In this document: in pieces, positions 1 through 64,000 of the stretch
Numbering within the stretch: the stretch's first letter is position 1
Layout of the letters: each line of letters starts with the position of its first letter
Assembly (NCBI GenBank): GCA_017454915.1
Contig: JAFTCC010000064.1
Coordinates: forward strand, 91,322 to 155,321
Direction of reading: 5' to 3'
Origin: Paludibacteraceae bacterium
GTDB lineage: Bacteria > Bacteroidota > Bacteroidia > Bacteroidales > Paludibacteraceae
DNA: 64,000 nucleotides
Position numbers and translations under genes: made by a program
The notes under the pieces: generated by a model
What the model saw: only the letters and a program-made list of their open reading frames with translations
Databases searched by the model: none
Told to the model about the DNA's origin: nothing

Positions 1-213
1 AAGCGCATAAAGCCATGCGCCTACGCTTATGCCACTGCAATTTGCCATCCAACCGAAAAACGCACACGGCATAAGATAGATAAACAGCCATGACAAAAAT
101 TTCCAAGGCGTGCCAAGCCTCACCTGATAAAGGTAGGCAAAAGGCACATAGAACACAGCATTGTTAATGTGCTCACTGGCAAATTTTCTCCTAATATCTT
201 GTTGTTCTGGCAT
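1..213 (-). CDS. hypothetical membrane protein, N-terminal part only (gene runs off left edge)
   Basis: Open minus-strand frame from ATG (211-213 on plus = cat): MPEQQDIRRKFASEHINNAVFYVPFAYLYQ...WLFIYLMPCAFFGWM, with a hydrophobic segment. It overlaps the stop of the upstream gene by 23 nt. It is absent from the ORF track because it has no stop in the window. Confidence 0.3.
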   Translation of the reverse strand, partial: MPEQQDIRRKFASEHINNAVFYVPFAYLYQVRLGTPWKFLSWLFIYLMPCAFFGWMANCSGISVGAWLYAL

Positions 214-841
214 ACACAAACTTTATTTTGTTAATATCTACCCCAGCCCTCTGCAAGGCCTTGCTCCACCTTCCTTCATTGCCGTAAACGGCCACAACCG
301 CATGGTCAGAACCTGCAATCAGAGCCAAGTCCGACAAGTTGTCGGTGAAAATGCTGTAAGCGCCCACTACCCCGTCCAGCAACTCTTGCTTGCGACCGGC
401 AGCGTCATACTCGATAGAACCTAAACATATCCCGTTATTGTCAAATGCCAAACGCGAACTTAAATGCCTGCCGAAACCAAAAGAAGCGGACACGGCTGAA
501 GCAATCACGTCAAGCGTGGAAGACAACAAAATGACCTCATCGTGCGGCGGCAGCAATTGCCATACCTCATCCACCTTGCGCCCTGCCAAGTATTCAGTGC
601 AAAACCGGTTTGCCAGTTCATCAATCTCGTCCCGCGTCATGCCTTTGAGATTGTGAAGAAGCATGCGTCGAAGATAATCCACACCTGTCAAACGGTATGC
701 CGCCACATTGAGTTTTCTCGCAAAAGCTGAAGGCACACCAACAGCCGAGCCACCATGACTGTGCGCCACCCAACGGCAAAAATCATAAGTGGTGTTACTG
801 CTGAAAAGGGTCCAACAAATATCCACAAAGGTCACATGCAT
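191..841 (-). CDS. HAD-superfamily (IB-like) hydrolase
   Basis: 216 aa. N-terminal motif-I-like FVDICWTLF (DxCxT variant of DxDxT). C-terminal FTDNLSDLALIAGSD resembles HAD motif IV. Confidence 0.5.
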   Translation of the reverse strand: MHVTFVDICWTLFSSNTTYDFCRWVAHSHGGSAVGVPSAFARKLNVAAYRLTGVDYLRRMLLHNLKGMTRDEIDELANRFCTEYLAGRKVDEVWQLLPPHDEVILLSSTLDVIASAVSASFGFGRHLSSRLAFDNNGICLGSIEYDAAGRKQELLDGVVGAYSIFTDNLSDLALIAGSDHAVVAVYGNEGRWSKALQRAGVDINKIKFVYARTTRY

Positions 842-845
842 ACCG

Positions 846-853
846 CAAAGTTA
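846..853 (-). promoter_or_regulatory. Bacteroidetes -7 promoter box (TAACTTTG on minus strand)
   Basis: The plus strand reads CAAAGTTA, so the minus strand reads TAACTTTGcggtATG. The box ends 4 nt before the start codon at 841, implying a leaderless or near-leaderless mRNA. Confidence 0.45.
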
Positions 854-903
854 CAATATTTTTTTCAACAAAAGCATGATTTGCGTATATCACGAAAAAA
901 AAC

Positions 904-911
904 TATCTTTG
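904..911 (+). promoter_or_regulatory. Bacteroidetes -7 promoter box (TATCTTTG)
   Basis: TATCTTTGC matches TAnnTTTG. It is followed about 35 nt later by a hairpin plus T-run at 944-972. Confidence 0.4.
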
Positions 912-1150
912 CATATTGTACTTTAACCCTAACCGGTTATGAGAACTCTACATTTAGAGTTTTATTGTTTTTGAGCAGATTTTTGTCTTTGGGCAAGGAA
1001 ATTATTCAGGCATAATGACCGAGCGAAAAGCATAAAGACGCCCCTAAAAACATAAGCCAATAGACTTCATTTTTACCGATTTACACCCGTGGGCGGTCTA
1101 TGACCGATTCGGGTTTAACAGCCCGTTGAGGGCGTAAACACTCTTCCGTT

Positions 1151-2413
1151 TTGGCAACAGCAATTGAATTCAACCACGTCAGCAAGCAATATCGTCTCGG
1201 TCTTGTCAGTACCGGCACGCTTCGCAACGACCTTCACCGCTGGTTTGTGACCAGCGTGCTTGGCAAAGAAGACCCGTACTTAAAAATCGGCGAAACTAAT
1301 GACCGTAGCACTAAGGGCACGTCGGAATACGTGTGGGCACTCAAAGACATCCATTGCAACGTTGAGCAAGGCGACGTTGTGGGCATCATAGGCAAAAACG
1401 GGGCAGGAAAATCAACACTGCTCAAACTGCTGAGCCGCGTCACGGCCCCCACGCTTGGCACCATCCGCGCCAAAGGGCGCATCGCATCGCTGCTGGAAGT
1501 CGGCACTGGCTTCCATAGCGAGATGACAGGAAGAGAAAACATTTACCTCAACGGAGCCATTTTGGGCATGACGAAAGCGGAGATAGACCGCAAACTTGAT
1601 GAAATCATCGACTTCTCGGGCTGTGAGAGATACATCGATACTCCGGTAAAACGATACAGCAGCGGTATGACAGTACGCCTCGGATTTGCCGTGGCGGCAC
1701 ATCTCGACCCCGAAATACTCGTAGTGGACGAAGTGCTTGCGGTCGGTGATGCTGAATTCCAGAAAAAAGCCATTGGCAAGATGCAGGACGTGTCGAAAGG
1801 AGAGGGCAGAACAGTGCTTTTTGTCAGCCATAACATGGCTTCAATCAGGGCATTGTGCCACTCCGGCATATTGCTCGAAAACGGACAGATACGAACCACA
1901 GGACCCATCAATGATGTTGTGGACACATACCTTGCCGAACAATTCCAAGATGCAGACAAACTCACCGACATCATTAGTTTCTGCGCCAATGGGCTCAAAG
2001 TCAACAACTTCCTGCTCAACAACCAGTCTGCCAACGCACTGCAGATAGAGCCGCTGAAGGGCGAAACCACAATAGACGTACACGTTGAAGGCGAGCTGGA
2101 GGAGGATATGCGAATAGACGTCGAAGCACGCCTCTATGACAAGAACCACGTTCTGCTGGCACACTACAGCCCATCGCACATGATAGGCTCTTGCCCTGTG
2201 CGCAAAGCAGGCAAATTAACCATCGACCGCACCATACACTTGCCTGAAAACATCACATGCGGAACATATTACCTCGACTTGTCGCTTGCCGAGCCGCGCG
2301 TCGCATACAAAGTGCAGCTCTCGCAACCCATCAAAATCGTAACAGGAGGCAAGTTGGGCGACAGCGGTCTCAGTTTCGACTATGCCGGCAACGGAATGCT
2401 GATTCTTAACTGA
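1151..2413 (+). CDS. polysaccharide/O-antigen export ABC transporter ATP-binding protein (Wzt/TagH-like) with C-terminal extension
   Basis: Walker A GKNGAGKSTLLKLL, ABC signature YSSGMTVRLGFA, Walker B ILVVDEVLAVGD. A roughly 170-aa C-terminal domain is typical of Wzt glycan-recognition domains. TTG start. Confidence 0.85.
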   Translation: MATAIEFNHVSKQYRLGLVSTGTLRNDLHRWFVTSVLGKEDPYLKIGETNDRSTKGTSEYVWALKDIHCNVEQGDVVGIIGKNGAGKSTLLKLLSRVTAPTLGTIRAKGRIASLLEVGTGFHSEMTGRENIYLNGAILGMTKAEIDRKLDEIIDFSGCERYIDTPVKRYSSGMTVRLGFAVAAHLDPEILVVDEVLAVGDAEFQKKAIGKMQDVSKGEGRTVLFVSHNMASIRALCHSGILLENGQIRTTGPINDVVDTYLAEQFQDADKLTDIISFCANGLKVNNFLLNNQSANALQIEPLKGETTIDVHVEGELEEDMRIDVEARLYDKNHVLLAHYSPSHMIGSCPVRKAGKLTIDRTIHLPENITCGTYYLDLSLAEPRVAYKVQLSQPIKIVTGGKLGDSGLSFDYAGNGMLILN

Positions 2414-2416
2414 CGC

Positions 2417-3448
2417 ATGAACCCCGAAGCGTATAAATTATCGCCCAAAGGGTATGACGCAAAAATAGCATGGCTCAAGGGTTTGAGCATAATTTTCGTC
2501 ATACTCACGCACAACATCTCACACCACTTTCATGACATTAGCGGCTTCGTGTACTGGGGCGACATGGCAGTGCCCTTGTTCCTGTGCATACAGGCGTACC
2601 ATGTCTTCAAGCGCGAAAACAACGCGCCACATACGCTTCTGCAATCAAAGACACACAAAAGGATTATCATCCCATTTTTGTGTGTGAGCATAGCACTTTT
2701 GCTTGTAGATATCTGCCATTGCGCATGGATAGATTACTCAAGATCCGGACTTACCCTCCCCTATTACAATATATTGAAAAACAGCACAATACAATCAATT
2801 AAACAGACATTCACAACAGCAGGTTTAGGAACCGGAAGCTACTATTTCTGGATATGGCTCCAGTTCGCGCTACTGATGCCATTGTGCCACACCGCATTTA
2901 AGCATTTCGGAAGCAAGAAGCTTAAAGAATGGCAAATCGCAATAATTATGATTGTGCTTTGCGAGGCACTGGAAATATTTTGCAGCCTGTGCGTCAAAAA
3001 TCCTGCGCTGTACCGTGTGCTGTGCTTCAGATACGTGTTTCTTATTTATGGCGGCTACTTGTGGGCACGACACGGAGTACGCCTAACTCCGCTTAACATT
3101 GTGCTATCTGCCGTAAGCATAATCGCCATTTTCGTTTTCTACTACAAGGGCCGACACTTCAATATCCTATTCTATCCGCTTTGGAAACAATTCCACTGGA
3201 TATGCTACTTTTACGTCTTTCATCTGTTGGCACACATCCTCATATATCTCCACGAGCGCATTCCTTGGAAAGGCTTAACAGCGGCAATAGAGCGCATCGG
3301 CGACAAGTCATACGAAATATACTTGTGGCAGTCCGTTGTCTTCTACCTCACCTCCACCTTTATCCAACAATACCACGGCTCTGCGCTTTTTGTCATTGCC
3401 ACAACACTACTTTGCCTCATTCCCGCAATAAGCACTAAACGCTCGTAA
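2417..3448 (+). CDS. membrane O-acyltransferase (acyltransferase family 3)
   Basis: 343 aa and polytopic. The N-terminal WLKGLSIIFVILTHN motif is typical of acyltransferase_3. Confidence 0.7.
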   Translation: MNPEAYKLSPKGYDAKIAWLKGLSIIFVILTHNISHHFHDISGFVYWGDMAVPLFLCIQAYHVFKRENNAPHTLLQSKTHKRIIIPFLCVSIALLLVDICHCAWIDYSRSGLTLPYYNILKNSTIQSIKQTFTTAGLGTGSYYFWIWLQFALLMPLCHTAFKHFGSKKLKEWQIAIIMIVLCEALEIFCSLCVKNPALYRVLCFRYVFLIYGGYLWARHGVRLTPLNIVLSAVSIIAIFVFYYKGRHFNILFYPLWKQFHWICYFYVFHLLAHILIYLHERIPWKGLTAAIERIGDKSYEIYLWQSVVFYLTSTFIQQYHGSALFVIATTLLCLIPAISTKRS

Positions 3449-3479
3449 TGACCATGCCGCCACACTTACGCCAAAGTAC

Positions 3480-3591
3480 TCCTACTTTTTAACAAAAACA
3501 ACCACTTTTTGCCCCGAATCTTTGACGCAACAATCTCAATTTGGTCCTACTTATTAACAAAAAAAACCTCTTTTTGCCCCGAATCTTTGAC
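3480..3591. repeat. direct repeat, two 47-bp copies with 65-bp period
   Basis: 3480-3526 and 3545-3591 differ at 3 of 47 positions. The shared perfect core is CTTTTTGCCCCGAATCTTTGAC (3505-3526 and 3570-3591). Confidence 0.9.
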
Positions 3592-3620
3592 AAAAAGTTG
3601 CAGATTTCAATAAAAAACAA

Positions 3621-3628
3621 TAACTTTG
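3621..3628 (+). promoter_or_regulatory. Bacteroidetes -7 promoter box (TAACTTTG)
   Basis: TAACTTTGcgtATG. The box ends 3 nt before the ATG at 3632, giving a leaderless configuration. Confidence 0.45.
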
Positions 3629-3631
3629 CGT

Positions 3632-4990
3632 ATGCTTTACAGAACGATACTCAAAGATTTGGATTTATGGGCTGCAAAACCCAACAGAAAACCGCTTGTG
3701 CTTAGAGGCGCGCGACAAGTGGGGAAAACGTATGCGGTAAAGGAATTTGCAAAAAAATTCGATACATTTTTATACATCAATTTCGAAAAGCCTACAAACC
3801 GTGCAGTATTTGACAATTTCATTTCCCTTGATGATACCCTACTCAAACTTTTTGCTCTGCACAGCATAGAAGAAAAGCAAGGCAGAACTCTTATTTTCTT
3901 TGACGAAATACAATATTGTGGCGAAGCAATAAGACAATTAAGGTATTTCTATGAAGAGAGACCCGAATTATATGTCATTGCGGCTGGTTCGCTATTGGAA
4001 ACATTATTGAACGTAAAAATCAGTTTCCCGGTAGGCCGGGTTGAATATTTGGCAATGCGTCCGATGAATTTTGCCGAATACTTGGATGCTATAGGCAAAG
4101 AAATGATTCGCCGTTTAATAGAGGAAAATCCAGAGAACAGCCAAAACCTGCATAACTCGTTGATGGCGGACTTCCAAACCTACGCTGTCATCGGAGGTAT
4201 GCCAGAAGTAGTAGCGCAATTCGCAAACACTCATAATATAGAAAGTTTGAGAACCGCTTTTGAGTCACTTATAACGAGTTACAAGGACGATGTTGAAAAA
4301 TACGCCACAAACAAAACTCAAGTTTCAATACTCAGGTTTCTCATTGATAACTGTTGGCTCGCCGCGGCCGAACGTATCAGCCTCGGAAATTTCGCAGGAT
4401 CAGAATATAAAACGCGTGAAATGAAAGAGGCATTCACGACATTGCAAAAGGCTATGCTTGTGGAGTTAGTCTATCCAAATGACAACACCGAACTGCCACT
4501 GCTGCCACAAATGACACACAGGCCCAAATTATTGACAATTGACATAGGCCTTACAAACTTTGTCGCAAACGTGCAAACCGACATCTTTTCCAACAAAGAC
4601 CTTCTACAGGCTTGGAGAGGAAAAATAGCAGAACAAATTGTAGGGCAAGAACTTTTAGCTTTGAACAACCATATCGATGTAAAAAGATACTTTTGGAGTA
4701 GAACAAAATCCGAAGCGGAAGTGGATTTCGAACACATATTCCATGGCATTGTTGTTCCTATCGAGGTCAAAGCCGGACACAACAGCCATCTTCGTTCACT
4801 ACATGAATTTATGGACAACAGCAAGTGCCAAATCGCCATAAGGGTATGGTCTGAACCATTTCAAAAAGACATTGTTACCACACGCAATGGCAAGGAATTC
4901 CTTCTGTTGAGCATACCGTTTTACCTTGTAAGTTTCATCAATCAAATTCTCGCTAACTACATTTCTAACCAACTCGCAACCACAAAGTAA
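3632..4990 (+). CDS. AAA+ ATPase with DUF4143-type C-terminal domain
   Basis: Walker A GARQVGKT and Walker B LIFFDEIQ; the size and architecture are typical of the AAA_14/DUF4143 family. I prefer ATG 3632 to the TTG 3626 used by the ORF track. Confidence 0.8.
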   Translation: MLYRTILKDLDLWAAKPNRKPLVLRGARQVGKTYAVKEFAKKFDTFLYINFEKPTNRAVFDNFISLDDTLLKLFALHSIEEKQGRTLIFFDEIQYCGEAIRQLRYFYEERPELYVIAAGSLLETLLNVKISFPVGRVEYLAMRPMNFAEYLDAIGKEMIRRLIEENPENSQNLHNSLMADFQTYAVIGGMPEVVAQFANTHNIESLRTAFESLITSYKDDVEKYATNKTQVSILRFLIDNCWLAAAERISLGNFAGSEYKTREMKEAFTTLQKAMLVELVYPNDNTELPLLPQMTHRPKLLTIDIGLTNFVANVQTDIFSNKDLLQAWRGKIAEQIVGQELLALNNHIDVKRYFWSRTKSEAEVDFEHIFHGIVVPIEVKAGHNSHLRSLHEFMDNSKCQIAIRVWSEPFQKDIVTTRNGKEFLLLSIPFYLVSFINQILANYISNQLATTK

Positions 4991-5007
4991 TGATGGTATC
5001 ACACATG

Positions 5008-5895
5008 TCAAGTCTTACATAATTTACATTTAACCAAAACAATATAGAAAAACAGCAAGGAGAACGATATTAAATAATACATAGCAGTGTTGTGAACAAA
5101 GTCTTTTAACACAACGATAGGCACCATGTGCCATAAATATACATTTAAGCTATGTCTGCCTATGTAACATAGAACATTATTGTGGGGCAATAAATCTCTC
5201 TTAATAGAGGGATATAGAAAAAAAACAATTATTGATAATAACAATAAAAAAGAAATCAGTTCGCTACGAAAAAAAGAATATTTTTTAACTAACAACAACA
5301 CTGGGAAATATAATAATAACACCAGTCTATATGCATGTTTTAATAATCGATCTATATCTAAATGATTTTTTAAATATAATCCCAAAGCGAAATACGGCAG
5401 TTGTTTACAATCGCACCATCTCGGCAATGAGTTTGGCGGGCAAACTTTTAACAAAACTATCCACAATAATGATAAAAACACCAAAATCAAGTATGGCTGT
5501 TTTTTTGTCCTAAAAAAAACATATACTGTTAAAACATACGAAAACAATGTCGGGACATACCACAAATGATACCATGGATAATATAACACTTCAAATGCCT
5601 TACTCCATGTAGGATCAAACATAATAAGATACATGAAAAATACTACAAAAGCTATCAACCACATTTTTATCATTCTATTCCAATACTTAAAAAACAGGTC
5701 ACGCATAGTCATATGTGACAATTTTTCTACATCAATCAAGTAGCCACTCACAAACATAAAGAGAGGCATGTGAAATGAATAGATGACATAGCGAAAAACA
5801 TTTTGCTCTAGTGAGCCTAAAAGTACATGTCCAATTATTACACATAGTATAAGAAAACCCTTCACAGTATCAATTGAATAATTCCTACAACTCAT
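5008..5895 (-). CDS. membrane O-acyltransferase (acyltransferase family 3)
   Basis: 295 aa and polytopic. N-terminal VKGFLILCVIIGHV motif. Strongly AT-rich. Confidence 0.7.
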   Translation of the reverse strand: MSCRNYSIDTVKGFLILCVIIGHVLLGSLEQNVFRYVIYSFHMPLFMFVSGYLIDVEKLSHMTMRDLFFKYWNRMIKMWLIAFVVFFMYLIMFDPTWSKAFEVLYYPWYHLWYVPTLFSYVLTVYVFFRTKKQPYLILVFLSLLWIVLLKVCPPNSLPRWCDCKQLPYFALGLYLKNHLDIDRLLKHAYRLVLLLYFPVLLLVKKYSFFRSELISFLLLLSIIVFFLYPSIKRDLLPHNNVLCYIGRHSLNVYLWHMVPIVVLKDFVHNTAMYYLISFSLLFFYIVLVKCKLCKT

Positions 5896-5943
5896 AACAG
5901 ATTAAATAAATTTTTGTTCGCTTGGAGAAAAAAAGTCACACTA

Positions 5944-7467
<1,524 letters not shown>

Positions 7468-7471
<4 letters not shown>

Positions 7472-8232
7472 TTTTTGTTTTTTTTAATTTGTTCTTTCAT
7501 CGCTTTGTAGTAATTAGTATGACATTCCAAGTAAGCCACAACATCATTAATTTCTGAAGGATCGCGCCCCAAATCAATAATGCCAGCATATATTTCTCTT
7601 AGCATATTAAAATCATCAATCGTATCGAGAGTCATCCTAATATTCTGTTTATTCTCTATTTCACATGGGATTTTCAATAATTTGCAATCAAAAATATCTC
7701 TGTGAGAATAAATGAAATTAGTAACATGCTCGTGATAAATAGCTTCTGTGGTCATTATATTGATTTTTTTCAACGCTTCTACTTTCACCGCTTCACACCA
7801 AAAACCATAATGAGTCTTAATAGTTGGGATTCCACTACTTGTCGCATAGCAAATGTAATCCGCAACAGAGCTATCAAACTCGTTGCACAATTGAGCCACA
7901 GACGATATACTTAAAAAAGGGTTGTCTGCACATATTCTGATTATTTTATTATAGCCATAAAAATCTGAAGCGTCTATAAAACGCTTCAAAACATCAGTTT
8001 CATCACCTCTAAAAACCATGCAGCCATGCCGCAAAGTTATTCCTTCCACAAGATCATCACTTTGATTGGTCGTCGTTGCTACAACAATTTTATTGGAATT
8101 AAAAACAGACGACAACTTAAGCAATAATATATCAAGCACACAATTGTCTTGATAAAACGGTAAAACTATTTTTTTAGGCAATCGTGAAGAACCTGTTCGT
8201 GCTTGAATAATTATACCTGTTTTTTCATGCAT
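7468..8232 (-). CDS. cytidylyltransferase-family protein (CMP-nonulosonate synthetase / SpsF-like)
   Basis: IIQARTGSSRLPKKI is the N-terminal motif of the acylneuraminate cytidylyltransferase/SpsF family. 254 aa. Confidence 0.7.
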
Positions 8233-8239
8233 AGTAAGC

Positions 8240-9331
8240 TTATGATTGATTTAGTAAGTTTATGATTGATTTACCATTATTAAATTTTGCCATATCAACT
8301 CGTTTCCCACTCGTTACTTCATCCCATTCTGACAGTTCTTTGTAACCTAACACATTACAAAAGTCAACTATGTTACTCTTAATAAAGTTCAATTCATTAA
8401 ACAAAGAAAACAAAAAAAGTGGCACGACACCCTTATATGCCAATTTAATTAAAGTCGATGAATACAACGCAGCTGCGCAACCCACATCATACTTGTCAAT
8501 AATCTCTTCTACTATTTCTTTCGTTGAGATAAATTGCACGTTATTATAATGAGAGCAGTATTCTTTTAGCTGCGCACTCGTTTCGGTATCTTCCTCACGA
8601 GGATGACATTTAACATATAGTAACTTGAACTTTTCTGCCAAATTACTAATACATTGCACGTCTATTTCAAAACTATTTGGCCCGACTGGTTGAGTTAAAA
8701 AAATACAACATTCCATATCTCTGCCACTCATTTTTATTTCCCTCTTCCTTAAATATTCTACCTTTATATTACGAATTATAGAAATGGACGTAAAAAAACA
8801 TGATCCAGTATAATACTTATCAGACAACATGGCATACATTTCATTCCCTGCGAAATAAGGATTAAAACCTCGTAAGCCATAAAGAGCCATATAAAGGTAC
8901 TTTAGAACATACCAGCGTTTAGGAATTGACGTAGATGGTGAGTTGTAGTAGATGTACGAAGCTATACCGTCCTCAATCAGATAGACGCGACATCCTCTGC
9001 TATAAAACATATCTATGCAGAACATGTTCATCAGCTCGCACTCGGTAAAAACGAACAAGGTGTCGTTTCTGGTCGGACGGAGCGCATCCAACTGCCTCCG
9101 TTTGCGTAAATTGTCGCGGTGAATATCAATCAGTTTGCTTAATCTTGACGGTGCCTGCCTCTCAAGAACCTGGCACCGTTCAAAAGTGTATTGCATAGCA
9201 AATGGCAAATCGTGCGGCACTTCCATACGGTACGGGACACTGATTAGCGCACATTTGTCATAACCAATTTCGGATGCCAACAATTTGACATCATATAAAT
9301 GAAAATCATTATTTACAAGAAAATATATCAC
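8240..9331 (-). CDS. sialyltransferase-like glycosyltransferase, paralog A
   Basis: 363 aa with a GTG start. Ordered motifs are LIEDG (D/E-D/E-G), CHP (HP) and YSST (S-S/T), as in bacterial GT-B sialyltransferases. It is a paralog of 12105-13190. Confidence 0.5.
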   Translation of the reverse strand: MIYFLVNNDFHLYDVKLLASEIGYDKCALISVPYRMEVPHDLPFAMQYTFERCQVLERQAPSRLSKLIDIHRDNLRKRRQLDALRPTRNDTLFVFTECELMNMFCIDMFYSRGCRVYLIEDGIASYIYYNSPSTSIPKRWYVLKYLYMALYGLRGFNPYFAGNEMYAMLSDKYYTGSCFFTSISIIRNIKVEYLRKREIKMSGRDMECCIFLTQPVGPNSFEIDVQCISNLAEKFKLLYVKCHPREEDTETSAQLKEYCSHYNNVQFISTKEIVEEIIDKYDVGCAAALYSSTLIKLAYKGVVPLFLFSLFNELNFIKSNIVDFCNVLGYKELSEWDEVTSGKRVDMAKFNNGKSIINLLNQS

Positions 9332-9363
9332 TTGATTAACACAATTTTTACTTCACCTATAAC

Positions 9364-9389
9364 AAACGACCCTTTTTCGCAGGTCAATG
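9364..9389. repeat. inverted repeat, left copy (candidate recombination site)
   Basis: AAACGACCCTTTTTCGCAGGTCAATG. It has an internal dyad GACC-N10-GGTC centred on TT at positions 13/14. Confidence 0.9.
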
Positions 9390-9555
9390 ATGCTATATTT
9401 ATTACCATATAACAAACTTTTAACTATTATGACTTCATTTCATTGTGCGGAATTTTGGGCGTTTTCATTGGCTAAGACATAACATATATAAACGCCAAAA
9501 TATTTCCACCCTATTATCGCTTACTTTCATATCAACAATAAACTTAAATGAAATT

Positions 9556-10161
9556 ATGTTTTACGGATACATTCGAGTATCTACTGACTCACAAACAGTA
9601 GAAAACCAAAGATTTGAAATCATGCATTTTTGCGCAGCACACAACATTATAATAAACGGCTGGATAGAAGAAACAGCCAGTGGCGTAATGAGTTACAATA
9701 AACGACAACTTGGTTCTCTATTGCAAAAAATTCAAAAAGAAGACACTATAATTTGTTCAGAATTGTCTCGGCTCGGGCGCAATCTTTTTATGATTATGGA
9801 AATTCTGAACATCTGCATGACCAAAGAGTGCCGTGTGTGGACAATCAAGGACAACTACAGGCTTGGAGATGACATACAGAGTAAGGTGCTGGCCTTCGCT
9901 TTTGGTTTGTCAGCCGAGATAGAAAGAAATTTAATTAGCCAGCGCACTAAAGAAGCGTTAGCAAGAAAGCGCGCTGAAGGTGTACAACTTGGAAGGCCGA
10001 AAGATAGAAAAACATCTCAAAGCGCACATAAACTCTATCCTCAAGAGGGCTTAATAAAACGTTTGAGGGCAGAAGGTGTATCATTTGCGCAGATAGGCAG
10101 GTTTCTGAAAGTAAACAAAGAAACCGTCAGAAAATACTATCACAGCTTTATTGAAACTTAA
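9556..10161 (+). CDS. serine recombinase, resolvase/invertase type (Hin/Gin/Mpi-like)
   Basis: 201 aa. YIRVSTDSQ (catalytic Ser), SRLGR, AEIERNLISQRTKEAL, and a C-terminal HTH (VSFAQIGRFLKVNKETVRKY). The ATG at 9556 is preferred over the upstream alternative start at 9445. Confidence 0.85.
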   Translation: MFYGYIRVSTDSQTVENQRFEIMHFCAAHNIIINGWIEETASGVMSYNKRQLGSLLQKIQKEDTIICSELSRLGRNLFMIMEILNICMTKECRVWTIKDNYRLGDDIQSKVLAFAFGLSAEIERNLISQRTKEALARKRAEGVQLGRPKDRKTSQSAHKLYPQEGLIKRLRAEGVSFAQIGRFLKVNKETVRKYYHSFIET

Positions 10162-10262
10162 TAGTGGACTGCTACATACGGCTTTTATTCATTTTTACTC
10201 AATTTGAGGCATCTAAATAATTGTTTTTCCTTTCTAAAATTGCAGGTTTAACAAATTATTCA

Positions 10263-10270
10263 TAACTTTG
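10263..10270 (+). promoter_or_regulatory. Bacteroidetes -7 promoter box (TAACTTTG) at inner edge of right repeat
   Basis: TAACTTTG immediately abuts IR-R (10271). It reads outward across the repeat into neuA (ATG 10329). Confidence 0.55.
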
Positions 10271-10296
10271 CATTGACCTGCGAAAAAGGGTCGTTT
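10271..10296. repeat. inverted repeat, right copy (candidate recombination site)
   Basis: CATTGACCTGCGAAAAAGGGTCGTTT is the exact reverse complement of 9364-9389. Confidence 0.9.
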
Positions 10297-10328
10297 TTTT
10301 TATACTGCTCGTAATAACTTCTAATATA

Positions 10329-11015
10329 ATGGGTAAAACACTGATAGTCATACCCGCCCGTGGAGGCAGCAAGGGCATTCCGCACAAAAACCGACGGTCT
10401 CTTGCCGGGCGTCCGCTGATTGCGTATTCCATTCAAACCGCATTAGACATCGCAACCCCGGACGACATCTGCATATCAACCGACGACCCGGAAATCGCAC
10501 AAATTGCCGAGGACATGGGCGTCAAAGTGCCTTTTCTGCGTCCTGCTGAACTGGCAAGCGACACGGCAGGTTCTTACGAAGTGCTACTCCATGCCGTCAA
10601 CTTTTACGAGCAAATGGGACGGCACTATGACACGCTGTTGCTGCTTCAGCCCACATCACCCTTGCGGACCACGCAACACGTGCGCGAAGCTATTGAACTA
10701 TATAAACAAGGAATTGACATGGTGGTCAGCGTGCAGCCTGCAAAAACCAATCCTTTCTACAACTGCTTCAAGGAAAATGCCGAAGGATACATTGAGCCGC
10801 TGCTCGCCAACAATTTGACACGCCGGCAAGATGCGCCAACAGTGTACGAATATAACGGGGCTATCTATTTCATCAACATTGAAAGCCTGAAAAAAATGCC
10901 GCTCGGGAAAATGAAACATATCGTAAAATATGTAATGGATGACATCTCATCCGTTGACCTTGACACCCAGCTCGACTGGCAAATAGCCGAATTCTTGCTC
11001 AAAAATAACCAATAA
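10329..11015 (+). CDS. neuA: CMP-N-acylneuraminate (nonulosonate) cytidylyltransferase
   Basis: IPARGGSKGIPHKN, LLLQPTSPLR and YEYNGAIY are classic NeuA/LegF motifs. Confidence 0.85.
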   Translation: MGKTLIVIPARGGSKGIPHKNRRSLAGRPLIAYSIQTALDIATPDDICISTDDPEIAQIAEDMGVKVPFLRPAELASDTAGSYEVLLHAVNFYEQMGRHYDTLLLLQPTSPLRTTQHVREAIELYKQGIDMVVSVQPAKTNPFYNCFKENAEGYIEPLLANNLTRRQDAPTVYEYNGAIYFINIESLKKMPLGKMKHIVKYVMDDISSVDLDTQLDWQIAEFLLKNNQ

Positions 11016-11025
11016 ATAACACACT

Positions 11026-12075
11026 ATGTTTTTCGCATACGAAAACCATACTATAAATTTTGACGCCACCATCCACAATGCCCTGAACGTTCTCAACAAA
11101 TTGTGCGACAGGAAGATGCTGCTCTTTGTGCTTGACAACGAACAGAGGTTATGGGGAACGTTGACTGACGGCGACATACGCAGGGCATTTCTTAAAGGTT
11201 TTGTCCTGTCTGACACTGTGAAGGACATCGCTTTCCGTGAGTTCAAATTTTTGAGCAAAAACGGCACTCACGTTCAGGCAATTTCCGCATTCCGCAAAAT
11301 GGGACTCTCGCTGTTGCCCGTGTTAGACGATGACGGACGTATCGTGGCGGTGCACGACATTTCAGACGGCAAATCCATACTGCCCCTTGATGCCGTCATC
11401 ATGGCCGGGGGCAAAGGAGAGCGCCTGAGACCACTAACAAACAACACGCCAAAACCACTGCTGCCGATAGCAGGGAAACCTATCATCGACTATAATATTG
11501 AAGCGCTGATGCGAAACGGCATCACTAACATCAATGTTACTGTCAACTACCTCAAGGAACAACTTGCCGAGCATTTTTCCAGGCCATTCAACGGCATCCA
11601 AGTTAAGTGTGTCGAAGAACCAAGATTTCTGGGCACCGCAGGGGCGATGCGCTTTGTCAAGGACTTTGAGAACGACGTCATACTGCTGATGAACTCTGAC
11701 ATTTTCACTAACATCTGCTACGAGGATTTTTACCTATACTTTGCGGAAACGCAAGCTGACATGGCTGTCGCCACACTGCCCTACTCTATCTCCGTGCCAT
11801 ACGGCATTGTGGATTTGGATGGCGAAAAAGTACAGGGATTGAGCGAAAAACCGACGTTCACCTACTATGCCAACGCCGGCATTTACCTGCTCAAGCGGCA
11901 AATGGTGGACCTGATACCAACCAACGAGGTTTTCAACGCCACTGACCTGATGAACAGTATAATAGACAAAGGTCTCAAAGTTGTGCACTATCCCATAGGC
12001 GGCTATTGGATTGACATCGGCAACAAGGACGAATATAAAAAGGCGCAAGAGATGGCAAAATTCATCGCACAATAG
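11026..12075 (+). CDS. CBS-domain sugar-phosphate nucleotidyltransferase (PtmE-like)
   Basis: An N-terminal CBS pair, then AVIMAGGKGERLRPLTNNTPKPLLPI (NTP-transferase G-rich loop). Confidence 0.75.
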   Translation: MFFAYENHTINFDATIHNALNVLNKLCDRKMLLFVLDNEQRLWGTLTDGDIRRAFLKGFVLSDTVKDIAFREFKFLSKNGTHVQAISAFRKMGLSLLPVLDDDGRIVAVHDISDGKSILPLDAVIMAGGKGERLRPLTNNTPKPLLPIAGKPIIDYNIEALMRNGITNINVTVNYLKEQLAEHFSRPFNGIQVKCVEEPRFLGTAGAMRFVKDFENDVILLMNSDIFTNICYEDFYLYFAETQADMAVATLPYSISVPYGIVDLDGEKVQGLSEKPTFTYYANAGIYLLKRQMVDLIPTNEVFNATDLMNSIIDKGLKVVHYPIGGYWIDIGNKDEYKKAQEMAKFIAQ

Positions 12076-12104
12076 CACATAAGCTTCGGCTCAAATACAG
12101 CATA

Positions 12105-13190
12105 ATGGTTTATTTTCTTGTCAACAACGACTTTCATGTTCACGATGTCAAAAATTTGGCAGCGCAACTGGGATATGGCAATTGCTCGCTGATAAGCGTA
12201 CCCTACCGCATGGATGTACCCCGTGAACTGCCATTTGCTCACCAATATGTTTTTGAGCGCTGCGAATTCCTGCTCAAACAAGTGCCTTCTAACCTGCGCA
12301 AACTATTAAGCATTCACAGGGATAATTTCCGCAAAAGGAAGCAGTTGGATGCACTCCGCCCGACCAGAAACGACACCTTGTTCGTTTTTACCGAATGTGA
12401 GTTGATGAACATGTTCTGCATCAGGAAGTTTCACAAGGTAGGTGCCAAGATATTCCTCGTCGAAGACGGCATGGCATCGTACATATATTTTAACCGAGAC
12501 TCTGACCGCATTCCATTAAGGTGGAAACTCGTTACACCCGTTTACAAACTCCTTTACGGCCTCAAGGGTTTTTATCCTTACTACGCCAGCTCTATGCCCT
12601 ACCACATGCTTTCAGAAAAGTACTACAGGGGAGCATGTTTCTTCACACCCATCAGCATCAGGCGCAAACTGCCTGTTATTTGGCTTGACAATGGCGAGAA
12701 GCCTCTCCGTGGACTTGACCAGGAAAACGCTATGGTGCTGACACAGCCGCTCGGGACAGAGTCGCTCAAAATAGACAAAACCATACTCGATAACGTCCAC
12801 GCCAACTTCAAGCGCATTTACCTGAAGTGCCACCCGGATGAATTTCGCGACCAGAAAACCTACAATGCGCTCAAGCAGCTATGCGCACAGTACGACAACG
12901 TCGAGTTTGTGGAAAGCGGTGCTATCATGGAAGACCTGATAGAGCTATACCGCGTAGGATATGCAATTTCGCCATTCTCTTCCACACTGCCGCGATTGCA
13001 GAGCAGAGGCGTAATTCCTGTTTATGTCTATCACCTGCTCAACGACATTAAAGCCGTGAGCATAGATAACTACTTGAAACTAATAAACTATAATTTCGCC
13101 ACTAAGTGGGAGGACATCAAACCCGGGTACAGCAGCTTTGCCAATAAGGTTGATGGCCTCAAAACCTCAATAAAAGATTTAATCAGTTGA
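12105..13190 (+). CDS. sialyltransferase-like glycosyltransferase, paralog B
   Basis: 361 aa. Motifs LVEDG, CHP and FSST in the same order as paralog A. The stretch QLDALRPTRNDTLFVFTECELMNMFCI is identical to A. Confidence 0.5.
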   Translation: MVYFLVNNDFHVHDVKNLAAQLGYGNCSLISVPYRMDVPRELPFAHQYVFERCEFLLKQVPSNLRKLLSIHRDNFRKRKQLDALRPTRNDTLFVFTECELMNMFCIRKFHKVGAKIFLVEDGMASYIYFNRDSDRIPLRWKLVTPVYKLLYGLKGFYPYYASSMPYHMLSEKYYRGACFFTPISIRRKLPVIWLDNGEKPLRGLDQENAMVLTQPLGTESLKIDKTILDNVHANFKRIYLKCHPDEFRDQKTYNALKQLCAQYDNVEFVESGAIMEDLIELYRVGYAISPFSSTLPRLQSRGVIPVYVYHLLNDIKAVSIDNYLKLINYNFATKWEDIKPGYSSFANKVDGLKTSIKDLIS

Positions 13191-14398
13191 TTATGTTCAA
13201 TTTGACTTCATTCATAAAGACCAATGTCACAGAGCGTTGCAATAGCATGTTTCGCCCCGACATTGAGCTGCACGACACAGAGTTACGCAACGCGATAAGG
13301 GGGAAAAGGGCTTGCGTGATAGGTGGAGCGGGCAGCATAGGCTCAGCTTTCATAAGCGAACTGCTCGCCTATGAGCCAAGCCAACTGGTAGTGGTTGACT
13401 TGAGCGAAAACGGTTTGGCTGAACTCACGCGCGACCTGCGCTCGTCCGGCAAGTTTGTGCCACAAGACTACCGCACTTACACACTTGATTTCGCGCACCC
13501 CGTCTTCAAACGCATATTCGAGGAAAACAAAGGTTTCGACATCGTTGCCAACTTCTCCGCGCACAAGCATGTGCGTTCAGAACGCGATAAATACTCGGTA
13601 GAACTGCTGCTGGAAAACAACGTCATCAAGGCCAAGACGCTACTTGACCTGCTCACCGAGTTTCCGCCCGAGCACTTTTTCTGCGTCAGCACCGACAAGG
13701 CCGCCAACCCCGTTAACATCATGGGAGCAAGCAAACGCATACTCGAAGACCTCATCATGGCATACTCCAACATATACCCTGTTACCACCGCACGGTTTGC
13801 CAATGTGGCGTTCTCCAACGGCTCTCTGCCCGACGGCTGGACACACAGGCTGCTGAAACGCCAGCCGCTTGCGGCACCGTCGGATGTGAAACGCTATTTC
13901 GTGTCACCGCAAGAAAGCGGTCAAATTTGCCTGCTCGCCTGCGTGCTCGGAAAAAGCGGAGAAGTTTTCTTCCCTAAACTTGAGGAAAACCAGATGAAAA
14001 CGTTCTCCGAAATTTGCGACGACTTTGTCCGCGCGCACGGGTTCACGCCTAAGCGCTTCAAGTCAGACGAAGAAGCTCGGGACTTTGCTGCAACGATGAA
14101 AGACGATTGCAGGGAATATCCGGTTGTTTATTCAACCAGTAACACCACCGGCGAGAAAGCCTACGAGGAGTTTTACGTCAGCGGCGAAACAGTCAACAAT
14201 GAACGGTTCGCAAGCCTCGGTGTGGTCGAAAAATCAGCAAGGAAAGACAGGGCTGCTGTTGACAGTTTCCTTTGTGAACTCAAAAGCACATTTGACAAGC
14301 CCGACTTCACAAAACAACAAATCGTAGATGCCATCAAGGCTTTCCTGCCCAACTTTGAACACGAAGAAAAAGGCACCAACCTTGACCAAAAAATGTAA
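13187..14398 (+). CDS. CapD/PseB/LegB-like NAD-dependent nucleotide-sugar 4,6-dehydratase (soluble form)
   Basis: VIGGAGSIGSAF Rossmann motif and STDKAANPVNIMGASKR (Polysacc_synt_2 catalytic region). 4-nt overlap with the upstream gene. Confidence 0.7.
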   Translation: MIMFNLTSFIKTNVTERCNSMFRPDIELHDTELRNAIRGKRACVIGGAGSIGSAFISELLAYEPSQLVVVDLSENGLAELTRDLRSSGKFVPQDYRTYTLDFAHPVFKRIFEENKGFDIVANFSAHKHVRSERDKYSVELLLENNVIKAKTLLDLLTEFPPEHFFCVSTDKAANPVNIMGASKRILEDLIMAYSNIYPVTTARFANVAFSNGSLPDGWTHRLLKRQPLAAPSDVKRYFVSPQESGQICLLACVLGKSGEVFFPKLEENQMKTFSEICDDFVRAHGFTPKRFKSDEEARDFAATMKDDCREYPVVYSTSNTTGEKAYEEFYVSGETVNNERFASLGVVEKSARKDRAAVDSFLCELKSTFDKPDFTKQQIVDAIKAFLPNFEHEEKGTNLDQKM

Positions 14399-14417
14399 CG
14401 TAATAAAGCAATATAGT

Positions 14418-15008
14418 ATGTCAAACGGCAATGACATAATACTTCTTGGCGGTGGAGGACACTGCAAATCGGTGATTGACGCGGCAGAAAGCGTCGGCTA
14501 CAACATCTTGGGCATACTCGACAAACCCGAGTTGGTCGGCACGCGCATTCTGAACTACGAAATAATAGGCACCGACGACGATATTCCACACTATGCGGAT
14601 AAGGCTCAATTTGTGATTACCGTCGGGCAAATCAAGTCACCGGCCATACGTCAAAAACTTGCACAACTCGTTGAGCGCGCCGGTGGGCGTTTTGCAACAG
14701 TCATTGCCAGCGACGCATACGTGAGCAAATACGCACACATTGGCGAAGGCACCGTAGTGTTACACAAAGCCATGGTCAACGCTGACGCGCATATCGGCAG
14801 ACACTGCATCATCAACACCATGGCTAACATCGAGCACGACGTTAAAATAGGTGATTTCTGCCACATCTCCACAGGGGCGATGGTCAACGGAGGTTGTATC
14901 ATAGAAGACGAAACATTTGTAGGGAGCGGAGCCGTGCTGCACCAATGTGCGCAGATTAGCAAAAGCACAATCGTGCCTGCGGGCACTATAGTTAGAAAAA
15001 ACGCATGA
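14418..15008 (+). CDS. neuD: NeuD/PglD-family sugar N/O-acetyltransferase (left-handed beta-helix)
   Basis: ILLGGGGHCKSVID N-terminus and C-terminal hexapeptide repeats. The ATG at 14418 is preferred because the ORF-track start at 14328 overlaps the previous gene. Confidence 0.75.
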   Translation: MSNGNDIILLGGGGHCKSVIDAAESVGYNILGILDKPELVGTRILNYEIIGTDDDIPHYADKAQFVITVGQIKSPAIRQKLAQLVERAGGRFATVIASDAYVSKYAHIGEGTVVLHKAMVNADAHIGRHCIINTMANIEHDVKIGDFCHISTGAMVNGGCIIEDETFVGSGAVLHQCAQISKSTIVPAGTIVRKNA

Positions 15009-16006
15009 AACACTCGATAGTCATAGCAGAGGCTGGAGTCAACCACAATGGCTCTATCGATATGGCAAAACGGCTCATTGAAGCGGCGGCTGAAGCTAAA
15101 GTCGATTATGTCAAATTCCAGACTTTTAAGGCAGAAAAACTTGTGACAAAAGATGCCGTGCAAGCCGAATATCAACACAAAAATTCGGAGGCGGAAACGC
15201 AATACGCAATGCTGAAAAAATTGCAGCTGTCAGAAGAACAGCACAAAGAACTCATTATGCATTGCAAACGATGCGGGGTGAAGTTCCTATCCACAGCATT
15301 TGACTTTGACAGCATCACTTTTTTGCACGATCTGAAACTCAGACTCTGGAAGATTCCTTCTGGTGAAATTACCAATTATCCCTATCTTAAGCGTATCGCA
15401 CAATATGGCGAACCTGTCATCCTGTCAACAGGCATGAGCACTATTGACGACATAACAGCAGCAATTAAAGCGCTGTGCATCAACGGATTAAAAAAGGAGC
15501 AAATAACACTGCTTCATTGCACGACCCAGTACCCCACCCCCATGCAGGACGTGAACCTGCGCGCCATGCTGACATTGCGCGATGAGTTTGGCGTAAGCGT
15601 TGGTTACTCAGACCATACCCGCGGCATTGAAGTGCCTATAGCTGCTGTTGCGCTCGGGGCAGAGGTTATCGAGAAACATTTCACACTTGACCGTTCGCTT
15701 CCCGGTCCCGACCACAAGGCCTCATTGGAACCCGATGAGTTAAAGGCTATGGTTGATGCAATACGAAACATCGAACAGGCTATGGGGGATGGCGTTAAAC
15801 GCGTGTCAGAATCGGAAAAAGAAAACATCGCTGTCGCACGGAAAAGTATTGTAGCCGCAAAAAAAATACAAAAGGGAGAAGTGCTCACCGAAGATAACAT
15901 AACCGTCAAGCGACCAGGAACCGGCATCTCGCCAATGCGCTGGGAAGAAATTATTGGAACAAAAGCCATACGGGATTTTGCAGTTGACGAACTGATAGAA
16001 CTATGA
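15005..16006 (+). CDS. neuB: N-acylneuraminate/legionaminate synthase (NeuB family)
   Basis: IAEAGVNHNGS, YSDHT, and a C-terminal SAF domain (VKRPGTGISP). Confidence 0.85.
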   Translation: MKHSIVIAEAGVNHNGSIDMAKRLIEAAAEAKVDYVKFQTFKAEKLVTKDAVQAEYQHKNSEAETQYAMLKKLQLSEEQHKELIMHCKRCGVKFLSTAFDFDSITFLHDLKLRLWKIPSGEITNYPYLKRIAQYGEPVILSTGMSTIDDITAAIKALCINGLKKEQITLLHCTTQYPTPMQDVNLRAMLTLRDEFGVSVGYSDHTRGIEVPIAAVALGAEVIEKHFTLDRSLPGPDHKASLEPDELKAMVDAIRNIEQAMGDGVKRVSESEKENIAVARKSIVAAKKIQKGEVLTEDNITVKRPGTGISPMRWEEIIGTKAIRDFAVDELIEL

Positions 16007-17166
16007 GGAAAATTTGCGTCATAACAGGCACACGTGCCGAATTCGGACTGCTTAGCGGACTGATGCGACTTATTCAAGCCTCAAATCAATGCCGTCTTCA
16101 AGTGATAGCAACCAACATGCACCTGTCGGAGCGCTACGGCAACACTTATAAGGAAATAGAAAACAGCGGATTTTCAATAGATTATAAGGTTCCCATCCTT
16201 GATGATAACACACCTGACGACTCCACTTCAACAATATCCGCCATGGCGCGCGCTTTGACTGGATTCGCAAATGCATACGATAGTTTGCAGCCTGATTTAC
16301 TTGTGGTCTTGGGCGACAGGTTCGAGATGCTGTCCGTGGCAGAAGCAGCACTCATTAAACAAATACCGATAGCGCATATTCATGGCGGAGAACTTACTTA
16401 TGGAGCATACGATGACGCTATCCGTCACTCAATCACAAAGATGAGCCATCTGCACTTCACCGCAACCGAGGAATACAGGAAACGTGTCATTCAGATGGGC
16501 GAGCAGCCCGACAAGGTTTTCTATGTGGGTGCGCTCGGAGTGGAAAACATAAAAAAAAAGGAACTGCTGTCAAAGGCAGAACTCGAGGCTTCAATTGATT
16601 TCACTGTTGACGAAAAGACCCTGCTTGTAACATACCACCCGGTAACATTGTCATGCTCTAATCCTCTGGAAGACATCAATGCGCTACTCTGCGCCCTGGA
16701 CGAGCATCCAGAACTGCGGGTCATTTTCACCATGCCCAACTCCGATACCGGCGGGCAACTCATTGCCGATGCAATATACAATTACGCCAAGCGTAACGCG
16801 CAACGGATAAGAGCCTTCAAGTCGCTGGGAATGCGCCGATACCTGTCTGTGATGAAATATGCAGGCGCCGTAGTAGGTAACTCGTCAAGCGGATTACTGG
16901 AAACGCCATCGTTCGGAATACCAACGCTTAACATAGGAAATAGGCAACAAGGGCGCATCGCTGCAGAGAGCGTACACAACTGCGGAACATCGGAAAAAGA
17001 AATCTCCGAAGGGTTAAAACATATTCTGTCTGCAGATTTCCGCAAAATGTGCAAAACTGTGCAAAACCCATACGAAAAAGCCGACACGGCGGAAAGCATT
17101 TTCAAGGTCATTTCAACAATTCCGTTAGACAATCTCATCCAAAAGCATTTTTATGATTTAGGATGA
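16003..17166 (+). CDS. neuC: hydrolysing UDP/GDP-N-acetylhexosamine 2-epimerase (NeuC/LegG family)
   Basis: KICVITGTRAEFGLL, VLGDRFE and HIHGGE are NeuC-type epimerase motifs. Confidence 0.85.
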   Translation: MRKICVITGTRAEFGLLSGLMRLIQASNQCRLQVIATNMHLSERYGNTYKEIENSGFSIDYKVPILDDNTPDDSTSTISAMARALTGFANAYDSLQPDLLVVLGDRFEMLSVAEAALIKQIPIAHIHGGELTYGAYDDAIRHSITKMSHLHFTATEEYRKRVIQMGEQPDKVFYVGALGVENIKKKELLSKAELEASIDFTVDEKTLLVTYHPVTLSCSNPLEDINALLCALDEHPELRVIFTMPNSDTGGQLIADAIYNYAKRNAQRIRAFKSLGMRRYLSVMKYAGAVVGNSSSGLLETPSFGIPTLNIGNRQQGRIAAESVHNCGTSEKEISEGLKHILSADFRKMCKTVQNPYEKADTAESIFKVISTIPLDNLIQKHFYDLG

Positions 17167-17216
17167 CCATAATAAGCGGACAAAACATCATCACAAATAG
17201 TCAGAAAAATTTGGCA

Positions 17217-17253
17217 GTATGGCAAAAGATTGGTATTTTTGCCATACTTTTTT
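17217..17253 (+). terminator. intrinsic terminator ending the right-hand glycan operon
   Basis: Perfect 11-bp stem GTATGGCAAAA/TTTTGCCATAC (17217-17227 and 17237-17247) followed by TTTTTT. Confidence 0.65.
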
Positions 17254-17256
17254 ACT

Positions 17257-18159
17257 ATGTCACGTGAGAGGCAAATATACAAGGTAACTATTGCCGGCGG
17301 ATTGGTCAACATCGTTCTGTTAGTGTTGAAATTCGCAGCTGGAATCATTGCCGGCAGTGCGGCTATGATTGCCGACGCCATACATTCGCTGTCTGATTTC
17401 CTCACTGACATCATAGTGCTTGTCTTCGTGAGCTTGAGCGGAAAACCAGCCGACGAGGACCATGCCTACGGGCACGGCAAATTTGAAACGCTTGCCACCA
17501 CTTTCATCGGCATATCGCTGCTAATCGTGGCTGGCGGCATAATACACGATGGAGTACACAAAATCATCATGTGGAGCCATGGCACAACCCTGACACAGCC
17601 CGGCGCCTTAGCATTTGTTGCCGCAATACTCTCTATTGCCACAAAAGAACTAACTTACCACTACACAATACATTACGGCAAAAAACTCAACTCTCCGTCG
17701 CTATGTGCCAACGCATGGCATCACCGCAGCGACGCTTTCTCGTCTATCAGCACGGCACTTGGAATTGGAGGTGCAATTGCGCTGGGCGACAAGTGGGCGG
17801 TACTTGACCCGATTGCGGCAATTGTAGCAGGGGGATTTGTGGCTGTAATGGCATTGCGGCTGCTGAAAAACGGTATCGATGAACTCTTGGAACGCTCCTT
17901 GCCCGACGAAATAAAAAATGAGATTACCGACATCATAGCCGAATTTCCAGACGTGAGCGAACCACACCACCTGCGCACAAGACGCATCGGCAGCAACTAT
18001 GCAATAGAAATACACATACGCATGGACGGACGTAAAACGCTTGAAGAGGCGCACAACAGAACTACAGAAATAGAAAAACGGCTCAAAAAGCGCTTCGGCA
18101 ATAACACCATAATAACCATACATACTGAACCTACACGACAACATAATTCACTGCAATGA
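17257..18159 (+). CDS. cation diffusion facilitator (CDF) family transporter
   Basis: HSLSDFLTD and AWHHRSDA are CDF metal-site motifs. Six TM segments plus a cytoplasmic domain. ATG 17257 is preferred to TTG 17230. Confidence 0.8.
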   Translation: MSRERQIYKVTIAGGLVNIVLLVLKFAAGIIAGSAAMIADAIHSLSDFLTDIIVLVFVSLSGKPADEDHAYGHGKFETLATTFIGISLLIVAGGIIHDGVHKIIMWSHGTTLTQPGALAFVAAILSIATKELTYHYTIHYGKKLNSPSLCANAWHHRSDAFSSISTALGIGGAIALGDKWAVLDPIAAIVAGGFVAVMALRLLKNGIDELLERSLPDEIKNEITDIIAEFPDVSEPHHLRTRRIGSNYAIEIHIRMDGRKTLEEAHNRTTEIEKRLKKRFGNNTIITIHTEPTRQHNSLQ

Positions 18160-19094
18160 ACATCGTTTTTCTCGACTCTGCCACGCTTGGCGATACCGAC
18201 CTGACGCCCATCAGACAACTTGGCAACCTAACCTGCCACCAACTCACCAAACAATCCGAGGTTGTTGAGCGACTGCAAGACGCTGACGTCTGCATCGTCA
18301 ACAAAATACGCATGACTGGTGAGATAATGCGCAGATTACCAAATCTAAAACTAATATGTGAGGCTGCCACAGGCACCGACAACATTGATCTGAAAACCGC
18401 AAAAGAGCTTGGCATAGAGGTGAAGAATGTTGCGGGGTACTCTACAGCGAGCGTGGTACAGACCACATTTGCACTCTATTTGGGTTTGGCAGAACGTGTT
18501 ACGGACATGAACCGCCACGTGCGCGGCCAATATGCGTCAAGCGGAATGTTCACGTACTATGGCGCTCCGTTCCGCGACCTCGAAGGAGCCACATGGGGAA
18601 TAGTCGGACTCGGGACAATCGGGAAGCGTGTGGCGGAAGTGGCGACAGCATTGGGCGCTAATGTGATTTACTACAGCACGTCAGGCAAAAACACCGACAA
18701 CAAGTACTACGAGTGCGTCAGCGACTTAACGACATTGCTCCAACGCTCCGACGTAGTGAGCATTCATTGTCCTCTCAACGAACGCACCAAAGGACTAATC
18801 GGGCAAAGCGAACTGGCAGCCATGAAACGCGATGCGGTGATAATCAACGTGGCACGCGGGGGCATCATTGACGAGGCGGCACTGGTTGAAGCCCTGCAAA
18901 ACGGCACCATTGCTGGCGCAGGACTTGACGTGTTCAGCACCGAACCGCTATCAGCCGACAGCCCGCTGCTCAACAACAGCCTCACACAGAAGCAATTGCT
19001 GCTCACTCCTCACATCGCATGGACATCTGTCCAAGCGCGTGAAAGGCTCGTAAAAGCCATAGCTGACAATATTTGCCTGTACAAAAAAAAATGA
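18156..19094 (+). CDS. D-isomer-specific 2-hydroxyacid dehydrogenase (glycerate dehydrogenase-like)
   Basis: GLGTIGKRVA NAD motif, VARGGIIDEAAL, HIAW. Confidence 0.8.
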   Translation: MNIVFLDSATLGDTDLTPIRQLGNLTCHQLTKQSEVVERLQDADVCIVNKIRMTGEIMRRLPNLKLICEAATGTDNIDLKTAKELGIEVKNVAGYSTASVVQTTFALYLGLAERVTDMNRHVRGQYASSGMFTYYGAPFRDLEGATWGIVGLGTIGKRVAEVATALGANVIYYSTSGKNTDNKYYECVSDLTTLLQRSDVVSIHCPLNERTKGLIGQSELAAMKRDAVIINVARGGIIDEAALVEALQNGTIAGAGLDVFSTEPLSADSPLLNNSLTQKQLLLTPHIAWTSVQARERLVKAIADNICLYKKK

Positions 19095-19096
19095 GT

Positions 19097-19104
19097 AAAT
19101 TTGC
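19097..19104 (+). promoter_or_regulatory. Bacteroidetes -7 promoter box (TAAATTTG)
   Basis: TAAATTTGC lies 23 nt upstream of the metG ATG. Confidence 0.5.
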
Positions 19105-19126
19105 AAAAAATATACATTGAATCAAG

Positions 19127-21190
19127 ATGAGTAAACAATTCAAACGCACTACTGTTACCGCCGCTCTTCCATACGCCAACGGACCTGTTCACATTGGACA
19201 CATGGCAGGCGTGTATGTACCTGCCGACATCTATGTCCGCTACCTCCGTCTTAAGGGCGAGCCTGTTGTGTTCATCTGCGGCAGCGACGAACACGGAGTG
19301 CCCATCACCGTGCGCGCACGCAAAGAGGGATGCACACCACAAGACGTGGTGGACCGCTATCACAGCATAATCAAACAAGCGTTCAAAGACGCAGGCATAA
19401 GTTTCGACATATACAGCCGCACCACCTCAGAGCAGCATCACAAAACAGCCTCTGACTTCTTCCGCAAACTATACGAGAAAGGCGAGTTCATTGAGCAGAC
19501 AACCGAGCAATACTACGACCCTGAGGCAAAGCAATTCCTTGCCGACCGGTATATCGTAGGCGAATGTCCGCGCTGCCATAGCCAAGGCGCATACGGCGAC
19601 CAGTGCGAAAAATGCGGCTCTACGCTCTCTCCCGAAGAACTCATAAATCCCGTTAGCAAATTATCGGGGGCAAAGCCCGAAAAACGTCCTACCAAGCACT
19701 GGTATTTGCCTCTTGACCGCCATGAAGGATGGCTTCGCAAGTGGATACTCGACGACCACAAGGAATGGCGCAGCAACGTTTACGGGCAGTGCAAATCATG
19801 GCTTGACCTCGGGCTGCAGCCGCGCGCCGTGAGCCGCGACCTTGACTGGGGCATACCCGTGCCAGTAGAAGGTGCGGAGGGCAAGGTGCTCTACGTGTGG
19901 TTTGACGCACCGATAGGCTACATCAGCAACACGCAGGAAATGTGTGCCGCTAACCCGGAAAAATACGGTTCGTGGGAACAATGGTGGAAAGACCCGGAAA
20001 CACGCCTCGTGCACTTCATCGGGAAAGACAACATCGTGTTCCACTGCATAGTGTTCCCTGCCATGCTCAAGGCCGAGGGTTCATACATACTGCCTGACAA
20101 CGTGCCTGCCAACGAGTTTCTCAACCTTGAGGGCGACAAGATTTCAACATCGCGCAACTGGGCCGTATGGCTTCATGAATACCTCGCAGACTTCCCCGGC
20201 AAAGCGGACACGCTGCGATATGTGCTTACAGCCAATGCGCCTGAAACCAAAGATAACGACTTCACGTGGAAAGACTTCCAAGCACGCCACAACAACGAAC
20301 TGGTGGCTGTGTTCGGAAACTTCATCAACAGGGCTATGGTGCTCACACACAAGTACTTCGAAGGCAAGGTGCCGCAGCACGGTGAACCAACAGACTACGA
20401 CATGGCAACTCTCAACGAGTTTGCAGACGTAAAAAGCCGCTTGGAAGGCTATCTTGACACCTTCCGCTTCCGTGAAGCGCAAAAAGAGGCTATGAACCTC
20501 GCGCGTATCGGCAACAAATACCTCGCCGACACCGAGCCGTGGAAACTCGCCAAGACAGACATGAAACGAGTAGCCGCGATACTTAACATGAGCCTTCAGA
20601 TAGCAGCCAACCTCGCCATAGCCTTTGAGCCATTCCTGCCGTTCAGCGCGGCAAGACTACGCAAAATGCTGGGCATGAATGACTTCAAGTGGGAACAACT
20701 CGGTCAAACTGCCTTACTGCCCGACGGCTCTGAACTTGGCAAGACCGAACTGCTGTTCGAGAAAATAGAGGATGACGCCATAGAAGCCCAAATAAAACGC
20801 CTGGCAGACATCAAAGAGCAAAACCGCGCCAACGAATTCAAACCAGCGGAAATCAAGGCTCCGACAAGCATTGAGGAGTTCGACAAGATGGACATCCGTG
20901 TGGCAAAAGTACTCGAATGCCAAAAAGTGCCAAAAGCCGACAAACTGCTGCAGTTCACCCTTGACGACGGCACCGGCACACCGCGCACCATATTGAGCGG
21001 TATAGCCAAGAGTTATCCCGAGCCTGAAAAACTCGTAGGAATGCAGGTGCTGTTCATCGCCAACTTCCCGCCACGCAAACTACGCGGCATAGAAAGCCAA
21101 GGCATGATATTGTCTGCCGTTGACGCCGACGGGCAACTTGTGCTCGTGCAGCCGTCACGCGAAGTAAAAAACGGAGTGCAAGTGGGATAA
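19127..21190 (+). CDS. metG: methionine--tRNA ligase
   Basis: [11 protein letters not shown] (HIGH), KISTSRNW (KMSKS), a Cys-rich zinc knuckle CPRCHS...CEKCG, and a C-terminal tRNA-binding domain. Confidence 0.95.
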
Positions 21191-21283
21191 TCCACTTAAC
21201 CTATTGACAATTTTACAATTAAAACATGTGGGGACGCGGATGTCACATCCGCGCAGAACCGTAAGCCTGTCAAACAGAGAAAT

Positions 21284-22738
21284 ATGACACCGCAACACAA
21301 AATCATAAAATTCGCCCTTGCCGCGGCACTCTTGACTGCACTGCTGTTTATGCCGTCGTGCAACGATATCACACGCGACACGGTGTATATTCCCGAGGGG
21401 CCTGAAACGCAGCCTAAAGACGGCGGGCACGACGAGAAGTGGCTGTTTGACATGGATGCCGTGCCTATGATCACCATCAGCGTAACGCGCGAAAATTGGG
21501 AACAGTTTCTGAAGAACTGCGACGAGGACATCAACAACGACATTTACGTTCCTGCCGCTTTCGACTTTGACAAGAACGGCGAGCACTATCATCGCGACAG
21601 CGTGGGATTAAGGCTTAAGGGCAACACGTCGCGGCGCCGACCCGAAGGAGTTACCGGAGAACCGCACAACCCATATAATCCCGACTGGCACCACTGCCAC
21701 TTGGGAATAAGATTCAACGAATACGCCACCGGCAGCCGCTTCTGCAAGACCGACCGCATCGTGCTCAAGTGGTTTAAGGACGACGGCACGTATTGCCGCG
21801 AGGTGTACGCTTACGACCTTATGCAACGCTTCGGCGTATGGGTAGAGCCGCTGGTCAGCTACACACGGGTAACACTGAATGTGGAGGGAGACGCAAAACC
21901 TGCCTATCTCGGCGTTTTCGCCATGATAGAAGGCGTGCACAAAGGCTACATCAAGACCCGCAAACGTAACGGGCAGCTGCCTGACACTATTTGCAACCTG
22001 TGGAAATGCTCATGGGGGGCAGACCTGTCGAACATGAACACCGCCGACATGGGAATTGAAACGCCAAACTTCCATCCGCTCTACGACCTTAAGACCAACA
22101 AGGAGAACCTCAACGCCGCCAAACAACAACTGGCTTCGTTCATCAACAACATGGTACCCCTCAAATCGGGTTCAGCCGAACTGAAAGCCTATCTGGAACA
22201 GAACATGGATATCGACCAGTTCCTGCGCGCGCTTGCTGTCAACTGCATCATTGGCTCGTGGGACGACTATTGGCGGAGTGCCAACAACTACTACTGCATG
22301 TTTGACAGCCGAGGCAAGTTTTACTACATACCTTTCGACCTTGACAACGTGCTCGGTACATCGCAGGGCATCAACTCCGGCACGCAGGACTTGCTCAACT
22401 GGGGAAGCCGTGGCGGCGACCGTATGCTGGTTAGGAAAGTGCTGTCAATAAAAGAGTATGAGAACCAATACGTAGCCTATCTACACGAACTGGCAGACAC
22501 AGAAAAGGACCTCTTTGCGCCCGAAAAGTCTATGATGCGAATTAAGCGCTGGCAAAACATGATTGCCGCATATATCGACAACGACACCGGCGAGGACACA
22601 CAATTCAAAGACGAACCGGCTTGGTGGGCTGAATGCGGATTCTATAGGTTGCTCTCTGGCAATGACAAAGGCGGGAAACAAGGCGATGCCAACTTCTTCA
22701 AGACACGCGTCGCCAATCTGCCGCAACTGCAGCAATAA
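21284..22738 (+). CDS. CotH-family protein (lipoprotein)
   Basis: Lipobox LLFMPSC. DDYWRSANNYYCMFDSRGKFYYIPFDLDNVLG resembles the CotH kinase core. Confidence 0.65.
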   Translation: MTPQHKIIKFALAAALLTALLFMPSCNDITRDTVYIPEGPETQPKDGGHDEKWLFDMDAVPMITISVTRENWEQFLKNCDEDINNDIYVPAAFDFDKNGEHYHRDSVGLRLKGNTSRRRPEGVTGEPHNPYNPDWHHCHLGIRFNEYATGSRFCKTDRIVLKWFKDDGTYCREVYAYDLMQRFGVWVEPLVSYTRVTLNVEGDAKPAYLGVFAMIEGVHKGYIKTRKRNGQLPDTICNLWKCSWGADLSNMNTADMGIETPNFHPLYDLKTNKENLNAAKQQLASFINNMVPLKSGSAELKAYLEQNMDIDQFLRALAVNCIIGSWDDYWRSANNYYCMFDSRGKFYYIPFDLDNVLGTSQGINSGTQDLLNWGSRGGDRMLVRKVLSIKEYENQYVAYLHELADTEKDLFAPEKSMMRIKRWQNMIAAYIDNDTGEDTQFKDEPAWWAECGFYRLLSGNDKGGKQGDANFFKTRVANLPQLQQ

Positions 22739-22799
22739 GCTTTCAGAGCAGCGACAAAATCAGGACATTTAATCATTAACTTCTAAATAAAAACTTATT

Positions 22800-23528
22800 A
22801 TGAAAGATTTAGCAAAGTATGGTATCATAGGCTTGAGCATCGTGCTGTTCGCCTACATCATCGGCAAAGCGTTTACCTACCGCTACCGCACACAAGACAC
22901 AATAGCCGTTACAGGACTTGGTGAAGAAGCCTTTACGTCAGACCTCATCGTCTGGAAGGGCACCATCTCTGTCAAAGACCGCGACAAACAAGCAGGCTAC
23001 ACAAAAATCGCAGCCGCGCACAAAGTTGTCGCCAACTACCTCAAATCGCAAGGACTACCCGACAAAGCCGTAACATTCAACTTTGTGGAGAGCCGTGAGC
23101 GCACCTACAGCAAATATGAAGAAGGCAAATATGTAGGCCAGTATTTCCTCGACTACTGCCTTGAGCAGGACTTCACTGTCGAGTCCAACGACGTTGAACT
23201 CGTGGAGAACATCTCGCGCGACATATCATCACTGCTCTCACGCGGCATAGACCTTGACATCCGCCGCCCGAGCTACTACTACACCAAACTTGACGACGTA
23301 AAGCAACAGCTCATAGAAAAGGCGTCAAAAGACGCCCTCGAGCGCGCCACCAACATTGCCACCAATGCCGGAGCTAAAATAGGCAAACCGGCTTCAGCAC
23401 GCCTTGGAGTGTTCCAAATCACGGATGCGCTCGGAGAGGACGAATATGACTATGGCGGAACATTCAACACCACAAGCAAGGAGAAAAAAGGACGCATTAC
23501 TATCCGCGTCGAATATCGCATTAAATAA
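22800..23528 (+). CDS. SIMPL/DUF541-like membrane-anchored protein
   Basis: 242 aa with an N-terminal TM. The overall pattern resembles SIMPL-domain proteins. Weak call from memory. Confidence 0.45.
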   Translation: MKDLAKYGIIGLSIVLFAYIIGKAFTYRYRTQDTIAVTGLGEEAFTSDLIVWKGTISVKDRDKQAGYTKIAAAHKVVANYLKSQGLPDKAVTFNFVESRERTYSKYEEGKYVGQYFLDYCLEQDFTVESNDVELVENISRDISSLLSRGIDLDIRRPSYYYTKLDDVKQQLIEKASKDALERATNIATNAGAKIGKPASARLGVFQITDALGEDEYDYGGTFNTTSKEKKGRITIRVEYRIK

Positions 23529-23537
23529 AATCGCGTC

Positions 23538-24602
23538 ATGTCAAGCAACAACTATTGCATCATCATGGCAGGCGGCATCGGAAGCCGGTTTTGGCCATTC
23601 AGCCGCAACAGCTATCCCAAGCAGTTTCTTGACTTTTTCGGCACGGGGCGCTCACTGCTGCAAATGACTTTTGACCGCGTGTTGCCTTTGATTCCAGCCG
23701 AAAACATCTACGTAGTCACCAACAAGGACTACCGTAACCTCGTCATCAAACAACTGCCGCACATCAGACCCGAAAACGTGCTGTGCGAGCCAGCAAGACG
23801 CAACACCGCGCCATGCATAGCCTACGCCGTAGGATACATCAACGGGAAAACCGACAAAGCCAACATACTCGTGGCAGCGTCAGACCACCTGATAACCGAC
23901 GAGAAGGCGTTTATCGACACCATTGCAAAGGGCTTTGACTTTGTCAGCAAAAACGACTGCCTGCTCACACTCGGCATGAAACCCACACGCTATGAAACCG
24001 GATACGGTTACATCAAGATGGGGGCAGAACATAACGCAGATGGAGGACACGAAATCGCGAAAGTGGAGCAATTCACCGAGAAACCAGACCTTGAGCACGC
24101 CAAACTATTTGTGGACAGCGGACAATATGTCTGGAACTCTGGAATGTTCCTTTGGAACCTGCAAACCATCAACCGCGCATTCGAAAAGTATCTGCCAGAA
24201 GTATATGAGTTCTACACGTGCGAGCATTTCGGCATTGACGACTACATCGACAAGATGTTTCCCGAGTGCCCGTCAGTCAGCATCGACTACGGCATCATGG
24301 AGAAAGCCGACAACGTGTGCGTGCTGCCCAGCGACTTCGGCTGGTCAGACCTCGGCACGTGGGGCTCGCTCTACGACCTGTCGGACAAAGACGACAATGG
24401 CAATGTAACCCTCAAATGCGAAACGCAGTTCTACAACGCCAACGGCAACATAGTAACACTTGCGGACGGAAAACTCGCCGTAATTGACGGTTTGAAGGAT
24501 TACATCGTAGCTGAACAGGGCAATGTGCTGCTCATCTGCCCAAAGGCAAACGAACAGCGAATAAAAGAATTTGTTGCCAATGCCGGCGAAAAGTACAAGT
24601 AA
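23538..24602 (+). CDS. manC: mannose-1-phosphate guanylyltransferase
   Basis: IMAGGIGSRFWPFSR and GYGYI. 354 aa, the form without the isomerase domain. Confidence 0.85.
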   Translation: MSSNNYCIIMAGGIGSRFWPFSRNSYPKQFLDFFGTGRSLLQMTFDRVLPLIPAENIYVVTNKDYRNLVIKQLPHIRPENVLCEPARRNTAPCIAYAVGYINGKTDKANILVAASDHLITDEKAFIDTIAKGFDFVSKNDCLLTLGMKPTRYETGYGYIKMGAEHNADGGHEIAKVEQFTEKPDLEHAKLFVDSGQYVWNSGMFLWNLQTINRAFEKYLPEVYEFYTCEHFGIDDYIDKMFPECPSVSIDYGIMEKADNVCVLPSDFGWSDLGTWGSLYDLSDKDDNGNVTLKCETQFYNANGNIVTLADGKLAVIDGLKDYIVAEQGNVLLICPKANEQRIKEFVANAGEKYK

Positions 24603-24624
24603 CTAACAGAAAGCATTAAATTTT

Positions 24625-24668
24625 CAACGGTGTTTTAACGGCCGTTAAACGTCGTTAGAACACCGTTG
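24625..24668 (+). terminator. long hairpin downstream of manC
   Basis: CAACGGTGTTTTAACG ... CGTTAGAACACCGTTG forms a 16-bp stem with one mismatch. It is followed by TTT. Confidence 0.5.
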
Positions 24669-24697
24669 TTTAACCATTCCAGTTAACACCTAAAGTC

Positions 24698-25012
24698 ATG
24701 AGCATACTGTTCCCAAAACTCAACAAACCACGTGAGTGGGACTACCGCCCCATCTACTACGACCCTGAAAAAGAACGCCGCAAAGAGCGTCTGCGCGAGC
24801 TGCAGGAAGAACGCCGAGAACGTGAACTGGTAAGCGGGGAGCGCAAATCGGAAGCTGATGGAGAATACCACCACACCCTCGAGCGAGGCAGCTTCAGACG
24901 AGCCGCCACACACCGCGAAAGCCAGCGCGTCAACGAGAACAGGAAAACTAACATCAGGTTTCTAATCATACTGCTTGCACTGCTCCTCATGGCTTTCTTC
25001 TTCTGGCTCTAA
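24698..25012 (+). CDS. hypothetical tail-anchored protein, R/E-rich
   Basis: 104 aa. It has a charged ERRKERLRELQEERRERE segment and a C-terminal TM (FLIILLALLLMAFFFWL). No recognised family. Confidence 0.4.
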   Translation: MSILFPKLNKPREWDYRPIYYDPEKERRKERLRELQEERRERELVSGERKSEADGEYHHTLERGSFRRAATHRESQRVNENRKTNIRFLIILLALLLMAFFFWL

Positions 25013-25049
25013 ATTTAATGGGGAACAATATGTAACCCTCACTTTTAAC

Positions 25050-26864
25050 GTGGACATAATTCATCTGCTGCCTGACACTGTCGCCAACCAAATCGCAGCC
25101 GGCGAGGTTGTGCAACGCCCTTCATCGGTCCTCAAAGAACTGGTGGAGAACAGCCTTGATGCCGGAGCGCAACATATTGACATCATTGTCAGCGACTCTG
25201 GCAAGACACTGCTTCAGGTTGTTGACGACGGCAAGGGCATGAGCGCGACTGACGCACGCATGGCGTTTGAACGGCACGCCACAAGCAAGATAAGCACTGC
25301 GGCAGACCTCTTCAACCTGCAAACGATGGGCTTCAGGGGTGAAGCGCTTGCATCTATTGCGGCAGTGAGCCAAGTGAGCATGACAACGCGCCGCAAAGAA
25401 GACGAATTGGGAACTAAACTGGAGATGGCTGGCGCGGAAGTCATAGCACAAGACTACTGCCAATGTCCTGTAGGAACATCCATCGCTGTAAAAAATCTGT
25501 TTTTCAATACTCCGGCGCGTAGACGGTTCATGAAGACCAACTCTACGGAACTCAAAAACCTCTATCAGGACTTCTACCGCATCGCGCTGGTGTACCCTAA
25601 AGTGCATTTCACATTCACCAGCAACGGCGAGTGCGTCTATAATCTTGAGCCTTGCACCACACGTCAACGCATTGTTCAACTGCTGGCAAAAATTGGAAAA
25701 TGCGACTTCAACGACCAACTGCTAACTGTTGACACCGAAACTGAACTCATAAGCATTAAGGGCTATGTGAGCAAACCTGAAGCAGGTCAAAAAAACGCAT
25801 ACCAGTACCTGTTTGTCAACGGGCGTTATATGCGCCACCCCTATTTCCACAAAGCCATCATCAACGCCTACCAAGGCCTGCTTGGGGCAGACAGCCAACC
25901 TCACTACTTCATCTATTTCACAATAGCGGCGCACGACATTGACGTCAACATACACCCCACAAAAACAGAAATCAAATTTGCCGACGAGCAAGCCATTTGG
26001 CCCCTGCTCTATGCCGCAGTGCGCGAAACGTTAGGAAAATTCGACGCGCGCCCGAGCCTTGATTTCGACCAGACCGACGCGCCTGTCATACCGGTGTTAG
26101 ACCGAGAACAAAAGTCGCGGCTCACTATGCCTACAACAGGATACTCAGGCTATAATCCTTTTGAGCCACACGGGCACACCGGAAGACAACAAGACAGCGG
26201 CTATCAGAAGCGCAACTGGCAACAAGAGAGCAACCTGAAGCACTGGCAAGACCTCTACGAGGGTTTTGAGAGCCGCAGTAAAGGTGAAGACGAAGGACTG
26301 CTGCCCGACGACGGCATCACGCTCGTTGACCAAGTGGCTAACCGATGGCTGATGTGCAAGACCGCCGACGAACTTGTGCTGATAGACCAGCACAGAGCGC
26401 ACACACGGGTACTCTACGACAACTATATTGCCACACACGGGCAGCAACACACATCACAGCAGCTGCTTTTCCCTGAACTTTGGCAACTCAATGCCGACAC
26501 TGCTGCCATTGTCCGAGAAATGCTTGACGAGATAAAGTCGCTCGGCTTTGAACTGCAAAAATTCGGCACCACAGCATTCAGCGTCACTGCCGTACCTGCC
26601 GAACTGGGTGACAACAACCCCATCAGCGCACTTAACAACATACTCAACAATGCGACGGGCGAAAACGCGCTAATGACACGTAACGAAGCCATAACACTCG
26701 CACTGGCGAACTCAGCAGCGATTAGTGCCGGCAAAAAGTTATCAACCGAACAAATGCAACAACTGCTGCGCGACTGGCTCAAATGTCCGCAAAAAGCAAT
26801 AACTCCTGACGGGAAACCAACATTAACGACTATCACATTCGACGAAATTGCAAGAAAATTGTGA
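25050..26864 (+). CDS. mutL: DNA mismatch repair protein MutL
   Basis: IHLLPDTVANQIAAGEVVQRP and LVENSLDAG are GHKL ATPase motifs. I prefer the GTG start at 25050 (VDIIHLL) because the ORF-track start at 24975 adds a non-MutL extension. Confidence 0.9.
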   Translation: MDIIHLLPDTVANQIAAGEVVQRPSSVLKELVENSLDAGAQHIDIIVSDSGKTLLQVVDDGKGMSATDARMAFERHATSKISTAADLFNLQTMGFRGEALASIAAVSQVSMTTRRKEDELGTKLEMAGAEVIAQDYCQCPVGTSIAVKNLFFNTPARRRFMKTNSTELKNLYQDFYRIALVYPKVHFTFTSNGECVYNLEPCTTRQRIVQLLAKIGKCDFNDQLLTVDTETELISIKGYVSKPEAGQKNAYQYLFVNGRYMRHPYFHKAIINAYQGLLGADSQPHYFIYFTIAAHDIDVNIHPTKTEIKFADEQAIWPLLYAAVRETLGKFDARPSLDFDQTDAPVIPVLDREQKSRLTMPTTGYSGYNPFEPHGHTGRQQDSGYQKRNWQQESNLKHWQDLYEGFESRSKGEDEGLLPDDGITLVDQVANRWLMCKTADELVLIDQHRAHTRVLYDNYIATHGQQHTSQQLLFPELWQLNADTAAIVREMLDEIKSLGFELQKFGTTAFSVTAVPAELGDNNPISALNNILNNATGENALMTRNEAITLALANSAAISAGKKLSTEQMQQLLRDWLKCPQKAITPDGKPTLTTITFDEIARKL

Positions 26865-26883
26865 TAATAAGACTGAATAACTC

Positions 26884-27735
26884 ATGAACATCCTCATCAC
26901 CGGCTGCAACGGCCAACTGGGCACCGAAATGCGGCTGCTTTCTGAAAAACATCAAAGACATAATTTTTTCTTCACCGACGTTGCTGAACTTGACATCACC
27001 GACCGCAATGCCGTAACAAAATTCGTCAGCGACCATGCTATAGACCTCATAGTTAACTGTGCCGCTTTCACTGCCGTTGACCGCGCCGAAAGCGAAGAAG
27101 AACTTGCCGGACGCATTAACGCTGATGCAGTCGAGAACCTCGGCGTAGCGGCTCAAACGAACGGCGCAAAAGTCATACATGTTTCAACAGACTACGTATT
27201 TAGCGGCGACCAATGCACGCCATACCGTGAGACGGACATCCCGCATCCCACCGGAGCATACGGACGCACAAAACTTGAGGGAGAACGACGGCTGCAAGAC
27301 GTGTGTCCAGATAGCATAATCATACGCACCGCATGGCTCTACTCGCCTTGGGGCAATAACTTCATGAAGACCATGCTCCGCCTCGGCAAAGAGCGCGACA
27401 GCCTTAACGTCGTTTATGACCAGATAGGCACGCCCACAACGGCTCTGGACCTCGCAAGGGCGATTTACGCCGTGATAGAGGCACCTGAGTTTCATGCGGG
27501 CATATACCATTTCACCAACGAAGGCGTTTGTAGCTGGTATGACTTCACGCGCGCTATACACCAACTTGCGGGCATCGAATGTGACGTGCAGCCCATACGT
27601 TCAGAGCAGTACCCCACCCCCACCAAGCGACCAAACTACAGCGTGCTCGACAAGGCTAAAATCAAAAGAACTTACGGCATCTGCATACCGCACTGGCATG
27701 ACGCACTGCGTGAAACTCTTCAACGCTGCCAGTGA
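26884..27735 (+). CDS. rfbD: dTDP-4-dehydrorhamnose reductase
   Basis: MNILITGCNGQLG, STDYVF and YGRTK (YxxxK). 283 aa. Confidence 0.9.
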   Translation: MNILITGCNGQLGTEMRLLSEKHQRHNFFFTDVAELDITDRNAVTKFVSDHAIDLIVNCAAFTAVDRAESEEELAGRINADAVENLGVAAQTNGAKVIHVSTDYVFSGDQCTPYRETDIPHPTGAYGRTKLEGERRLQDVCPDSIIIRTAWLYSPWGNNFMKTMLRLGKERDSLNVVYDQIGTPTTALDLARAIYAVIEAPEFHAGIYHFTNEGVCSWYDFTRAIHQLAGIECDVQPIRSEQYPTPTKRPNYSVLDKAKIKRTYGICIPHWHDALRETLQRCQ

Positions 27736-27763
27736 TATTCAAAACTTTCGCATAGTCACATAA

Positions 27764-28239
27764 TTATTTTATTTTTCCCAGATTGATATGCCAACTTATA
27801 TTTTTGTCGCAATCTTTTACCGAGCCAAAAAATGGAGCCAATAATGCATTAATGCCTCCTTTGGAAGGATCAAAGTCGTAAACATCTTCTGCAATTGTAT
27901 CTCCATTGCTGTCTTCTTTGAAATTATAGATTGTAATATCTGTGCCCTTAAACCCAAATCGGTCATTAGACCGACAAGTTTGGGTCAGTGCTTACAAAAA
28001 GTAGTCTATTATTGTCTTTTTTGTTTCTTTTTGGCTTATTTTTGCTTTTTGCTCGGTCATTATGCCCGCATAACTCCCTCGTTCAAAGACAAAAATCCGC
28101 TCAAAAATAATTCAAAAAATCCTAATAATTCTAATGACCGATTTGGGTTAAACTTAGAGCTGTCATTGGGGGCATTATATCTGTCCAATTTACATGATTT
28201 ATTAGCGTGGAGCGGACACGACACGACGGACGGGCACAA
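27764..28239 (-). pseudogene. small ORF split by a MITE-like insertion
   Basis: The minus-strand frame ...CKLDRYNAPNDSSKF (right of the element) joins in frame to KGTDITIYNFKEDSNGDTIAEDVYDFDPSKGGINALLAPFFGSVKDCDKNISWHINLGKIK* (left) once the element and one TTAAA copy are removed. Confidence 0.35.
27953..28147. mobile_element. MITE-like non-autonomous element (195 bp)
   Basis: 17-bp perfect terminal inverted repeats CCCAAATCGGTCATTAG (27953-27969) and CTAATGACCGATTTGGG (28131-28147). They are flanked by a direct TTAAA repeat (27948-27952 and 28148-28152). No coding capacity. Confidence 0.6.
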
Positions 28240-28261
28240 TATGTCGTGCCCCTTCTAACAC

Positions 28262-28296
28262 AAAAAAACTCGACCGCAAAGCAGTCGAGTTTTCTT
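28262..28296. terminator. bidirectional hairpin terminator
   Basis: CTCGAC...GTCGAG stem (28269-28274 and 28284-28289) flanked by an A-run upstream and a T-run downstream. It serves minus-strand gene 28314-28733. Confidence 0.5.
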
Positions 28297-28313
28297 TGTG
28301 ATTAACTATTGGA

Positions 28314-28733
28314 TTAGTCAAGTTCAACTTTCCAACCGTCATCATACTCGCAGGTGAGGCGTTTGCCATTCTTTGAGATTTTGAAGCGGCTATACCATGT
28401 TCCTACATCAGCACCCTCATCGGTGTCGTCAGTATAATAGAAAACACCTTCGAGAACTTTCCAAGTACCAGTCATAAGAACGTCCTCTACGTCGCCTTTC
28501 TTAACTTCGCGGCGGGTCTCTGAATAGTAGAATGCATAGGTTTTGTCAGCATTGATGTTAGCTGCAAGCCATTTGCCATTGTCTTCGTCAGGTGAAGAGA
28601 TTTTACCTTTGAAGAAACCTTTCTCAATGAGAGCAGCTTCAAGTTCCTCATCGGTCATGTCAGATGTGTTGTCGCAAGCGGTGAAAGCAAACATCGCAGC
28701 GAAAACGAGCATAAGTGAAAAAAACTTTTTCAT
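28314..28733 (-). CDS. hypothetical lipoprotein
   Basis: Signal peptide with lipobox MKKFFSLMLVFAAMFAFTAC. 139 aa. Confidence 0.6.
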   Translation of the reverse strand: MKKFFSLMLVFAAMFAFTACDNTSDMTDEELEAALIEKGFFKGKISSPDEDNGKWLAANINADKTYAFYYSETRREVKKGDVEDVLMTGTWKVLEGVFYYTDDTDEGADVGTWYSRFKISKNGKRLTCEYDDGWKVELD

Positions 28734-28752
28734 TGTTGTTAAATATTAGTTA

Positions 28753-29169
28753 TTATTTAAGTCTTTTCTTAACTTGTTGTTTTTCGGCTTCCTTAGCTTC
28801 TTGGGCAGCTTTTTCAGCTTCAGCCTCTTTGTTTTGGATGCCTTGACGGATGTCACCACTGGTCTTAACAGCTGCTTCCTTAACCTCTACAGCTGCTTCT
28901 TTAACTTCTTCAACAGCGGTTTTGGTTGTTTCTTCTACTTTTGAAGCGGCTTTTTTAGTCGTTTTAACGGCTTGTTTAACCTCTTCTACTACTGCGGGAG
29001 CCTCTTCGGCAACTTCCTCTACTGCGGCTGCAATAGTGTCAACTGCCTCTACGGGAGCGACTTCAACGCTGTCTTTTGCTTCGCCTTCACCTTCGGCTTT
29101 CTTGCCGGGGCAGGCTACGAGGGTGAGTGCCAACGCAAACACACCTGCGAAAAATAGATTTTTCTTCAT
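28753..29169 (-). CDS. hypothetical lipoprotein, A/E/K/V-rich low-complexity
   Basis: Lipobox LTLVAC. Repetitive EEV/KEAAVEVKEAAV segments. Confidence 0.55.
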   Translation of the reverse strand: MKKNLFFAGVFALALTLVACPGKKAEGEGEAKDSVEVAPVEAVDTIAAAVEEVAEEAPAVVEEVKQAVKTTKKAASKVEETTKTAVEEVKEAAVEVKEAAVKTSGDIRQGIQNKEAEAEKAAQEAKEAEKQQVKKRLK

Positions 29170-29240
29170 AACGTTATGGTTTAAAAATAAAGAATAAAGC
29201 CAATAAAAGAAAGACAGATTATTGCTGTCAAAATCAAGCG

Positions 29241-29248
29241 CAAAATTA
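29241..29248 (-). promoter_or_regulatory. Bacteroidetes -7 promoter box (TAATTTTG on minus strand)
   Basis: The plus strand reads CAAAATTA, 72 nt upstream of the ATG at 29169. Confidence 0.4.
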
Positions 29249-29362
29249 CATTATTTTTTTGATATTGCAAAATTTTTATAGGCATTTTTATGTTTTTCAA
29301 CATATTTTACCTAATTTTGCTACAATGCCGAACACTCGGCGATAATAAATCTTTTTAACACC

Positions 29363-29794
29363 CTAATTACTATCGCTCTTATTGAACAGGATAAAGCGTT
29401 TTGCGACAAAATTATATAATGTTACGAGCACTGTGGCAGCCATGTTGCAGAAAAAATTGCGGGGCATGAGCATTAGCGTTTCAGATTGTGGCATTATCCT
29501 GATAAACACCCACATCAGGCCGTTCATGATGAGCACTCCGACCAATCCTATGCAAAGGTATATAAATGGTTCTGCCACTGACCCTGCCATACGCCGCTGC
29601 TGGAATATCCACGTGATGGAAAAAAAGTATGTTATAGCCAACCCGGTCAGGAATGCCACTGTTGTTGCCACATAAACATTGATGCCAAGCCAGTAATGCA
29701 TGGCATAGAAAAGCATTTTATCAACTGCGGTGGCGAGCATGCCGCTCACGCTATAGCGCAGGAACTGGTGCCATATCGGGATATTATCGCTCAA
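29363..29794 (-). CDS. GtrA-family membrane protein
   Basis: 143 aa with four TM segments. FLRYSVSGMLATAVD N-terminus is typical of GtrA. Confidence 0.75.
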   Translation of the reverse strand: MSDNIPIWHQFLRYSVSGMLATAVDKMLFYAMHYWLGINVYVATTVAFLTGLAITYFFSITWIFQQRRMAGSVAEPFIYLCIGLVGVLIMNGLMWVFIRIMPQSETLMLMPRNFFCNMAATVLVTLYNFVAKRFILFNKSDSN

Positions 29795-31403
29795 AATGCA
29801 ACAAATATGTGGGGGGATTGTCGTATTGCATGACAGGCTTGAAGCGGCTTTGGTTTTGCATTATCGCAGGATAAAGATAAAGCCCTGTGCTGCTGTAGCC
29901 CAATGCGTCAAGTATCACATAATCGGTGTTATGCTCCTCAAGGTCGCGTATGACCTCCTCGGGTTTGTCGGAGAACGCATAGCGGCGGGCGCAAATGTCC
30001 GGAGCGTACATCATAAATAGTTCGGGCTTGCGGCAAGCCACCACTACGTGCTTGCCCTTGAAGTGCCGTTTCATCTGTTTGGCTATATCAAAATACTCTT
30101 TGTATGCTGGCGGATAAGCCTGCCGGTTCTGCTGCGCGAGCAGTTTTACTGATGGGATTTCAAGGAGCGCCAGCACTATCAGCGACAAAGCCAACAGCTG
30201 CAGCGCACCGCCTTTAGAGTCAAGCTGCTTGGCGTTTTTGCCGTTGGACTTATCGGGCTTAGCCACCTTAACCTTTATGAGCCTGACAACGCCTGCCACG
30301 CCGAGATAGAATGTCATCACAATCCACGGTATCAACGGTACCACATAGCGGATGCCATTGCCTCCATGCCAGAGTCCAAACAAGCCTATGTTGCCCACAA
30401 AGTATGCAAACAGCAACCACGTGAATTTGCGGTTGACAAAGCATCCGTAAATCATAACTGCAATTATAAGCAGCGCGCCTGAGATAAGAAGCCAAGACGA
30501 GGTCTCATTGTAGTTGACATTGACAAAAGGGAACAAGCTTTCAGTGAAGGCCTTGACAACCGTTTCGTCCATGTTTTTCAGGACTTTCTCCACGAACTCC
30601 GCCGGAGTGCTTATTGTGCCTTGCTCGGGCCGCCACGGGTTGACGGTCATGATGGTTCCGAAATATCGCGACTCAAGTCCGGCAGCCTTGTTGCGGAGCA
30701 CCCACGGCAGGTATGCCACAACGGCAATGGCGAGCGACGTCAGCGCCTGCTTCCATTCCTTGCGGACGAGATAAAACACCAGCAAGGCAAATATGCAAGC
30801 CATAGCCATCGTGCGAAAATAGTATGCCGCCACAGCACTCAAAATCGCACAATAAAACCACGGACAACGATACCAAGGCGTTAGTGCTTGGCCACTGTTT
30901 CCTTGACCTTGGCTCGTGGTTCCAGAATCTTGGTTATCCGCATACATCCACAGGCTGAGAAAACACAGGGCGGAGAAAAAGGCGTAGTTCATCTCCGACA
31001 TCACCATAGTGGCAAAGTGGAGCATGGGCGCGCTCAGCGCGAGGAACACCCCTACTGAAAGACCAAGCCAGTCGTTGCCCGACAAACGGGCTGTAATATG
31101 ACTGATAATAAAAATGACAAGCAGCATCAGTATGCCGTTGAGCACCTTGAAAAACACTATACTGTCAATGCCCATACGCATGAAAAGCGACAGCACAAAA
31201 CTATAAGCCGGAGGGAAATGATTGACAGGCTGATAAGACGCGTCATACGACAACGCACTGTAACCATGCCCTGCCGCAATGTTGTGAGCGTATGTCAAAT
31301 AGTTGGCATTGTCGCCGTTCAAATCAAGTTTCTTGTCGAAAATGGTCGAAAAACTGATAAGAAAAGTAAGCGCGATGCTGAGCAGAATAATAATCTTTCT
31401 CAT
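29784..31403 (-). CDS. GT39/ArnT-like polyprenyl-phosphate-sugar-dependent glycosyltransferase
   Basis: 539 aa and polytopic (more than 10 TM). It has an N-terminal DxD-like loop (LNGDNANYL) and overlaps gtrA by 11 nt. Confidence 0.6.
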   Translation of the reverse strand: MRKIIILLSIALTFLISFSTIFDKKLDLNGDNANYLTYAHNIAAGHGYSALSYDASYQPVNHFPPAYSFVLSLFMRMGIDSIVFFKVLNGILMLLVIFIISHITARLSGNDWLGLSVGVFLALSAPMLHFATMVMSEMNYAFFSALCFLSLWMYADNQDSGTTSQGQGNSGQALTPWYRCPWFYCAILSAVAAYYFRTMAMACIFALLVFYLVRKEWKQALTSLAIAVVAYLPWVLRNKAAGLESRYFGTIMTVNPWRPEQGTISTPAEFVEKVLKNMDETVVKAFTESLFPFVNVNYNETSSWLLISGALLIIAVMIYGCFVNRKFTWLLFAYFVGNIGLFGLWHGGNGIRYVVPLIPWIVMTFYLGVAGVVRLIKVKVAKPDKSNGKNAKQLDSKGGALQLLALSLIVLALLEIPSVKLLAQQNRQAYPPAYKEYFDIAKQMKRHFKGKHVVVACRKPELFMMYAPDICARRYAFSDKPEEVIRDLEEHNTDYVILDALGYSSTGLYLYPAIMQNQSRFKPVMQYDNPPTYLLHFER

Positions 31404-31405
31404 GA

Positions 31406-31846
31406 CTATGGCGTTTGGGATTGTTGTGTTTCGGGTTCTTTTTTACGTGTGAAGTAGGTCTGGTTTTTGAACGCGTCCTGCCACGTCATTGACGAAGCGT
31501 CAAGTTGAGTGATTGTGGCGTTCTTGGGCACACTGCCGCCGGACACTGCAATTTTGAAGTTCAAGGCTACTTTTACTACAGTCTTTGAGTTTGATGTTTC
31601 TTCCGCGACAGCCCAGTTGAACCAGCCATTGCCATCGACTTCTATGTCATCCTCATACACGTCTTCCGACTCGTCCCAAAAAGCGCCTGTGCCGTCGTCA
31701 TGAAAATGGAGATACTGTTCTGTGCCGGTGATTTGCCAGATGCCAGGCAACAAAGAAGTGTCGATTTTCTTCTCGTCTTTTTTGCACGATGCCATCAGCA
31801 AAACCACCGTGAACGCCAACAGTATATTAAAAAATTTTGTCTGCAT
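31406..31846 (-). CDS. hypothetical lipoprotein
   Basis: MQTKFFNILLAFTVVLLMASC lipobox. The ATG at 31846 is preferred to the ORF-track start at 31882. Confidence 0.55.
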   Translation of the reverse strand: MQTKFFNILLAFTVVLLMASCKKDEKKIDTSLLPGIWQITGTEQYLHFHDDGTGAFWDESEDVYEDDIEVDGNGWFNWAVAEETSNSKTVVKVALNFKIAVSGGSVPKNATITQLDASSMTWQDAFKNQTYFTRKKEPETQQSQTP

Positions 31847-31894
31847 TATTAAATCCTGATTTGTCAAATGGTAGATTGTCAAAGAGTAAATAAA

Positions 31895-33370
31895 TTATTC
31901 CCATCCGTCGAAAATATGCTCATCGTAGAAGTTATTCTCATCCTTGTCATGCACGTTATACCAGAGTTGTGCAAGGAATGGGTTGTGCCGTGCCTGTTCA
32001 TCATAGTTCCATGGCAATGGAAGACATTCAGGACACCAGTGTCCGCCGAGCAGCACCAATGTTGGTGATGCCTTAAAGCGGTGCCCTTCGTGGCACTCCC
32101 ACTCGAGCGGTGTGGTCCAGTCGCCTTTTGCCATGCTCTCCGACACGCACTTTCCGCCTCTAAACTCCGCCGCCTTGCGCATATCCTCGATGGTGAATTC
32201 CTCGCGCGGTTTGCTCTCGTCATAGCCGTGATTCATCAGTTGTGGAGTGTCGGAAGGACGGCTCACGTCAAAGTCTTTCCACTCGGGTATAGCCTCATAC
32301 TTGTCGCGGCTGCCATAGTAGGCCGCTATGCGTTGCGTGTCATTATGCTTTATCCACCACTGTGTGCCGTGCCGCTCTTTGTAGGCCATAGGCAGCATGG
32401 CAAGTTTGATGATAAATGCCGGAACTATTCTGGCAAGACTGAAAAACCAAGGCAAACGGCTGCTCATGCCGGCAAAGTAATCGTCAACAGGCACATTGGC
32501 GCGGAAATGAAGATAATTCTCAAGCACATCGCTGTCGGCATACCAATGCCCGTGGAAATTTTGCGTGGTGAACCACCTCGCACGGAAAATCTTCTCGGGA
32601 GGAGGGCAGTGTATCGCTTTCAGCAGTTTGCATTCGAACTCGTAGTTCGTCAGACGATATTCTGCTCCTGAGCCTATGTTGTAGAATCTGTTCCAGAACT
32701 CATCAGGCAGGTCTGGGTCGCACACATTACACAACACCCTGCCGCTGTCTTCCACCGTTGCCCACTCAAGGCAGCCACGGATAGGCACGTGAAACATTAT
32801 GGGGTCGTAGTTGCGAAGTATGGCGGGATATAGAATGCCCGACTGGCGCAGGCTTACCCAACGCTTGATGCCGGACTCGGCTATGATGCGTTCCGCCATA
32901 ACTTTTGTCAGCCCGTAGTGGTCATACACCGCCACTTGTATCGGATCTCCTGCGCGCCCCCAATGAAGCGGCTCACGGTGGTCGCCAAGTTGAGCAACAC
33001 TGCCGATATACACCACACGAGGCTGTTTTTCTTCGGGCTGCGCAAGCACTGCCTTAACAACATTTTCGGCAGCGCCTATGTTAACCTTGCGCGTCGAACG
33101 TGGCTTATAGTCCGCCTGAGGGCTTACCATACCACCCACATGAAGCACCACATCACTACCTGTAACACCGCGCAACACGTCATCGTAGTTGAGCAAATCG
33201 CCCCAAACAACCTCTACGCGGCCCTGATATTGCGATAATAATTCCTTATTCTTAGCGCTCGGGCGGGCTAATACCTTAACACGGTATTTGTCGCTGCGGC
33301 GGAGCAGTTCCGTCATTCCTGCGAAGCCCATCGTGCCTGTGGCACCCGTCAAAAACACTGTAGTAAGCAT
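31895..33370 (-). CDS. NAD-dependent epimerase/dehydratase (SDR) with Cys/His-rich C-terminal extension
   Basis: TGATGTMGFAG Rossmann motif and YGLTK (YxxxK). About 130 extra C-terminal residues contain ECHEGH...HWCPEC. Confidence 0.65.
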   Translation of the reverse strand: MLTTVFLTGATGTMGFAGMTELLRRSDKYRVKVLARPSAKNKELLSQYQGRVEVVWGDLLNYDDVLRGVTGSDVVLHVGGMVSPQADYKPRSTRKVNIGAAENVVKAVLAQPEEKQPRVVYIGSVAQLGDHREPLHWGRAGDPIQVAVYDHYGLTKVMAERIIAESGIKRWVSLRQSGILYPAILRNYDPIMFHVPIRGCLEWATVEDSGRVLCNVCDPDLPDEFWNRFYNIGSGAEYRLTNYEFECKLLKAIHCPPPEKIFRARWFTTQNFHGHWYADSDVLENYLHFRANVPVDDYFAGMSSRLPWFFSLARIVPAFIIKLAMLPMAYKERHGTQWWIKHNDTQRIAAYYGSRDKYEAIPEWKDFDVSRPSDTPQLMNHGYDESKPREEFTIEDMRKAAEFRGGKCVSESMAKGDWTTPLEWECHEGHRFKASPTLVLLGGHWCPECLPLPWNYDEQARHNPFLAQLWYNVHDKDENNFYDEHIFDGWE

Positions 33371-33456
33371 GAAGGAGGATTTAACTATTTAAATATTAAA
33401 ATATTTAACTATTTATTTTATTACTAATTTTAGAAAAGTGCGTAAAAACACAAGTG

Positions 33457-33464
33457 CAAAGTTA
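33457..33464 (-). promoter_or_regulatory. Bacteroidetes -7 promoter box (TAACTTTG on minus strand)
   Basis: The plus strand reads CAAAGTTA. It lies 87 nt upstream of the ATG at 33370 and is divergent from the mdh promoter. Confidence 0.5.
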
Positions 33465-33533
33465 CACTATTTTGCTCAAACGGCAAAATGCAAAAAAATT
33501 AAAGATTTTTTTCCGTAATTAACAAAAATGTCG

Positions 33534-33541
33534 TACCTTTG
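33534..33541 (+). promoter_or_regulatory. Bacteroidetes -7 promoter box (TACCTTTG)
   Basis: CGTACCTTTGCAG lies 31 nt upstream of the mdh ATG. The same extended context occurs at 55804-55811 on the minus strand. Confidence 0.55.
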
Positions 33542-33571
33542 CAGTACGAAATCAAACAAAAATAACATATC

Positions 33572-34513
33572 ATGTCAAAAGTTACAGTAGTAGGCGCTGG
33601 CAACGTAGGAGCCACATGCGCCAACGTGTTGGCAGTCAAAGAGATAGCCAACGAAGTCGTTTTAATCGACATCAAAGAGGGCGTTGCTGAGGGCAAGGCC
33701 ATGGACATCATGCAGACAGCCCAACTGATGGGTTTTGACACCAAAGTTACGGGCGTAACCAACGACTACAGCGTTACGGCTAACTCTGACGTTGTTGTCA
33801 TCACCTCAGGAATACCGCGTAAGCCGGGCATGACTCGCGAAGAACTGATAGGCGTTAACGCAGGCATCGTCAAGAGCGTTGTCAAGAGTGTGCTTGAGCA
33901 TTCACCCAACGCAATCCTCGTTATCGTTGCCAACCCGATGGACACGATGGCATACCTGACCATCAAATCGCTGGGCCTGCCCCGCAACCGCGTCATCGGT
34001 ATGGGTGGACCTCTCGACAGCAGCCGCCTGAAATATTTCCTCTCAGAAGAACTGAAATGCAACCCCAATGAGGTTGAAGGCATCGTAATTGGCGGTCACG
34101 GCGACACCACCATGATACCGCTCATGTCTCATGCCACATACAAAGGCTATCCTGTAAGCACATTCCTTAGCCAAGAGCGCATCGACGACGTTTGCCAGAA
34201 AACAATGGTTGGCGGCGCAACACTCACAAAACTGCTCGGAACATCGGCTTGGATGGCTCCTGGAGCTGCCGCTTCGTTCCTCACAGAGGCTATCGTTAAA
34301 GACCAGAAGAAACTCCTCCCCGTTTCAGCTTATCTTGAGGGCGAATATGGAATGAAGGACATCATGATTGGCGTTCCCTGCATCATCGGCAAGAACGGCA
34401 TTGAACGCATCGTTGAACTTCCGCTCACAGCTGACGAGAAAGAGAAACTCAAAGCATCAGAAGCCGCCGTGCGCAAAACAAACAACATCCTCTACGAAAC
34501 AAAGGCTCTCTAA
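33572..34513 (+). CDS. mdh: malate dehydrogenase
   Basis: MSKVTVVGAGNVGATCA, ITSGIPRKPGMTR and GGHGDTM are LDH-like MDH motifs. 313 aa. Confidence 0.92.
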   Translation: MSKVTVVGAGNVGATCANVLAVKEIANEVVLIDIKEGVAEGKAMDIMQTAQLMGFDTKVTGVTNDYSVTANSDVVVITSGIPRKPGMTREELIGVNAGIVKSVVKSVLEHSPNAILVIVANPMDTMAYLTIKSLGLPRNRVIGMGGPLDSSRLKYFLSEELKCNPNEVEGIVIGGHGDTTMIPLMSHATYKGYPVSTFLSQERIDDVCQKTMVGGATLTKLLGTSAWMAPGAAASFLTEAIVKDQKKLLPVSAYLEGEYGMKDIMIGVPCIIGKNGIERIVELPLTADEKEKLKASEAAVRKTNNILYETKAL

Positions 34514-34630
34514 ACCGAATTGAAAGGCTTGTGGCTTATTGACTATTGACACGAATTGGTCAAAAAAATCTTCCACAACTGCCTTAAATCCTACTCGGCC
34601 ATTAGACCGGCCACGGGTGTAAATTAGTAC

Positions 34631-34668
34631 AAAAGACGGATATGCGAAAAGCGTGTCCGTCTTTTTGT
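34631..34668 (+). terminator. intrinsic terminator downstream of mdh
   Basis: AAAAGACGGA ... TCCGTCTTTT stem followed by TTTTGTG. Confidence 0.55.
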
Positions 34669-34681
34669 GTAAAAAAAATCG

Positions 34682-34689
34682 TAACTTTG
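34682..34689 (+). promoter_or_regulatory. Bacteroidetes -7 promoter box (TAACTTTG)
   Basis: AAAAAAAATCGTAACTTTGCAG has the same context as 46825-46832. It lies 79 nt upstream of the ATG at 34768. Confidence 0.55.
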
Positions 34690-34767
34690 CAGTTGTAAAT
34701 CAAAGAATAGCCGACATTTGCGGCAAAAAAAACGCATAGGTCGAACGGCAAGAAAAGGACACAAATA

Positions 34768-35892
34768 ATGACCGACAACAAGATACTTGAGCGCAACAGC
34801 AACCTTGAATTGCTCCGCATTGTGTGTATGGTGCTCATCGTGGCGCACCACTTCATCGTTCACGGCTTCATTGTCAACCTTGAGGCGATGAACACCACCA
34901 TGACCACCGACCGCATCGTAGGCACTGTACTCAATGCCATACATGTCAGCATCAACTGTTTCATACTCATTTCCGGATACTTTGGCATCAAGTTCCGGCT
35001 CCGCAGCCTTCTGAAGCTGTTTCTCACAATGCTTTTCTTCTCGCTGCTTTACTATCTGCTCACCATAGCATTCACCGACAAGGCATTCAAATGGGACCAG
35101 CTGGTTTACGTTGTACGCACGCTGAGCCACGGACCATGGTGGTTTATGCAACGCTACGTCTATCTGTTCCTGCTCGCTCCGCTCATTAACTACGCTATCA
35201 AAGCCATGGACAAACGACAGTTTCTTGTCATGCTTCTCATCATGACATTCGTCAACGTGGTGATGGGTTACGACGGGCACTCGATGAACAACGTGTCTGG
35301 CAACAGCACTGCCCATTTTGTTTACATATACTGCATAGGACGCTACATACGGCTCTACGCCAATGTCAAGAGAGAACACCGGTGGTGGTATCTTGCGATT
35401 TCACTATTGTGCATGGCGGGCATCATAGCGGCATCAATAATTAACAAATGGTACTATAACTTCGCCGCGCCTAACATACGGCTGATGTATCACAACAACC
35501 CCGCCAACTTAATAGCGTCAATAGCTTTCTTCATGTTTTTCTGCACTCTCAATTTCAAGTCGCGTGCCGTCAACTGGATAGCATCCGGCGTGCTTGCAGC
35601 ATATCTTTTGCAGGACAACTCAATGTACATTTCCAAGCCGTACATCTACGCCACTGTAAAGAAATGGTGGTTGGGAGAAATAGGCACAGACGCTTGGTGG
35701 GGATTAAACTACGACATCAGGTGGCTGCAATTTACGCTGCTGGTGCTGCTGTTTATGGCCGTGGCCATCTTAATTGACAAAGTGGTGCAAAGAATTTACC
35801 TTGCACCACTGATGGGGCTGTATGACAAAATAGAGCCTAAGTTCAAACCACTGCGACAACGCTGCATCGACTGGCTCAACAAAATAGTCTGA
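34768..35892 (+). CDS. membrane O-acyltransferase (acyltransferase family 3)
   Basis: NSNLELLRIVCMVLIVAHH motif. 374 aa and polytopic. Confidence 0.7.
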   Translation: MTDNKILERNSNLELLRIVCMVLIVAHHFIVHGFIVNLEAMNTTMTTDRIVGTVLNAIHVSINCFILISGYFGIKFRLRSLLKLFLTMLFFSLLYYLLTIAFTDKAFKWDQLVYVVRTLSHGPWWFMQRYVYLFLLAPLINYAIKAMDKRQFLVMLLIMTFVNVVMGYDGHSMNNVSGNSTAHFVYIYCIGRYIRLYANVKREHRWWYLAISLLCMAGIIAASIINKWYYNFAAPNIRLMYHNNPANLIASIAFFMFFCTLNFKSRAVNWIASGVLAAYLLQDNSMYISKPYIYATVKKWWLGEIGTDAWWGLNYDIRWLQFTLLVLLFMAVAILIDKVVQRIYLAPLMGLYDKIEPKFKPLRQRCIDWLNKIV

Positions 35893-35909
35893 AACAGAAA
35901 AAAGGAATA

Positions 35910-35954
35910 ACTAAAACAACTAGTCAAACTATAATAACTAGTCAAACTAGTTAA
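35910..35954 (+). repeat. 9-bp periodic ACTAGnnAA array (5 units)
   Basis: Units: ACTAAAACA ACTAGTCAA ACTATAATA ACTAGTCAA ACTAGTTAA. The array ends 21 nt before the yidD ATG. Confidence 0.85.
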
Positions 35955-35975
35955 ACCGGAACCTCTCCAAACAAA

Positions 35976-36206
35976 ATGACCAAGCTTCAAACCATAATCC
36001 GCAAAGCCTTTCTTCTGCCGGTTTACTTCTACCGCGCATGCATTAGCCCGATGCTGCCGCCATCGTGCCGCTACACGCCCACCTGCTCGCAGTATATGGT
36101 TGAGGCAGTGATGAAATATGGAATTTTCAAAGGCGGATGGCTTGGTATAAAGCGGATATTGCGCTGTCACCCGTGGGGAGGCAGCGGATACGACCCGGTG
36201 CCTTAA
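35976..36206 (+). CDS. yidD: membrane protein insertion efficiency factor YidD
   Basis: [19 protein letters not shown] is the signature. 76 aa. Confidence 0.85.
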
Positions 36207-36280
36207 CACAAATCGGCCATTGGACCGAAAAGGGTAATTGGGAGAAAAGATGACCAGTTGCCTATTGTAATGACCTCTGT

Positions 36281-37708
36281 ATGCCGCAACCACAACAGGC
36301 ATACGCCATATTGACGCTGATGTTTTTTTTGCTTGCCATACTTCTCATGTTAGTGGCTTTTATGCCTGCCGAAGCTCAAGACAGCGTTCGCATTGTCATG
36401 CTTGACACAGTGCGTACAGCAGAATTGCGTGAGACGTCGGCTGCAGCAAACGATAGCGTACTCACTGCCATTATGCTAAAGCGGATGCGCGAGCAGGCTG
36501 ATACATTGGCGCACGCAAAAGATGACCGCACCACCCTATTCCCGAGACACCTCAGTTTTGCCGACTCAGTCCGCATCGCAAGTTATGCCGAACTCCATCA
36601 CGCCGCTAATCCCATGCTGCTACCGCTCTACTCCGACCCGCACTTCTGGGACACGGACACAATCACCATCACAAAGGCGAAAAACAAGCGACACGACATC
36701 CCACTTCTGTGCGAAATAGAAAACCGGAAAATAATAGACAAATTGCGTGCCCGCACCATACGTTATATCGAAACACACAACATGGATCTCATTGCCGGCG
36801 CCAAGAGCCAACTGCCATCCGTGGCAGAAATCACACACCTCGAAAAAAAGGAGCAACGGCGACACGGCATAACAATCAAAAACGACAGCAGCAGCAACCT
36901 TAGTATAGGTGTAACAAACTCATTGTGGTCACACAAGGTCAAACTGCTTGCACAGGCCACCCAAAACTATGCGACACGCAACTGGCACAAGGGACCTGCC
37001 AACAGCATCGCAATAATAGCAAGCGCCAAAGCCACGTTCACATACGACAACGCAAAAAAAATCAGTTGGAAAAACGAGATTGAATGGAGAGCTGGCGTAA
37101 GCACCGTCAGCGGCGACACGCTACGCAAAGTTGCGGTAACCGACGACCTGCTCAGAATAACATCCACTTTCGGATACCGTGCGGTTAAGAAACTTTATTA
37201 TTCGGCATACGCAGAGTTAAGCACTCAACTTTTTCGCACATACCAAGGCACCAACAAACCCAATCTGCGGTCAACGTGCTTCAATCCGCTGAGGCTCAAC
37301 TTGGGACTTGGACTGGAGTACAAGCCAAACAAAGACTTTTCACTGTCTGTTTCACCTGCTGCGCTAAAATACATTTACGTTGGCGACAGTGCCAAAGTAG
37401 CCCCTGCACAATATGGCATTGCCGCTGGCAAACGTCAACTGGCTGAATTTGGCTCAACGGTTAGGCTCGACTGGACGTGGAAACCGCGGTATTGGGTAGA
37501 GATAGATACAAGGCTATTTTTCTACACCAACTATCGCGCCGTTGAGGTGGAGCTCGAAATCAACAGTAACTTTATTATCAACCAATACCTGTCGGCGCAA
37601 GTTAGTATCTACCCGCGAATCGATAACACTGTTCCGCCGCTAAATGGCTCACATAGTTACTGGCAATTCAAAGAACTGCTCAGCATAGGATTTTCACACA
37701 CATTCTAA
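36281..37708 (+). CDS. outer-membrane beta-barrel protein (DUF3078-like)
   Basis: Signal peptide, alternating beta-strand pattern, and a C-terminal ...SIGFSHTF. NWHKGPANSIA resembles the DUF3078 motif. Confidence 0.5.
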   Translation: MPQPQQAYAILTLMFFLLAILLMLVAFMPAEAQDSVRIVMLDTVRTAELRETSAAANDSVLTAIMLKRMREQADTLAHAKDDRTTLFPRHLSFADSVRIASYAELHHAANPMLLPLYSDPHFWDTDTITITKAKNKRHDIPLLCEIENRKIIDKLRARTIRYIETHNMDLIAGAKSQLPSVAEITHLEKKEQRRHGITIKNDSSSNLSIGVTNSLWSHKVKLLAQATQNYATRNWHKGPANSIAIIASAKATFTYDNAKKISWKNEIEWRAGVSTVSGDTLRKVAVTDDLLRITSTFGYRAVKKLYYSAYAELSTQLFRTYQGTNKPNLRSTCFNPLRLNLGLGLEYKPNKDFSLSVSPAALKYIYVGDSAKVAPAQYGIAAGKRQLAEFGSTVRLDWTWKPRYWVEIDTRLFFYTNYRAVEVELEINSNFIINQYLSAQVSIYPRIDNTVPPLNGSHSYWQFKELLSIGFSHTF

Positions 37709-37712
37709 CAAC

Positions 37713-37750
37713 AAAATCGGCACTCTTGGAGGAGCGCCGATTTTGTTTGT
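37713..37750. terminator. bidirectional terminator between convergent genes
   Basis: AAAATCGGC ... GCCGATTTT stem (37713-37721 and 37736-37744) with a T-run on the plus strand and an A-run upstream (a T-run on the minus strand). Confidence 0.55.
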
Positions 37751-37804
37751 TTTATGATGGTTTGTTTACATCCGAGGTCGGTATAAAGACCGATTAGGCT
37801 TGTT

Positions 37805-40800
37805 TTACAGCACCACCTTGGTTGTGTGTGTGCCGATGCGTAGCATATACACGCCTTGCGGCAGGGCTGCCGACTTCCATTCGTCTGCGGCTTGCTCATT
37901 GCTGATGAGACGTCCGGCAGCGTCAAAGAGCATTATGTTTTGAGAGCCTTCAATGCCTTCAACGTTGATGCGTCCGTCCACAACACGCACCAGCATATTG
38001 CCTGTCAGTTCTGCCAAGCCTGTAGGCTGCTGCGATTGCGGCTTAGCGCCTACTGTGAATATCAAGGTAAAGCGGTCTTTTACTTCTCCTGCAGGCAGGT
38101 TAGCGGTGTATGTAAAGTCGGTAAGTTCGGTACGGATATTCTCTACATGGTCCACAAGCACAACACTGGCGGTTTGTGAAACACCCTCTGTAAGTTCTAC
38201 AGTGTATTGTCCGGCTTCAGGCACGACGACTGTGAGAGGCACTTCCTGGTCTTTATATTCCAATGCGTTACCTGCCGCCTCGGTGTTGCCCACAAGCGTG
38301 AACAAAGCCGCTGTGTTGTTGCGGAACTTGAAGAGGTCTTCGCCAGGGTTAAACTCATCGCTGGCATCGGTCTGCAACAGAACTATTGTCTGGTCAACAA
38401 GTCCTTGTTCAGAGTCGAACAAGCGCAGTGTGTAATCTTCGTTATGATAGACATTGGCAGGGGTGTTTTCTGCTCTACGACGCGGAGCGAATGACGGCGT
38501 AGCGATGCGCCCAGCCGCCGCCCAGTCTATCGTGCCGGCAAACTGTGTCATGTAGCTATAACATGGCTTGTAGGTAAAGGTTTTACCGTTTTCAACATAG
38601 TATCCGGTGCTTGCGCCTTTGCTGGTAAGAGCTATGGGGCTATTGTTGCCCGAGCCTTTCTGGAACACATCATTGAAGATATACAAGAAGTTGGGGAATG
38701 CGTTGGCGCCGTAGGGAGATGTGAAACTGTCGTCGGCAGGCGTACCATTGTTGGGTGCCACATTCTCGAATGCTATAGGACCTATAACACGCCAGTTGCT
38801 GTCTTCGCCCTTACGCGCACCGCCTTGCGCTTCGCAAATCATCTCAGGATATTCCGCCAAACGCGACTGGGCCTTAACATCACCTATGTTTGCCGCTACA
38901 GAGGGGAAGAAGATGCCTTTTTGACGCACGGTTTCTAACAGCACACCATTGTCCCAGTGCCCTACCGACGGGAAGTCAATATTGGCAGCCTTGAAACTGA
39001 ACGCATAGCCTTCGCCGGCCTTCAGGGTGTAGGTTGACTTGGCGTTGTTCCAGAATGTGGGTATGTTGATAGTCCAGCTATATTGTGCGCGTGCATCACC
39101 GCGATAGCGCTGTATCACCCAGTCGGTGTTGTAGCCCGAAAGTCCGAAAGCGTCACTGATTTTGCACTCGAACGGAACAGAGAACCAGAACAGGTTCTTA
39201 TTGGCGTCAAGAGCTGTTACATCATTATTGTTGGGCTTCAGGATAAAGTAGAAGTAAGCTCGCTTGAGGCCCTTGATGCTGGCAGTACCGTTGACGTCAA
39301 AGGTCTTTGTGTCGTTGTTCATCTCGCGGCGCAGGATGAGGTTAGCCTCTATCGTTGTCTCGCCGCTGTTGAACTTGTCGCCGTCAGGTATCCAACCTGC
39401 CACGATACGGTTGGTCTTGTAGTCATAACTTACGAGCATGTTGCGCAAGTCGTTAGGATTGTTGGCGGTAAGGATTTCAAGCAGAGTGGTATTGTTACCA
39501 AGCAGCCACATATTGCGCGGCGTTGCTACGCCAGTGCTGTGGTAGTAGTGACCGAGCAAGCGTATTGTGGCATGCTCTTCGGCTTTCAGTTCAGCAGTAT
39601 ATACCCAGTCGGACATATCCACAAGTCCATATTTATCAGACTGCAGCAGGCGTGACTTAGTGGTTGCCGTTGCGGTTGATTTATAGACATTGTCACCGCC
39701 AAAGATAGTCAGATAATCGGAGTGAGCCGTTGAGCCGTTGAGCAGCGAATAACCGAAGTGGTTAGTGGTATTGTCATAACTATAGCGGATATTAGCTCCA
39801 CCGTCATCGCCATCGCCTATGGTATAGGATGGTATTTCACCGGCTATGTCGGGGTTGTACTGGTTGGCAACCATAGCGGAGATGTTCTCACCGTGGTTGC
39901 ACCATTTAACCCAATAGTGGTTGTAATACTCGTTAACGAATGAGCGGTCGGGCTCGAAAGCTGTGAACTTGGCATCGTTGTTCTTATAGTTGCCGAGGTT
40001 GTTAAGCACTCCGCGTGAGCGCACCCAGAAGTCACCCTCATATTTGGTCCAAGCCCCGATGGTAGTGGTGGTGGCGAGGTTGGTAACCCACACCCCGCTT
40101 TCTGTGGCTGAAGGCGCGGAGAAGGTCTTGTTGGCATAGTTCCACGATGCGCCGCCGTTGGTGGAGGTATAGAGACGAACTTCCGCGCCAGCCGCGACGA
40201 AGAGAGACATCTTGTTGGCTTCGCCAGTACCGGCTGCTTTCACATAGTTGCTGAAGTATTCGTTGGTGGCAGAGCCTGCGAACTTGAACGGTTCCACGTT
40301 GGGCACTTGCGCTCCAAGGCGGTAGAGTGTGCCAGAAGGCATGATGCTGAGTTCGTCAGTGAACTCATCGTAAATCCATATCACATTGCCACGAGCCTGT
40401 TCGTGGTTAAGGATGTGCTCGTTGTCGCGGTAGCCATCATGGCGGACATACCAAGAGGGCAATTCCTCATCACTTGACCACTTCATCTTTTCGTTGTAAG
40501 CCTTGTTCTGCGAATAGACGTGAACGAATATGTCGCCCGCTTTACCGGCATGGTCTTCTGTCTGGTGCGACTTAAGGTTATCATCGTTGCTAACCCAGTA
40601 TTTGTCATGCACCCAGAACGAAGCGTTCTCTGGAACGAGGAACTGATAGTAGGCTTGTTCGTTGTATGTTCCGGCACTGCTGTTGGCAATCCAGTTGCCA
40701 GAGCCGTTATTGAAGTACTCGAGTGTGTAAGGCGCACTGGCATCACCGTTGAAGCCGATGTCTGTACCCACATCGCCGATAATCATCGTTACCCGTATTT

Positions 40801-43800
40801 TCTTGTCGGTGCTGACATTGGCTCCGCTCACTCCGTCGTAGTAGCGGCCGGTGCAGGTGTATTTGCCATTACCTACCGATGTCATGGTTGTCCAAGTCCA
40901 TGAGCCGTTTCCTGTTCCGCTGCTCGGGTGCTTGAGATAGTAGGTCTTGCTCTGCCAGTGCTCAACAGTGATAAGCGCAATGCCGTAGCAGCCGTCAGAG
41001 TTGTTGTTTTGGACTGTTACCTCATACACATAGCGTCCGTTGGCGTTGGCCACTTGGAATGTCGGGTTGGCGACCGTCTGGCTGCTGAGGAGTGCGTCGC
41101 CGCCATCGCCGCTCACGCAGTTCCACTGATATGACACGTTGGCGGGGAGTGAGCCGGTGGCTACTGACACCGCAAGCGAGGTGTTTGCGCTGACTTCACC
41201 AATGTTCTGGTCACTGAGGGTGAATGACACGCATTGCTCCCGCAGTCCGTAGCGCGTGTTGTTGTTGTTCAAGCGCGGGGTTATCTCAAGGTAGTAGTCC
41301 TTGTAGTTCGCGCTGCCGGCAGGGATGTCTATATAGCCGTAGGAGTTGTTGTCATATGTGCGGACGGCTATGGTGCCGGAATTCGTTTTAGTAACATATA
41401 GGCGGTAGCCCAACACGGCTTGCGATTTTTCTATCTCGCCATACCACTCTTTGCTGGTGGAGTTCCACGTCAATGGCACGTATCCGCTCGTTGCCGCAGA
41501 ACCTGCCTGCGCACCTGTATAGTAAGCATAGATGGTGGTGGCGTCGTCCCAATCGGTGCGGTTCGACTCGTTGACCACGTGCAGTTTAACCTTAGGCATC
41601 TCGCCGCTGACGTTGATGGTGTAGTCCTTGGTGTAGGTGTCTGACGAGCAGGCGTTGGTGCCGTTGACGCTTATGCGAACTACATACTTGCCGGCGGTGA
41701 TGAAACTGAATGTGGTGGCTTTGGTGGTGGTTGACGAGAATGATGAGCCCGCAGGTCCGCTAACCAACGACCATGCGTATGTTGAGCCGCCATTTGTGAT
41801 AGTCGGGTCAAGGCTGACGCTGAGCGCATCGTTGAGGTTGATGCTGCGCGAGAAGCCGTTGGTGTCAGCGAATGTCGCAGACGTGCAGACAACCACAGTG
41901 TAGTCCTGTGTCGTGCTGCCGCCGCAGGCGTTGGTTGCGGTGAGGCGCAGGGTATAGGTCTGTGCGGTGTTTGCCTTAGGCGTGAACACAGTGGAAGCGG
42001 TGTTGGTAGATGAGAACGAGCCTTCCGAGCCGCTGACGCGCGACCACGCATAGGTCGTGGTATTGGTGGCGGTTGGGCTCAACGACAATGTGCCGTCTGA
42101 CTTAATGCTGTGCGATGTAGTGCCCGGGGTAATCACCGGAGCCGGGCAGTTGACGGTTACCACGCAAGTTTTAGTTGTCGTGCTGCCGCAAGAATTCTTC
42201 ACAGTACATGTTACAGTGTAAGTGCCTGACTTGGTGGCTGTGAGGGTGGTGGAGGCGGTGCCTGACGCGCTGCTCAGCGAGCAGTTTGTCGTTGGCGTTC
42301 TTGTCCACTTGATGTTGGCAACATCAGCATTGGTCAGGTTGCTCACTGTGATAGTTTTTGTTACACTCTGTTCGCCGCTTGCCGGCAGGCTCAAAGTAGC
42401 ATTTGCTGTGAGCGTATATGTCGGCGTGGCGCAGTCGGGATAGTTGGTGTAAGCATATACGCCATTCTTGGTACATCCATGCGGCACAAACCACGAAGTG
42501 CCCTTGAAATAGTTGGTTCCGTCAGTAACAACATTACCATTTATGTGCACAGGCGTTTCTGAAGAAATCCATTCTGTCTGGATAATGCGGTTATCGTCAC
42601 CACTTTCATTATTGTTACACAATATTATAATGCCGTATGTTTCATCAGCGAATATATTATCTGAAGTGAATTTCCACCAAACATTGCCAGTCGCAGTGTC
42701 GGTATATGTCGATGCTTTGGCTGATGATGTCGTTGGACGGTTATTCCATGCTGAGATATCGCTATAGAAATTTGCGTTATCTGTTTTGCGCCATGCCCAG
42801 AAGCCATAGAGTGTTTGGAGGTCGACACCTGTTAGCGACGAATTAGAGCCTTTGGTCTTCAATATATAGATTACCGCATATTCTTTGACTGTTATCGTAA
42901 CACGCTTTGTGGCGACTTCAGTTCCACTATATTTCACACTGATGTCGAAGTAGTATTTTCCAGCCTCAGAGCATGTGAAGTTGCTATTAGCGGTGTATGA
43001 GGCGGTGGATTCGTCAGGTTTGGTAACCGTGATGGTCTTGGTGCAGTTGTCGGCATTGGCGTACGTGGGATTAACCTGAATAACTGTGCCTACGCCCACT
43101 GTCTGGTTAGAGCAGGTGATGGTCGGGCTGCTGGTTTTAACTGTCACGTCTTTGGTTACTACAACAGAGCCGCCGTATGACACGTTTATTGTGAAAGTAT
43201 AAGTACCTAATTCTGTAATCGTATAATTTGCGCCGGCGGTGTAAGACGAACTTGCTCCGCTCGGTGTGGTCACCGAGATGGTCTTTGTGCAGTTGTCGGC
43301 ATTAGTATAGGTTGGAGATACGGTAATCGTCTGCCCAAGCTGCTTGCCGGTCTGGTTGGAGCAGGTGATTGTCGGAGCCTTGACGGTAATGGTGGCGGTT
43401 GTTGATGCCACCTCTGTGCCGCCGTAAGTGACGCTGATGGCTACATTATGCGTGCCGGTTTCCGCAACTGTGTAGCTGGTGCCGTTATATGTCGTGCTTG
43501 CTCCCGAAGGCGCGGTTATTGTTATTGTCTTGGTGCAGTTGTCTGCATTGGTGTAAGTGGGTGAAATTGTAACCGCAGTTCCCAAGGCTATATTTGTCTG
43601 GTTGGAGCAGGTTACGGTAGGCGTGCTGACGGTAACTGTTTTGGTGTTAGTCTTTGAGTAGTTGGCCCCGTGTGCCGTATAGGTTGAGGTGGCGGTCATT
43701 GTCCATGTGCCGACTTTCGTGAAAGTGTAGTCGCTGCCGAGCGTGTAAGCCGCTCCGCTGGGTGTGCCGCTCTCGTGGCTTATGGTGGCGGAGTTGGTGG

Positions 43801-45502
43801 TGTAGGCGGCATTTGAGAGGGTCATATTGGCCGTGCCGCCTAATTGTATGGTTTCCGAAGTGTTGTTGGCCACCACGTCGCTGACAAGCACCTTAACCCA
43901 TGCGGACTCGTATGTGGTGCCGTCGTGCGTCATCTGCACTTGGAAATAGTGGCACGTGGACTCGTTTGTTCCGTTTGTCAGACAGTAGAAGCCGCTGTAA
44001 ACGTTGCTTGACTGCGATGTGGACCACGCCGATGGAGTTCCGTCGGGGGTTATCTTATAGCGGAACTTATATGTTGGCGTGGCAGTGGTGTTAGCCGGCG
44101 TGGCGGTCAGCGTAACCTGCGAGCCTATCGACATCGGCGCTCCGCCTCCGCCAGGGGCGTTGGTCTTGAGGGTGACGCTGGGCGTGGCGCTTGTGGTCAC
44201 GGTTAACGTTGTTGAGGCGGATGCGGTGCAAGAGCCTTGCGTTACAGTAATCTTCAGCACATACGTTCCGTTGCCAGAAGGAGTGAAGGTCGTGGCTGCA
44301 GTATTTGTTGAGGAGAAAGTGCCTGACGGGCCGGATGTTTTTGTCCATGCTATAGTCTTGTCGCCGGTAATGGTTACCGTTGGCGAGAAACTGATGTTGC
44401 TGGCGCCGTTCAAGTCCAGTTCGCTGGTTGAGGCCAAATCTGTTATGGTAGCCGTGTTGCAGTTTACTGTTATGGTGCATGTCCCAGCAGTGGTGGCCAC
44501 CTGCGCGCTGCTATATTTTTGCGTTACGGTGAGTGTTGCTGTGGTAGAACCTGGGGTTGAGCCTGTGTAGCTCGGATTTACTGCAGTAGTGCTTGAGAAA
44601 GATCCGTATGCGGATGAAGCCAATGTCCATGCATACGTTTTGCTGCCATTTGTTGGGGATGAGCATGAAGTTCCCATAGCAACGCTGCTGCCAACATTAA
44701 CACTCTTATTAGCAATACCAGATATCACTGGACTGGGGTTCTGCGAGTAGGCGCGTGCAGAACCGGCAGATGTACCATTTGGAACTATCCACGCGGCGCC
44801 TGTGAACGATGGTTTTTGTGTGCCGTTTGAACCGTCTTTATAAGGATTGTTTTCTCCGTCATACATCTTAGTGCCGCCGTTGGCAGCAGTCTTCCATATA
44901 ATGTAGAATGCTGTAGAGGCGTCTGTCGTGGTGGAGCAGAAGTCATACCACACATTACCATTGGCATCAGTATATGTTGTCGTGGTGCTGGGTGCAGCAT
45001 TGTAATTAGATGATCCCATGAAATTTACGTTGCTGCCATCCCATGCCCAGAGGTAGCCGCTATTGCTGCGAGCTGTATAGTTGCTGAAGGTACAAATACT
45101 TGCATTAGTTTTCAACACATATATATGCGCCGGATTAGTAATAACCTGTTGAACTAAAACAGAGGCACTGCTGTTAGAGGCGCTTGAGATAATCATAATG
45201 CGGTATTTCTTGCCGCTGGTTACCGTTGCGCTTCGGTTGTTGGGCGAGATGGTGTTATCATAATTCTTGTTTTTCTCTATCTTGAATGAGAAGGATGAAG
45301 AGTTTGCTGTTACTTCAAGGTAGTAGTACGTCGAGCCGTTATACGTCATGCTGCTTGACATCTGTTGCCAAGTACCCCAACTGCCGCCTGACCAGCCGCT
45401 ACCTGTAACATAGAAAGCTCCCCACGCTGTGTTCCACACTGCGGCGAGGCTCAGCACCATTGTCAGCGCATATAAGCGCATATATTTCGTAAAGTTTTTC
45501 AT
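37805..45502 (-). CDS. giant (2565 aa) cell-surface repeat protein / adhesin with T9SS type-A C-terminal sorting domain
   Basis: Signal peptide. Many S/T-rich Ig-like modules. Three amylase-type carbohydrate-binding-like modules (e.g. YLWAWDGSNVNFMG...NVWYDF...FYIIWK). The C-terminus ...NIMLFDAAGRLISNE...LPQGVYMLRIGTHTTKVVL is typical of a T9SS CTD. Confidence 0.8.
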   Translation of the reverse strand: MKNFTKYMRLYALTMVLSLAAVWNTAWGAFYVTGSGWSGGSWGTWQQMSSSMTYNGSTYYYLEVTANSSSFSFKIEKNKNYDNTISPNNRSATVTSGKKYRIMIISSASNSSASVLVQQVITNPAHIYVLKTNASICTFSNYTARSNSGYLWAWDGSNVNFMGSSNYNAAPSTTTTYTDANGNVWYDFCSTTTDASTAFYIIWKTAANGGTKMYDGENNPYKDGSNGTQKPSFTGAAWIVPNGTSAGSARAYSQNPSPVISGIANKSVNVGSSVAMGTSCSSPTNGSKTYAWTLASSAYGSFSSTTAVNPSYTGSTPGSTTATLTVTQKYSSAQVATTAGTCTITVNCNTATITDLASTSELDLNGASNISFSPTVTITGDKTIAWTKTSGPSGTFSSTNTAATTFTPSGNGTYVLKITVTQGSCTASASTTLTVTTSATPSVTLKTNAPGGGGAPMSIGSQVTLTATPANTTATPTYKFRYKITPDGTPSAWSTSQSSNVYSGFYCLTNGTNESTCHYFQVQMTHDGTTYESAWVKVLVSDVVANNTSETIQLGGTANMTLSNAAYTTNSATISHESGTPSGAAYTLGSDYTFTKVGTWTMTATSTYTAHGANYSKTNTKTVTVSTPTVTCSNQTNIALGTAVTISPTYTNADNCTKTITITAPSGASTTYNGTSYTVAETGTHNVAISVTYGGTEVASTTATITVKAPTITCSNQTGKQLGQTITVSPTYTNADNCTKTISVTTPSGASSSYTAGANYTITELGTYTFTINVSYGGSVVVTKDVTVKTSSPTITCSNQTVGVGTVIQVNPTYANADNCTKTITVTKPDESTASYTANSNFTCSEAGKYYFDISVKYSGTEVATKRVTITVKEYAVIYILKTKGSNSSLTGVDLQTLYGFWAWRKTDNANFYSDISAWNNRPTTSSAKASTYTDTATGNVWWKFTSDNIFADETYGIIILCNNNESGDDNRIIQTEWISSETPVHINGNVVTDGTNYFKGTSWFVPHGCTKNGVYAYTNYPDCATPTYTLTANATLSLPASGEQSVTKTITVSNLTNADVANIKWTRTPTTNCSLSSASGTASTTLTATKSGTYTVTCTVKNSCGSTTTKTCVVTVNCPAPVITPGTTSHSIKSDGTLSLSPTATNTTTYAWSRVSGSEGSFSSTNTASTVFTPKANTAQTYTLRLTATNACGGSTTQDYTVVVCTSATFADTNGFSRSINLNDALSVSLDPTITNGGSTYAWSLVSGPAGSSFSSTTTKATTFSFITAGKYVVRISVNGTNACSSDTYTKDYTINVSGEMPKVKLHVVNESNRTDWDDATTIYAYYTGAQAGSAATSGYVPLTWNSTSKEWYGEIEKSQAVLGYRLYVTKTNSGTIAVRTYDNNSYGYIDIPAGSANYKDYYLEITPRLNNNNTRYGLREQCVSFTLSDQNIGEVSANTSLAVSVATGSLPANVSYQWNCVSGDGGDALLSSQTVANPTFQVANANGRYVYEVTVQNNNSDGCYGIALITVEHWQSKTYYLKHPSSGTGNGSWTWTTMTSVGNGKYTCTGRYYDGVSGANVSTDKKIRVTMIIGDVGTDIGFNGDASAPYTLEYFNNGSGNWIANSSAGTYNEQAYYQFLVPENASFWVHDKYWVSNDDNLKSHQTEDHAGKAGDIFVHVYSQNKAYNEKMKWSSDEELPSWYVRHDGYRDNEHILNHEQARGNVIWIYDEFTDELSIMPSGTLYRLGAQVPNVEPFKFAGSATNEYFSNYVKAAGTGEANKMSLFVAAGAEVRLYTSTNGGASWNYANKTFSAPSATESGVWVTNLATTTTIGAWTKYEGDFWVRSRGVLNNLGNYKNNDAKFTAFEPDRSFVNEYYNHYWVKWCNHGENISAMVANQYNPDIAGEIPSYTIGDGDDGGANIRYSYDNTTNHFGYSLLNGSTAHSDYLTIFGGDNVYKSTATATTKSRLLQSDKYGLVDMSDWVYTAELKAEEHATIRLLGHYYHSTGVATPRNMWLLGNNTTLLEILTANNPNDLRNMLVSYDYKTNRIVAGWIPDGDKFNSGETTIEANLILRREMNNDTKTFDVNGTASIKGLKRAYFYFILKPNNNDVTALDANKNLFWFSVPFECKISDAFGLSGYNTDWVIQRYRGDARAQYSWTINIPTFWNNAKSTYTLKAGEGYAFSFKAANIDFPSVGHWDNGVLLETVRQKGIFFPSVAANIGDVKAQSRLAEYPEMICEAQGGARKGEDSNWRVIGPIAFENVAPNNGTPADDSFTSPYGANAFPNFLYIFNDVFQKGSGNNSPIALTSKGASTGYYVENGKTFTYKPCYSYMTQFAGTIDWAAAGRIATPSFAPRRRAENTPANVYHNEDYTLRLFDSEQGLVDQTIVLLQTDASDEFNPGEDLFKFRNNTAALFTLVGNTEAAGNALEYKDQEVPLTVVVPEAGQYTVELTEGVSQTASVVLVDHVENIRTELTDFTYTANLPAGEVKDRFTLIFTVGAKPQSQQPTGLAELTGNMLVRVVDGRINVEGIEGSQNIMLFDAAGRLISNEQAADEWKSAALPQGVYMLRIGTHTTKVVL
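42880..43630 (-). repeat. three tandem coding repeats of about 82-83 aa inside the giant gene
   Basis: (T/P)TITCSNQT...(S/N)PTY(T/A)NADNCTKTI(T/S)(I/V)T...SY(T/N)...Y(T/F)...(V/I)SV(T/S/K)Y(G/S)G(T/S)... occurs three times. The CSNQ codons recur at about 43598, 43352 and 43103 (246 and 249 bp apart). Confidence 0.85.
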
Positions 45503-45559
45503 AACGCTTTGTATTATCTTGTTAGGAAATCAATCTAAAAATTTTGAGGCTTCCGATAA

Positions 45560-46225
45560 TCAGTTTTTTCTCAACGTTTTTCTTTTGCGCATCAGCATTA
45601 TTGCGAAAGCAAACAAAGCGAGTATCCATTCTCCTCCGAGCGGATATTTGCCTATTTCACCAGGGTGGTCAAAGCCACCTGTTCCGCCCGGGTCGAACGG
45701 GTCGTCATCATCGTCGTCTGCTCGCATCATCACCGCCACATCCTCGTTCACTATGTCTGTTGAGTTCTGCCTCTGGGCTTTTGTTTTTTTGCTCCGCTGC
45801 CATGGAGAGGGCATTGTCATTGACGGGGAGTATGATTTTGCTGCCGCCCCTGTGTATGACTGCCTTGCGCCGCCCTGCGTTGCGCCTGAAGCCATAACGG
45901 GCATACCACCGCCTTTGGGGACGAAACTATCGTCAGCACCGGAACCATAAACTTGGAGCACACCGCCGGCTGAAGGACGCGATGAAGTAATGTTATAATC
46001 CACGCTGCTCTTGGTTGGAGAACCAACAGTCACCTGATACGACGACTGCCCTGCCAACGGAACAGCGAGATCACGGGTCGCTGAACTGCCCACTTTGCTC
46101 ACTGGAGATACCGGCAACGAACGTACAGGCAGCACGATAAAGTTGAAAAGCATAATCAGGGCAACAGACAGAACAGCACGGAAAGTGGAACTGGATTGCC
46201 ACAGGGTATAGTTAATACTATTCAT
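45560..46225 (-). CDS. hypothetical bitopic protein upstream of the giant adhesin
   Basis: 221 aa with an N-terminal TM and an S/G/A/T-rich middle. It has an Asp run DDDDDDPFDPGGTGG and ends in PLGGEW + TM (ILALFAFAIMLM) + RKRKTLRKN. Confidence 0.5.
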   Translation of the reverse strand: MNSINYTLWQSSSTFRAVLSVALIMLFNFIVLPVRSLPVSPVSKVGSSATRDLAVPLAGQSSYQVTVGSPTKSSVDYNITSSRPSAGGVLQVYGSGADDSFVPKGGGMPVMASGATQGGARQSYTGAAAKSYSPSMTMPSPWQRSKKTKAQRQNSTDIVNEDVAVMMRADDDDDDPFDPGGTGGFDHPGEIGKYPLGGEWILALFAFAIMLMRKRKTLRKN

Positions 46226-46320
46226 GGTATAACGCTTCCAAAAAAAATTTTGGGTTTTACAACGTTAGGTATTACAAATTCACACGATTCCTATAGGGCT
46301 TTACGCACCAATACAGCAAG

Positions 46321-46328
46321 CAAATTTA
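46321..46328 (-). promoter_or_regulatory. Bacteroidetes -7 promoter box (TAAATTTG on minus strand)
   Basis: The plus strand reads CAAATTTA, 96 nt upstream of the ATG at 46225. Confidence 0.4.
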
Positions 46329-46463
46329 CAAAAAACGAATCAAATCGTTTTTTACGACATTCCCCAAACGACTAATTTTAATGCCGAACTGACTTTTTTC
46401 GCCAATAAATCCAATCTGTCATTGACTGACCGCAGGTGTAAATTAGTTAAAATTTACCACTGC

Positions 46464-46797
46464 ACATGTGTTGCCTCTGGGGCTGGAATTGATTTGATGT
46501 TTGCGCTGAAAACCGCGGTAGCGGTGAAACAATGTTAGCCGTGGGTGAGTGAGCGGCAGCATCAAAAACCGCGGTAGCGGTGAAACAATGTTAGCCGTGG
46601 GTGAGTGAGCGGCAGCGAACGTAACCCACGGTACGCATTGCACACCCTATTCAAGTCGCGTAAGCGGCGGCACACTATTCCGGTTTTTTGTGCCGCCCCT
46701 ATGGGGCTAAATGAATTGACGATTATTCCGTTGTCCGTGGGTTTCGCTTCGCTCCACCCACGGCTAATTTTGTGCCGCCCTTACGGGGCTGTTCGCC
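46464..46797. repeat. composite REP-like element (module Y with internal 56-bp tandem duplication, then module X)
   Basis: Homologous to 54700-54970 with the modules in the opposite order. Tandem copies lie at 46509-46560 and 46565-46616. The hairpin-forming CCGTGGGT...ACCCACGG and the motif TTTTGTGCCGCCCCTAYGGGGCT are present. Confidence 0.85.
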
Positions 46798-46824
46798 AAT
46801 TATTGCAATATCAGAAAAAAAACG

Positions 46825-46832
46825 TAACTTTG
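46825..46832 (+). promoter_or_regulatory. Bacteroidetes -7 promoter box (TAACTTTG)
   Basis: AAAAAAAACGTAACTTTGCG lies 60 nt upstream of the ATG at 46892. Confidence 0.55.
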
Positions 46833-46891
46833 CGCTTTATAAGCCTTAATAAGCGACATTAGCACAAAAAACTGAAAATAAACTCAAAAAC

Positions 46892-48463
46892 ATGTACATA
46901 GACCAACACATTCTTCTGGGTCGTTCCGATAGGAACGTGTATTTGGAGCCGCGTATGGCAAACCGCCATGGATTGATAGCCGGAGCCACTGGCACTGGCA
47001 AGACAATAACCCTTGAGGTTCTCGCCGAGTCGTTCAGCGAAATGGGCGTGCCGGTGTTCCTCGCTGATGTCAAAGGCGACATCTCCGGTCTTTGCCGCCC
47101 GGGCCAGATGAACGATAACATTCAAAAACGCCTTGCCAAGTTCGGCATCGATGACTTTGAGTTCAAGCGCTTTCCTGTCCGCTTCTTCGATGTTTACGGC
47201 GAGGGCGGTCACCCTGTACGCACCACAATATCAGAAATGGGGCCGCTGCTGCTTGCGCGGCTGCTGGGGCTCACAGAAGTTCAGGAGGGCGTGCTCAACA
47301 TCGTGTTCCGCATTGCCGACGACAACGGACTGCTGCTTATCGACCTTAAGGATCTCCGCGCAATGCTCAACTATGTAGGCCAGCATGCTGCCGAATACAC
47401 CACATCGTACGGCAACGTCACCAAACAGAGCCTCGGAGCAATACAGCGCAACTTGCTGCAACTTGAGGACGAGGGAGGCGATAAATTCTTCGGGGAGCCT
47501 GACCTTAAAATCAGCGACTGGATGCAGACTGATGCTAATGGCAAAGGTTACATTAACATTCTGCACTGTGTCAAACTGTTTCAGCACCCCCTGCTCTACT
47601 CCACTTTCCTGCTGTGGATGTTGAGCGAACTGTTTGAGGAATTGCCGGAATTGGGCGACGTTGACAAACCGCGCATGGTGTTCTTCTTCGACGAAGCTCA
47701 CCTGCTGTTCAAGGATGCTCCAAAGGCCCTGATAACCAAAGTGGAACAAGTCGTGAAACTCATCCGCTCAAAAGGTGTAGGAGTGTATTTCGTAACACAA
47801 AACCCGTCGGACATACCAGACAGCGTACTCGCCCAACTCGGCAACCGTGTACAACACGCACTGCGAGCCTATACGCCGGCAGAGCAGAAAGCCGTGAGAA
47901 CTGCAGCACAGAGTTTCAGACAGAACCCCGAATTCAAAACCGAGGACGTGATTTCGGACCTCGGAGTGGGTGAGGCATTGGTGTCAACACTTGACAACGA
48001 GGGAATACCAAGCATTGTGCAACGCTGCAAAATAATATGTCCGCAAAGTTCAATGGCCGCGATTACCGATGACAGGCGAAGAGCCGAAATAGAGGCTTCG
48101 GACCTCTATGGAAAATATGAAAAAGCAATAGACCGCCAGTCGGCATACGAAGACCTGATGCAGGTGGCTCAGCAAGAAGAGCTGGAAGAACAGCTACTGG
48201 CCGAACAAAAAGCTAAAGAAAAAGAAGCCAAGAAGGCCAGCGGAGGCAGGCAGCAGAAGTCAGTTATAGAAAAAGGGCTCAATAGCGGCATGTCAAGCGT
48301 TACAAGGCAACTCAGCGGCAACATCGTGAAGTCTTTGACAGGAGGTAAAACCAAGTCCGCAAAATCTATTGCGCAACAGGCCGGAACCAATGTCCTTAAC
48401 ACAGTACTGCGGGAAGTCGGCAGCAGCCTGCTGAGAGGACTTTTCGGAACAATGAAAAAATAA
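46892..48463 (+). CDS. HerA-like P-loop ATPase (DUF853/YjgR family)
   Basis: Walker A GATGTGKT, PVFLADVKGD, and Walker B MVFFFDEAH. Lys-rich C-terminal tail. Confidence 0.8.
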   Translation: MYIDQHILLGRSDRNVYLEPRMANRHGLIAGATGTGKTITLEVLAESFSEMGVPVFLADVKGDISGLCRPGQMNDNIQKRLAKFGIDDFEFKRFPVRFFDVYGEGGHPVRTTISEMGPLLLARLLGLTEVQEGVLNIVFRIADDNGLLLIDLKDLRAMLNYVGQHAAEYTTSYGNVTKQSLGAIQRNLLQLEDEGGDKFFGEPDLKISDWMQTDANGKGYINILHCVKLFQHPLLYSTFLLWMLSELFEELPELGDVDKPRMVFFFDEAHLLFKDAPKALITKVEQVVKLIRSKGVGVYFVTQNPSDIPDSVLAQLGNRVQHALRAYTPAEQKAVRTAAQSFRQNPEFKTEDVISDLGVGEALVSTLDNEGIPSIVQRCKIICPQSSMAAITDDRRRAEIEASDLYGKYEKAIDRQSAYEDLMQVAQQEELEEQLLAEQKAKEKEAKKASGGRQQKSVIEKGLNSGMSSVTRQLSGNIVKSLTGGKTKSAKSIAQQAGTNVLNTVLREVGSSLLRGLFGTMKK

Positions 48464-48471
48464 GAGAAAAA

Positions 48472-48570
48472 AATAGAAAGACTAGAAAGACTAGTTAGAC
48501 TAGAAAAACTAGAAAGACTAGTTAGACTAGAAAAACTAGAAAAACTAGAAAAACTAGAACGACTATATAA
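48472..48570 (+). repeat. 9-bp periodic ACTAGnnAA array (11 units, with a 27-bp higher-order repeat)
   Basis: Units: AATAGAAAG ACTAGAAAG ACTAGTTAG ACTAGAAAA ACTAGAAAG ACTAGTTAG ACTAGAAAA ACTAGAAAA ACTAGAAAA ACTAGAACG ACTATATAA. The array ends 20 nt before the ATG at 48591. Confidence 0.9.
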
Positions 48571-48590
48571 AAAAGACCATAACAAAGAAC

Positions 48591-49949
48591 ATGAACCGCA
48601 TACTTGTCATTATGCTACTCTTGTCAGGAGCCCTTGCCGCAATGGGGCAGACAGCCCAAAGCGCCGACAATCTGTTCAACGCCAAGGACTACCCAAAAGC
48701 TCTCGAACAGTACCGCCAGTTGCTCAAAGGCTCGCCATCAAGCCCGCTCTACCAGTACCGCACTGCGCGCTGCCTGCAGGAAATGGGGCATTATGAGGAG
48801 GCTGCGCCATATTTCGATAGTTCATCAAACCGCTACCCGCTCGCTTTTTACTATCTTGCCGTGTGCGAGCAGCAGAACTACAACTTCGACAACGCCATCA
48901 GTGCCGCGGACAATTACCTCGCCACAGAGCCGTCAGACGACAAGCGCGTAACACTCATCAACACTCTACGCGAACAATGCCGCCTTGCGGCGCATTTCAT
49001 CAAACGCATCGACGATATAGCGATAATTGACAGCCAAGTGGTTGACAAACAAGACTTCATGCGGTATTACCACCTTTCAGCTGACGCCGGAGTCATCACC
49101 AATGCAGACGGTGGATTTTGCTACACCAACCAGCGCCGGGACCAAAGAATACTCGCACGCAACGGAAAACTATGGCGGCAAGACAAACTGGTGGACAAAT
49201 GGGAAATGCCTGTGCCACTGCCTATCGACAGCGCAGAAGGCTCCGACTATCCGTTCCTTATGCCTGACGGAGTTACACTCTACTTCGCCGCAAAAGGCGA
49301 CAACAGCATGGGCGGGTACGACATTTTCATCACTCAATACAACGATGCCGGAGAGCGGTACCTCAAACCAGAAAACCTTGGATTCCCCTACAACTCGCCA
49401 GACAACGACTATATGCTCGCTATCGATGAAAATGCAGGAATAGGTTGGTGGTGTACCGACAGGAGGCAAGCGGAAGGCAAAGTCATCATTTACAGCTTCG
49501 TACCAAACGCCGAAATTCAACTCGTAAAAAACGACGAGGACATAATCGGTAGGGCAAAACTCACCAGTCCGAGGAAGGCGCAAGTGGCAGTAAAAGCCAC
49601 TGAACAGAGAGCTGAACAACTCAGAAGAGAAAACAACGACAGCATTTTTGTCGAAATGTTTGACGACGTGGTGTACAGGCACATCAACGACTTCCGCAGC
49701 GACAGCGCCAAACAATGTTATTTAAGCATACAATTCAAGAAACTGGAACTTCAAATCACCGAACAGAGGCTCACCTCGCTGCGGAAAAAATATGCCAACG
49801 GAAACGAGGAAACAAAACAAAAGATTAGCATGGCAATCCTCAACTGCGAGCAAGACATTGAAGACTGCCGCAAGCTTATCAAAGAAGTGACACGCACCAT
49901 GAGGCAACTGGAAAAGGAAGCTATTGAGAAAGAAAACACCGAAAATTAA
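48591..49949 (+). CDS. TPR plus PD40/TolB-like repeat protein with C-terminal coiled coil
   Basis: Signal peptide and TPR-like N-terminus (YPKALEQYRQLL...). PDGVTLYFAAKGDNSMGGYDIF is typical of PD40 repeats. Confidence 0.5.
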   Translation: MNRILVIMLLLSGALAAMGQTAQSADNLFNAKDYPKALEQYRQLLKGSPSSPLYQYRTARCLQEMGHYEEAAPYFDSSSNRYPLAFYYLAVCEQQNYNFDNAISAADNYLATEPSDDKRVTLINTLREQCRLAAHFIKRIDDIAIIDSQVVDKQDFMRYYHLSADAGVITNADGGFCYTNQRRDQRILARNGKLWRQDKLVDKWEMPVPLPIDSAEGSDYPFLMPDGVTLYFAAKGDNSMGGYDIFITQYNDAGERYLKPENLGFPYNSPDNDYMLAIDENAGIGWWCTDRRQAEGKVIIYSFVPNAEIQLVKNDEDIIGRAKLTSPRKAQVAVKATEQRAEQLRRENNDSIFVEMFDDVVYRHINDFRSDSAKQCYLSIQFKKLELQITEQRLTSLRKKYANGNEETKQKISMAILNCEQDIEDCRKLIKEVTRTMRQLEKEAIEKENTEN

Positions 49950-49976
49950 ATACTATAACTCTTAGTAAGACGAGAA

Positions 49977-52900
49977 ATGAAACTATTTTTAAAGATATTT
50001 GGCATAAGCATCAGCGTTCTAATGCTGCTGGTGTTGACTGTCGCGGGCATTTTGCTCTACATGGTTTTCACACCAGAACGGCTGACGCCCATCGTTGACG
50101 GCATGGCAGGCAAATACATCACCTGCGACCACAAAATAGGCAAAGTCGAGCTAACCCTGTTTTCCACGTTCCCCGAAGTCGGGTTGCGCATTGACGATGT
50201 CACACTCATAAACGTCAACTCCGACGCGCCTACCGACACTGTTGCCCACATTGGTTCTGCCATCGGCATAGTTAATATACAGCGCTATCTTGATAGCAAA
50301 GATCTTGAAATCAACAAATTGCTGCTTGACAACGTTGATGCCACACTCTTCACTGACAGCATGGGCAACAGCAACTTTATGGTGTTCCGCTCCGACACTA
50401 CAGAAACAGACTCCGCATCAGCGTGGCCGTTTGGGACAATCAACCTCCATGAACTGAAACTGGGCAATGCCGACATACGCTATATCGACGAAAACCAAGG
50501 CATTGACGCCTGTCTGCGTGGCACAGGCCTTGACATCGAAGGCTCTATGAGCGGCGACAGTATCATCACAGGCAATTTGGTGCTTGACTGCTCAAGCACA
50601 TCTGCGCGCTACCACCACCGCAACTACCTCCGCTCACAACCCGTCAGCGTCAATATGCCATCGTTCCGCGTCAACCTCGACAGTCTGGGCATCAACATGA
50701 GCGGAGCCATTGTCAACCTCGGCGATATGAGCCTTGCCATCGATGGCACTGCCGCACTGCCAAACGACACCATCACCCTCAACATCGATGCCGCCACTAC
50801 CGACGCTTGGGCTATTGACAGTTTGCTGGCGCTCGTCAACCGCAACCTGCCCGAACTCAACCTCAACTATGACATACACGGTGACGCAACGGTAAGCGCG
50901 CACGTGAGCGGACAATACTACACACACCATTACCCCAACATCACTGCAAACGTCAAACTCGACAACGGCAGTGGCAGCTACGGGGATATACCATATAAAC
51001 TTGAGGACGTGAGCGCCGATGCTGACATCATACTCAACCTCGCCGACAGCACTAAATCATGCGTATCGCTCAACAGCCTCGCGGCACGTACACGCCAGTC
51101 TGCCATCAAAGCTAAAGGGCGGATTGACCAACTGTTTGGCGACATGCTACTCAACTTCGACGTCAATGCCGACCTCAACCTGCCCGACCTGAAAGACTTT
51201 TTGCCAAATAACATTGCGCTTAACGGACGGGCGCAGGGACCGCTGACAATCAACACGCGGCTATCGAACATCACCAATAAGCAATTCGACAAAATAGCAG
51301 CATCGACACAACTTAGCGTAACCGACCTCAAGGTTAAGTACGACGATTATTCTGTCGTTGCCGGCAAGGCTGATATAGGTGCGCGTTTGCCCAGCGGAAA
51401 CAAAAAAGCGCAGTTTGCACATATCACCATTAAGAGCGATAACATCGACATCACTCAGCGCGGCAACCTGCATGCCATAGCCCGTAGCGCAGACCTTGCG
51501 GCAGATGTCAACAACCTCACGCGCAGCGACATCTCACATCTCATTGGTGACCTCGCATACGACTTCGGACACCTCACAGCCGATGTCAGCGGAGTGCATG
51601 CCGACCTCGAAAGCCCGAGAGGTAAGGCTGCGATAGACTATGACATGAAAAACAGAACGGCTATACCGGTTGTGGACGCCACGCTTAAAGGCGAAAAAGC
51701 AGAGATTGTCATGGACACGATTAGCGTAAGCCTCAAATCGCCTGACATAAAACTCGCACTCGCCGGGCAGAAACAACGCCGCGACCAAGTGGCAGCTACA
51801 GTCAACTATAAGGGCGGACACATCAAAGCCGCGCTGGGAGAACAGATTAAAGGCGAGTTGGCTACGCTGGCTTTCAACGGCTCTGTTAAGCAAAACGACA
51901 AGCAGTTTGATTTCCTCAACATTTGGAATCCTGACCTCAAAATCAAATTGGGCGACGCTTACGCCGACTTCGCATTGTTGCCTTTCAGGCTCGAAATACC
52001 AGGCATAGACTTCGACTTCACGCCTGACGACATCATCATCCGCGACAGCAGGGTTCGCCTCGGCAACTCCGATTTCTTACTCGAAGGCAACGTCACCAAC
52101 CTCAACCGCTGGTTGTCTGGCGAGGCCAACCTTGGAGGAGACCTCAACTTCACGTCTAACTACACCGACGTCAACCAACTCATGGACCTCACGAGCGGAT
52201 TTGGCGAAAAAGACAGCACTGCTACAGAGCAGATGAACGACGACGGAGACCCGTTCATGGTGCCCAAAGGAGTGGACCTTGTTCTGCACACTCGCATCAG
52301 GAAAGCAGCCATCGGACGACAGATTGCAAACGACCTTGGAGGAAACCTCTACATCAACGACGGAACACTCGTGCTTGAAGAAATGGGATTCATCTGCCAA
52401 GCCGCCAAACTGCAACTCACAGCACTATACCGCACGCCGCGGCGCAACCACATTTACGCCGGAGTGGACCTGCACATGCTTGACATACATATTCACGAGC
52501 TCATAGACATGATTCCTGACGCGCAAGAGATGCTGCCCATGCTCTCATCGTTCAGCGGCAAAGCTGAGTTCCACCTCGCACTCGAAACGTTCATGAACGC
52601 CAAGTATGAACTCAAAACCTCAACATCAATCGGTGCCGCAAGCCTGCAGGGCAAAGACCTCGTGCTGCTCGACAGTGAAACGTTCACAAAAATCGCCAAA
52701 CTGCTCTTGTTCAGGAAAAAGACCGAAAACATAGTGGACAGCATCTCGGCTGAAATCACGCTGTGGAACAGGCAAGTGGACATATATCCGTTCATGATGA
52801 GCATTGACAAATACGCCGCAGCTGTCGGCGGACAGCACAACCTTGACGGCACCTACGACTACCACATCTCGCTCGTCAAACCACTCCCGATTGGCGTCAA

Positions 52901-53057
52901 CGTAAAAACAGGCGACGACAAAAAACTCCATATAAAGCCCACCATGCCAAAATACAAGTCCAATTTCGAACCTGTAAAACGTAATGGAGTGGAAGCGCAG
53001 AACCTCAAACTGCGCGAACAAATCAGAGCTGCACTCAAGAAAAACGTTAAACAATAG
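49977..53057 (+). CDS. AsmA/TamB-like large envelope protein
   Basis: 1026 aa with a single N-terminal TM anchor and a long beta-rich body. The architecture is that of the AsmA-like family. Confidence 0.55.
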   Translation: MKLFLKIFGISISVLMLLVLTVAGILLYMVFTPERLTPIVDGMAGKYITCDHKIGKVELTLFSTFPEVGLRIDDVTLINVNSDAPTDTVAHIGSAIGIVNIQRYLDSKDLEINKLLLDNVDATLFTDSMGNSNFMVFRSDTTETDSASAWPFGTINLHELKLGNADIRYIDENQGIDACLRGTGLDIEGSMSGDSIITGNLVLDCSSTSARYHHRNYLRSQPVSVNMPSFRVNLDSLGINMSGAIVNLGDMSLAIDGTAALPNDTITLNIDAATTDAWAIDSLLALVNRNLPELNLNYDIHGDATVSAHVSGQYYTHHYPNITANVKLDNGSGSYGDIPYKLEDVSADADIILNLADSTKSCVSLNSLAARTRQSAIKAKGRIDQLFGDMLLNFDVNADLNLPDLKDFLPNNIALNGRAQGPLTINTRLSNITNKQFDKIAASTQLSVTDLKVKYDDYSVVAGKADIGARLPSGNKKAQFAHITIKSDNIDITQRGNLHAIARSADLAADVNNLTRSDISHLIGDLAYDFGHLTADVSGVHADLESPRGKAAIDYDMKNRTAIPVVDATLKGEKAEIVMDTISVSLKSPDIKLALAGQKQRRDQVAATVNYKGGHIKAALGEQIKGELATLAFNGSVKQNDKQFDFLNIWNPDLKIKLGDAYADFALLPFRLEIPGIDFDFTPDDIIIRDSRVRLGNSDFLLEGNVTNLNRWLSGEANLGGDLNFTSNYTDVNQLMDLTSGFGEKDSTATEQMNDDGDPFMVPKGVDLVLHTRIRKAAIGRQIANDLGGNLYINDGTLVLEEMGFICQAAKLQLTALYRTPRRNHIYAGVDLHMLDIHIHELIDMIPDAQEMLPMLSSFSGKAEFHLALETFMNAKYELKTSTSIGAASLQGKDLVLLDSETFTKIAKLLLFRKKTENIVDSISAEITLWNRQVDIYPFMMSIDKYAAAVGGQHNLDGTYDYHISLVKPLPIGVNVKTGDDKKLHIKPTMPKYKSNFEPVKRNGVEAQNLKLREQIRAALKKNVKQ

Positions 53058-53061
53058 TCAT

Positions 53062-53097
53062 ACTAAAAAAACTAATCAAACTGGTCAAACCAGACAA
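53062..53097 (+). repeat. degenerate 9-bp periodic array (4 units)
   Basis: Units: ACTAAAAAA ACTAATCAA ACTGGTCAA ACCAGACAA. The array ends 8 nt before the TTG start at 53106. Confidence 0.6.
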
Positions 53098-53105
53098 CAA
53101 AAACT

Positions 53106-54671
53106 TTGAAATCTAAAATACTCATAGTGCTTTTTCTGCTGTCAGCGTGCATATCCCGCGCTGACAGCAGTTTCTTGTGCGACTTCTACGACCACACTTT
53201 TGACGGCGACCCCTACTGGCTGGGAGAGATTGACTATTTCGATTTTGAAGACGGTTGGCTCAGAGGCAATTTGACGGGCAAAGCAAAACACGCCTCTATT
53301 GCCGTGGAGAGCAACATTTTCCCCGAGGCAGACTGGGCATTCTACTATCGGCACGAGTGCCCGCTCAACGCAGGATGCCTCGCACGCGTATGGCTCGCAG
53401 CGGACCGCATTAACCTCCATAATGCGCGAGGATACTACGTGGAAATGGGGGGCGACGGGGTCATATCGCTCAAATTCAGAGGCGACGACGAAACGCTCAC
53501 TCTCTGCGAAACACAACCCATGCTCACTGGCGAAAGCGGTAAAGTGTACGTCGAAGTGTCAAGGAAAAACAACGGGGAATGGGAACTCTGGGTTGGCACA
53601 AAACCTTTATGGACCGACAAGCAAGGCTCTGCCATCCACGACACTTGGCACAACTGCCAATACACCGGCATATACATCGCAGCCACTGATGCCTCGGAAA
53701 GGCGTTGCCACTACTTCGATGACTTCTATGCCGGAGGAGAAGAAGAAACGCCGCAAGGCGAGGACATAGGCTATCAGCCCGACGACCCCGATGACCCAGG
53801 GCACCAGCCTGATGCCGTGGAAGCCGCAGACGGGACTCTGCTCATCAATGAAATCATGTTCCACCCTGAGCAAGGAGGACAAGAGTACATCGAAATCATC
53901 AACCTCACCGACCAAGCCATTGACCTTACGGGCGTTACGCTGACCACAAGAACCAGCAACGGCAAATTCAACACCGGAAACATATTCCCCGAGGGCAGCT
54001 ACGTAATGCCTCACGACGTGGCTGCGCTCACTGCAAACGCCACATTGCTTGCACAGCAGTTTGGCATGGGACAGGACACCACACGCATATTTTCCACACG
54101 ATGGCGGCAAGCGCTCAACAATACCTCGCAAACACTCTTTCTGCTCAACGAAGACAAGACGCTCTGCTTCGACTCTGTATATTACCACAAAAACTACCAT
54201 CACGTTCAAGTTAGCGACGACAGCGGCGTGTCGCTTGAGCGCCTCGGCACAACATTACCAAGTATGGAACGGGACACATGGCACAGCGCCGCAGCACCAT
54301 ATCATGGCACACCCGGACAGCACAACTCGCAGCACATCGACACTGACAAGGAGTACAGCGACGTGCTTAGAGCCGAACCTGAAGCATTCAGCCCTGATGG
54401 TGACGGAGAGGACGACATCTGTCTGCTCTACTACAACATGCCTAAAGAAGGCTACACAGCCACCATACGACTTTTCACACCGACAGGGATGCTCGTGGCT
54501 ACAATAGCCGACAATGCGCTACTCGCACAGAGCGGGTACATCATCTGGGACGGGAGAACCAACAAAGGCAACACAGCACAAATCGGGATCTACGCCCTTG
54601 TCATGCAAGCCACTCACCCAAACGGAAAGGCACTGAAAAAGAAAATCCCCGTCGTGGTAACAGGGAAATAA
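53106..54671 (+). CDS. lamin-tail-domain (LTD) protein with FlgD-Ig/T9SS-type C-terminal domain
   Basis: Signal peptide. LLINEIMFHPEQGGQEYIEIINLTDQAIDLTG is the LTD motif. The C-terminus FSPDGDGEDD...IWDGRTNKGNTAQIGIYALVMQA resembles gliding-type/T9SS CTDs. Confidence 0.6.
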   Translation: MKSKILIVLFLLSACISRADSSFLCDFYDHTFDGDPYWLGEIDYFDFEDGWLRGNLTGKAKHASIAVESNIFPEADWAFYYRHECPLNAGCLARVWLAADRINLHNARGYYVEMGGDGVISLKFRGDDETLTLCETQPMLTGESGKVYVEVSRKNNGEWELWVGTKPLWTDKQGSAIHDTWHNCQYTGIYIAATDASERRCHYFDDFYAGGEEETPQGEDIGYQPDDPDDPGHQPDAVEAADGTLLINEIMFHPEQGGQEYIEIINLTDQAIDLTGVTLTTRTSNGKFNTGNIFPEGSYVMPHDVAALTANATLLAQQFGMGQDTTRIFSTRWRQALNNTSQTLFLLNEDKTLCFDSVYYHKNYHHVQVSDDSGVSLERLGTTLPSMERDTWHSAAAPYHGTPGQHNSQHIDTDKEYSDVLRAEPEAFSPDGDGEDDICLLYYNMPKEGYTATIRLFTPTGMLVATIADNALLAQSGYIIWDGRTNKGNTAQIGIYALVMQATHPNGKALKKKIPVVVTGK

Positions 54672-54699
54672 AAACTCCAAGCACCGCCCCGCTGGGGCT

Positions 54700-54970
54700 G
54701 AAAATGGATTGGCCTTGTTCCGTGGATTCCACCCACGGCTATTTCTGTGCCGCCCCTACGGGGCTGTTTACTGCTGCACCATGTGTCGCGGGGCTGAAAT
54801 TGATTTGATGTTTCCGCCGAAAACCGCGTTAGCGGTGAAACAACATTAGCCGTGGGTAAGTGAGCGACAGCGAACGATAACCCACGGTACAAAGCGCACA
54901 ACATTTTCAAGCCGCGTTAGCGGCGTCACAACATTTTGGCCGTTTTTTTGTGCCCCCCCTACGAGGCTAA
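54700..54970. repeat. composite REP-like element (module X then module Y)
   Basis: 54715-54775 matches 46733-46797, and 54779-54970 matches 46464-46712. Confidence 0.85.
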
Positions 54971-55006
54971 AAAAATTTACCAACGCGCCCGGAGCGCATT
55001 GGTAAA
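54969..55006 (-). terminator. intrinsic terminator of the beta-barrel gene
   Basis: TTTACCAACGCGC / GCGCATTGGTAAA forms a 13-bp stem with one mismatch. On the minus strand it is followed by TTTTTTT. Confidence 0.6.
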
Positions 55007-55035
55007 TAATTTCTTAAAGGTGGGATTAAAAGAAA

Positions 55036-55764
55036 TCAGAAACGGTAACCGACGCGGGCCATGAAACCGAAATGAGTTCCGGCAGAGTTGCCGCCACGAA
55101 AATCTTTTTTAACCATTTGCATAAAGCCTTCTTGAACCATTATGCCAAGGTAGAGGTGCTGATCTAACAAATAAACATCAACGCCTTCTTGCCAACCCAC
55201 GTCAAAGAATTGGTGTGGGCGCTTTTCATCGCCTTTTTCATTATATATTTCTTTTTCCCAAATTGACGTTTTACTCTCTTCATTTCCAAAATCTTCATCG
55301 TCATATTTCGTTTTGTTCAAACCGGCAAAATCAAGGCTTACGTATGGTCCGGTATGCGGACGCAGACCTATTTCGCCACCGCGGAAGTTGAAGTGCCAGC
55401 CAAAGAGGAACGGGGCGACCTGAAAATCAAATGTGTGGAGCGACTCCTTGTAACTTTTATTCTTCCAATGATAACCGCGGGTGCTAAATCCGGCTTGCAA
55501 AACCCATCTTGGACCTGCTTCAACCGGACCACCTTGACCTATTGATTTGAGGTTCCACGATGCCTCAAAACCCAAACGCCAGCCAAAATTAGGCTTAAGG
55601 GCAAGGTCGTTATAACCAGGTTTCAATGACAACACGTCTTGAGAACTTCCAAAGTTTGTTACTATACCTGCGCCAAGATCAACACCAAACTGTGCGTCAC
55701 CCAAAGCAAAAACAGCCTGTAAACTTAAAAGGCATACGGCAATGATTGATAATAATTTCTTCAT
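55036..55764 (-). CDS. small outer-membrane beta-barrel protein (PorT/OmpW-like class)
   Basis: Signal peptide, alternating amphipathic strands, and a C-terminal ...ARVGYRF. 242 aa, a size and context compatible with the PorT family, but this is unverified. Confidence 0.5.
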   Translation of the reverse strand: MKKLLSIIAVCLLSLQAVFALGDAQFGVDLGAGIVTNFGSSQDVLSLKPGYNDLALKPNFGWRLGFEASWNLKSIGQGGPVEAGPRWVLQAGFSTRGYHWKNKSYKESLHTFDFQVAPFLFGWHFNFRGGEIGLRPHTGPYVSLDFAGLNKTKYDDEDFGNEESKTSIWEKEIYNEKGDEKRPHQFFDVGWQEGVDVYLLDQHLYLGIMVQEGFMQMVKKDFRGGNSAGTHFGFMARVGYRF

Positions 55765-55803
55765 AATGCTAAAAGTTTTATTTAGTTAGAGTATTTTATG
55801 CTG

Positions 55804-55811
55804 CAAAGGTA
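55804..55811 (-). promoter_or_regulatory. Bacteroidetes -7 promoter box (TACCTTTG on minus strand)
   Basis: The plus strand reads CAAAGGTA, so the minus strand reads CGTACCTTTGCAG. It lies 40 nt upstream of the ATG at 55764. Confidence 0.5.
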
Positions 55812-55911
55812 CGAAATAATTTCTTACACTATTATGAATTGTAAGAAAAATGCTATAAAACCGCATTCAAATGCACGTTGCGGTTGTTGGAACGGTTTTT
55901 GCTCTAAAAAA

Positions 55912-55965
55912 ACCAGAATAACTAGTCAAACTAGAAAAACTAGAAAAACTAGTCAAACTAGAAAA
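55912..55965 (+). repeat. 9-bp periodic ACTAGnnAA array (6 units)
   Basis: Units: ACCAGAATA ACTAGTCAA ACTAGAAAA ACTAGAAAA ACTAGTCAA ACTAGAAAA. The array ends 20 nt before the porX ATG. Confidence 0.85.
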
Positions 55966-55985
55966 CCCATAAAAGCCGACAAATA

Positions 55986-57524
55986 ATGCGCATTCCTCTT
56001 GTACTATGGGCCGACGATGAGATAGACCTTCTCAAGCCCTACATGATATTCCTCGAGCAAAAAGGCTACGAAGTAATCACGAGCAACAACGGCCGCGACG
56101 CTGTGGAACTCGTCATTAAGCGCAACCCCGACATCGTGTTCCTCGACGAGAACATGCCCGGGCTGAGCGGACTTGAAACACTGCAAATCATCAAGGAGCG
56201 GCGCCCTGACGTGCCTGTGGTCATGATTACCAAAAGCGAAGAGGAGCACATCATGGAAGAAGCCATCGGCTCGAAGATAGCCGACTACCTCATCAAGCCT
56301 GTCAACCCAAACCAGATACTGCTTACGCTCAAAAAACACGTCAGCGGAAAAGAACTCGTCAGCCAACACTCCACAGCAAGTTACCGTGAAGAGTTTTCTG
56401 ACTTCAGCTACGTCATCAGTCAAGCCGCCAGCTTCGACGAATTTTGTGACGTGTACCGCAACCTCGTGCGCTGGAGCTTTGAACTCGCCGACGCAGACCC
56501 GAGCATGCGAGAGTTGCTTGCCACGCAATACAGCGACGCCAACAAAGAGTTCGCACGAGTCGTCAGACGAGACTACAAGGCATGGCTCGACAGCGAAAAC
56601 ATACTGATGAGCCACCGCATTCTGCGCACGCAGGTGCTGCCACGACTCAACAACGAAGAAAAAGTCGCACTCATCGTTATCGACAACTTCCGCTACGACC
56701 AGTGGCGGGCCGTGCAGAGCATCATAACGCAAAAACTGCGAATTGCAAGCGAAAAAATGTACTGCGCCATTCTGCCAACTTCAACGCAATATGCCCGAAA
56801 CTCCATCTTCAGCGGACTCATGCCGCTTCAAATCCAACAACGCTATCCGCAACTATGGGTGGACGAAGGCGATGAGGACAGCAAAAACCAGTTTGAACAT
56901 CAGCTGCTTGACGCGTTTTTCGAGCGGCAACGAAGGCAAATCAGCACAGCATACTACAAGGTCAACGAATCGGCTTTCTGCGAGCGGATAACAGAAAACT
57001 TCCGCCGCAAGCCGCTGCAAGCCAACGTGGTGGCTGTCGTCATCAACTTCATTGACATGCTCAGCCACTCGCGCACAGAAAGCCAGATGATGCGCGAACT
57101 GGCAAAAGACGAACCGGCATATCTCAGCCTCACAAAGTCCTGGTTTGAGCATAGCCCCACACTGGCGCTATTTGAAGAACTCCGAAGACAGGGATACACA
57201 CTGCTGCTCACCACCGACCACGGAACAAAACGAGTGCAGAACCCGGTCAAAGTTATAGGCGACAGGAACACCAACGTCAACATCAGATATAAAGTCGGCA
57301 AAAGCCTTGACTACAACGCAAAAGAAGTCATCGCATTCACACAGCCCAACAACATAGGGCTGCCTGCACCTAACATCTCAAGCCACTACATCTTCGCTCA
57401 AGACCGCGACTTTTTCGCATATCCAAACAACTACAACTACTACGCGTCATTCTTCCGCGACACTTTCCAGCACGGCGGCGTCTCTCTCGAAGAAATGCTC
57501 GTGCCCCTTGTGGAAATCAAATAA
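55986..57524 (+). CDS. porX: response regulator with PglZ/alkaline-phosphatase-like effector domain (PorX-type T9SS regulator)
   Basis: CheY-like receiver (LWADDEIDLLKPY...FLDENMPGLSG...ITKSEE) fused to a roughly 380-aa PglZ-type domain (TTDHGT). The 512-aa length matches PorX. Confidence 0.7.
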   Translation: MRIPLVLWADDEIDLLKPYMIFLEQKGYEVITSNNGRDAVELVIKRNPDIVFLDENMPGLSGLETLQIIKERRPDVPVVMITKSEEEHIMEEAIGSKIADYLIKPVNPNQILLTLKKHVSGKELVSQHSTASYREEFSDFSYVISQAASFDEFCDVYRNLVRWSFELADADPSMRELLATQYSDANKEFARVVRRDYKAWLDSENILMSHRILRTQVLPRLNNEEKVALIVIDNFRYDQWRAVQSIITQKLRIASEKMYCAILPTSTQYARNSIFSGLMPLQIQQRYPQLWVDEGDEDSKNQFEHQLLDAFFERQRRQISTAYYKVNESAFCERITENFRRKPLQANVVAVVINFIDMLSHSRTESQMMRELAKDEPAYLSLTKSWFEHSPTLALFEELRRQGYTLLLTTDHGTKRVQNPVKVIGDRNTNVNIRYKVGKSLDYNAKEVIAFTQPNNIGLPAPNISSHYIFAQDRDFFAYPNNYNYYASFFRDTFQHGGVSLEEMLVPLVEIK

Positions 57525-57529
57525 CGGAT

Positions 57530-58640
57530 TCTTTTAACGAACACGAATTGAACGAATTGTTACCTCTACGGAGTAATGGAGTTTAGGAGGTTTTCGGTAC
57601 GAATTACACGAATAACACGAATTATTTTCATGAACGGCGAAGAGATAAATTCGTTAAATTTGTGTAATTTGTGAACATGAAAAAATCCACGAACACGGAT
57701 AAACGCGGATTTGTTTCGGTACGAATAACACGAATTTCACGAACACGGATAAACACGGGTTACCGCATAGCGGTTTTCGGATGATAGACCGTGAAACGGT
57801 CATCTCTATGGTAACCGCATGTCGCGCCAGCGACTTGCGGTGGTTCACGCCATGACGATGCACGCTGACGGCGTGCCCTTATCCGCGCGTTTTGTCGCGT
57901 GGTGATTGCGATTTGACGGGTGTGGCAATATGGCACGCTTCCAGCGTGCTGTCACATATTCCGCCCAAACCGCAGGTGGCTCCGCTACCTGCGGTTACTC
58001 TATATGTGACCGCGCTGCGGTCTGAAGCGTCAGGCATTTTTTCGAAAATTCCTAACGGAATAATAATTGAATCCTCTATATTTCTATCATTCGGAATGCC
58101 ATACGGGCAATGTCGGCAACATTTTGCGTCACCGCTGACGCGGTTTTTTGTGGGTTGGCGTTGTCCGTGGGCGGCGCAAGCTTGCCCACGGCTATTTTGT
58201 GCCGCCACTCCGTGGCTGTCATTACCGCGTAGCGATTTCCGAATGATAGCAAATCGTTTCCAAAAAATCATTTACCCTATCGGGGTTTCCGAATGATAGC
58301 TTTACGCCACCCCTTAATCATTTACCCCATCGGGGTTTTCGAAAATTCCCGCTCGGCTGCGAAGCAGACGCTTTTAAGCGAAGCGAAAAAGAACGGAATA
58401 ATATATATTATCCGCTTCATTGCTATCATTCGAAATGCCATACGGGCAAGGCCCACGGCTATTTTGTACCGCCCCTACGGGGCTGTCCGACTTTGTCCTG
58501 CTTTGTCCTGCTTTGTCCGATTTTGTCCTGCTTGTTGCTCCACTGATGTACAACAGATGCTCCACAAATGTGCAACTATAAAACAAGCGTCAGCATTGTT
58601 TGGCAAAAAAAATCAAAAAATCCACAATAAATGACTATAA
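57530..58640. repeat. repeat-dense non-coding spacer
   Basis: Multiple short duplicated blocks occur here: GGTACGAATWACACGAAT, CACGAACACGGATAAAC, TTCCGAATGATAGC, AATCATTTACCCYATCGGGGTTT, TCATTCGRAATGCCATACGGGCAA, and two module-X copies. Confidence 0.8.
58491..58530. repeat. 10-bp tandem repeat (4 units)
   Basis: Units: CTTTGTCCTG CTTTGTCCTG CTTTGTCCGA TTTTGTCCTG. Confidence 0.9.
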
Positions 58641-58790
58641 GTAGTTGATTATTTGAAAAAAAATAGCGAAATTTGTAGCGGAGAAATATCCATTCACGAA
58701 AAGGTCATTCTCAAAAAAAGGGAAAAGGCACTTTTCTAAAAAACGGGAAAAGGTTATTGTCAAAAAAATCAGAAAAATACCATTAGTACT

Positions 58791-61700
58791 ATGAATACCA
58801 CGCACAACCACTCATTTATCCGCCGCACACTTGCGGCAGTAGCGTTAATAATTTCGCTCACACTACCAGCGAGGGCCGAATACACTGCACTATTCGGTGC
58901 CACAGCACAAATAAGTTCCGCACCAACTTCACCTGTTGACGTTGACGGCACCGATGTTAGTTTTTCATCATCGGTCAGCTTCAGCAGTGGGGCATACCAG
59001 TTGGAGAGCACACCAGGTGCCACAAACCAATATTACTTTGAAGTAAACGCCGGTACAGCCAAAATCAGCAAAGTCACTTTCCTGCTGTCCGGCAATGGTA
59101 GCAACAAAACGCTTCAACCTGTTCTCTTGGGCTGGGAAACTTCTATTTCCGGAACAACAACGTCAGACTATGAGGTGTTGGCAACCGCACAGACCACTAC
59201 CGCCAATTCATACGCGGCGGCTAAATGGTTCGAGTTCGACGTGAGCAGTGAAGATTTGTCTATCGTAAGAATTTATCGCGGTATAAAGACTATAAATGGC
59301 AATAGCAGCACAAGGCCTTCATCGCCTCAGACAATCAAAATTTGGGGCGTAAAAGTTGAATTACAATCGTCTGGCAGTGGTGGCGGCGACATCGACTGCG
59401 GCGGCACTCCAACCCTCAGCCCGGCTTCATTAGGCGCCGTTACCGTTGACCAGTATTCAACCCCCTCGCCTCTCACATTTACCGCAACCCCGCAAAACGG
59501 AGGCACGCTGACCTACCAGTGGTATCAGTGGCTCGACAACGAAACCGAGGCCGACAAAATACCGGCTGAAGGCACGGGAGCCAACACCAACTCATTCACG
59601 CCCGACGTTACAACAGCCTCTGTCCGCCACTATATCTGCCTCGTTACCGAAGCAGGCTGCACAAATGGCGCCGCACGACTCGAGGTCGGAGCGTACACCG
59701 TAACGCCGGCGGCACTACCAGCGGCCACAAGTCCGCACTGCATTACGCTCAATTCGTCAACACCTGCAAGCGGCACTACAAGCCAAGGCATCACATTGTC
59801 GTACGTCGGCAACGGAAGCATTACAGACAACAACGGAATCAACTTTAGCTCCAACAACACGCACTATGTCAGCGTTGACATTGGCTCACTCGGACATATT
59901 ACACAAATTGTTGCTAACGTCAAAGCCGGCAGCACCAGCACAACCAAGGGCATAAGATACGTATTCGATGAGCCATCAACCGTGTCTGGCGGTACAACCG
60001 TCGCAAGCGTCAACACCGCATTCCACGATGAAACCATTACCGCGCCGGACAACACACGGACAAAGTTCACCATGACGCGATGGGGTACATCGCTCTACGT
60101 GAAGAGCATCTGCGTGTACTTTGAGGCAAACACTTACTATTCTGTCACCTACAACGCCAACGCCGCAACTTCTGGCACCGCGCCTACCGACGCTAACAGC
60201 CCTTACAGCTCTGGGACTACAGTTACCGTGCTCGGCAATACGGGCAACCTTGCCAAGACGGGCAAGAACTTTGCCGGATGGAACACCGCCGCTGACGGCA
60301 GCGGAACAACATACGCGGCTGGAGCGACATTCACCATCTCGCAAGATGTCACACTCTACGCACTTTGGGAAGACCCATGCCTTGCGCCTACCATCAATAA
60401 CAGCATCGGAACATTCGAGTACGGCCAGAATGAGACATCTACGGCACTCACCGTTTCCGCCACAGCCAACAACAACGGAGGCGCGCTCAGCTACCACTGG
60501 TATCAGTACGAACAGGGCGAGACACCCGCACAGCGCATTGACGCCGTGGGAACAGGCGCCACCACCAACTCGTTCACGCCATCAACTGCCACACTCGGCA
60601 CAAGATACTTCATCTGCGAAGTTAGGGAAGCCGGGTGCTCCGAAGTCGCCTCAATAACGTCCGGAGCATTCACCGTACACAAAGTGCGGCACCAAGGATG
60701 GGTAATCTTTGACGGCACGTTCGACACCAGCTTGCTCACATCAATAACACACAATGCTGTAACAGTTGATTTCGCTTACACCAGCGCAAACATCGCCGAC
60801 TGCTCAACATACACCAACAACGCCGACGCGAATACCTACCTCAACAGTGCCAAGATAAGCATGGCTTCGAGTGGTGGCAACCTCATGTTCACCGTGCCCG
60901 AAGGATACATGGTAACCCAAATCGACTATGCGTTTGCCGTAGCAGGAGGCAACAGAAACATCGTCATAGCCAAGTCATTTGTCACAGCAGCCGATGATGA
61001 GGACGTCCTCTTCACAGGCCTCACCCCTGGCGGTTCAAAAACCGTCAAGGCGGGTTCGCTGACATCCCTTTCGCTCGAGGCAGGCAACTACTACGTGGAG
61101 TCAGTTGGAACCGGCGGCACATTCGAAATTCTGTACCTCGAACTCACACTTGCCCTCGACCCGTGCACGGCACCGACCATCAGCGCGGCTCAAGCAGCGG
61201 AAAACGCCGCAACATTCGCAAGCGGAACCGTCAACTATGCGGCTGACAAAACATTTACCGTGCTCGCCACGGCAGCCGACGCCTATCCGCTCAAATACGA
61301 ATGGTACCGCAACACCGTAAACAGCAAAACGGGCGCAACAAAAATCGCCACCACAACCACCAACACTTACACCATAACCAACATGGAGCCCACCGAGCAG
61401 ACCTACTACTTCTACTGCATCATTAAATCAAAGTCATGCGCAGTGGAAACTGACCTCGGCGGCGCATTGGTCTTCAATGGCGAACCCGACTGCGTGGCTC
61501 CAACCAGTGTCACCATCAGCGGTGACTATGCGTATCTCGCCGGGCAGACTGTCTCGCTCACAGCTACTGCCACAGGACACACCGGAATACTATCCTACCA
61601 ATGGCAGAAAGAAATCTCAACCGGAAACTGGCAGGACATAAGCGGGGCAACCAGCGCCACATACACCAAAGCATCTTGCGGATACGGCGACAGCGGACAG

Positions 61701-63176
61701 TACCGATGCGTGGTTACTGCAGGTAGCCAATGTCCCTACATATCATTCCCATACGGGGTACACGTGTTCTCGCTCAATGGAGGCTACGACGGAGAGGCTT
61801 GGGAAGCGCACGACCTCGTGTTCACATCGGGAACCACAGGACAAGCCACTATTCACCTTGAAGCAGGCAGACTGTTCAAATTCAAAATCACCAGTAACTA
61901 CGAAGGCTACTGGTACGGCAACGGACAAGCTGACTACAACGGTGACGGCACCGGAGAACACGCCGATGACGGATGGTACACACTGCAAAGCATCAGTGAC
62001 TGGAACTTCGACACCGCCGGTAAGAATTTCCGGGTATATACCGGACCGGAAGGCGACTATGTCTTCACCGTGGACGTTCAAAACGCGCTTACCGTGTCAC
62101 CAAGCGTACAAGTCAGCGTAACCTACCCGACTGTCACCCACCCGTCACCCGGATACGCGTATTTTGAGAAACCCGGCGAGTGGGACAGAGTTTACCTCTA
62201 CTGGTACTCCAACGACAACTGGAGGCTCTCTGACTGGTGGGGCTCACCCGAAATCACGAACACAGCCACCATCTGCGGAACAACATACTACTACACGCCG
62301 CTCGGAGCATCATTCGACTACCTGATTTTCAAAGATGCCGGCAGCAACCAGTGGACATACATCAGTTCCACAGGATATTCCGGAAAATATCTCGACAAAA
62401 CTGACTACGCCAACCCGGCGTGGACAGCATTCACCGACTACACTGTCACCTTCGCGGGCAACGGCAGCACTGCTGGCACTATGGCTGCTGTGGATGACAT
62501 ACCATGCGGCACCAGCGTTACCCTCCCAGCCAACGCCTTCACAAAAGAAGGCAATGCATTCAACGGATGGGTGGCTGACGTTGACGTAACTGTCAACAAC
62601 AGCACCATCACCGCCGGCGGCATCATACCCGATACCGCAACGCTGCAGAACGTAACATCGGACATCACGCTCACGGCACAATGGTGCCCCGTTGTTAACA
62701 TCCTCTCTGTCAACGCTGTCGGAGGCTCCAACAACAATATCACTGCCACCGGAACAATCGGCGGAACGGCGCAATGCTACTTGAGCAGCAGTAAAAAACT
62801 CGGCACCAGCGGACAATACTTCTTCGTCAAACTCGCCGGCGGAGAACTCATGCCGGGCGACATCATCAACCTCAACCTCATCACCGCTTCTGCAAACGGA
62901 AGCTACGTCGGCAAAGTGGCTCTCTTCACCGGCGACAAGGACAACCACACATACTACATTGACATGCCTGCCCCGAATGTGGGAGACAATTTCTTCACCC
63001 TGCCTGCCGATTTCCCGAGCGGAGTAAATGGCATAGGCCTCTACAGGTTGCGACTCACGACCATAACCCCTTCATCAACAGCATCACCATTTCGCGCACC
63101 AACTGCGCCGGACTCACCGCACCCACAGTGGCCGTCAGCGCCGACAACACCACCCCGTGCCCGGGAGCTAACATAA
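58791..63176 (+). CDS. giant surface protein with Listeria-Bacteroides (InlB B-type) repeats and Ig-like modules, 5' portion up to an apparent frameshift
   Basis: Signal peptide. YSVTYNANAATSGTAP...FAGWNTAADGSGTTYAAG...LYALW and YTVTFAGNG...FNGWV match the Listeria-Bacteroides repeat. A carbohydrate-binding-like module is present (YLYWYSNDNW...WWGSPE...LIFKDAGSNQ). The last 40 or so residues are P/S/T/A-rich and look out of frame. Confidence 0.75.
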   Translation: MNTTHNHSFIRRTLAAVALIISLTLPARAEYTALFGATAQISSAPTSPVDVDGTDVSFSSSVSFSSGAYQLESTPGATNQYYFEVNAGTAKISKVTFLLSGNGSNKTLQPVLLGWETSISGTTTSDYEVLATAQTTTANSYAAAKWFEFDVSSEDLSIVRIYRGIKTINGNSSTRPSSPQTIKIWGVKVELQSSGSGGGDIDCGGTPTLSPASLGAVTVDQYSTPSPLTFTATPQNGGTLTYQWYQWLDNETEADKIPAEGTGANTNSFTPDVTTASVRHYICLVTEAGCTNGAARLEVGAYTVTPAALPAATSPHCITLNSSTPASGTTSQGITLSYVGNGSITDNNGINFSSNNTHYVSVDIGSLGHITQIVANVKAGSTSTTKGIRYVFDEPSTVSGGTTVASVNTAFHDETITAPDNTRTKFTMTRWGTSLYVKSICVYFEANTYYSVTYNANAATSGTAPTDANSPYSSGTTVTVLGNTGNLAKTGKNFAGWNTAADGSGTTYAAGATFTISQDVTLYALWEDPCLAPTINNSIGTFEYGQNETSTALTVSATANNNGGALSYHWYQYEQGETPAQRIDAVGTGATTNSFTPSTATLGTRYFICEVREAGCSEVASITSGAFTVHKVRHQGWVIFDGTFDTSLLTSITHNAVTVDFAYTSANIADCSTYTNNADANTYLNSAKISMASSGGNLMFTVPEGYMVTQIDYAFAVAGGNRNIVIAKSFVTAADDEDVLFTGLTPGGSKTVKAGSLTSLSLEAGNYYVESVGTGGTFEILYLELTLALDPCTAPTISAAQAAENAATFASGTVNYAADKTFTVLATAADAYPLKYEWYRNTVNSKTGATKIATTTTNTYTITNMEPTEQTYYFYCIIKSKSCAVETDLGGALVFNGEPDCVAPTSVTISGDYAYLAGQTVSLTATATGHTGILSYQWQKEISTGNWQDISGATSATYTKASCGYGDSGQYRCVVTAGSQCPYISFPYGVHVFSLNGGYDGEAWEAHDLVFTSGTTGQATIHLEAGRLFKFKITSNYEGYWYGNGQADYNGDGTGEHADDGWYTLQSISDWNFDTAGKNFRVYTGPEGDYVFTVDVQNALTVSPSVQVSVTYPTVTHPSPGYAYFEKPGEWDRVYLYWYSNDNWRLSDWWGSPEITNTATICGTTYYYTPLGASFDYLIFKDAGSNQWTYISSTGYSGKYLDKTDYANPAWTAFTDYTVTFAGNGSTAGTMAAVDDIPCGTSVTLPANAFTKEGNAFNGWVADVDVTVNNSTITAGGIIPDTATLQNVTSDITLTAQWCPVVNILSVNAVGGSNNNITATGTIGGTAQCYLSSSKKLGTSGQYFFVKLAGGELMPGDIINLNLITASANGSYVGKVALFTGDKDNHTYYIDMPAPNVGDNFFTLPADFPSGVNGIGLYRLRLTTITPSSTASPFRAPTAPDSPHPQWPSAPTTPPRARELT

Positions 63177-64000
63177 CGCTCACCGCGACAACAACCCCTG
63201 CCAACGCACCGGTCGTTGACTACAAGTGGTTCAAGGCGGACGGTACTGCACTTGAGGGCAACACCGCCAGCATCACGGTTGCGCCAACTGAAACGACAGA
63301 ATACTACTGCGTAGCATACACCTTGCTCTTCAAGGCACAAAGCGCCAACGTAACCATAACGCCCAAGTCGGTGAGCATCAGCGGAGCCGATGACGTCGAA
63401 TGCACCAAGACCATCACGCTGACAGGCTCCGGAAACGGAACATGGGCTATAACAGCCGGAAGCTCATTCGCCACACTATCTGCAAACAGCGGAACAGAAG
63501 TAGGACTCACAGGTGTTGCCGAAGGCATCGTAACAGTTTCGTTCACGTATGACGGATGTTCGGTTAGCAAGACCATCACCGTCGGACCTAAACTCAACGA
63601 CGAGTGCATGACATTTGACGCCCACACCCTCAACTACCAGCACTCGGAAGGCATCACCACACTTTACTACATCAACTCAAGTGGCGTAATAAGCCAGTCA
63701 CAAGTATTCCAGGACGGCCAGTCAATCGATGCGGTAGGAACCAAAGGCACGACTTTGAGCCAAAAACGTTTCGACCTCGTGTTCGACCGTCCGGTCAAGA
63801 CCATCATCCTCTACGGATATGGCTCCGACGAGCGCACTGTGGCTAAAGTGGCAGTGTCACCCAGCGCAACCAAAAACAGTTACACCAACTTGCCATACAG
63901 CACTGCGGGAAGCACATACGAAGCTAAACAGCAAACCGTGGTGCTCACTGCCGACAGCTACTTCCCGTCCGACAAATTCATCTGGATTGAGTTCAGCAAC
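63062..64000 (+). CDS. continuation of the giant surface protein in the -1 frame (partial, runs off right edge)
   Basis: The frame stays open to the window end: HNPFINSITISRTNCAGLTAPTVAVSADNTTPCPGANITLTATT...VSISGADDVECTKTITLTGSGNGTWAITAG... (Ig/Big_2-like). It is not in the ORF track because it has no stop and no Met. Confidence 0.65.

Follow-up and report, generated by a model that had tools for sequence, protein, structure and literature searches.

The window, by which we mean the whole 64-kb stretch of DNA analyzed here, comes from an uncultured member of the Paludibacteraceae living in the ruminant gut. It contains two divergent nonulosonic-acid operons with a DNA invertase gene between them (Table 1). 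Paralog A is gene 1 of the AT-rich left cassette. The right-hand operon begins with a neuA-like gene and a CBS-domain nucleotidyltransferase gene, has paralog B as its third gene, and continues with genes of the legionaminic/pseudaminic type. An 81-bp inverted repeat lies within the coding sequences of the two paralogs.

Both paralogs appear, by sequence and predicted fold, to be GT-B enzymes resembling bacterial sialyltransferases and polysialyltransferases. Paralog A scores 37 bits against Pfam PF07388 (cutoff 23.3), and the score of B is similar. A PDB sequence search with the family profile returned no match, so a fold search was needed. In that search, the AF2 model of A (pLDDT 81) had as its best PDB match a bacterial polysialyltransferase, 5wcn_A (E 3.8e-10, TM 0.59). 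The two proteins share 51% amino-acid identity and belong to a very rare family, which comprises only five protein clusters among 5.8 billion.

Table 1. Features of the locus in window coordinates.
Feature	Position	Strand	Details
Paralog A, polysialyltransferase-like GT-B glycosyltransferase	8240..9331	-	363 aa, GTG start
Approximate mosaic junction in A	8820..8911	-	near codons 130-170
TECELMNMFCI block in A, outside the conversion patch	9015..9041	-	27 nt; A equals L007 and differs from B at nt 291, 294, 298
Conversion patch in A, probable recipient	9042..9095 at most, 9047-9092 at least	-	gene nt 237-290; holds 35-bp core 9042-9076
Left arm of inverted repeat flanking invertase gene	9358..9389		26-bp perfect core 9364-9389; homologous arm in L007
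Mpi-family serine DNA invertase gene	9556..10161	+	201 aa; Pfam Resolvase E 7e-32
Conserved promoter-like block	10240..10270	+	ends in Bacteroidetes -7 box TAACTTTG at 10263-10270; adjoins right arm
Right arm of inverted repeat flanking invertase gene	10271..10302		perfect core 10271-10296
neuA/PseF-like cytidylyltransferase gene	10329-11015	+	within the block earlier proposed to flip
CBS-domain sugar-1-phosphate nucleotidyltransferase gene	11026-12075	+	within the block earlier proposed to flip
Paralog B	12105..13190	+	361 aa; PF07388 38 bits (cutoff 23.3)
Matching patch in B, probable donor	12341..12394 at most, 12344-12389 at least	+	holds core 12360-12394
TECELMNMFCI block in B	12395..12421	+	same conserved coding block

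The invertase cassette between the operons

The invertase is a member of the Mpi family, scoring 308.6 bits against NCBIfam NF009949, above the equivalog cutoff of 272. The inverted repeats that flank its gene share a perfect 26-bp core and are the likely candidate sites of this recombinase. Our main comparison is with L007, a locus from another Paludibacteraceae species, whose transferase gene is the true closest relative of A. L007 keeps the 26-bp repeats, each arm differing by the same two changes. Among 81 relatives (80 genome loci and L007), repeats flanking the invertase gene are found only in L007 and one further locus, L018. The promoter-like block beside the right arm faces the neuA-like gene and is 29/31 identical in L007. 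Its terminal box is the sole TAnnTTTG in 8676-10999, where the Bacteroidetes -7 consensus is that quoted in PMC4747536.

We find that, relative to A and its L007 ortholog, the cassette of one species is inverted with respect to that of the other. Within the source species, every contig has the same cassette orientation, and in one strain (L010) each arm carries unmatched SNPs. If inversion is programmed here, it more likely uses the 26-bp repeats around the invertase gene than the repeat within the paralogs. This context is of greater interest than the tract itself: the invertase gene and an outward-facing promoter share one repeat-bounded cassette, placed between the divergent nonulosonic-acid operons.

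The inverted repeat consists of two adjacent parts

The reverse complement of 9015-9095, in A, matches 12341-12421, in B, at 76 of 81 positions. Codons 80-106 (QLDALRPTRNDTLFVFTECELMNMFCI) encode the same residue in A and B at all 27 positions, and thus the five mismatches (gene nt 249, 255, 291, 294, and 298) are all synonymous. The sequence-only reading had reported this synonymous repeat and its perfect 35-bp core. Both are real, but its coordinates in A were one base too high: the reverse complement of 9016-9096 gives only 19/81, and the core in A occupies 9042-9076 (- strand) instead of 9043-9077, with its partner at 12360-12394 (+ strand). The core occurs just twice in the 64-kb window, and matches were seen in 0/100 shuffles. 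The repeat is present in four independent assemblies produced by different assemblers, which rules out an assembly artefact.

As that reading also held, the flanking codons are much more diverged than the tract. Nucleotide identity between A and B is 93% within the tract, against 67.5% on its 5' side and 48% on its 3' side. Where the two proteins have the same degenerate residue, the codon is also the same in 19/25 cases in the tract, compared with 24/51 in the 5' flank (Fisher p = 0.026) and 31/98 in the 3' flank (p = 8e-5).

Comparison with L007 divides the repeat into a conversion patch of 46-54 bp (gene nt 237/240-285/290, codons ~80-96) and a conserved coding block of 27 nt. The patch, in which A and B are identical at 52/54 positions, falls in the N-terminal Rossmann domain, where it encodes a helix end, a loop, and a beta-strand. 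Over nt 237-290, A sides with B against L007 at 25 informative sites and with L007 against B at none. In the flanks the counts are 21 and 93, respectively (Fisher p = 2.8e-15 for patch against flanks), and they lean towards L007 on each side (50 against 10 over nt 1-236; 43 against 11 over nt 291-450). Nucleotide identity tells the same story: A and the L007 gene share 80-87% in codons 1-79 and 75-82% in codons ~97-140, but 55-62% in the patch, where the identity of A to B climbs to 87-92%. In protein sequence, A matches B completely (100%) within the tract, while elsewhere A is 82% and 70% identical to L007 but 65% and 50% to B. The ancestry of the patch therefore conflicts with that of both its flanks, which strongly supports the gene conversion that had been suggested at this tract. 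The exchange was nonreciprocal: A and B agree at nearly every position of the patch, A is L007-like on either side of it, and there are no hybrid genes.

The 27-nt block has a different origin. Its three differences between A and B, at nt 291, 294, and 298, are ancestral, A having kept the L007 state. Across TECELMNMFCI, A and the gene of the other species are identical at 32/33 nt. In the family alignment this motif shows little or no variation and is the most conserved of all; its DNA is alike in all relatives owing to low-degeneracy codons. The similarity of this block is due to protein constraint alone.

Paralog A also has a mosaic structure. On the 5' side of the junction, A and the L007 gene share ~80% identity and the GC content of A is 0.43; on the 3' side these values are 43% and 0.33. 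The identity change point falls at gene nt 513 (log-likelihood ratio 74), the best GC change point at nt 421 (window 8911), and the GC3 change at codon 131; the blastn match of A to L007 stops at window 8820. The sequence-only reading was thus right that A is chimeric and that its composition drops, but misplaced both at the tract. The composition change point lies ~100 nt 3' of it, and the junction as a whole (GC and identity) 100-200 nt 3' of it. The N-terminal half of the transferase stays conserved and acts as an anchor, and the C-terminal halves and cassettes joined to it differ.

Origin of the shared patch

We consider it very probable that the repeat records a single, old, nonreciprocal ectopic gene conversion beside a conserved block, and that it is a relic, not a switch. 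The patch differences at nt 249 and 255 are common to all four strains, so the event is old. Five further tract SNPs are private among these strains (A nt 248, 252, 261, and 288; B nt 258), and none has a counterpart in the other copy; homogenization is therefore not continuing, and mutations do not spread between the copies in these four strains. Of the 81 nt of the tract in A, 4 are segregating, compared with 1.1% elsewhere in the gene, and the core has already been eroded to 29-32 bp in 3/4 strains.

Parsimony with one close outgroup (L007), together with GC3, suggests transfer from B to A as the probable direction. The GC3 of the patch (0.74-0.78) is nearer to that of B than to that of A, yet above both genes. 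Homologous pairing may have been seeded in the conserved block, the longest identity already common to both copies, and heteroduplex would then have extended ~50 bp in the 5' direction. Resolution without crossover would have produced no inversion, and the copies in A and B would afterwards have drifted independently. The general recombination machinery was presumably involved.

The high GC3 could also mean that both A and B were converted by a third copy of the tract, carried either at another genomic position or by a donor genome. Such a source would fit the identity of B to L007, which also dips in the patch (52-57%, against 60-73% in the flanks), and the absence of the ALRPTRNDT version from L007, L008, and P0005. 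However, it needs two events where one suffices. The 64-kb window holds no third copy, the core has 0 matches in JGI metagenome contigs (a collection that does not include this organism), and the whole A/B family is confined to its five protein clusters. We therefore regard a third copy as improbable.

The sequence-only reading proposed that inversion between the two copies flips a 3.3-kb block. The tract would then be a working crossover site, for the Mpi-family invertase or, through the 35-bp identity, for RecA. Each flip would exchange the N-terminal ends of the genes as well as the cassette downstream of neuA and the CBS-transferase. The geometry is sound: the copies face opposite ways, share their codon phase, and lie on either side of the invertase gene, and a simulated inversion yields two intact in-frame hybrid ORFs of 363 and 361 aa. 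Shufflon-type inversions within coding regions are also known in Bacteroidales (PMC4747536; PMC10028968). Regardless, we judge this very unlikely, slightly more so than a third copy. Parental joints occur in every assembly (about 7-9 consensus assemblies, from which a minority inverted subpopulation would escape), and all 11 members of two 90% protein clusters are parental. Both predicted hybrids (A5'-B3' and B5'-A3') are absent from ~15 billion proteins by exact look-up. Only one orientation is thus seen across populations and strains, as represented by consensus assemblies and cluster members. Furthermore, A is L007-like and collinear with its L007 ortholog on both flanks of the tract, so a crossover there was never fixed. 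The erosion of the core shows identity that is decaying, not maintained.

The tract does not resemble a site for the invertase beyond chance. Its patch contains a dyad, AAACGA-N8-TCGTTT (6+6 bp), and has AAACGAC..CCTT.TTCG in common with the invertase-flanking repeat. This likeness (15/17 with one gap) is no better than chance: in local alignment across the whole window, the tract scores 22 against the 26-bp flanking site, while unrelated window matches score 24 and 21, and we rejected the tract as a second invertase site on this basis. The tract lacks the TGACC...GGGTC part of the flanking site, its repeats show no recognition core of the invertase beyond the chance level, and the dyad is absent from the L007 and L008 homologs.

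Wider searches say little about inversion. Neither the exact core of the tract nor the flanking-repeat pattern had a match (0 each) in JGI metagenome contigs, where this organism is not represented. Homologs of A or B were not found at any of the 80 genome loci encoding invertase relatives. Joints across the 35-bp identity are beyond the resolution of Logan unitigs (k = 31). A Logan contig (L003) that ends in both cores was rejected as a sign of inversion, since any repeat of ≥31 bp does so at that k. Breaks at window 10304 and 10370 were likewise rejected; they are not where flipping at the flanking repeats would put them.

A two-layer switch, in which the invertase flips its own cassette and rare crossovers at the tract flip the 3.3-kb block and re-pair transferase halves, has a slimmer chance still. 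If it were true, the ~945-bp cassette would aim one promoter at either of two nonulosonic-acid operons, and the patch would be retained as homology for the second layer.

Least likely of all is selection on the nucleotides themselves, as a protein-binding site or RNA hairpin, or coding constraint or codon bias alone. The peptide LFVFTECELMNMF is kept in 4/5 family clusters (P0005 has LFVFTETELLNSI), many of its codons have a degeneracy of two or one, TECELMNMFCI is almost unchanged between A and L007, and the dyad allows a small hairpin; however, coding constraint covers the 3' 27 nt only, the L007 and L008 genes vary freely in the patch in amino acids and nucleotides, strain SNPs fall within the core, and tract polymorphism in A is above, not below, that of the rest of the gene. 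An RNA element was rejected on unremarkable folding z-scores (-0.6 to -1.2) and the lack of an Rfam match.

Comparison with known systems

The tufA and tufB genes of Salmonella are an example of ectopic (non-allelic) gene conversion between inverted bacterial paralogs. Gene conversion between A and B resembles theirs in the inverted arrangement of the paralogs and in its short, nonreciprocal, near-identical patch within diverged sequence. The same pairing could, in principle, also give an inversion if resolved by crossover. Unlike tufA/tufB, we see here a single old event between genes that are ~50% identical as proteins, with nothing to suggest that concerted evolution goes on, and with no inversion product among assemblies or proteins.

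The cassette at 9358-10302 has other counterparts. It resembles the Hin H-segment of Salmonella, with its serine invertase gene and outward-facing promoter in a ~945-bp segment bounded by 26-bp inverted repeats. It also resembles the Mpi invertible promoters of Bacteroides, in its Mpi-family recombinase and its site between surface-glycan operons. In B. fragilis, according to PMC4747536, mpi acts on promoters at a distance, whereas here the invertase gene lies inside its own repeat-bounded segment. Unlike the Hin and Mpi invertible promoters, no flipping is seen within the source species, and the orientation differs between species only.

The tract itself is easily compared with the Gin/Cin/Min tail-fiber switches, the R64 shufflon, the SusC/SusD shufflons of B. 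fragilis, where the invertase Tsr0667 acts on crossover sites in coding regions (PMC4747536), and "partial intergenic" or intragenic invertons (PMC10028968). As in these, in-frame inverted repeats lie in two genes beside an invertase gene, and swapped gene ends would remain in frame. The tract differs from these inversion systems in that both orientations are not seen, it has no invertase-site core beyond chance, and its identity is decaying. It is one more ordinary short ectopic gene conversion between paralogs, and matters little alone. It does offer a caution: a near-perfect in-frame inverted repeat around an invertase gene looks like a shufflon, and comparison with one ortholog revealed it as a conversion scar.

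Origin of the 81-bp inverted repeat

Genes A and B are divergently oriented paralogs from a very rare family, which forms five clusters at 90% identity (A, B, P0002, P0004 and P0005) among 5.8 billion clusters. Both proteins pass PF07388, the Pfam polysialyltransferase model. When A is modelled with AlphaFold (pLDDT 81), its nearest fold match is a bacterial polysialyltransferase (5wcn_A; E 3.8e-10), and a sequence search of the PDB with the family profile found no relative. The source organism is an uncultured Paludibacteraceae MAG, whose sample codes suggest that it originated from ruminant gut studies.

Features of genes A and B and their surroundings, with the sites informative among A, B and the P0002 gene
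Feature	Position	Strand	Description
Gene A	8240-9331	minus	363 aa; MBQ9440645.1
Gene B	12105-13190	plus	361 aa; MBQ9440649.1
Left of A			AT-rich cassette: cytidylyltransferase, NeuB, HAD phosphatase, acyltransferase
A-B interval			serine recombinase, neuA/PseF-like cytidylyltransferase, CBS-domain nucleotidyltransferase
Right of B			legionaminic/pseudaminic-type set: 4,6-dehydratase, acetyltransferase, NeuB, NeuC
Patch in A	9042/9047-9092/9095	minus	from informative sites
Patch in B	12341/12344-12389/12394	plus	from informative sites
Repeats flanking invertase gene	9358-9389 and 10271-10302		inverted; 26 bp perfect
Informative sites, 5' flank	gene nt 1-236		A=P0002≠B, 50; A=B≠P0002, 10
Informative sites, patch	gene nt 237-290		A=P0002≠B, 0; A=B≠P0002, 25
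Informative sites, 3' flank	gene nt 291-450		A=P0002≠B, 43; A=B≠P0002, 11

The 81-bp repeat is real and non-random. The match at 76 of 81 positions described in the sequence-only reading holds, but the arm in A had been placed one base off (19/81 as written; 76/81 at 9015-9095). The perfect 35-bp core reported with it is found at 9042-9076 (minus) and 12360-12394 (plus); these are its only two copies in the window, and no shuffle reproduced it. The five mismatches (gene nt 249, 255, 291, 294 and 298) are all synonymous, as had been claimed, since all 27 codons (80-106) give identical peptides in A and B. Greater divergence of the flanks was also confirmed: the tract has 93% nucleotide identity, versus 67.5% on its 5' side and 48% on its 3' side. 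Where A and B have the same degenerate residue, they also use the same codon at 19/25 positions within the tract, compared with 24/51 positions 5' of it and 31/98 positions 3' of it. The tract gave no RNA structure signal and matched no Rfam family. Two metagenome scans gave zero matches, and no A/B homologue was found at 80 genome loci encoding invertase relatives.

Comparison with A's closest relative indicates that the repeat is composite. This relative, the P0002 gene, is encoded on contig L007 of another Paludibacteraceae species and adjoins a recombinase copy 83% identical to that of the window. Compared codon by codon, A and the P0002 gene share 80-87% of nucleotides across codons 1-79 and 75-82% across codons ~97-140, regions in which A is far nearer to P0002 than to B. 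Over codons ~80-96, A-P0002 identity falls to 55-62%, and A-B identity rises to 87-92%. The contrast in informative sites between patch and flanks is strong (Fisher p = 2.8e-15), and their distribution therefore limits the patch to gene nt 240-285 at least and 237-290 at most. Gene nt 291-317 (27 nt, TECELMNMFCI) lies outside it: here, A has the P0002 state at all 3 sites that differ from B, and the coding block is identical between A and the P0002 gene at 32/33 positions. This motif is among the most conserved in the family. From the three-way comparison, the 81-bp repeat is a ~50-bp conversion patch plus an adjoining block kept similar by protein constraint.

The earlier suggestion of gene conversion is thus borne out by a 25:0 ratio in favor of A=B within the patch and the reverse trend in both flanks. 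We consider it likely that the repeat is the scar of a single old, short, non-crossover conversion, probably of B into A, next to a conserved coding motif.

Proposed crossover between the tract copies and age of the patch

A crossover between the two copies would instead invert a 3.3-kb block, as the sequence-only reading had proposed. The geometry is correct, and in silico inversion of 9077-12359 leaves two intact hybrid ORFs. However, parental joints are present in all assemblies (the window, L001, L002, L006, L009, L010, and the contigs of cluster members P0006-P0014), no hybrids occur among members of the A and B 90% clusters, and neither predicted hybrid protein was found among ~15 billion sequences. 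Furthermore, the sequence of A resembles P0002 both 5' and 3' of the tract, and therefore no crossover at the tract was ever fixed. Such a switch is very improbable, although these are consensus assemblies only, from which a rare inverted subpopulation could escape. A Logan contig (L003) ending in both cores was rejected as a sign of inversion, because such ends arise at any repeat that exceeds k = 31.

The patch is present in 4/4 strains of the window species (the window, L006, L009 and L010; ~99% identical overall), in each case with the two A/B differences at nt 249 and 255 inside it, and the conversion is therefore older than the strain split. Private tract SNPs occur in L009 (A nt 248 and 252; B nt 258), L010 (A nt 261) and L006 (A nt 288), and in no case does the other copy carry the same change in the four strains. 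Of the 81 nt of the A tract, 4 are segregating, versus 1.1% of sites in the remainder of A, and the perfect core is down to 29-32 bp in three strains. A/B identity in the tract is decaying, upheld neither by conversion nor by selection. Strain L009 also has an 18-nt in-frame deletion in gene B (L009 6160-7227; codons ~26-31).

Mosaic structure of gene A

A is a mosaic, in agreement with its earlier description as chimeric, but the junction lies away from the tract. At gene nt ~513 (window ~8820), identity between A and P0002 drops from 80% to 43%; GC drops from 0.43 to 0.33 at gene nt ~421 (window 8911), with a GC3 shift at codon 131. The junction (8820-8911; codons ~130-170) thus separates a 5' part ~80% identical to the L007 gene from a 3' part with 43% identity and a GC of 0.33. 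In the AlphaFold model, it falls near the end of the N-terminal Rossmann domain. GT-B enzymes bind the nucleotide-sugar donor mainly through the C-terminal domain. The variable C-terminal half plausibly tracks the cassette-specific CMP-sugar. We infer that the conserved N-terminal half may be a recombination anchor for cassette exchange, as suggested by the junction in A and by the left cassette (5008-8232), which is AT-rich throughout (GC 0.30-0.42 vs ~0.48-0.52 in adjacent sequence).

A 20-nt tandem duplication at 8232-8271 (TAGTAAGCTTATGATTGATT x2, 95% identical) overlaps the 3' end of A and directly borders the start codon of the cytidylyltransferase gene that follows downstream. The stretch 3527-5915, at the outer edge of the left cassette, is a presence/absence polymorphism (absent from L006, present in L009 and L010) that contains an AAA_14/DUF4143 ATPase gene and an acyltransferase gene (5008-5895).

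The Mpi-family cassette and other repeats

The recombinase encoded at 9556-10161 (mpi) passes the NCBIfam Mpi-family master DNA invertase equivalog (308.6 bits vs a cutoff of 272), and the repeats flanking its gene are its likely target sites. The L007 copy is also flanked by homologous repeats, whose two arms both carry the same two substitutions. Immediately to the inner side of the right arm, a 31-nt block conserved at 29/31 positions in L007 ends in TAACTTTG. This fits the Bacteroides -7 consensus, TAnnTTTG (PMC4747536), and is the sole such box within 8676-10999. The predicted promoter in the window aims at the neuA-like operon, away from A. In blastn, L007 aligns to the window with the recombinase forward and the transferase 5' half reverse; cassette orientation relative to the A/P0002 orthologue is opposite in the two species. 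It is the same in every contig of the window species, and both repeat arms of strain L010 carry unmatched SNPs. Active flipping of the cassette in the window species may plausibly occur.

The 9358-10302 cassette, comprising the Mpi-family gene and the conserved outward promoter block within their own 26-bp repeats, lies between two divergent nonulosonic-acid operons and may act as a toggle between these surface-sugar operons. The tract was rejected as an invertase site: its resemblance to the mpi-flanking repeats (AAACGAC-CCTTTTTCG vs AAACGACACCTTGTTCG) scores no better than unrelated matches in the window. The window has an Mpi of 201 aa; in L006, L009 and L010, T>C at the mpi stop (window 10159) extends it to 202 aa. 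Contigs of many Bacteroidales MAGs end 25-160 nt past the Mpi-family stop codon (L016, L022, L027, L042, L056, L057, L059, L061, L063, L083 and others), evidently because assemblies break a short way beyond mpi. Among 81 relatives (80 genome loci plus L007), the gene itself has flanking inverted repeats only in L007 and L018. The tract itself is of low interest, but the Mpi cassette and the mosaic architecture of the transferase merit their own study.

Short dispersed inverted repeats at 46508-46794, 54731-54857 and 58081-58444 have CACCCACGGCTAA.../...TTAGCCGTGGGTG in common, with a second family near 58.1-58.4 kb; the dispersed repeats may be intergenic repeat elements. In a gene-poor stretch, a 23-nt inverted repeat (27948-27970 and 28130-28152; 96% complementary) encloses 159 nt, with TAnnTTTG boxes on both strands (28037-28044, plus; 28102-28109, minus). 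By eye, its arms have TGACC..GGGT in common with the mpi-flanking repeats, and the size and shape of the element fit a small Bacteroidales invertible promoter.

Follow-up and report, generated by a model that had tools for sequence, protein, structure and literature searches.

A candidate self-encoded, Mpi-family promoter switch between two nonulosonic acid operons in a Paludibacteraceae bacterium

Can a single promoter on a short DNA segment between two divergent sugar operons be handed to either of them by an invertase encoded in the same segment? This question is raised by the segment 9364-10296 of a 64-kb window, the whole stretch of 64,000 nucleotides from a rumen Paludibacteraceae bacterium analysed here. 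This segment of 933 bp is probably a self-encoded, Hin-style switch of the Mpi family that hands one promoter to either operon. It consists of the following parts.

9364-9389, plus strand: left inverted repeat (IRL), 26 bp, perfect; core 9367-9386, CGACCCTTTTTCGCAGGTCA
9390-9555, no strand assigned: inner-left spacer, with no perfect leftward -7 box
9556-10161, plus strand: Mpi-family serine DNA invertase of 201 aa, inside the segment (Pfam, NCBIfam)
10239-10270, plus strand: predicted outward promoter of the Bacteroidetes type; -7 box TAACTTTG at 10263-10270, -33-like aTTG at 10239-10242
10271-10296, minus strand: right inverted repeat (IRR), exact reverse complement of IRL; core 10274-10293

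The 26-mer AAACGACCCTTTTTCGCAGGTCAATG occurs in exactly two copies in the 64-kb window, on the plus strand at 9364-9389 and on the minus strand at 10271-10296, and shuffled controls gave no match even at three mismatches, which confirms the exact reverse-complement repeats of a preliminary description of this DNA. The pair lengthens to 32 nt at 94% identity (9358-9389 / 10271-10302). Each arm carries a dyad, also described before and evident in the sequence, of GACC at positions 5-8 and GGTC at positions 19-22 with TT at its symmetry centre (positions 13-14). The motif GACC-N10-GGTC is observed three times in the window against 0.8 expected, a count in which both repeat arms are included; the rest of the 64 kb has no site that resembles the cassette repeat, and the 22-mer repeat core has no match among JGI metagenome contigs. 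The length of 26 bp and the TT centre are those of an invertase site, yet the half-sites are unlike each other (CGACCCTTT outer, TGACCTGCG inner), and GACC and GGTC, their sole symmetric elements, lie 5 nt off the centre instead of abutting it, so that the hix-like layout proposed earlier does not hold. Published repeats of Mpi sites carry ARACGTTCGTN or GTTCGTTTAA (PMC8375218); both motifs are absent from the cassette repeat (best 7/10 positions), whose outer end, AAACGACCCT / GGTCGTTTTT, agrees with the published motif at about 7 of 10 positions. A family-wide site consensus derived from methyltransferase shufflons (GAGCGATTTTGTTCAG, GGACGATTTCTTTAAGCC, ATACGACCGATTCTTCGCGG) was dropped, its common part being the ACGA(CC) core only; the cassette repeat matches the shufflon-derived site at 13 of 22 positions with the spacing off by 1 nt.

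The gene between the arms encodes, as first described, a serine recombinase of 201 aa, with a Pfam Resolvase domain (E 7e-32, residues 3-143) and a weak C-terminal HTH_38 match (residues 167-191). The protein scores 308.6 bits against a cut-off of 272 for the NCBIfam equivalog NF009949 (residues 1-197), and the NCBI name for the identical protein is 'master DNA invertase Mpi family'. The nearest solved structure is that of Gin, aligned from residue 1 with an E value of 7e-11 (45 bits), a score that does not indicate a close relationship to the Hin/Gin/Cin/Pin members. The YxRVS serine motif of the invertase, YIRVS, aligns to YVRVS of Gin, the serine of which we take to be the catalytic Ser9, and the aspartate position of LDRLGR in Gin is occupied by a serine (LSRLGR). 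This recombinase belongs to the 'master invertase' (Mpi) family and is no relative of Hin. The earlier label 'Hin-like' thus fits the layout (repeat, invertase gene, outward promoter, repeat) but not the enzyme, which is distant from Gin, and the contrast once drawn with Mpi loci that have their invertase elsewhere fails as regards the enzyme, itself an NF009949 equivalog.

In agreement with the preliminary description, TAACTTTG adjoins the right repeat and faces outward on the plus strand; it is the sole perfect TAnnTTTG on either strand of 9300-10345. A -33-like aTTG lies 20 nt upstream of it, and the background of perfect TAnnTTTG boxes is 0.84 per kb on both strands. The transcription start of this promoter is a prediction from these elements. 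No perfect outward -7 box is found at the left end, again as described; the nearest is the one-mismatch AAAGTTTG at 9413-9420 on the minus strand, which is uninformative because one-mismatch boxes occur at 12.5 per kb. The inner-left spacer presumably holds the promoter of the invertase gene itself. A 21-mer around the outward promoter recurs at 13 unrelated metagenome loci, none with an invertase, and is therefore a generic Bacteroidetes promoter sequence and no marker of the cassette. The candidate invertible segment contains both an invertase gene and an outward promoter, as a Hin-type system does, and its TAnnTTTG promoter lies between inverted repeats and adjoins a surface-glycan operon, as in a Bacteroidales inverton.

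The segment is flanked by two divergent glycan operons, a point of the preliminary description that Pfam and NCBIfam confirm.

5008-9331, minus strand: left operon, KDN type (Pfam, NF058599)
8240-9331, minus strand: sialyltransferase-like ST_363 (Pfam; EDG and HP motifs)
7468-8232, minus strand: cytidylyltransferase (PF02348)
6428-7471, minus strand: NeuB-type synthase (Pfam NeuB, 7.5e-61)
5944-6426, minus strand: KDN-9-phosphate phosphatase (NF058599 equivalog, 238 bits against 180)
5008-5895, minus strand: acyltransferase-3 (Pfam)
10329-17166, plus strand: right operon, legionaminic/neuraminic type (Pfam, NCBIfam)
10329-11015, plus strand: cytidylyltransferase
11026-12075, plus strand: CBS-nucleotidyltransferase
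12105-13190, plus strand: paralogous transferase ST_361, 51% identical to ST_363
13187-14398, plus strand: 4,6-dehydratase-like gene
14418-15008, plus strand: PglD-like acetyltransferase
15005-16006, plus strand: NeuB/LegI-type synthase (519 bits, above the NeuB_NnaB cut-off)
16003-17166, plus strand: hydrolysing 2-epimerase

Judged by its genes, the left operon encodes a complete KDN pathway along with a sialyltransferase-like protein, since the pathway set of KDN-9-phosphate phosphatase, NeuB-type synthase and CMP-sugar synthetase is present. Its synthase, despite the Pfam NeuB match, does not reach the equivalog cut-off of either NeuB or PseI. Its phosphatase matches PDB entry 3E81 (E 3.7e-55), labelled 'acylneuraminate cytidylyltransferase' by the depositors, which we take to be the KDN-9-P phosphatase of B. 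thetaiotaomicron. Compared with the legionaminic set (LegB, LegC, LegH, LegG, LegI, LegF and PtmE-type GDP-sugar formation), the right operon has no aminotransferase (LegC) gene; its product may be of the legionaminic type, and because LegC is absent a Neu5Ac-type product is possible as well. P0125, a homologue of ST_361 with 33% identity, is the last gene of a complete legionaminic-acid-type operon. Both transferase paralogues, one copy per operon, carry the sialyltransferase motifs EDG and HP, which PMC5420450 defines. By gene content, the two operons would be self-contained alternatives, KDN against legionaminic/neuraminic type. GTG 9331 on the minus strand and ATG 10329 on the plus strand each lie 32 nt outside the nearest repeat. 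The homologous residue is also the first one of the paralogue at 12105, which supports the GTG start. A search for Rfam families found none anywhere in the 64-kb window.

Evidence on inversion comes from the closest relative, locus L086 of another Paludibacteraceae. Its invertase, P0002, is 83% identical to that of the window and its sister in a neighbour-joining tree, and a perfect 20-bp repeat, CGACCCTTTTTTGTAGGTCA, surrounds the gene. Two positions distinguish the L086 core from that of the window, with both arms carrying both changes, and these 20 bp, with the same TT at the centre, are the portion of the 26-bp repeat that is still a perfect repeat there. The repeat-plus-promoter stretch is the best-conserved part of the cassette between the two loci: 10236-10303 is 89.7% identical to L086 6540-6607, whereas the invertase gene reaches only 78%, and the inner-left spacer cannot be aligned save for about 25 nt before the ATG. 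The promoter is kept in position and sequence (24/26 nt), with one perfect outward -7 box per cassette in both the window and L086; another self-enclosed cassette, L019, has one perfect outward box near its left repeat and another, likewise perfect, within the invertase gene.

At the right junction of L086, this inner-right sequence with its -7 box is followed by the repeat and then by the reverse complement of the outer-left flank of the window, with which the L086 flank GGGTCGTTTGTTATA is identical. The next gene is an orthologue of ST_363 (76% over 579 nt), and the base of the repeat at which the promoter end meets this flank is the same as in the window. The junction is chimeric, and therefore the breakpoint lies inside the repeat, as expected of site-specific inversion. 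Reading the orientation of related loci, the check proposed in the preliminary description, has thus yielded an inversion-type junction. That the repeat in L086 connects the cassette with the opposite flank supports the assignment of the repeats as recombination sites, and on this comparative evidence the invertibility of the cassette appears well supported. Because the flanks of the window and L086 are rearranged beyond the transferase gene, the two loci do not form a clean two-state polymorphism of a single locus. In the L086 species, the other orientation is shared by all four contigs (4/4), with the gene of a Wzt ABC-transporter ATPase on the non-promoter side. The repeat-to-gene gaps in L086 are 18 nt on the left and 8 nt (called ATG) or about 41 nt (homologous GTG) on the right, so that the equal 32-nt spacing reported earlier is true of the window but is not conserved. 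With flanking genes 8-41 nt away on both sides in both species, the space outside the repeats appears too short for a promoter.

A mechanism can be proposed as follows. Dimers of the invertase would bind each 20-26-bp site, centred on the asymmetric TT, for which 9376-9377 is the proposed crossover in IRL; a 2-bp staggered cut at TT and strand exchange would then flip the segment. In the present orientation, transcription from the promoter would cross the right repeat and enter the legionaminic/neuraminic-type operon including ST_361, and the KDN operon including ST_363, 32 nt outside the left repeat, would be left with no recognisable promoter. After inversion, the same promoter would drive the KDN operon instead of the right one, so that the cell would alternate between two nonulosonic acids on its surface glycan. 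The inverted form is predicted to have the left junction TTCACCTATAAC-AAACGACCCTTTTTCGCAGGTCAATG-CAAAGTTATGAATAATTTGTT and the right junction ATATGGTAATAAATATAGCAT-CATTGACCTGCGAAAAAGGGTCGTTT-TTTTTATACTGCTCG. We infer the either/or expression of the two operons from the promoter consensus only; the crossover position, promoter activity, mutual exclusivity and ongoing switching in the species are likewise predictions. A further-reaching proposal is a true two-way toggle, in which a clonal population alternates between KDN and a legionaminic/neuraminic sugar, the L086 species alternates a different pair of glycan operons, and the cassette is a portable 'promoter-shuttle' module; this is a tentative proposal, somewhat more doubtful than not.

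The reading that best survives beside the proposed switch is that the cassette inverts without an either/or outcome, a second, non-consensus promoter in 9390-9555 or read-through also driving the operon at the non-promoter end. This seems unlikely, and no more can be said for the related view that a flip swaps a strong for a weak promoter, or toggles one operon while the other stays on. One-mismatch boxes such as the leftward one at 9413-9420 could allow some transcription of the left operon, L086 has a one-mismatch box of its own, TAACTTTC (the reverse complement of AAAGTTATGTAT, 5834-5845), and full silencing of its Wzt ATPase gene would be costly. However, boxes of this frequency carry no information, and the inner-left spacer is unconserved between the species whereas the right-end promoter is 90% conserved.

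A less probable reading, for which we see only a small chance, is that the arrangement is fixed in the species: the repeats would record past inversions, the promoter would be constitutive for the right operon, and the invertase would act mainly in trans elsewhere, as the founding member of the family acts globally in trans (PMC12632263). A look-up of the invertase found nine contigs of the window species, and the five in which orientation could be read are all collinear with the window; a second-strain contig, 99.4% identical, has the same orientation. The opposite orientation is thus absent from the six contigs read in two strains, which favours a fixed arrangement, and look-ups of the exact invertase and ST_363 proteins gave only window-orientation contigs among those readable. 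Because assemblies are unbroken at the repeats, three Logan contigs passing straight through both, any minority orientation is rare in those samples; samples carrying the organism include SRR12529381, SRR12529072, SRR12529388 and SAMN15829934. Against fixation, consensus assemblies are blind to minority orientations, the arms are perfect over 26 bp (20 bp in the sister species) while the surrounding intergenic DNA is unalignable, and the 64-kb window holds no other repeat-like site. An inversion between L090 and L091, suspected from differing gene calls, was rejected, the two being collinear at 99.96%.

The two transferase genes provide inverted homology of their own, in which the following segments are identical.

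9042-9076, minus strand: 35-bp identical segment in ST_363, partner of 12360-12394
12360-12394, plus strand: 35-bp identical segment in ST_361, partner of 9042-9076

The 5' regions of the transferases form a 316-nt inverted repeat of 74% identity, in which a patch of about 77 nt with some 93% identity contains the identical 35-bp core. A larger inversion between them (~9059 to 12377), by RecA or by the invertase at pseudo-sites, is very unlikely; it is just as hard to credit that such an event moves the promoter with the first two right-operon genes and yields chimeric transferases. Within the patch, ST_363 matches its paralogue better than its orthologue, which demonstrates that the two genes have recombined in the past, and AAACGAC and GTTCGTTT in the core resemble the cassette repeat and published Mpi sites. 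However, orthologous sequence is restored on both sides of the patch, which argues for gene conversion without crossover, the GACC-N10-GGTC dyad is absent from the core, the L086 contig carries the cassette but no second paralogue, and the alternative arrangement is found in no contig. The 35-bp segment and its ~77-nt patch are best read as a gene-conversion tract.

Least credible of all is that the repeats are IS-like terminal repeats or outward terminator hairpins insulating the invertase gene: each arm, read outward, does form a hairpin of 5-6 bp with a T-rich run behind it (T8 for the right arm), but the hairpin is weak (-6.9 kcal/mol, z-score -1.2, 23/200 shuffles folding equally well or better), there is no target-site duplication, and the cassette lies at the homologous transferase junction in two species, against independent insertion. 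A terminator role of the arms was rejected, their hairpin being no better than that of shuffles, and we know of no small serine recombinase of this type that acts as a transposase with terminal repeats. A repeat at 27948-28152 was also rejected as a second inverton, being a three-copy hairpin-like repeat between convergent genes with no clearly flanked promoter.

If the two-way toggle proposed above is true, mutual exclusion would be achieved by DNA geometry alone. The phase-variable glycans of gut Bacteroidales are known mainly as independent ON/OFF promoter flips, with a trans-acting recombinase and extra regulators ensuring one capsule. As far as we found, the toggle would also be without precedent as a phase variation in which one nonulosonic acid replaces another; these sugars govern phage adsorption, immune recognition and host mimicry. 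Our incomplete coverage of the literature yielded no account of a self-encoded toggle of the Mpi family placed between divergent operons. An active cassette would offer a compact (933 bp), self-contained bistable switch for the engineering of Bacteroides.

The closest analogue in layout is the Hin/hix H segment of Salmonella, which is likewise built of site, invertase gene, outward promoter and site and measures about 1 kb. Both systems have 26-bp sites with an asymmetric central dinucleotide and a small serine recombinase. However, ACC and GGT abut the centre of hix whereas GACC and GGTC lie 5 nt away from it in the cassette, and the enzyme is distant from the Hin/Gin group. The promoter of Salmonella drives nothing in one orientation, and it is the FljA repressor that makes the outcome either/or; in the cassette, an operon abuts each end. 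The sapA locus of Campylobacter fetus also has a single invertible promoter between oppositely oriented homologous genes, only one of which is expressed at a time, and in the window, ST_363 and ST_361 are likewise paralogues in inverted orientation, with a 5' patch that has recombined. The sap inversion is RecA-dependent and uses conserved 5' coding regions as repeats, whereas the cassette has a dedicated invertase and short non-coding sites.

With Mpi of B. fragilis, the cassette shares the recombinase family (NF009949), the surface-glycan operons and a TAnnTTTG promoter between inverted repeats. In B. fragilis, the trans-acting Mpi serves many segments that carry only a promoter, each switched ON or OFF (PMC12632263), and the invertible segments of B. 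intestinalis are 183-186 bp long (PMC8375218). In contrast, the cassette has the invertase gene inside its own inverton, 881 bp between the arms, a different repeat and operons on both sides. The closest sequence relatives of the enzyme, at 70-84% identity, are Mpi-family invertases beside shufflons of TaqI_C-type methyltransferases (type IIG / BREX-like). Among the best 80 genome matches, such methyltransferase modules with nested inverted repeats adjoin the invertase in most loci, repeats enclose the invertase in one (L019), and sugar genes lie near it in none. TaqI_C-type shufflons are the predominant context of the Mpi family in Bacteroidales, and Mpi-family genes are enriched beside the targets of programmed inversions (PMC9881135). 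In these shufflons, the invertase gene is not part of the invertible DNA, and inversion between repeats in coding sequence swaps protein modules, whereas the cassette would move a promoter. In Tannerella forsythia, also of the Bacteroidetes, the terminus of the protein O-glycan is pseudaminic or legionaminic acid depending on the strain, and its paralogous transferases carry D/E-D/E-G and HP motifs (PMC5420450). The nonulosonic acid of T. forsythia is fixed in each strain by gene content, whereas the window has both pathways in one genome, flanking a putative switch.

The 26-bp sequence AAACGACCCTTTTTCGCAGGTCAATG is present in exactly two copies in the window, which enclose the 933-bp invertase cassette as an inverted repeat. 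No match to the 26-mer, with up to 3 mismatches permitted, was found in dinucleotide-preserving shuffles, and the inverted repeat reaches 32 nt at 94% identity. Each arm has a dyad around a central TT, with GACC at positions 5-8 and GGTC at positions 19-22. Of the three GACC-N10-GGTC sites in the 64 kb, where 0.8 would be expected, two are the cassette arms. The cassette and its flanks are organized as follows.

9331 down to 5008, minus strand: left operon
9331, minus strand: GTG start of the left flanking gene, 32 nt beyond the left repeat
9364-9389, plus strand: left arm
166 nt between the left arm and the invertase ORF: inner-left spacer
9556-10161, plus strand: invertase ORF, 201 aa
10263-10270, plus strand: promoter -7 box TAACTTTG, starting after 101 nt downstream of the ORF
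10271-10296, minus strand: right arm
10329, plus strand: ATG start of the right flanking gene, 32 nt beyond the right repeat
10329-17166, plus strand: right operon

The box is the sole perfect TAnnTTTG within 9300-10345 on either strand, the background across the window being 0.84 per kb. The GTG start at 9331 is credible because the paralogue at 12105 begins at the homologous residue. The repeat search, the box scan and the gene starts thus bear out the repeats, dyad, ORF, box and 32-nt spacing reported in the preliminary description. Read outward, each arm forms a hairpin followed by a T-run, which might block read-through out of the invertase gene; the hairpin is weak (-6.9 kcal/mol, z-score -1.2), and we give this little weight.

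A sister species, another member of the Paludibacteraceae, carries a related cassette (locus L086), in which the perfect 20-bp repeat CGACCCTTTTTTGTAGGTCA at 5728-5747 and 6578-6597 surrounds an invertase, P0002, that is 83% identical to the window protein and its sister in a neighbour-joining tree. Aligned with the 26-mer, this 20-bp core covers positions 4-23, and therefore the L086 repeat is centred on the same TT. An identical TAACTTTG box is found on the inner side of the right core, at a distance of 3 nt. Relative to the window, the core has two substitutions (CGC to TGT), both present in both arms; the sites are perfect, conserved and jointly changed. The Mpi-family invertase of the window cassette is intact. 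Identity between the species is highest over the repeat and promoter, at 89.7%, against 78% for the invertase gene; the inner-left spacer gives no alignment between the window and L086. At the right junction of L086, the inner-right sequence of the window (24 of 26 nt) leads into the repeat and then into the reverse complement of the outer-left flank of the window (GGGTCGTTTGTTATA, identical), followed by the orthologue of ST_363, the sialyltransferase-like gene of the left operon (76% over 579 nt). Homology thus changes over within the repeat, which places the breakpoint of a past recombination event there. Judged by sequence, this is the chimeric junction predicted by cassette inversion. It provides the second orientation that the preliminary description had sought among related genomes, the two orientations belonging to two different species. 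The other L086 flank differs, with a FUT8-like transferase and a Wzt ABC-transporter ATPase, and the wider gene order is rearranged relative to the window. In neither species is there space for promoters outside the repeats. We consider it likely that the repeats are genuine recombination sites for the encoded invertase.

Pfam assigns the invertase a Resolvase domain (7e-32), with a weak helix-turn-helix match at the C-terminus, and an identical protein in a Paludibacteraceae MAG carries the Mpi-family invertase name at NCBI. Among solved structures Gin invertase comes closest, with only E 7e-11, in an alignment that begins with residue 1 and takes in the YxRVS serine motif. The cassette enzyme is an Mpi-family invertase located within its own invertible segment, and the earlier contrast with Bacteroides, where the Mpi invertase is encoded elsewhere, needs rewording accordingly. 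Mpi-type homologues are abundant in Bacteroidales, with at least 556 genome matches to the window invertase. For most of the best 80 of these loci, whose neighbourhoods were compared, the coding sequence of a TaqI_C-type methyltransferase module contains nested inverted repeats, and the invertase sits directly beyond them. This context fits a published finding that Mpi-family genes are enriched beside programmed-inversion targets (PMC9881135). In complete homologous loci these repeats begin 7-30 bp past the invertase stop; the contigs of L012, L013, L016, L023, L027, L029, L050, L065, L070, L075, L077, L084 and others stop 25-70 bp past the stop codon, probably through assembly breaks at the TaqI_C-module repeats. 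A third self-enclosed Mpi-family cassette is found in a Paludibacteraceae MAG (L019 7796-8645, JAZREU010000005.1), where the 24-bp perfect repeat GGTCGTTTTTATACGGCAATACAA surrounds an invertase 73% identical to that of the window. A perfect TAACTTTG box 22 nt inside its left arm is directed at a SusC-like gene, and its right arm falls within the C-terminal fragment of a SusD-like gene.

The contig evidence speaks against active switching. Invertase look-up gave nine contigs for the window species; five of them, compared at the DNA level, are 100% identical and in the window orientation, as is a second-strain contig at 99.4% identity. No inverted orientation was seen among these six contigs, although minority orientations stay hidden in consensus assemblies. 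Metagenome scans added nothing here: the 22-mer repeat core gave no match, and the 21-mer promoter gave 13 unrelated loci with no invertase. All four contigs of the L086 species have the other orientation. Three Logan contigs pass uninterrupted through both repeats. Logan contig ends at 9047 and 12389 arise because a separate 35-bp inverted identity (9042-9076 and 12360-12394) exceeds the assembler k-mer, presumably 31. This identity is the core of a patch of about 77 nt shared by ST_363 and its right-operon paralogue ST_361 (9015-9095, minus strand; 12341-12421, plus strand), with about 93% identity against about 70% elsewhere. Across the patch ST_363 resembles its paralogue (91-96%) rather than its L086 orthologue (42-64%); orthology returns on both sides, which identifies a gene-conversion tract. 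Two elements of the core, AAACGAC and GTTCGTTT, are similar to the cassette repeat and to published Mpi sites.

By gene content the left operon encodes a self-contained KDN pathway plus a transferase: ST_363, with weak matches to polysialyltransferase and GT52 families, a cytidylyltransferase, a NeuB-type synthase, a KDN-9-phosphate phosphatase (equivalog, 238 bits against 180) and an acyltransferase-3 protein, a probable O-acetylase. The phosphatase matches PDB 3E81 (E 3.7e-55), which we take to be the Bacteroides thetaiotaomicron KDN-9-P phosphatase, under the depositors' label 'acylneuraminate cytidylyltransferase'. The right operon appears to be of legionaminic-acid type, with a cytidylyltransferase, a PtmE-like CBS-nucleotidyltransferase, a 4,6-dehydratase-like protein, a PglD-like acetyltransferase, a hydrolysing 2-epimerase, a NeuB/LegI-type synthase (519 bits, exceeding the NeuB_NnaB cut-off) and ST_361, 51% identical to ST_363. 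An aminotransferase (LegC) gene is absent from 10329-17166, so the product may instead be of neuraminic type; a homologous operon in locus L115 does have one. Unless LegC is encoded at another site of the genome, the product would be something other than legionaminic acid. The transferase family is tiny, with five clusters among 5.8 billion proteins, and one member closes a complete legionaminic-acid-type operon. The translations of ST_363 and ST_361 both contain the bacterial sialyltransferase motifs EDG and HP, as defined in PMC5420450.

At the distal left-operon end, comparison of window 3618-5915 with the second strain (L116, ERZ14209545 NODE_61, 99.4% identical) reveals an insertion/deletion polymorphism: absent from this strain are the gene of the AAA_14/DUF4143 ATPase (window 3626-4990) and the greater part of the 295-aa acyltransferase that closes the KDN operon. 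In L086 the non-promoter-side operon (4813-5709 and 3469-4737) begins with the FUT8-like fucosyltransferase and includes the Wzt ATPase with a Wzt_C glycan-binding domain. The window Wzt (1151-2413), outside the switched operons, is 85% identical to it over 265 aligned residues, a hint that the glycan exported by an ABC transporter may be capped with the switched sugars.

Cleavage by the Mpi-family invertase would fall on the asymmetric TT in the centre of both sites and lead to inversion of the 933-bp segment. In the present orientation, transcription is expected from near 10277, driving the right operon and leaving the KDN operon silent, and inversion would swap the active and silent operons. 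The one-mismatch box AAAGTTTG at 9413-9420 on the minus strand could give the other end weak expression; such boxes are too common (12.5 per kb) to weigh. Of the Hin-like toggle first proposed, the recombination-site repeats are supported by the L086 junction and the single outward promoter is conserved, whereas the enzyme is of the Mpi and not the Hin family and the either/or outcome is a prediction. We favour the full either/or toggle, with modest confidence.

Other repeats are present in the window. An inverted repeat with 23-nt arms (96%; TTAAACCCAAATCGGTCATTAGA) spans 27948-28152 and encloses a 159-nt spacer with a perfect TATTTTTG box at 28037-28044, and a hairpin-forming third copy, with a GACC-N10-GGTC site at 27969, adjoins its left arm. 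This inverton-sized element lies between the 3' ends of convergent rmlD and lipoprotein genes, without an obvious gene to control. Dispersed GC-rich intergenic repeats of REP type (e.g. CCACGGCTAnnnTGTGCCGCC) occur at 46508-46877, 54730-54857 and 58081-58444, and at L086 5766-5810; one 45-nt stretch (58349-58393) has an 84% identical counterpart within the L086 cassette. Position 5824 of L086, soon after this REP-like segment, is where two independent contigs (L088 and L089) start, and the assembly may break there.

No Mpi-family toggle of such design was found in the literature searched, the coverage of which is incomplete. The cassette has the same layout as the Hin H segment of Salmonella (site, invertase gene, promoter, site, about 1 kb). 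However, its Mpi-family enzyme is distantly related to Hin by sequence, its half-sites are arranged differently, and it has an operon at each end, whereas mutual exclusion in Salmonella is achieved via the FljA repressor. Campylobacter fetus sapA follows a comparable logic, with one promoter placed between two homologous genes of opposite orientation, and inversion there is RecA-dependent. Unlike the Mpi invertons of B. fragilis, which are ON/OFF, the cassette holds the invertase gene inside the segment and has a predicted either/or outcome. It is about 0.9 kb long compared with 183-186 bp for B. intestinalis promoter segments, and its repeat lacks the published Mpi-site motifs ARACGTTCGTN and GTTCGTTTAA (PMC8375218). 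In T. forsythia, the choice between two nonulosonic acids is fixed by strain (PMC5420450), whereas the window genome holds both choices.

Follow-up and report, generated by a model that had tools for sequence, protein, structure and literature searches.

Tandem repeats of a few base pairs beside bacterial start codons are known as contingency or expression-tuning elements, for instance in Haemophilus influenzae, where 7-bp repeats precede hmw1A/hmw2A, and in Moraxella, where the uspA2 leader contains AGAT repeats. REP/BIME elements are extragenic palindromes of enterobacteria that are mobilised by RAYT transposases and rely on a conserved GTAG, which these enzymes cut. Phased short repeats also serve as operators: MetJ binds tandem 8-bp met boxes, TrpR occupies ACTAG half-sites in tandem at a spacing of 8 bp, and arrays of 7-bp repeats are bound by the omega repressor. 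Dispersed non-coding satellite families occur in Leptospira interrogans and Methanocella conradii, rare exceptions with units of >30 nt (PMC6749651); the survey of prokaryotic satellites that describes them mentions neither Bacteroidetes nor CTAG (PMC6749651). Here we analyze a family of 9-bp ACTAG repeats, starting from four arrays in a 64-kb stretch of DNA from a Paludibacteraceae bacterium (64,000 nt, analyzed in full and referred to as the window).

Four ACTAG arrays in the window

In each 9-bp repeat unit ACTAG precedes four bases that are mostly A or purine, and units are joined head-to-tail. The coordinates of four such arrays given by the first-pass annotation are all correct, with the units in register, and every array lies on the + strand, in the same orientation as the next gene, as had been claimed. 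The arrays and associated features are as follows.

35910..35954, + strand: yidD array; 5 units, 3 with CTAG (ACTAAAACA, ACTAGTCAA, ACTATAATA, ACTAGTCAA, ACTAGTTAA), in the spacer between the acyltransferase gene stop (35892) and the yidD ATG (35976), ending 21 nt before this ATG
46892..54671, + strand: probable operon of HerA-like ATPase, TPR, AsmA-like and LTD-domain genes (Pfam matches)
48472..48570, + strand: main (TPR) array; 11 units, 9 with CTAG (one degenerate, AATAGAAAG, nine ACTAGnnnn and one ACTATATAA), filling the spacer between the HerA-like gene stop (48463) and the TPR gene ATG (48591), ending 20 nt before this ATG
48571..48590, + strand: A-rich 20-nt constant segment from the array end to the TPR start codon; equivalents at 35955-35975 (yidD) and 55966-55985 (porX)
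53062..53097, + strand: decayed array; 4 degenerate units, none with CTAG (ACTAAAAAA, ACTAATCAA, ACTGGTCAA, ACCAGACAA, which start with ACTAA, ACTAA, ACTGG and ACCAG), in the spacer between the AsmA-like gene stop (53057) and the LTD-domain gene TTG (53106), ending 8 nt before this TTG
55912..55965, + strand: porX array; 6 units, 5 with CTAG (ACCAGAATA, then units of the ACTAGTCAA and ACTAGAAAA types), in a divergent spacer with the PorX-like gene downstream, ending 20 nt before the ATG at 55986

The spacing of 20–21 nt to the start codon thus holds for three of the four arrays, the 53062 array lying at 8 nt. The assignment of the downstream genes as yidD and porX is borne out by Pfam, which identifies YidD and, for the PorX-like protein, a receiver and a PglZ domain. 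The main array also contains the 27-bp super-repeat described earlier, ACTAGAAAG ACTAGTTAG ACTAGAAAA; TRF reports it at 48474–48565 both with period 9 (10.2 copies) and with period 27 (3.2 copies). Period 9 is also found at 55904–55965 and 35918–35956, and weakly at 53058–53090.

Arrays occupy two of the three internal junctions of the operon, a live one at 48472 and a decayed one at 53062. No terminator-like sites were found on the + strand in the junctions of 46892..54671, including the 48472 spacer, and the first ones appear after 54671. Three of the four arrays are located between co-directional genes, and are therefore positioned 3' of a stop codon as much as 5' of a start. The A-rich 20-nt segments, which are free of array units, presumably constitute the ribosome-loading zone. 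An array orientation set by replication was considered, but GC skew in the window simply tracks the gene strand.

All four arrays lie in spacers of called genes and outside protein-coding frames. In the 48472 array one frame, which reads Leu-Glu-Lys, is open and shares its phase with the TAA upstream, as expected of a leader peptide or a read-through product of the HerA-like gene. Both were rejected, as all three frames of the yidD array are closed and arrays are in frame with the downstream ORF about as often as by chance among the matches listed.

A dispersed repeat family in Bacteroidales

The four arrays of the window belong to a dispersed and fast-changing family of ACTAG 9-bp repeats that is restricted to certain lineages. 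A scan of species-representative genomes gave at least 119 loci, of which at least about 91 belong to Bacteroidales. Carriers are found in Prevotella/Prevotellaceae, Paludibacteraceae, Muribaculaceae and other Bacteroidales MAGs, from gut and rumen, and include a cultured strain, Prevotella disiens ATCC 29426 (locus L116, with arrays at 2491–2586 and 3571–3700). The density of unascertained arrays is about 1 per 34 kb of those loci among the matches listed, which by extrapolation apparently corresponds to an order of a hundred per genome. Short tandem repeats without CTAG are also present in the same genomes, at about 1 per 6 kb, and about 75% of them are intergenic.

Among the matches listed, CTAG follows CTAG at 9 bp in 82 cases, at 10 bp in 16 and at 8 bp in 8, and two-unit arrays are rare (2, vs 20 arrays with three or more units); the longest arrays reach 20 or more units. 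Within-array diversity amounts to 0.01–0.05 at the C, T, A and G of the core vs 0.37–0.41 at the four variable positions (among the matches listed), so that the core is about 10 times less variable. The A preceding CTAG is 68% conserved on the gene-sense strand among the matches listed, which makes the motif asymmetric; only the 4–6-bp core is palindromic, and the units are direct 9-mers.

No array was present at 80 loci of HerA homologues (53–67% identity, 427 kb), and Paludibacteraceae porX loci at 58–60% identity have no spacer or repeat before porX; the closest PorX homologues with a name belong to Paludibacteraceae, with an identity of about 58%. A plasmid collection gave no match to the array sequence. 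A phage origin was considered and rejected: of the 87 matches in viral contigs, most are perfect repeats of a single unit and come from AT-rich giant-virus MAGs, a prophage family carries (ACTAGCGAA)n with up to 84 units, and none is of the heterogeneous Bacteroidales type. Rfam 15 gave no match at the gathering score in the whole window and none at E <= 1 in 48380–48680. The first-pass annotation knew of no described element of this kind; this agrees with the Rfam result and with the literature on CTAG and on tandem repeats in Prevotella, Bacteroidales and Bacteroidetes, which gave no description. The ACTAG 9-bp family is apparently undescribed so far.

Unit number varies among close relatives

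A comparison of contigs that are 98.9–100% identical outside the arrays reveals that unit number is variable between strains, not invariant: the arrays are variable-number tandem repeats (VNTRs). In contigs that encode the same flanking proteins without any difference, the TPR array holds 9, 6 or 5 CTAG units. Two contigs (L121, L131) have no mismatch to the window over about 7 kb and nevertheless carry a TPR array that is 27 bp shorter, and the short allele is also found in two others with 0–1 mismatches (L120, L134). The long allele was found again in three other samples, and is therefore no assembly accident. The yidD array comprises 3 or 9 CTAG units, with 9 in L122–L124, and the porX array 5 or 8, again in contigs with identical flanking proteins. 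All three differ between the window and a lineage of about 98.9% identity (L303), which has 5 vs 9 CTAG units in the TPR array, 9 vs 3 in the yidD array and 8 vs 5 in the porX array, the last with an additional degenerate unit in L303. The porX array is identical in three contigs encoding identical PorX (L126–L128). The A-rich flank next to the TPR gene is unchanged in all strain variants, as is that of porX; the yidD-proximal flank differs between lineages.

These comparisons show that gain and loss of whole units is far faster than point substitution. They also show that length change stops in an array stripped of its CTAGs: the 53062 array has the same length in L303 and the window, with point changes within one unit only. 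The suggestion of a contingency locus is thus upheld for its first part, since array lengths differ between near-identical contigs, but not for classical on/off switching, as the period is divisible by 3 and promoter spacers are not where the arrays lie.

Despite this turnover, lineages about 1% apart keep arrays at the same three junctions, and orthologous sites are occupied in different species (L085/L108, L011/L015 and L022/L041). In two sister species the porX leader contains unrelated repeats, ACTTTCA ×4.4 and CTATAAGCC ×5.2, so that it bears some repeat in three related species. The persistence at the same junctions and the repeats in three porX leaders could mean that a repeated leader is selected.

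CTAG is depleted outside the arrays

To our knowledge, CTAG is the tetranucleotide most avoided by bacteria. Its under-representation, pointed out in the first-pass annotation, is extreme in the window, where CTAG occurs twice outside the arrays vs 101.5 expected, and 17 of the 19 copies fall in three arrays. The number of matches to the bare pattern (12 vs 5.6 expected) is unimpressive; the striking part is their clustering, as none of 100 order-3 Markov simulations produced even one run of three or more CTAGs at 9-bp spacing. The observed-to-expected ratio of isolated CTAG is 0.02 in the window, 0.115 in array-bearing loci and 0.29 in array-free Bacteroidales loci, among the matches listed. 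The stronger purge in array-bearing genomes is a hint of a factor specific for CTAG or of a signal under selection. A lineage-specific factor of this kind would explain both the purge of isolated CTAG and the upkeep of phased arrays. That CTAG is a dedicated signal for a lineage-specific enzyme or nucleic-acid-binding factor, with the arrays as copy-number-tunable control elements at SD-less polycistronic junctions, is a proposal to which we give little weight.

We likewise regard it as unlikely that an enzyme drives the origin of the arrays, through a CTAG-specific activity that both purges isolated sites and duplicates or deletes phased 9-bp units. Candidates would be a restriction or nicking enzyme with leaky protection, a CTAG-targeting insertion-sequence transposase, or a HUH/RAYT-like single-strand nuclease. 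BfaI (C^TAG), which originates from Bacteroides fragilis, and the REP/RAYT pair provide precedents, and the deeper CTAG depletion in array-bearing genomes, the conserved core with variable flanks, the strict 9-bp period in many unrelated lineages, the frozen length of the CTAG-less array and the appearance of arrays irrespective of coding status all fit such an activity. CTAG is, moreover, a known insertion-sequence target, and its avoidance extends beyond what restriction-modification systems alone would produce (PMC4687349). Against this origin, neither a RAYT (Y1/HUH) transposase nor another candidate enzyme was found among most of the larger ORFs of the 64-kb window, which were scanned with Pfam, and many repeats in the same genomes have no CTAG. 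The border units ACCAG and ACTGG suggested decay of CTAG to CCAG/CTGG by very-short-patch (VSP) repair; this was rejected, and further weakens the enzymatic explanation, because broken internal units display no strong CCAG/CTGG bias and neither tetranucleotide is over-represented among the matches listed. We also know of no enzyme that makes 9-bp staggered cuts at CTAG.

Placement of the arrays relative to genes

The placement counts are based on crude ORF and orientation calls. Among the matches listed, co-directional spacers hold 32 arrays in sense and 11 in antisense orientation, and other spacers hold 14 convergent and only 6 divergent arrays (6/85 of the non-internal ones). Starts are found on the sense side more often than on the antisense side (45 vs 14, p = 6.5e-5), and the A-rich strand is the mRNA sense strand in 44 of 58 gene-oriented arrays (both among the matches listed). 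For co-directional arrays the median distance to the upstream stop is 6 nt and that to the next ATG 28 nt, the first TAG of the array is the upstream stop codon itself in 6 of 32 cases, and in other genomes the ATG mostly follows the last CTAG at 12–46 nt, again among the matches listed. About 20% of the listed arrays are located inside genes. There they read ACT-AGY-NNN and form in-frame (Thr-Ser-X)n inserts in ABC-F, topoisomerase and Mfd proteins, with coding arrays also in orthologous genes of different species. The presence of these arrays in frame within proteins speaks for an origin at the DNA level.

The sense bias is what would be expected of an adaptive mRNA element, either an A-rich standby or insulating spacer for SD-less initiation or a REP-like stabiliser of the upstream cistron, in which changes in unit number would be a heritable fine-tuning of the flanking genes. 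We consider this possible, though on the unlikely side. According to two reports, Bacteroidetes operate without SD and adjust initiation through the structure of the mRNA and through A-rich bases upstream (PMC6847099, PMC3155529), in line with such a role. The arrays occupy presumably transcribed spacers without terminator-like sites, directly after stop codons, and stop about 20 nt short of the start; in predicted folds the last 20–30 nt before the start are left unpaired. Occupation of the same junctions across lineages, and the substitution of another repeat in the porX leader of sister species, also speak for it. The predicted folds are, on the other hand, more structured in the arrays than in shuffled sequences (z-scores −1.3 to −10), so that the arrays are not simply unstructured, and an A-rich spacer would not need CTAG. 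The coding arrays do not fit an mRNA role, nor do the 11 antisense cases among the 43 listed arrays in co-directional spacers. Furthermore, 3 or 9 units are tolerated before the same gene in close strains, and more distant Paludibacteraceae have no spacer before porX at all.

A promoter element was rejected, as the canonical Bacteroidetes −7 box TAnnTTTG is absent from the arrays themselves and only 2 of 55 have one in the 120 nt upstream, among the matches listed. The first-pass annotation had also considered the arrays as binding sites for one regulator of envelope and T9SS genes. This is not supported: tabulated from the genome scan, the downstream genes are diverse housekeeping genes with no regulon, the same arrays preceding Der, RF3, L7/L12, MutS, RuvC, GlyA, transketolase and similar genes. 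Of 55 downstream proteins only 23 appear to be secreted or membrane proteins, arrays are mostly in co-directional rather than divergent promoter-bearing spacers, and about one fifth are in-gene Thr-Ser-X repeats (all among the matches listed). No association with surface or host-interaction genes was found.

More general operator arrays, in which a small dimeric protein (ribbon-helix-helix, TrpR/MetJ-like or a nucleoid protein) would bind CTAG cooperatively every 9 bp and repress or organise the neighbours, are in our view very improbable. The strongly conserved palindromic core at fixed phase recalls the MetJ, TrpR and omega precedents. Nevertheless, divergent promoter-bearing spacers are the rarest location and the −7 box is nearly absent upstream, by the listed counts given above; the neighbouring genes are functionally unrelated, orientation is biased relative to transcription, some arrays lie in genes, and unit number varies freely between close strains. 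No candidate gene for a DNA-binding protein adjoins the arrays.

The orientation bias and intercistronic placement would suit recognition at the RNA level, with ACUAG targeted by an RNA-binding protein or endoribonuclease that processes polycistronic mRNAs and with CUAG purged from coding RNA. That CTAG is nearly missing elsewhere in the window agrees with this, as does the asymmetric motif with its 68% conserved A among the matches listed. Cleavage would, however, then also hit the coding arrays of essential genes (Mfd, topoisomerase, ABC-F), and a quarter of the operon-internal arrays are antisense among the matches listed. Rfam gives no match, and we know of no ACUAG-specific RNase or RNA-binding protein. 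We regard RNA recognition, too, as very improbable.

A slippage-prone minisatellite as the tentatively preferred explanation

The explanation we tentatively prefer is that of a self-propagating, slippage-prone minisatellite, with selection confining arrays to tolerated places. Slipped-strand mispairing or unequal exchange would make and remodel the arrays at the DNA level, probably aided by the self-complementary CTAG cores: looped-out units could fold into a ladder hairpin built of CTAG:CTAG helices, 4–6 bp long, and 5-nt loops. Propagation would continue only for units whose core is intact, a form of molecular drive, and selection would set only where arrays persist. One tolerated place would be the transcribed spacer from the stop codon to the ribosome-loading zone of about 20 nt, with the A-rich strand as mRNA sense; a U-rich antisense array would resemble a terminator, with a hairpin and then a U-run. 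The second tolerated place would be proteins, as in-frame Thr-Ser-X linkers. Effects on the neighbours would be secondary. The intercistronic spacer or 5' leader would be longer by about 30–100 nt and the neighbouring transcripts would gain a weak, register-shifting hairpin, so that unit-number polymorphism could quantitatively tune the expression of flanking genes; no dedicated regulator or regulon would be involved.

This minisatellite reading accommodates the hypermutable unit number, the constrained core, the dispersed family with diverse downstream genes, the in-frame coding arrays, the sense-biased placement and the predicted ladder hairpins, and the intergenic DNA of the same genomes is generally repeat-prone. 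It leaves unexplained why CTAG was chosen over other 4-bp palindromes. The rarity of two-unit arrays is unlike a simple birth and growth from single CTAGs, the 3:1 sense bias could equally stem from a function at the RNA level, and both the stronger purge of isolated CTAG in array-bearing genomes and the persistence of arrays at the same junctions and orthologous sites count against it.

Whatever their origin, the arrays reveal an unusually dense load of fast-evolving intergenic short tandem repeats in a subset of gut and rumen Bacteroidales, including a family built on the most avoided tetranucleotide with a core conserved across genera. They are strain-typing markers for uncultured Prevotella, Paludibacteraceae and Muribaculaceae, and a natural source of in-frame Thr-Ser-X linkers in essential proteins; gene callers and assemblers will mishandle the spacers that contain them. 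If the arrays tune expression or a CTAG factor exists, they bear on how individual genes are adjusted in SD-less operons and on the strong avoidance of CTAG in bacterial genomes.

Comparison with known repeat systems

The ACTAG arrays share with contingency repeats the short tandem units by the start codon and a unit number that differs between near-identical strains, presumably through slippage, and possibly a quantitative effect on expression. Contingency repeats, by contrast, number a handful, as opposed to apparently about a hundred ACTAG arrays per genome by extrapolation. The latter precede housekeeping as well as surface genes, lie mostly within operons and also within genes, have one conserved core shared across Bacteroidales families, and have a period that, as a multiple of 3, makes frameshift switching impossible.

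Like REP/BIME elements, the arrays are high-copy, extragenic and presumably transcribed, lie in intercistronic spacers or 3' UTRs, and form variable-number clusters that are predicted to fold into hairpins and are centred on a short conserved tetranucleotide (GTAG in REP, CTAG here). REP units are, however, imperfect palindromes of 35–40 bp in alternating orientation, which sets them apart from head-to-tail 9-mers, and REPs are not known to occur in frame inside genes.

The phased short repeats, and CTAG as the contacted core in the trp operator, recall the MetJ and TrpR operators. These have a period of 8 bp, whereas the ACTAG arrays have one of 9 bp and extend to 20 or more units, are transcription-biased and hypervariable, and show neither promoter overlap nor a regulon. 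The satellites of Leptospira and Methanocella also consist of related tandem repeats scattered genome-wide and mostly non-coding; the ACTAG family differs from them in its 9-bp unit, its occurrence in many genera and its far higher density.

CTAG arrays in the window

Four arrays of head-to-tail 9-bp units, each consisting of ACTAG followed by four mostly A or purine bases, are present in the window. Their positions, strand and 9-bp register, as given in the first-pass annotation, were confirmed from the sequence:
35910–35954, + strand: yidD array, 5 units, CTAG in 3
48472–48570, + strand: TPR array, 11 units (one degenerate, nine ACTAGnnnn and one ACTATATAA), with a 27-bp higher-order repeat
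53062–53097, + strand: LTD array, 4 units, all CTAGs decayed (ACTAA, ACTAA, ACTGG, ACCAG)
55912–55965, + strand: porX array, 6 units, CTAG in 5

Tandem Repeats Finder resolves the TPR array into 10.2 copies at period 9 and 3.2 copies at period 27. The gap between array end and start codon is 21 nt for yidD, 20 nt for both the TPR gene and the PorX-like gene (whose product combines receiver and PglZ domains), and 8 nt for the LTD-domain gene. Three of the four arrays occupy spacers of co-directional genes and begin 4–17 nt past the upstream stop codon; the porX array is the only one in a divergent spacer. Because no + strand terminator-like sites were found at their junctions, the HerA-like, TPR, AsmA-like and LTD-domain genes (46892–54671) probably form a single operon, the internal junctions of which hold one live array (TPR) and one decayed array (LTD).

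The exact 9-mer pattern matches 12 times in the window against 5.6 expected, which is weak by itself. The arrangement is not weak, since 17 of the 19 CTAGs sit in three arrays and phased runs of three or more CTAGs were absent from 100 order-3 Markov simulations. Outside the arrays, CTAG is the most avoided tetranucleotide (2 seen, 101.5 expected; ratio 0.02). GATC and GGCC are likewise strongly avoided in the whole window (observed/expected 0.17 and 0.30).

The two isolated CTAGs (5808 and 7216) both lie within a sialic-acid/capsule gene block that may have been horizontally acquired. A serine recombinase (Resolvase domain, 9445–10161) is located between two divergent capsule gene blocks with NeuB, CMP-sugar and polysialyltransferase-like genes; a 20-bp repeat (2.1 copies) occupies 8232–8273. 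The region 8232–10329 may constitute an invertible or recombinase-controlled capsule switch.

Distribution and unit consensus

A scan of species-representative genomes (one per species, in fixed 8-kb blocks) for three consecutive units retrieved at least 119 loci. Among the matches listed, about 91 are from Bacteroidales, with carriers in Prevotella/Prevotellaceae (including the cultured Prevotella disiens JCM 6334), 'Bacteroidaceae' MAGs, Paludibacteraceae, Muribaculaceae and unclassified rumen or gut MAGs; the remainder are hits of three units dispersed over other phyla. Not counting the arrays by which a locus was retrieved, the density in the Bacteroidales loci is about one per 34 kb. CTAG run sizes in these loci are bimodal (152 singles, 2 pairs and 20 arrays of 3–12 units). 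Successive CTAGs are mostly 9 bp apart (82 cases), with fewer spacings of 10 bp (16) and 8 bp (8). Read in the direction of the adjacent gene, the arrays have the consensus A-CTAG-(A/T)-A-A-(A/G), and 44 of 58 contain more A than T on the gene-sense strand. Pairwise diversity within arrays is lowest in the CTAG core (0.01–0.05 at its four positions), 0.22 for the A before it and 0.37–0.41 at the four variable positions, values that carry some ascertainment bias as arrays were defined by their CTAGs.

No arrays were found in 427 kb around HerA homologues of 53–67% identity, where CTAG is moderately depleted (ratio 0.29, versus 0.115 in array-bearing loci); the family is lineage-restricted. General CTAG avoidance is known and explained only in part (PMC4687349). 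An origin driven by a CTAG-specific enzyme would best account for the identity of the core and for the purging of isolated CTAGs being strongest in array-bearing genomes, and is nonetheless unlikely in our estimate.

Arrays of G-rich GGGAGACTAG/GGTGACTAG-type units with mixed 8–10-bp periods occur in three contigs (L048, L050, L106) of one Flavobacteriales MAG, and may represent a related phenomenon outside Bacteroidales. Perfect (ACTAGCGAA)n arrays of 6–84 units lie at the same position across isolates in a prophage-like family of viral contigs (L217, L220, L231, L242, L259), and are an extreme VNTR, probably coding (Glu-Thr-Ser). Perfect (ACTAGAAAA)n runs are present in many giant-virus MAGs.

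Strain variation in unit number

Strain alleles were taken from contigs of other samples encoding exactly identical flanking proteins; these are metagenome assemblies, but each array is shorter than a single read and identical alleles turn up in independent samples. The earlier proposal that copy number varies between strains is borne out, as near-identical contigs differ in TPR, yidD and porX unit number. Two contigs (L121 and L131) have 0 mismatches to the window over ~7 kb and a TPR array 27 bp shorter (6 CTAGs versus 9). The short allele recurs with one core mutated in another sample (L120 and L134), and the long allele in three further samples, one with a single base change at a variable position. 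The yidD array has 3 CTAG units in the window versus 9, in two different unit orders, in three contigs of 98.7–98.9% identity. L303, a 21.5-kb contig of the same lineage as these three, carries 5 CTAG units before the TPR gene and 8 before porX, while its CTAG-less LTD array has exactly the length seen in the window, with point changes within one unit only. Because unit number differs in contigs with near-identical flanks, it shifts much faster than point substitutions accumulate; the array lacking CTAG, a single case, acts like ordinary sequence.

A second copy-number-variable repeat, with no relation to CTAG, is a perfect 56-bp tandem repeat (46509–46616, 1.9 copies) within the 667 nt that precede the HerA-like gene as a spacer. 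This spacer is 56 nt shorter in the otherwise identical L121 and L131.

Genomic placement and predicted folding

Arrays with at least four CTAGs (106 from Bacteroidales loci and the window's two) were sorted by context, with crude ORF calling (ATG only, at least 80–120 aa) and orientation called from flanking bases.

Table. Context of 107 arrays.
Between co-directional genes, A-rich strand as sense strand: 32
Between co-directional genes, in antisense: 11
Between convergent genes: 14
Between divergent genes: 6
Within a long open frame: 22
One or both neighbours without call: 22

For the sense co-directional arrays, the median gap to the upstream stop is 6 nt and that to the next ATG 28 nt, and in 6 of the 32 the first TAG of the array is itself the stop codon of the upstream gene. 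An ORF starts within 60 nt on the sense side of 45 arrays and on the antisense side of 14 (p = 6.5e-5). Several arrays have a terminator hairpin downstream on the sense strand and therefore lie in 3' UTRs.

Judged by N-terminal sequence, the downstream genes appear to be unrelated housekeeping and surface genes (Der, RF3, L7/L12, MutS, RuvC, GlyA, transketolase, SusC-like proteins, lipoproteins), and the N-terminus resembles a signal peptide or membrane segment in 23 of 55 downstream proteins. No array contains a canonical Bacteroidetes -7 box, and just 2 of 55 have one in the 120 nt upstream. This placement and the unrelated downstream genes rule out the suggestion of one regulator linking envelope and type IX secretion genes.

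Since CUAG is self-complementary and recurs in phase, every array is at once a direct repeat and an inverted repeat of itself. The RNA is predicted to fold into ladder hairpins, in which nested 4–6-bp CUAG:CUAG helices alternate with 5x5 A-rich loops and which are more stable than shuffled sequences (z -1.3 to -10). In most arrays many registers compete, so that the best structure is a small fraction of the ensemble. In the predicted folds of seven arrays preceding an ATG, the last 20–30 nt and the start codon are unpaired. Antisense array RNA has the same predicted folding plus U-runs and would look like a terminator, which may explain the 3:1 sense bias inside operons. In DNA, by analogy with hairpin-forming triplet repeats, the ladder geometry would stabilise slipped intermediates.

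The main rival to the minisatellite reading favoured below is a transcribed repeat that is kept since it aids initiation lacking a Shine-Dalgarno sequence, insulates neighbouring cistrons or stabilises the upstream cistron. The sense bias, the protected 20-nt zone before the start, the retention of arrays at given junctions and the turnover of repeats before porX (described below) all speak for it, and we regard it as possible, if rather doubtful.

Arrays inside genes

About one-fifth of the arrays lie in frame within genuine protein-coding genes, where ACT-AGY-NNN encodes (Thr-Ser-X)n (in-frame ACTAG 9-mers at L002, L066, L051, L110, L049 and L100). Three essential proteins were confirmed by Pfam: an ABC-F ATPase, with the array in the linker that precedes its C-terminal domain in two species; a topoisomerase, with the array inside the Topoisom_bac domain; and Mfd, with the array between Helicase_C and TRCF. 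Two further carriers, described from sequence, are a protein exceeding 2,000 residues and a secreted protein rich in coiled coils. The insertions occupy orthologous positions in different species with unequal lengths. Because CTAG is otherwise almost forbidden in array genomes, the coding arrays must represent this same repeat at the DNA level, grown at sites that tolerate insertions in multiples of 3.

These in-gene copies argue most strongly for arrays that arise chiefly from DNA dynamics, as opposed to regulatory sites built for that purpose. Together with placement and gene diversity, they disfavour putative DNA operator arrays, which are highly improbable, and putative RNA-protein or RNase sites, for which the likelihood is very slight.

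We tentatively favour, at somewhat less than even confidence, a self-propagating, slippage-prone minisatellite. Propagation would require the palindromic CTAG core, selection would confine arrays to tolerated places, and effects on spacer length and RNA folding would be secondary, possibly tuning expression.

Relation to other tandem repeats

Array-bearing Bacteroidales genomes have an unusually high overall content of short tandem repeats. The Bacteroidales loci and the window (748 kb) contain about 126 non-CTAG repeats (period 6–12, at least 3.5 copies), or about one per 6 kb. Some 75% are intergenic, half of those less than 80 nt from a start, and many lie directly beside CTAG arrays. Heptamers dominate, with TTTTCAC/GTGAAAA, AATTGAG and GTTGACA as recurrent families. 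The CTAG 9-mers are the most recurrent, core-conserved member of this general tendency in the carrier lineages.

The porX leader keeps a repeat while the repeat sequence is replaced. Two sister species have tandem repeats unrelated to the CTAG array at its position: in the one with 85% PorX identity, ACTTTCA (4.4 copies) directly precedes the ATG, and the one with 70% identity carries CTATAAGCC (5.2 copies); these repeats lie at L305:1853–1883, L306:323–353 and L307:1–48. The window derives from an uncultured Bacteroidales bacterium; its nearest named PorX relatives are Paludibacteraceae of ~58% identity, and the spacer is absent in Paludibacteraceae at 58–60%.

Other repeats were observed in the window. 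A mostly non-coding 1.27-kb region (57524–58791) preceding the gene for a 1461-aa Listeria-Bacteroides-repeat surface protein contains ACGAATTAC (2.9 copies), ACGAATAAC (2.6), CTTTGTCCTG (4.3) and a 25-mer (2.9); its 10-mer array is also found, with 5.2–6.3 copies, in the species with 85% PorX identity (L305:4401–4463; L306:2872–2923). The 8-bp repeat ATTTAAAT (4.6 copies, 33379–33415) lies in a divergent spacer between genes ending at 33370 (-) and starting at 33572 (+).

The first-pass annotation knew of no described element of this kind, in agreement with the literature on CTAG and tandem repeats in Prevotella, Bacteroidales and Bacteroidetes and with Rfam, where none was found; the window had no Rfam match at gathering score, and 48380–48680 had none even at E <= 1. 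A survey of prokaryotic satellites reports that most species have few and that dispersed non-coding families are rare exceptions, and mentions neither Bacteroidetes nor CTAG (PMC6749651). The CTAG arrays belong with the bacterial VNTRs or extragenic repeat families, among which they are unusual in several respects: the tetranucleotide that is avoided most forms their conserved core, the 9-bp phase is strict, the distribution extends across genera, and copies occur in non-coding as well as coding DNA.
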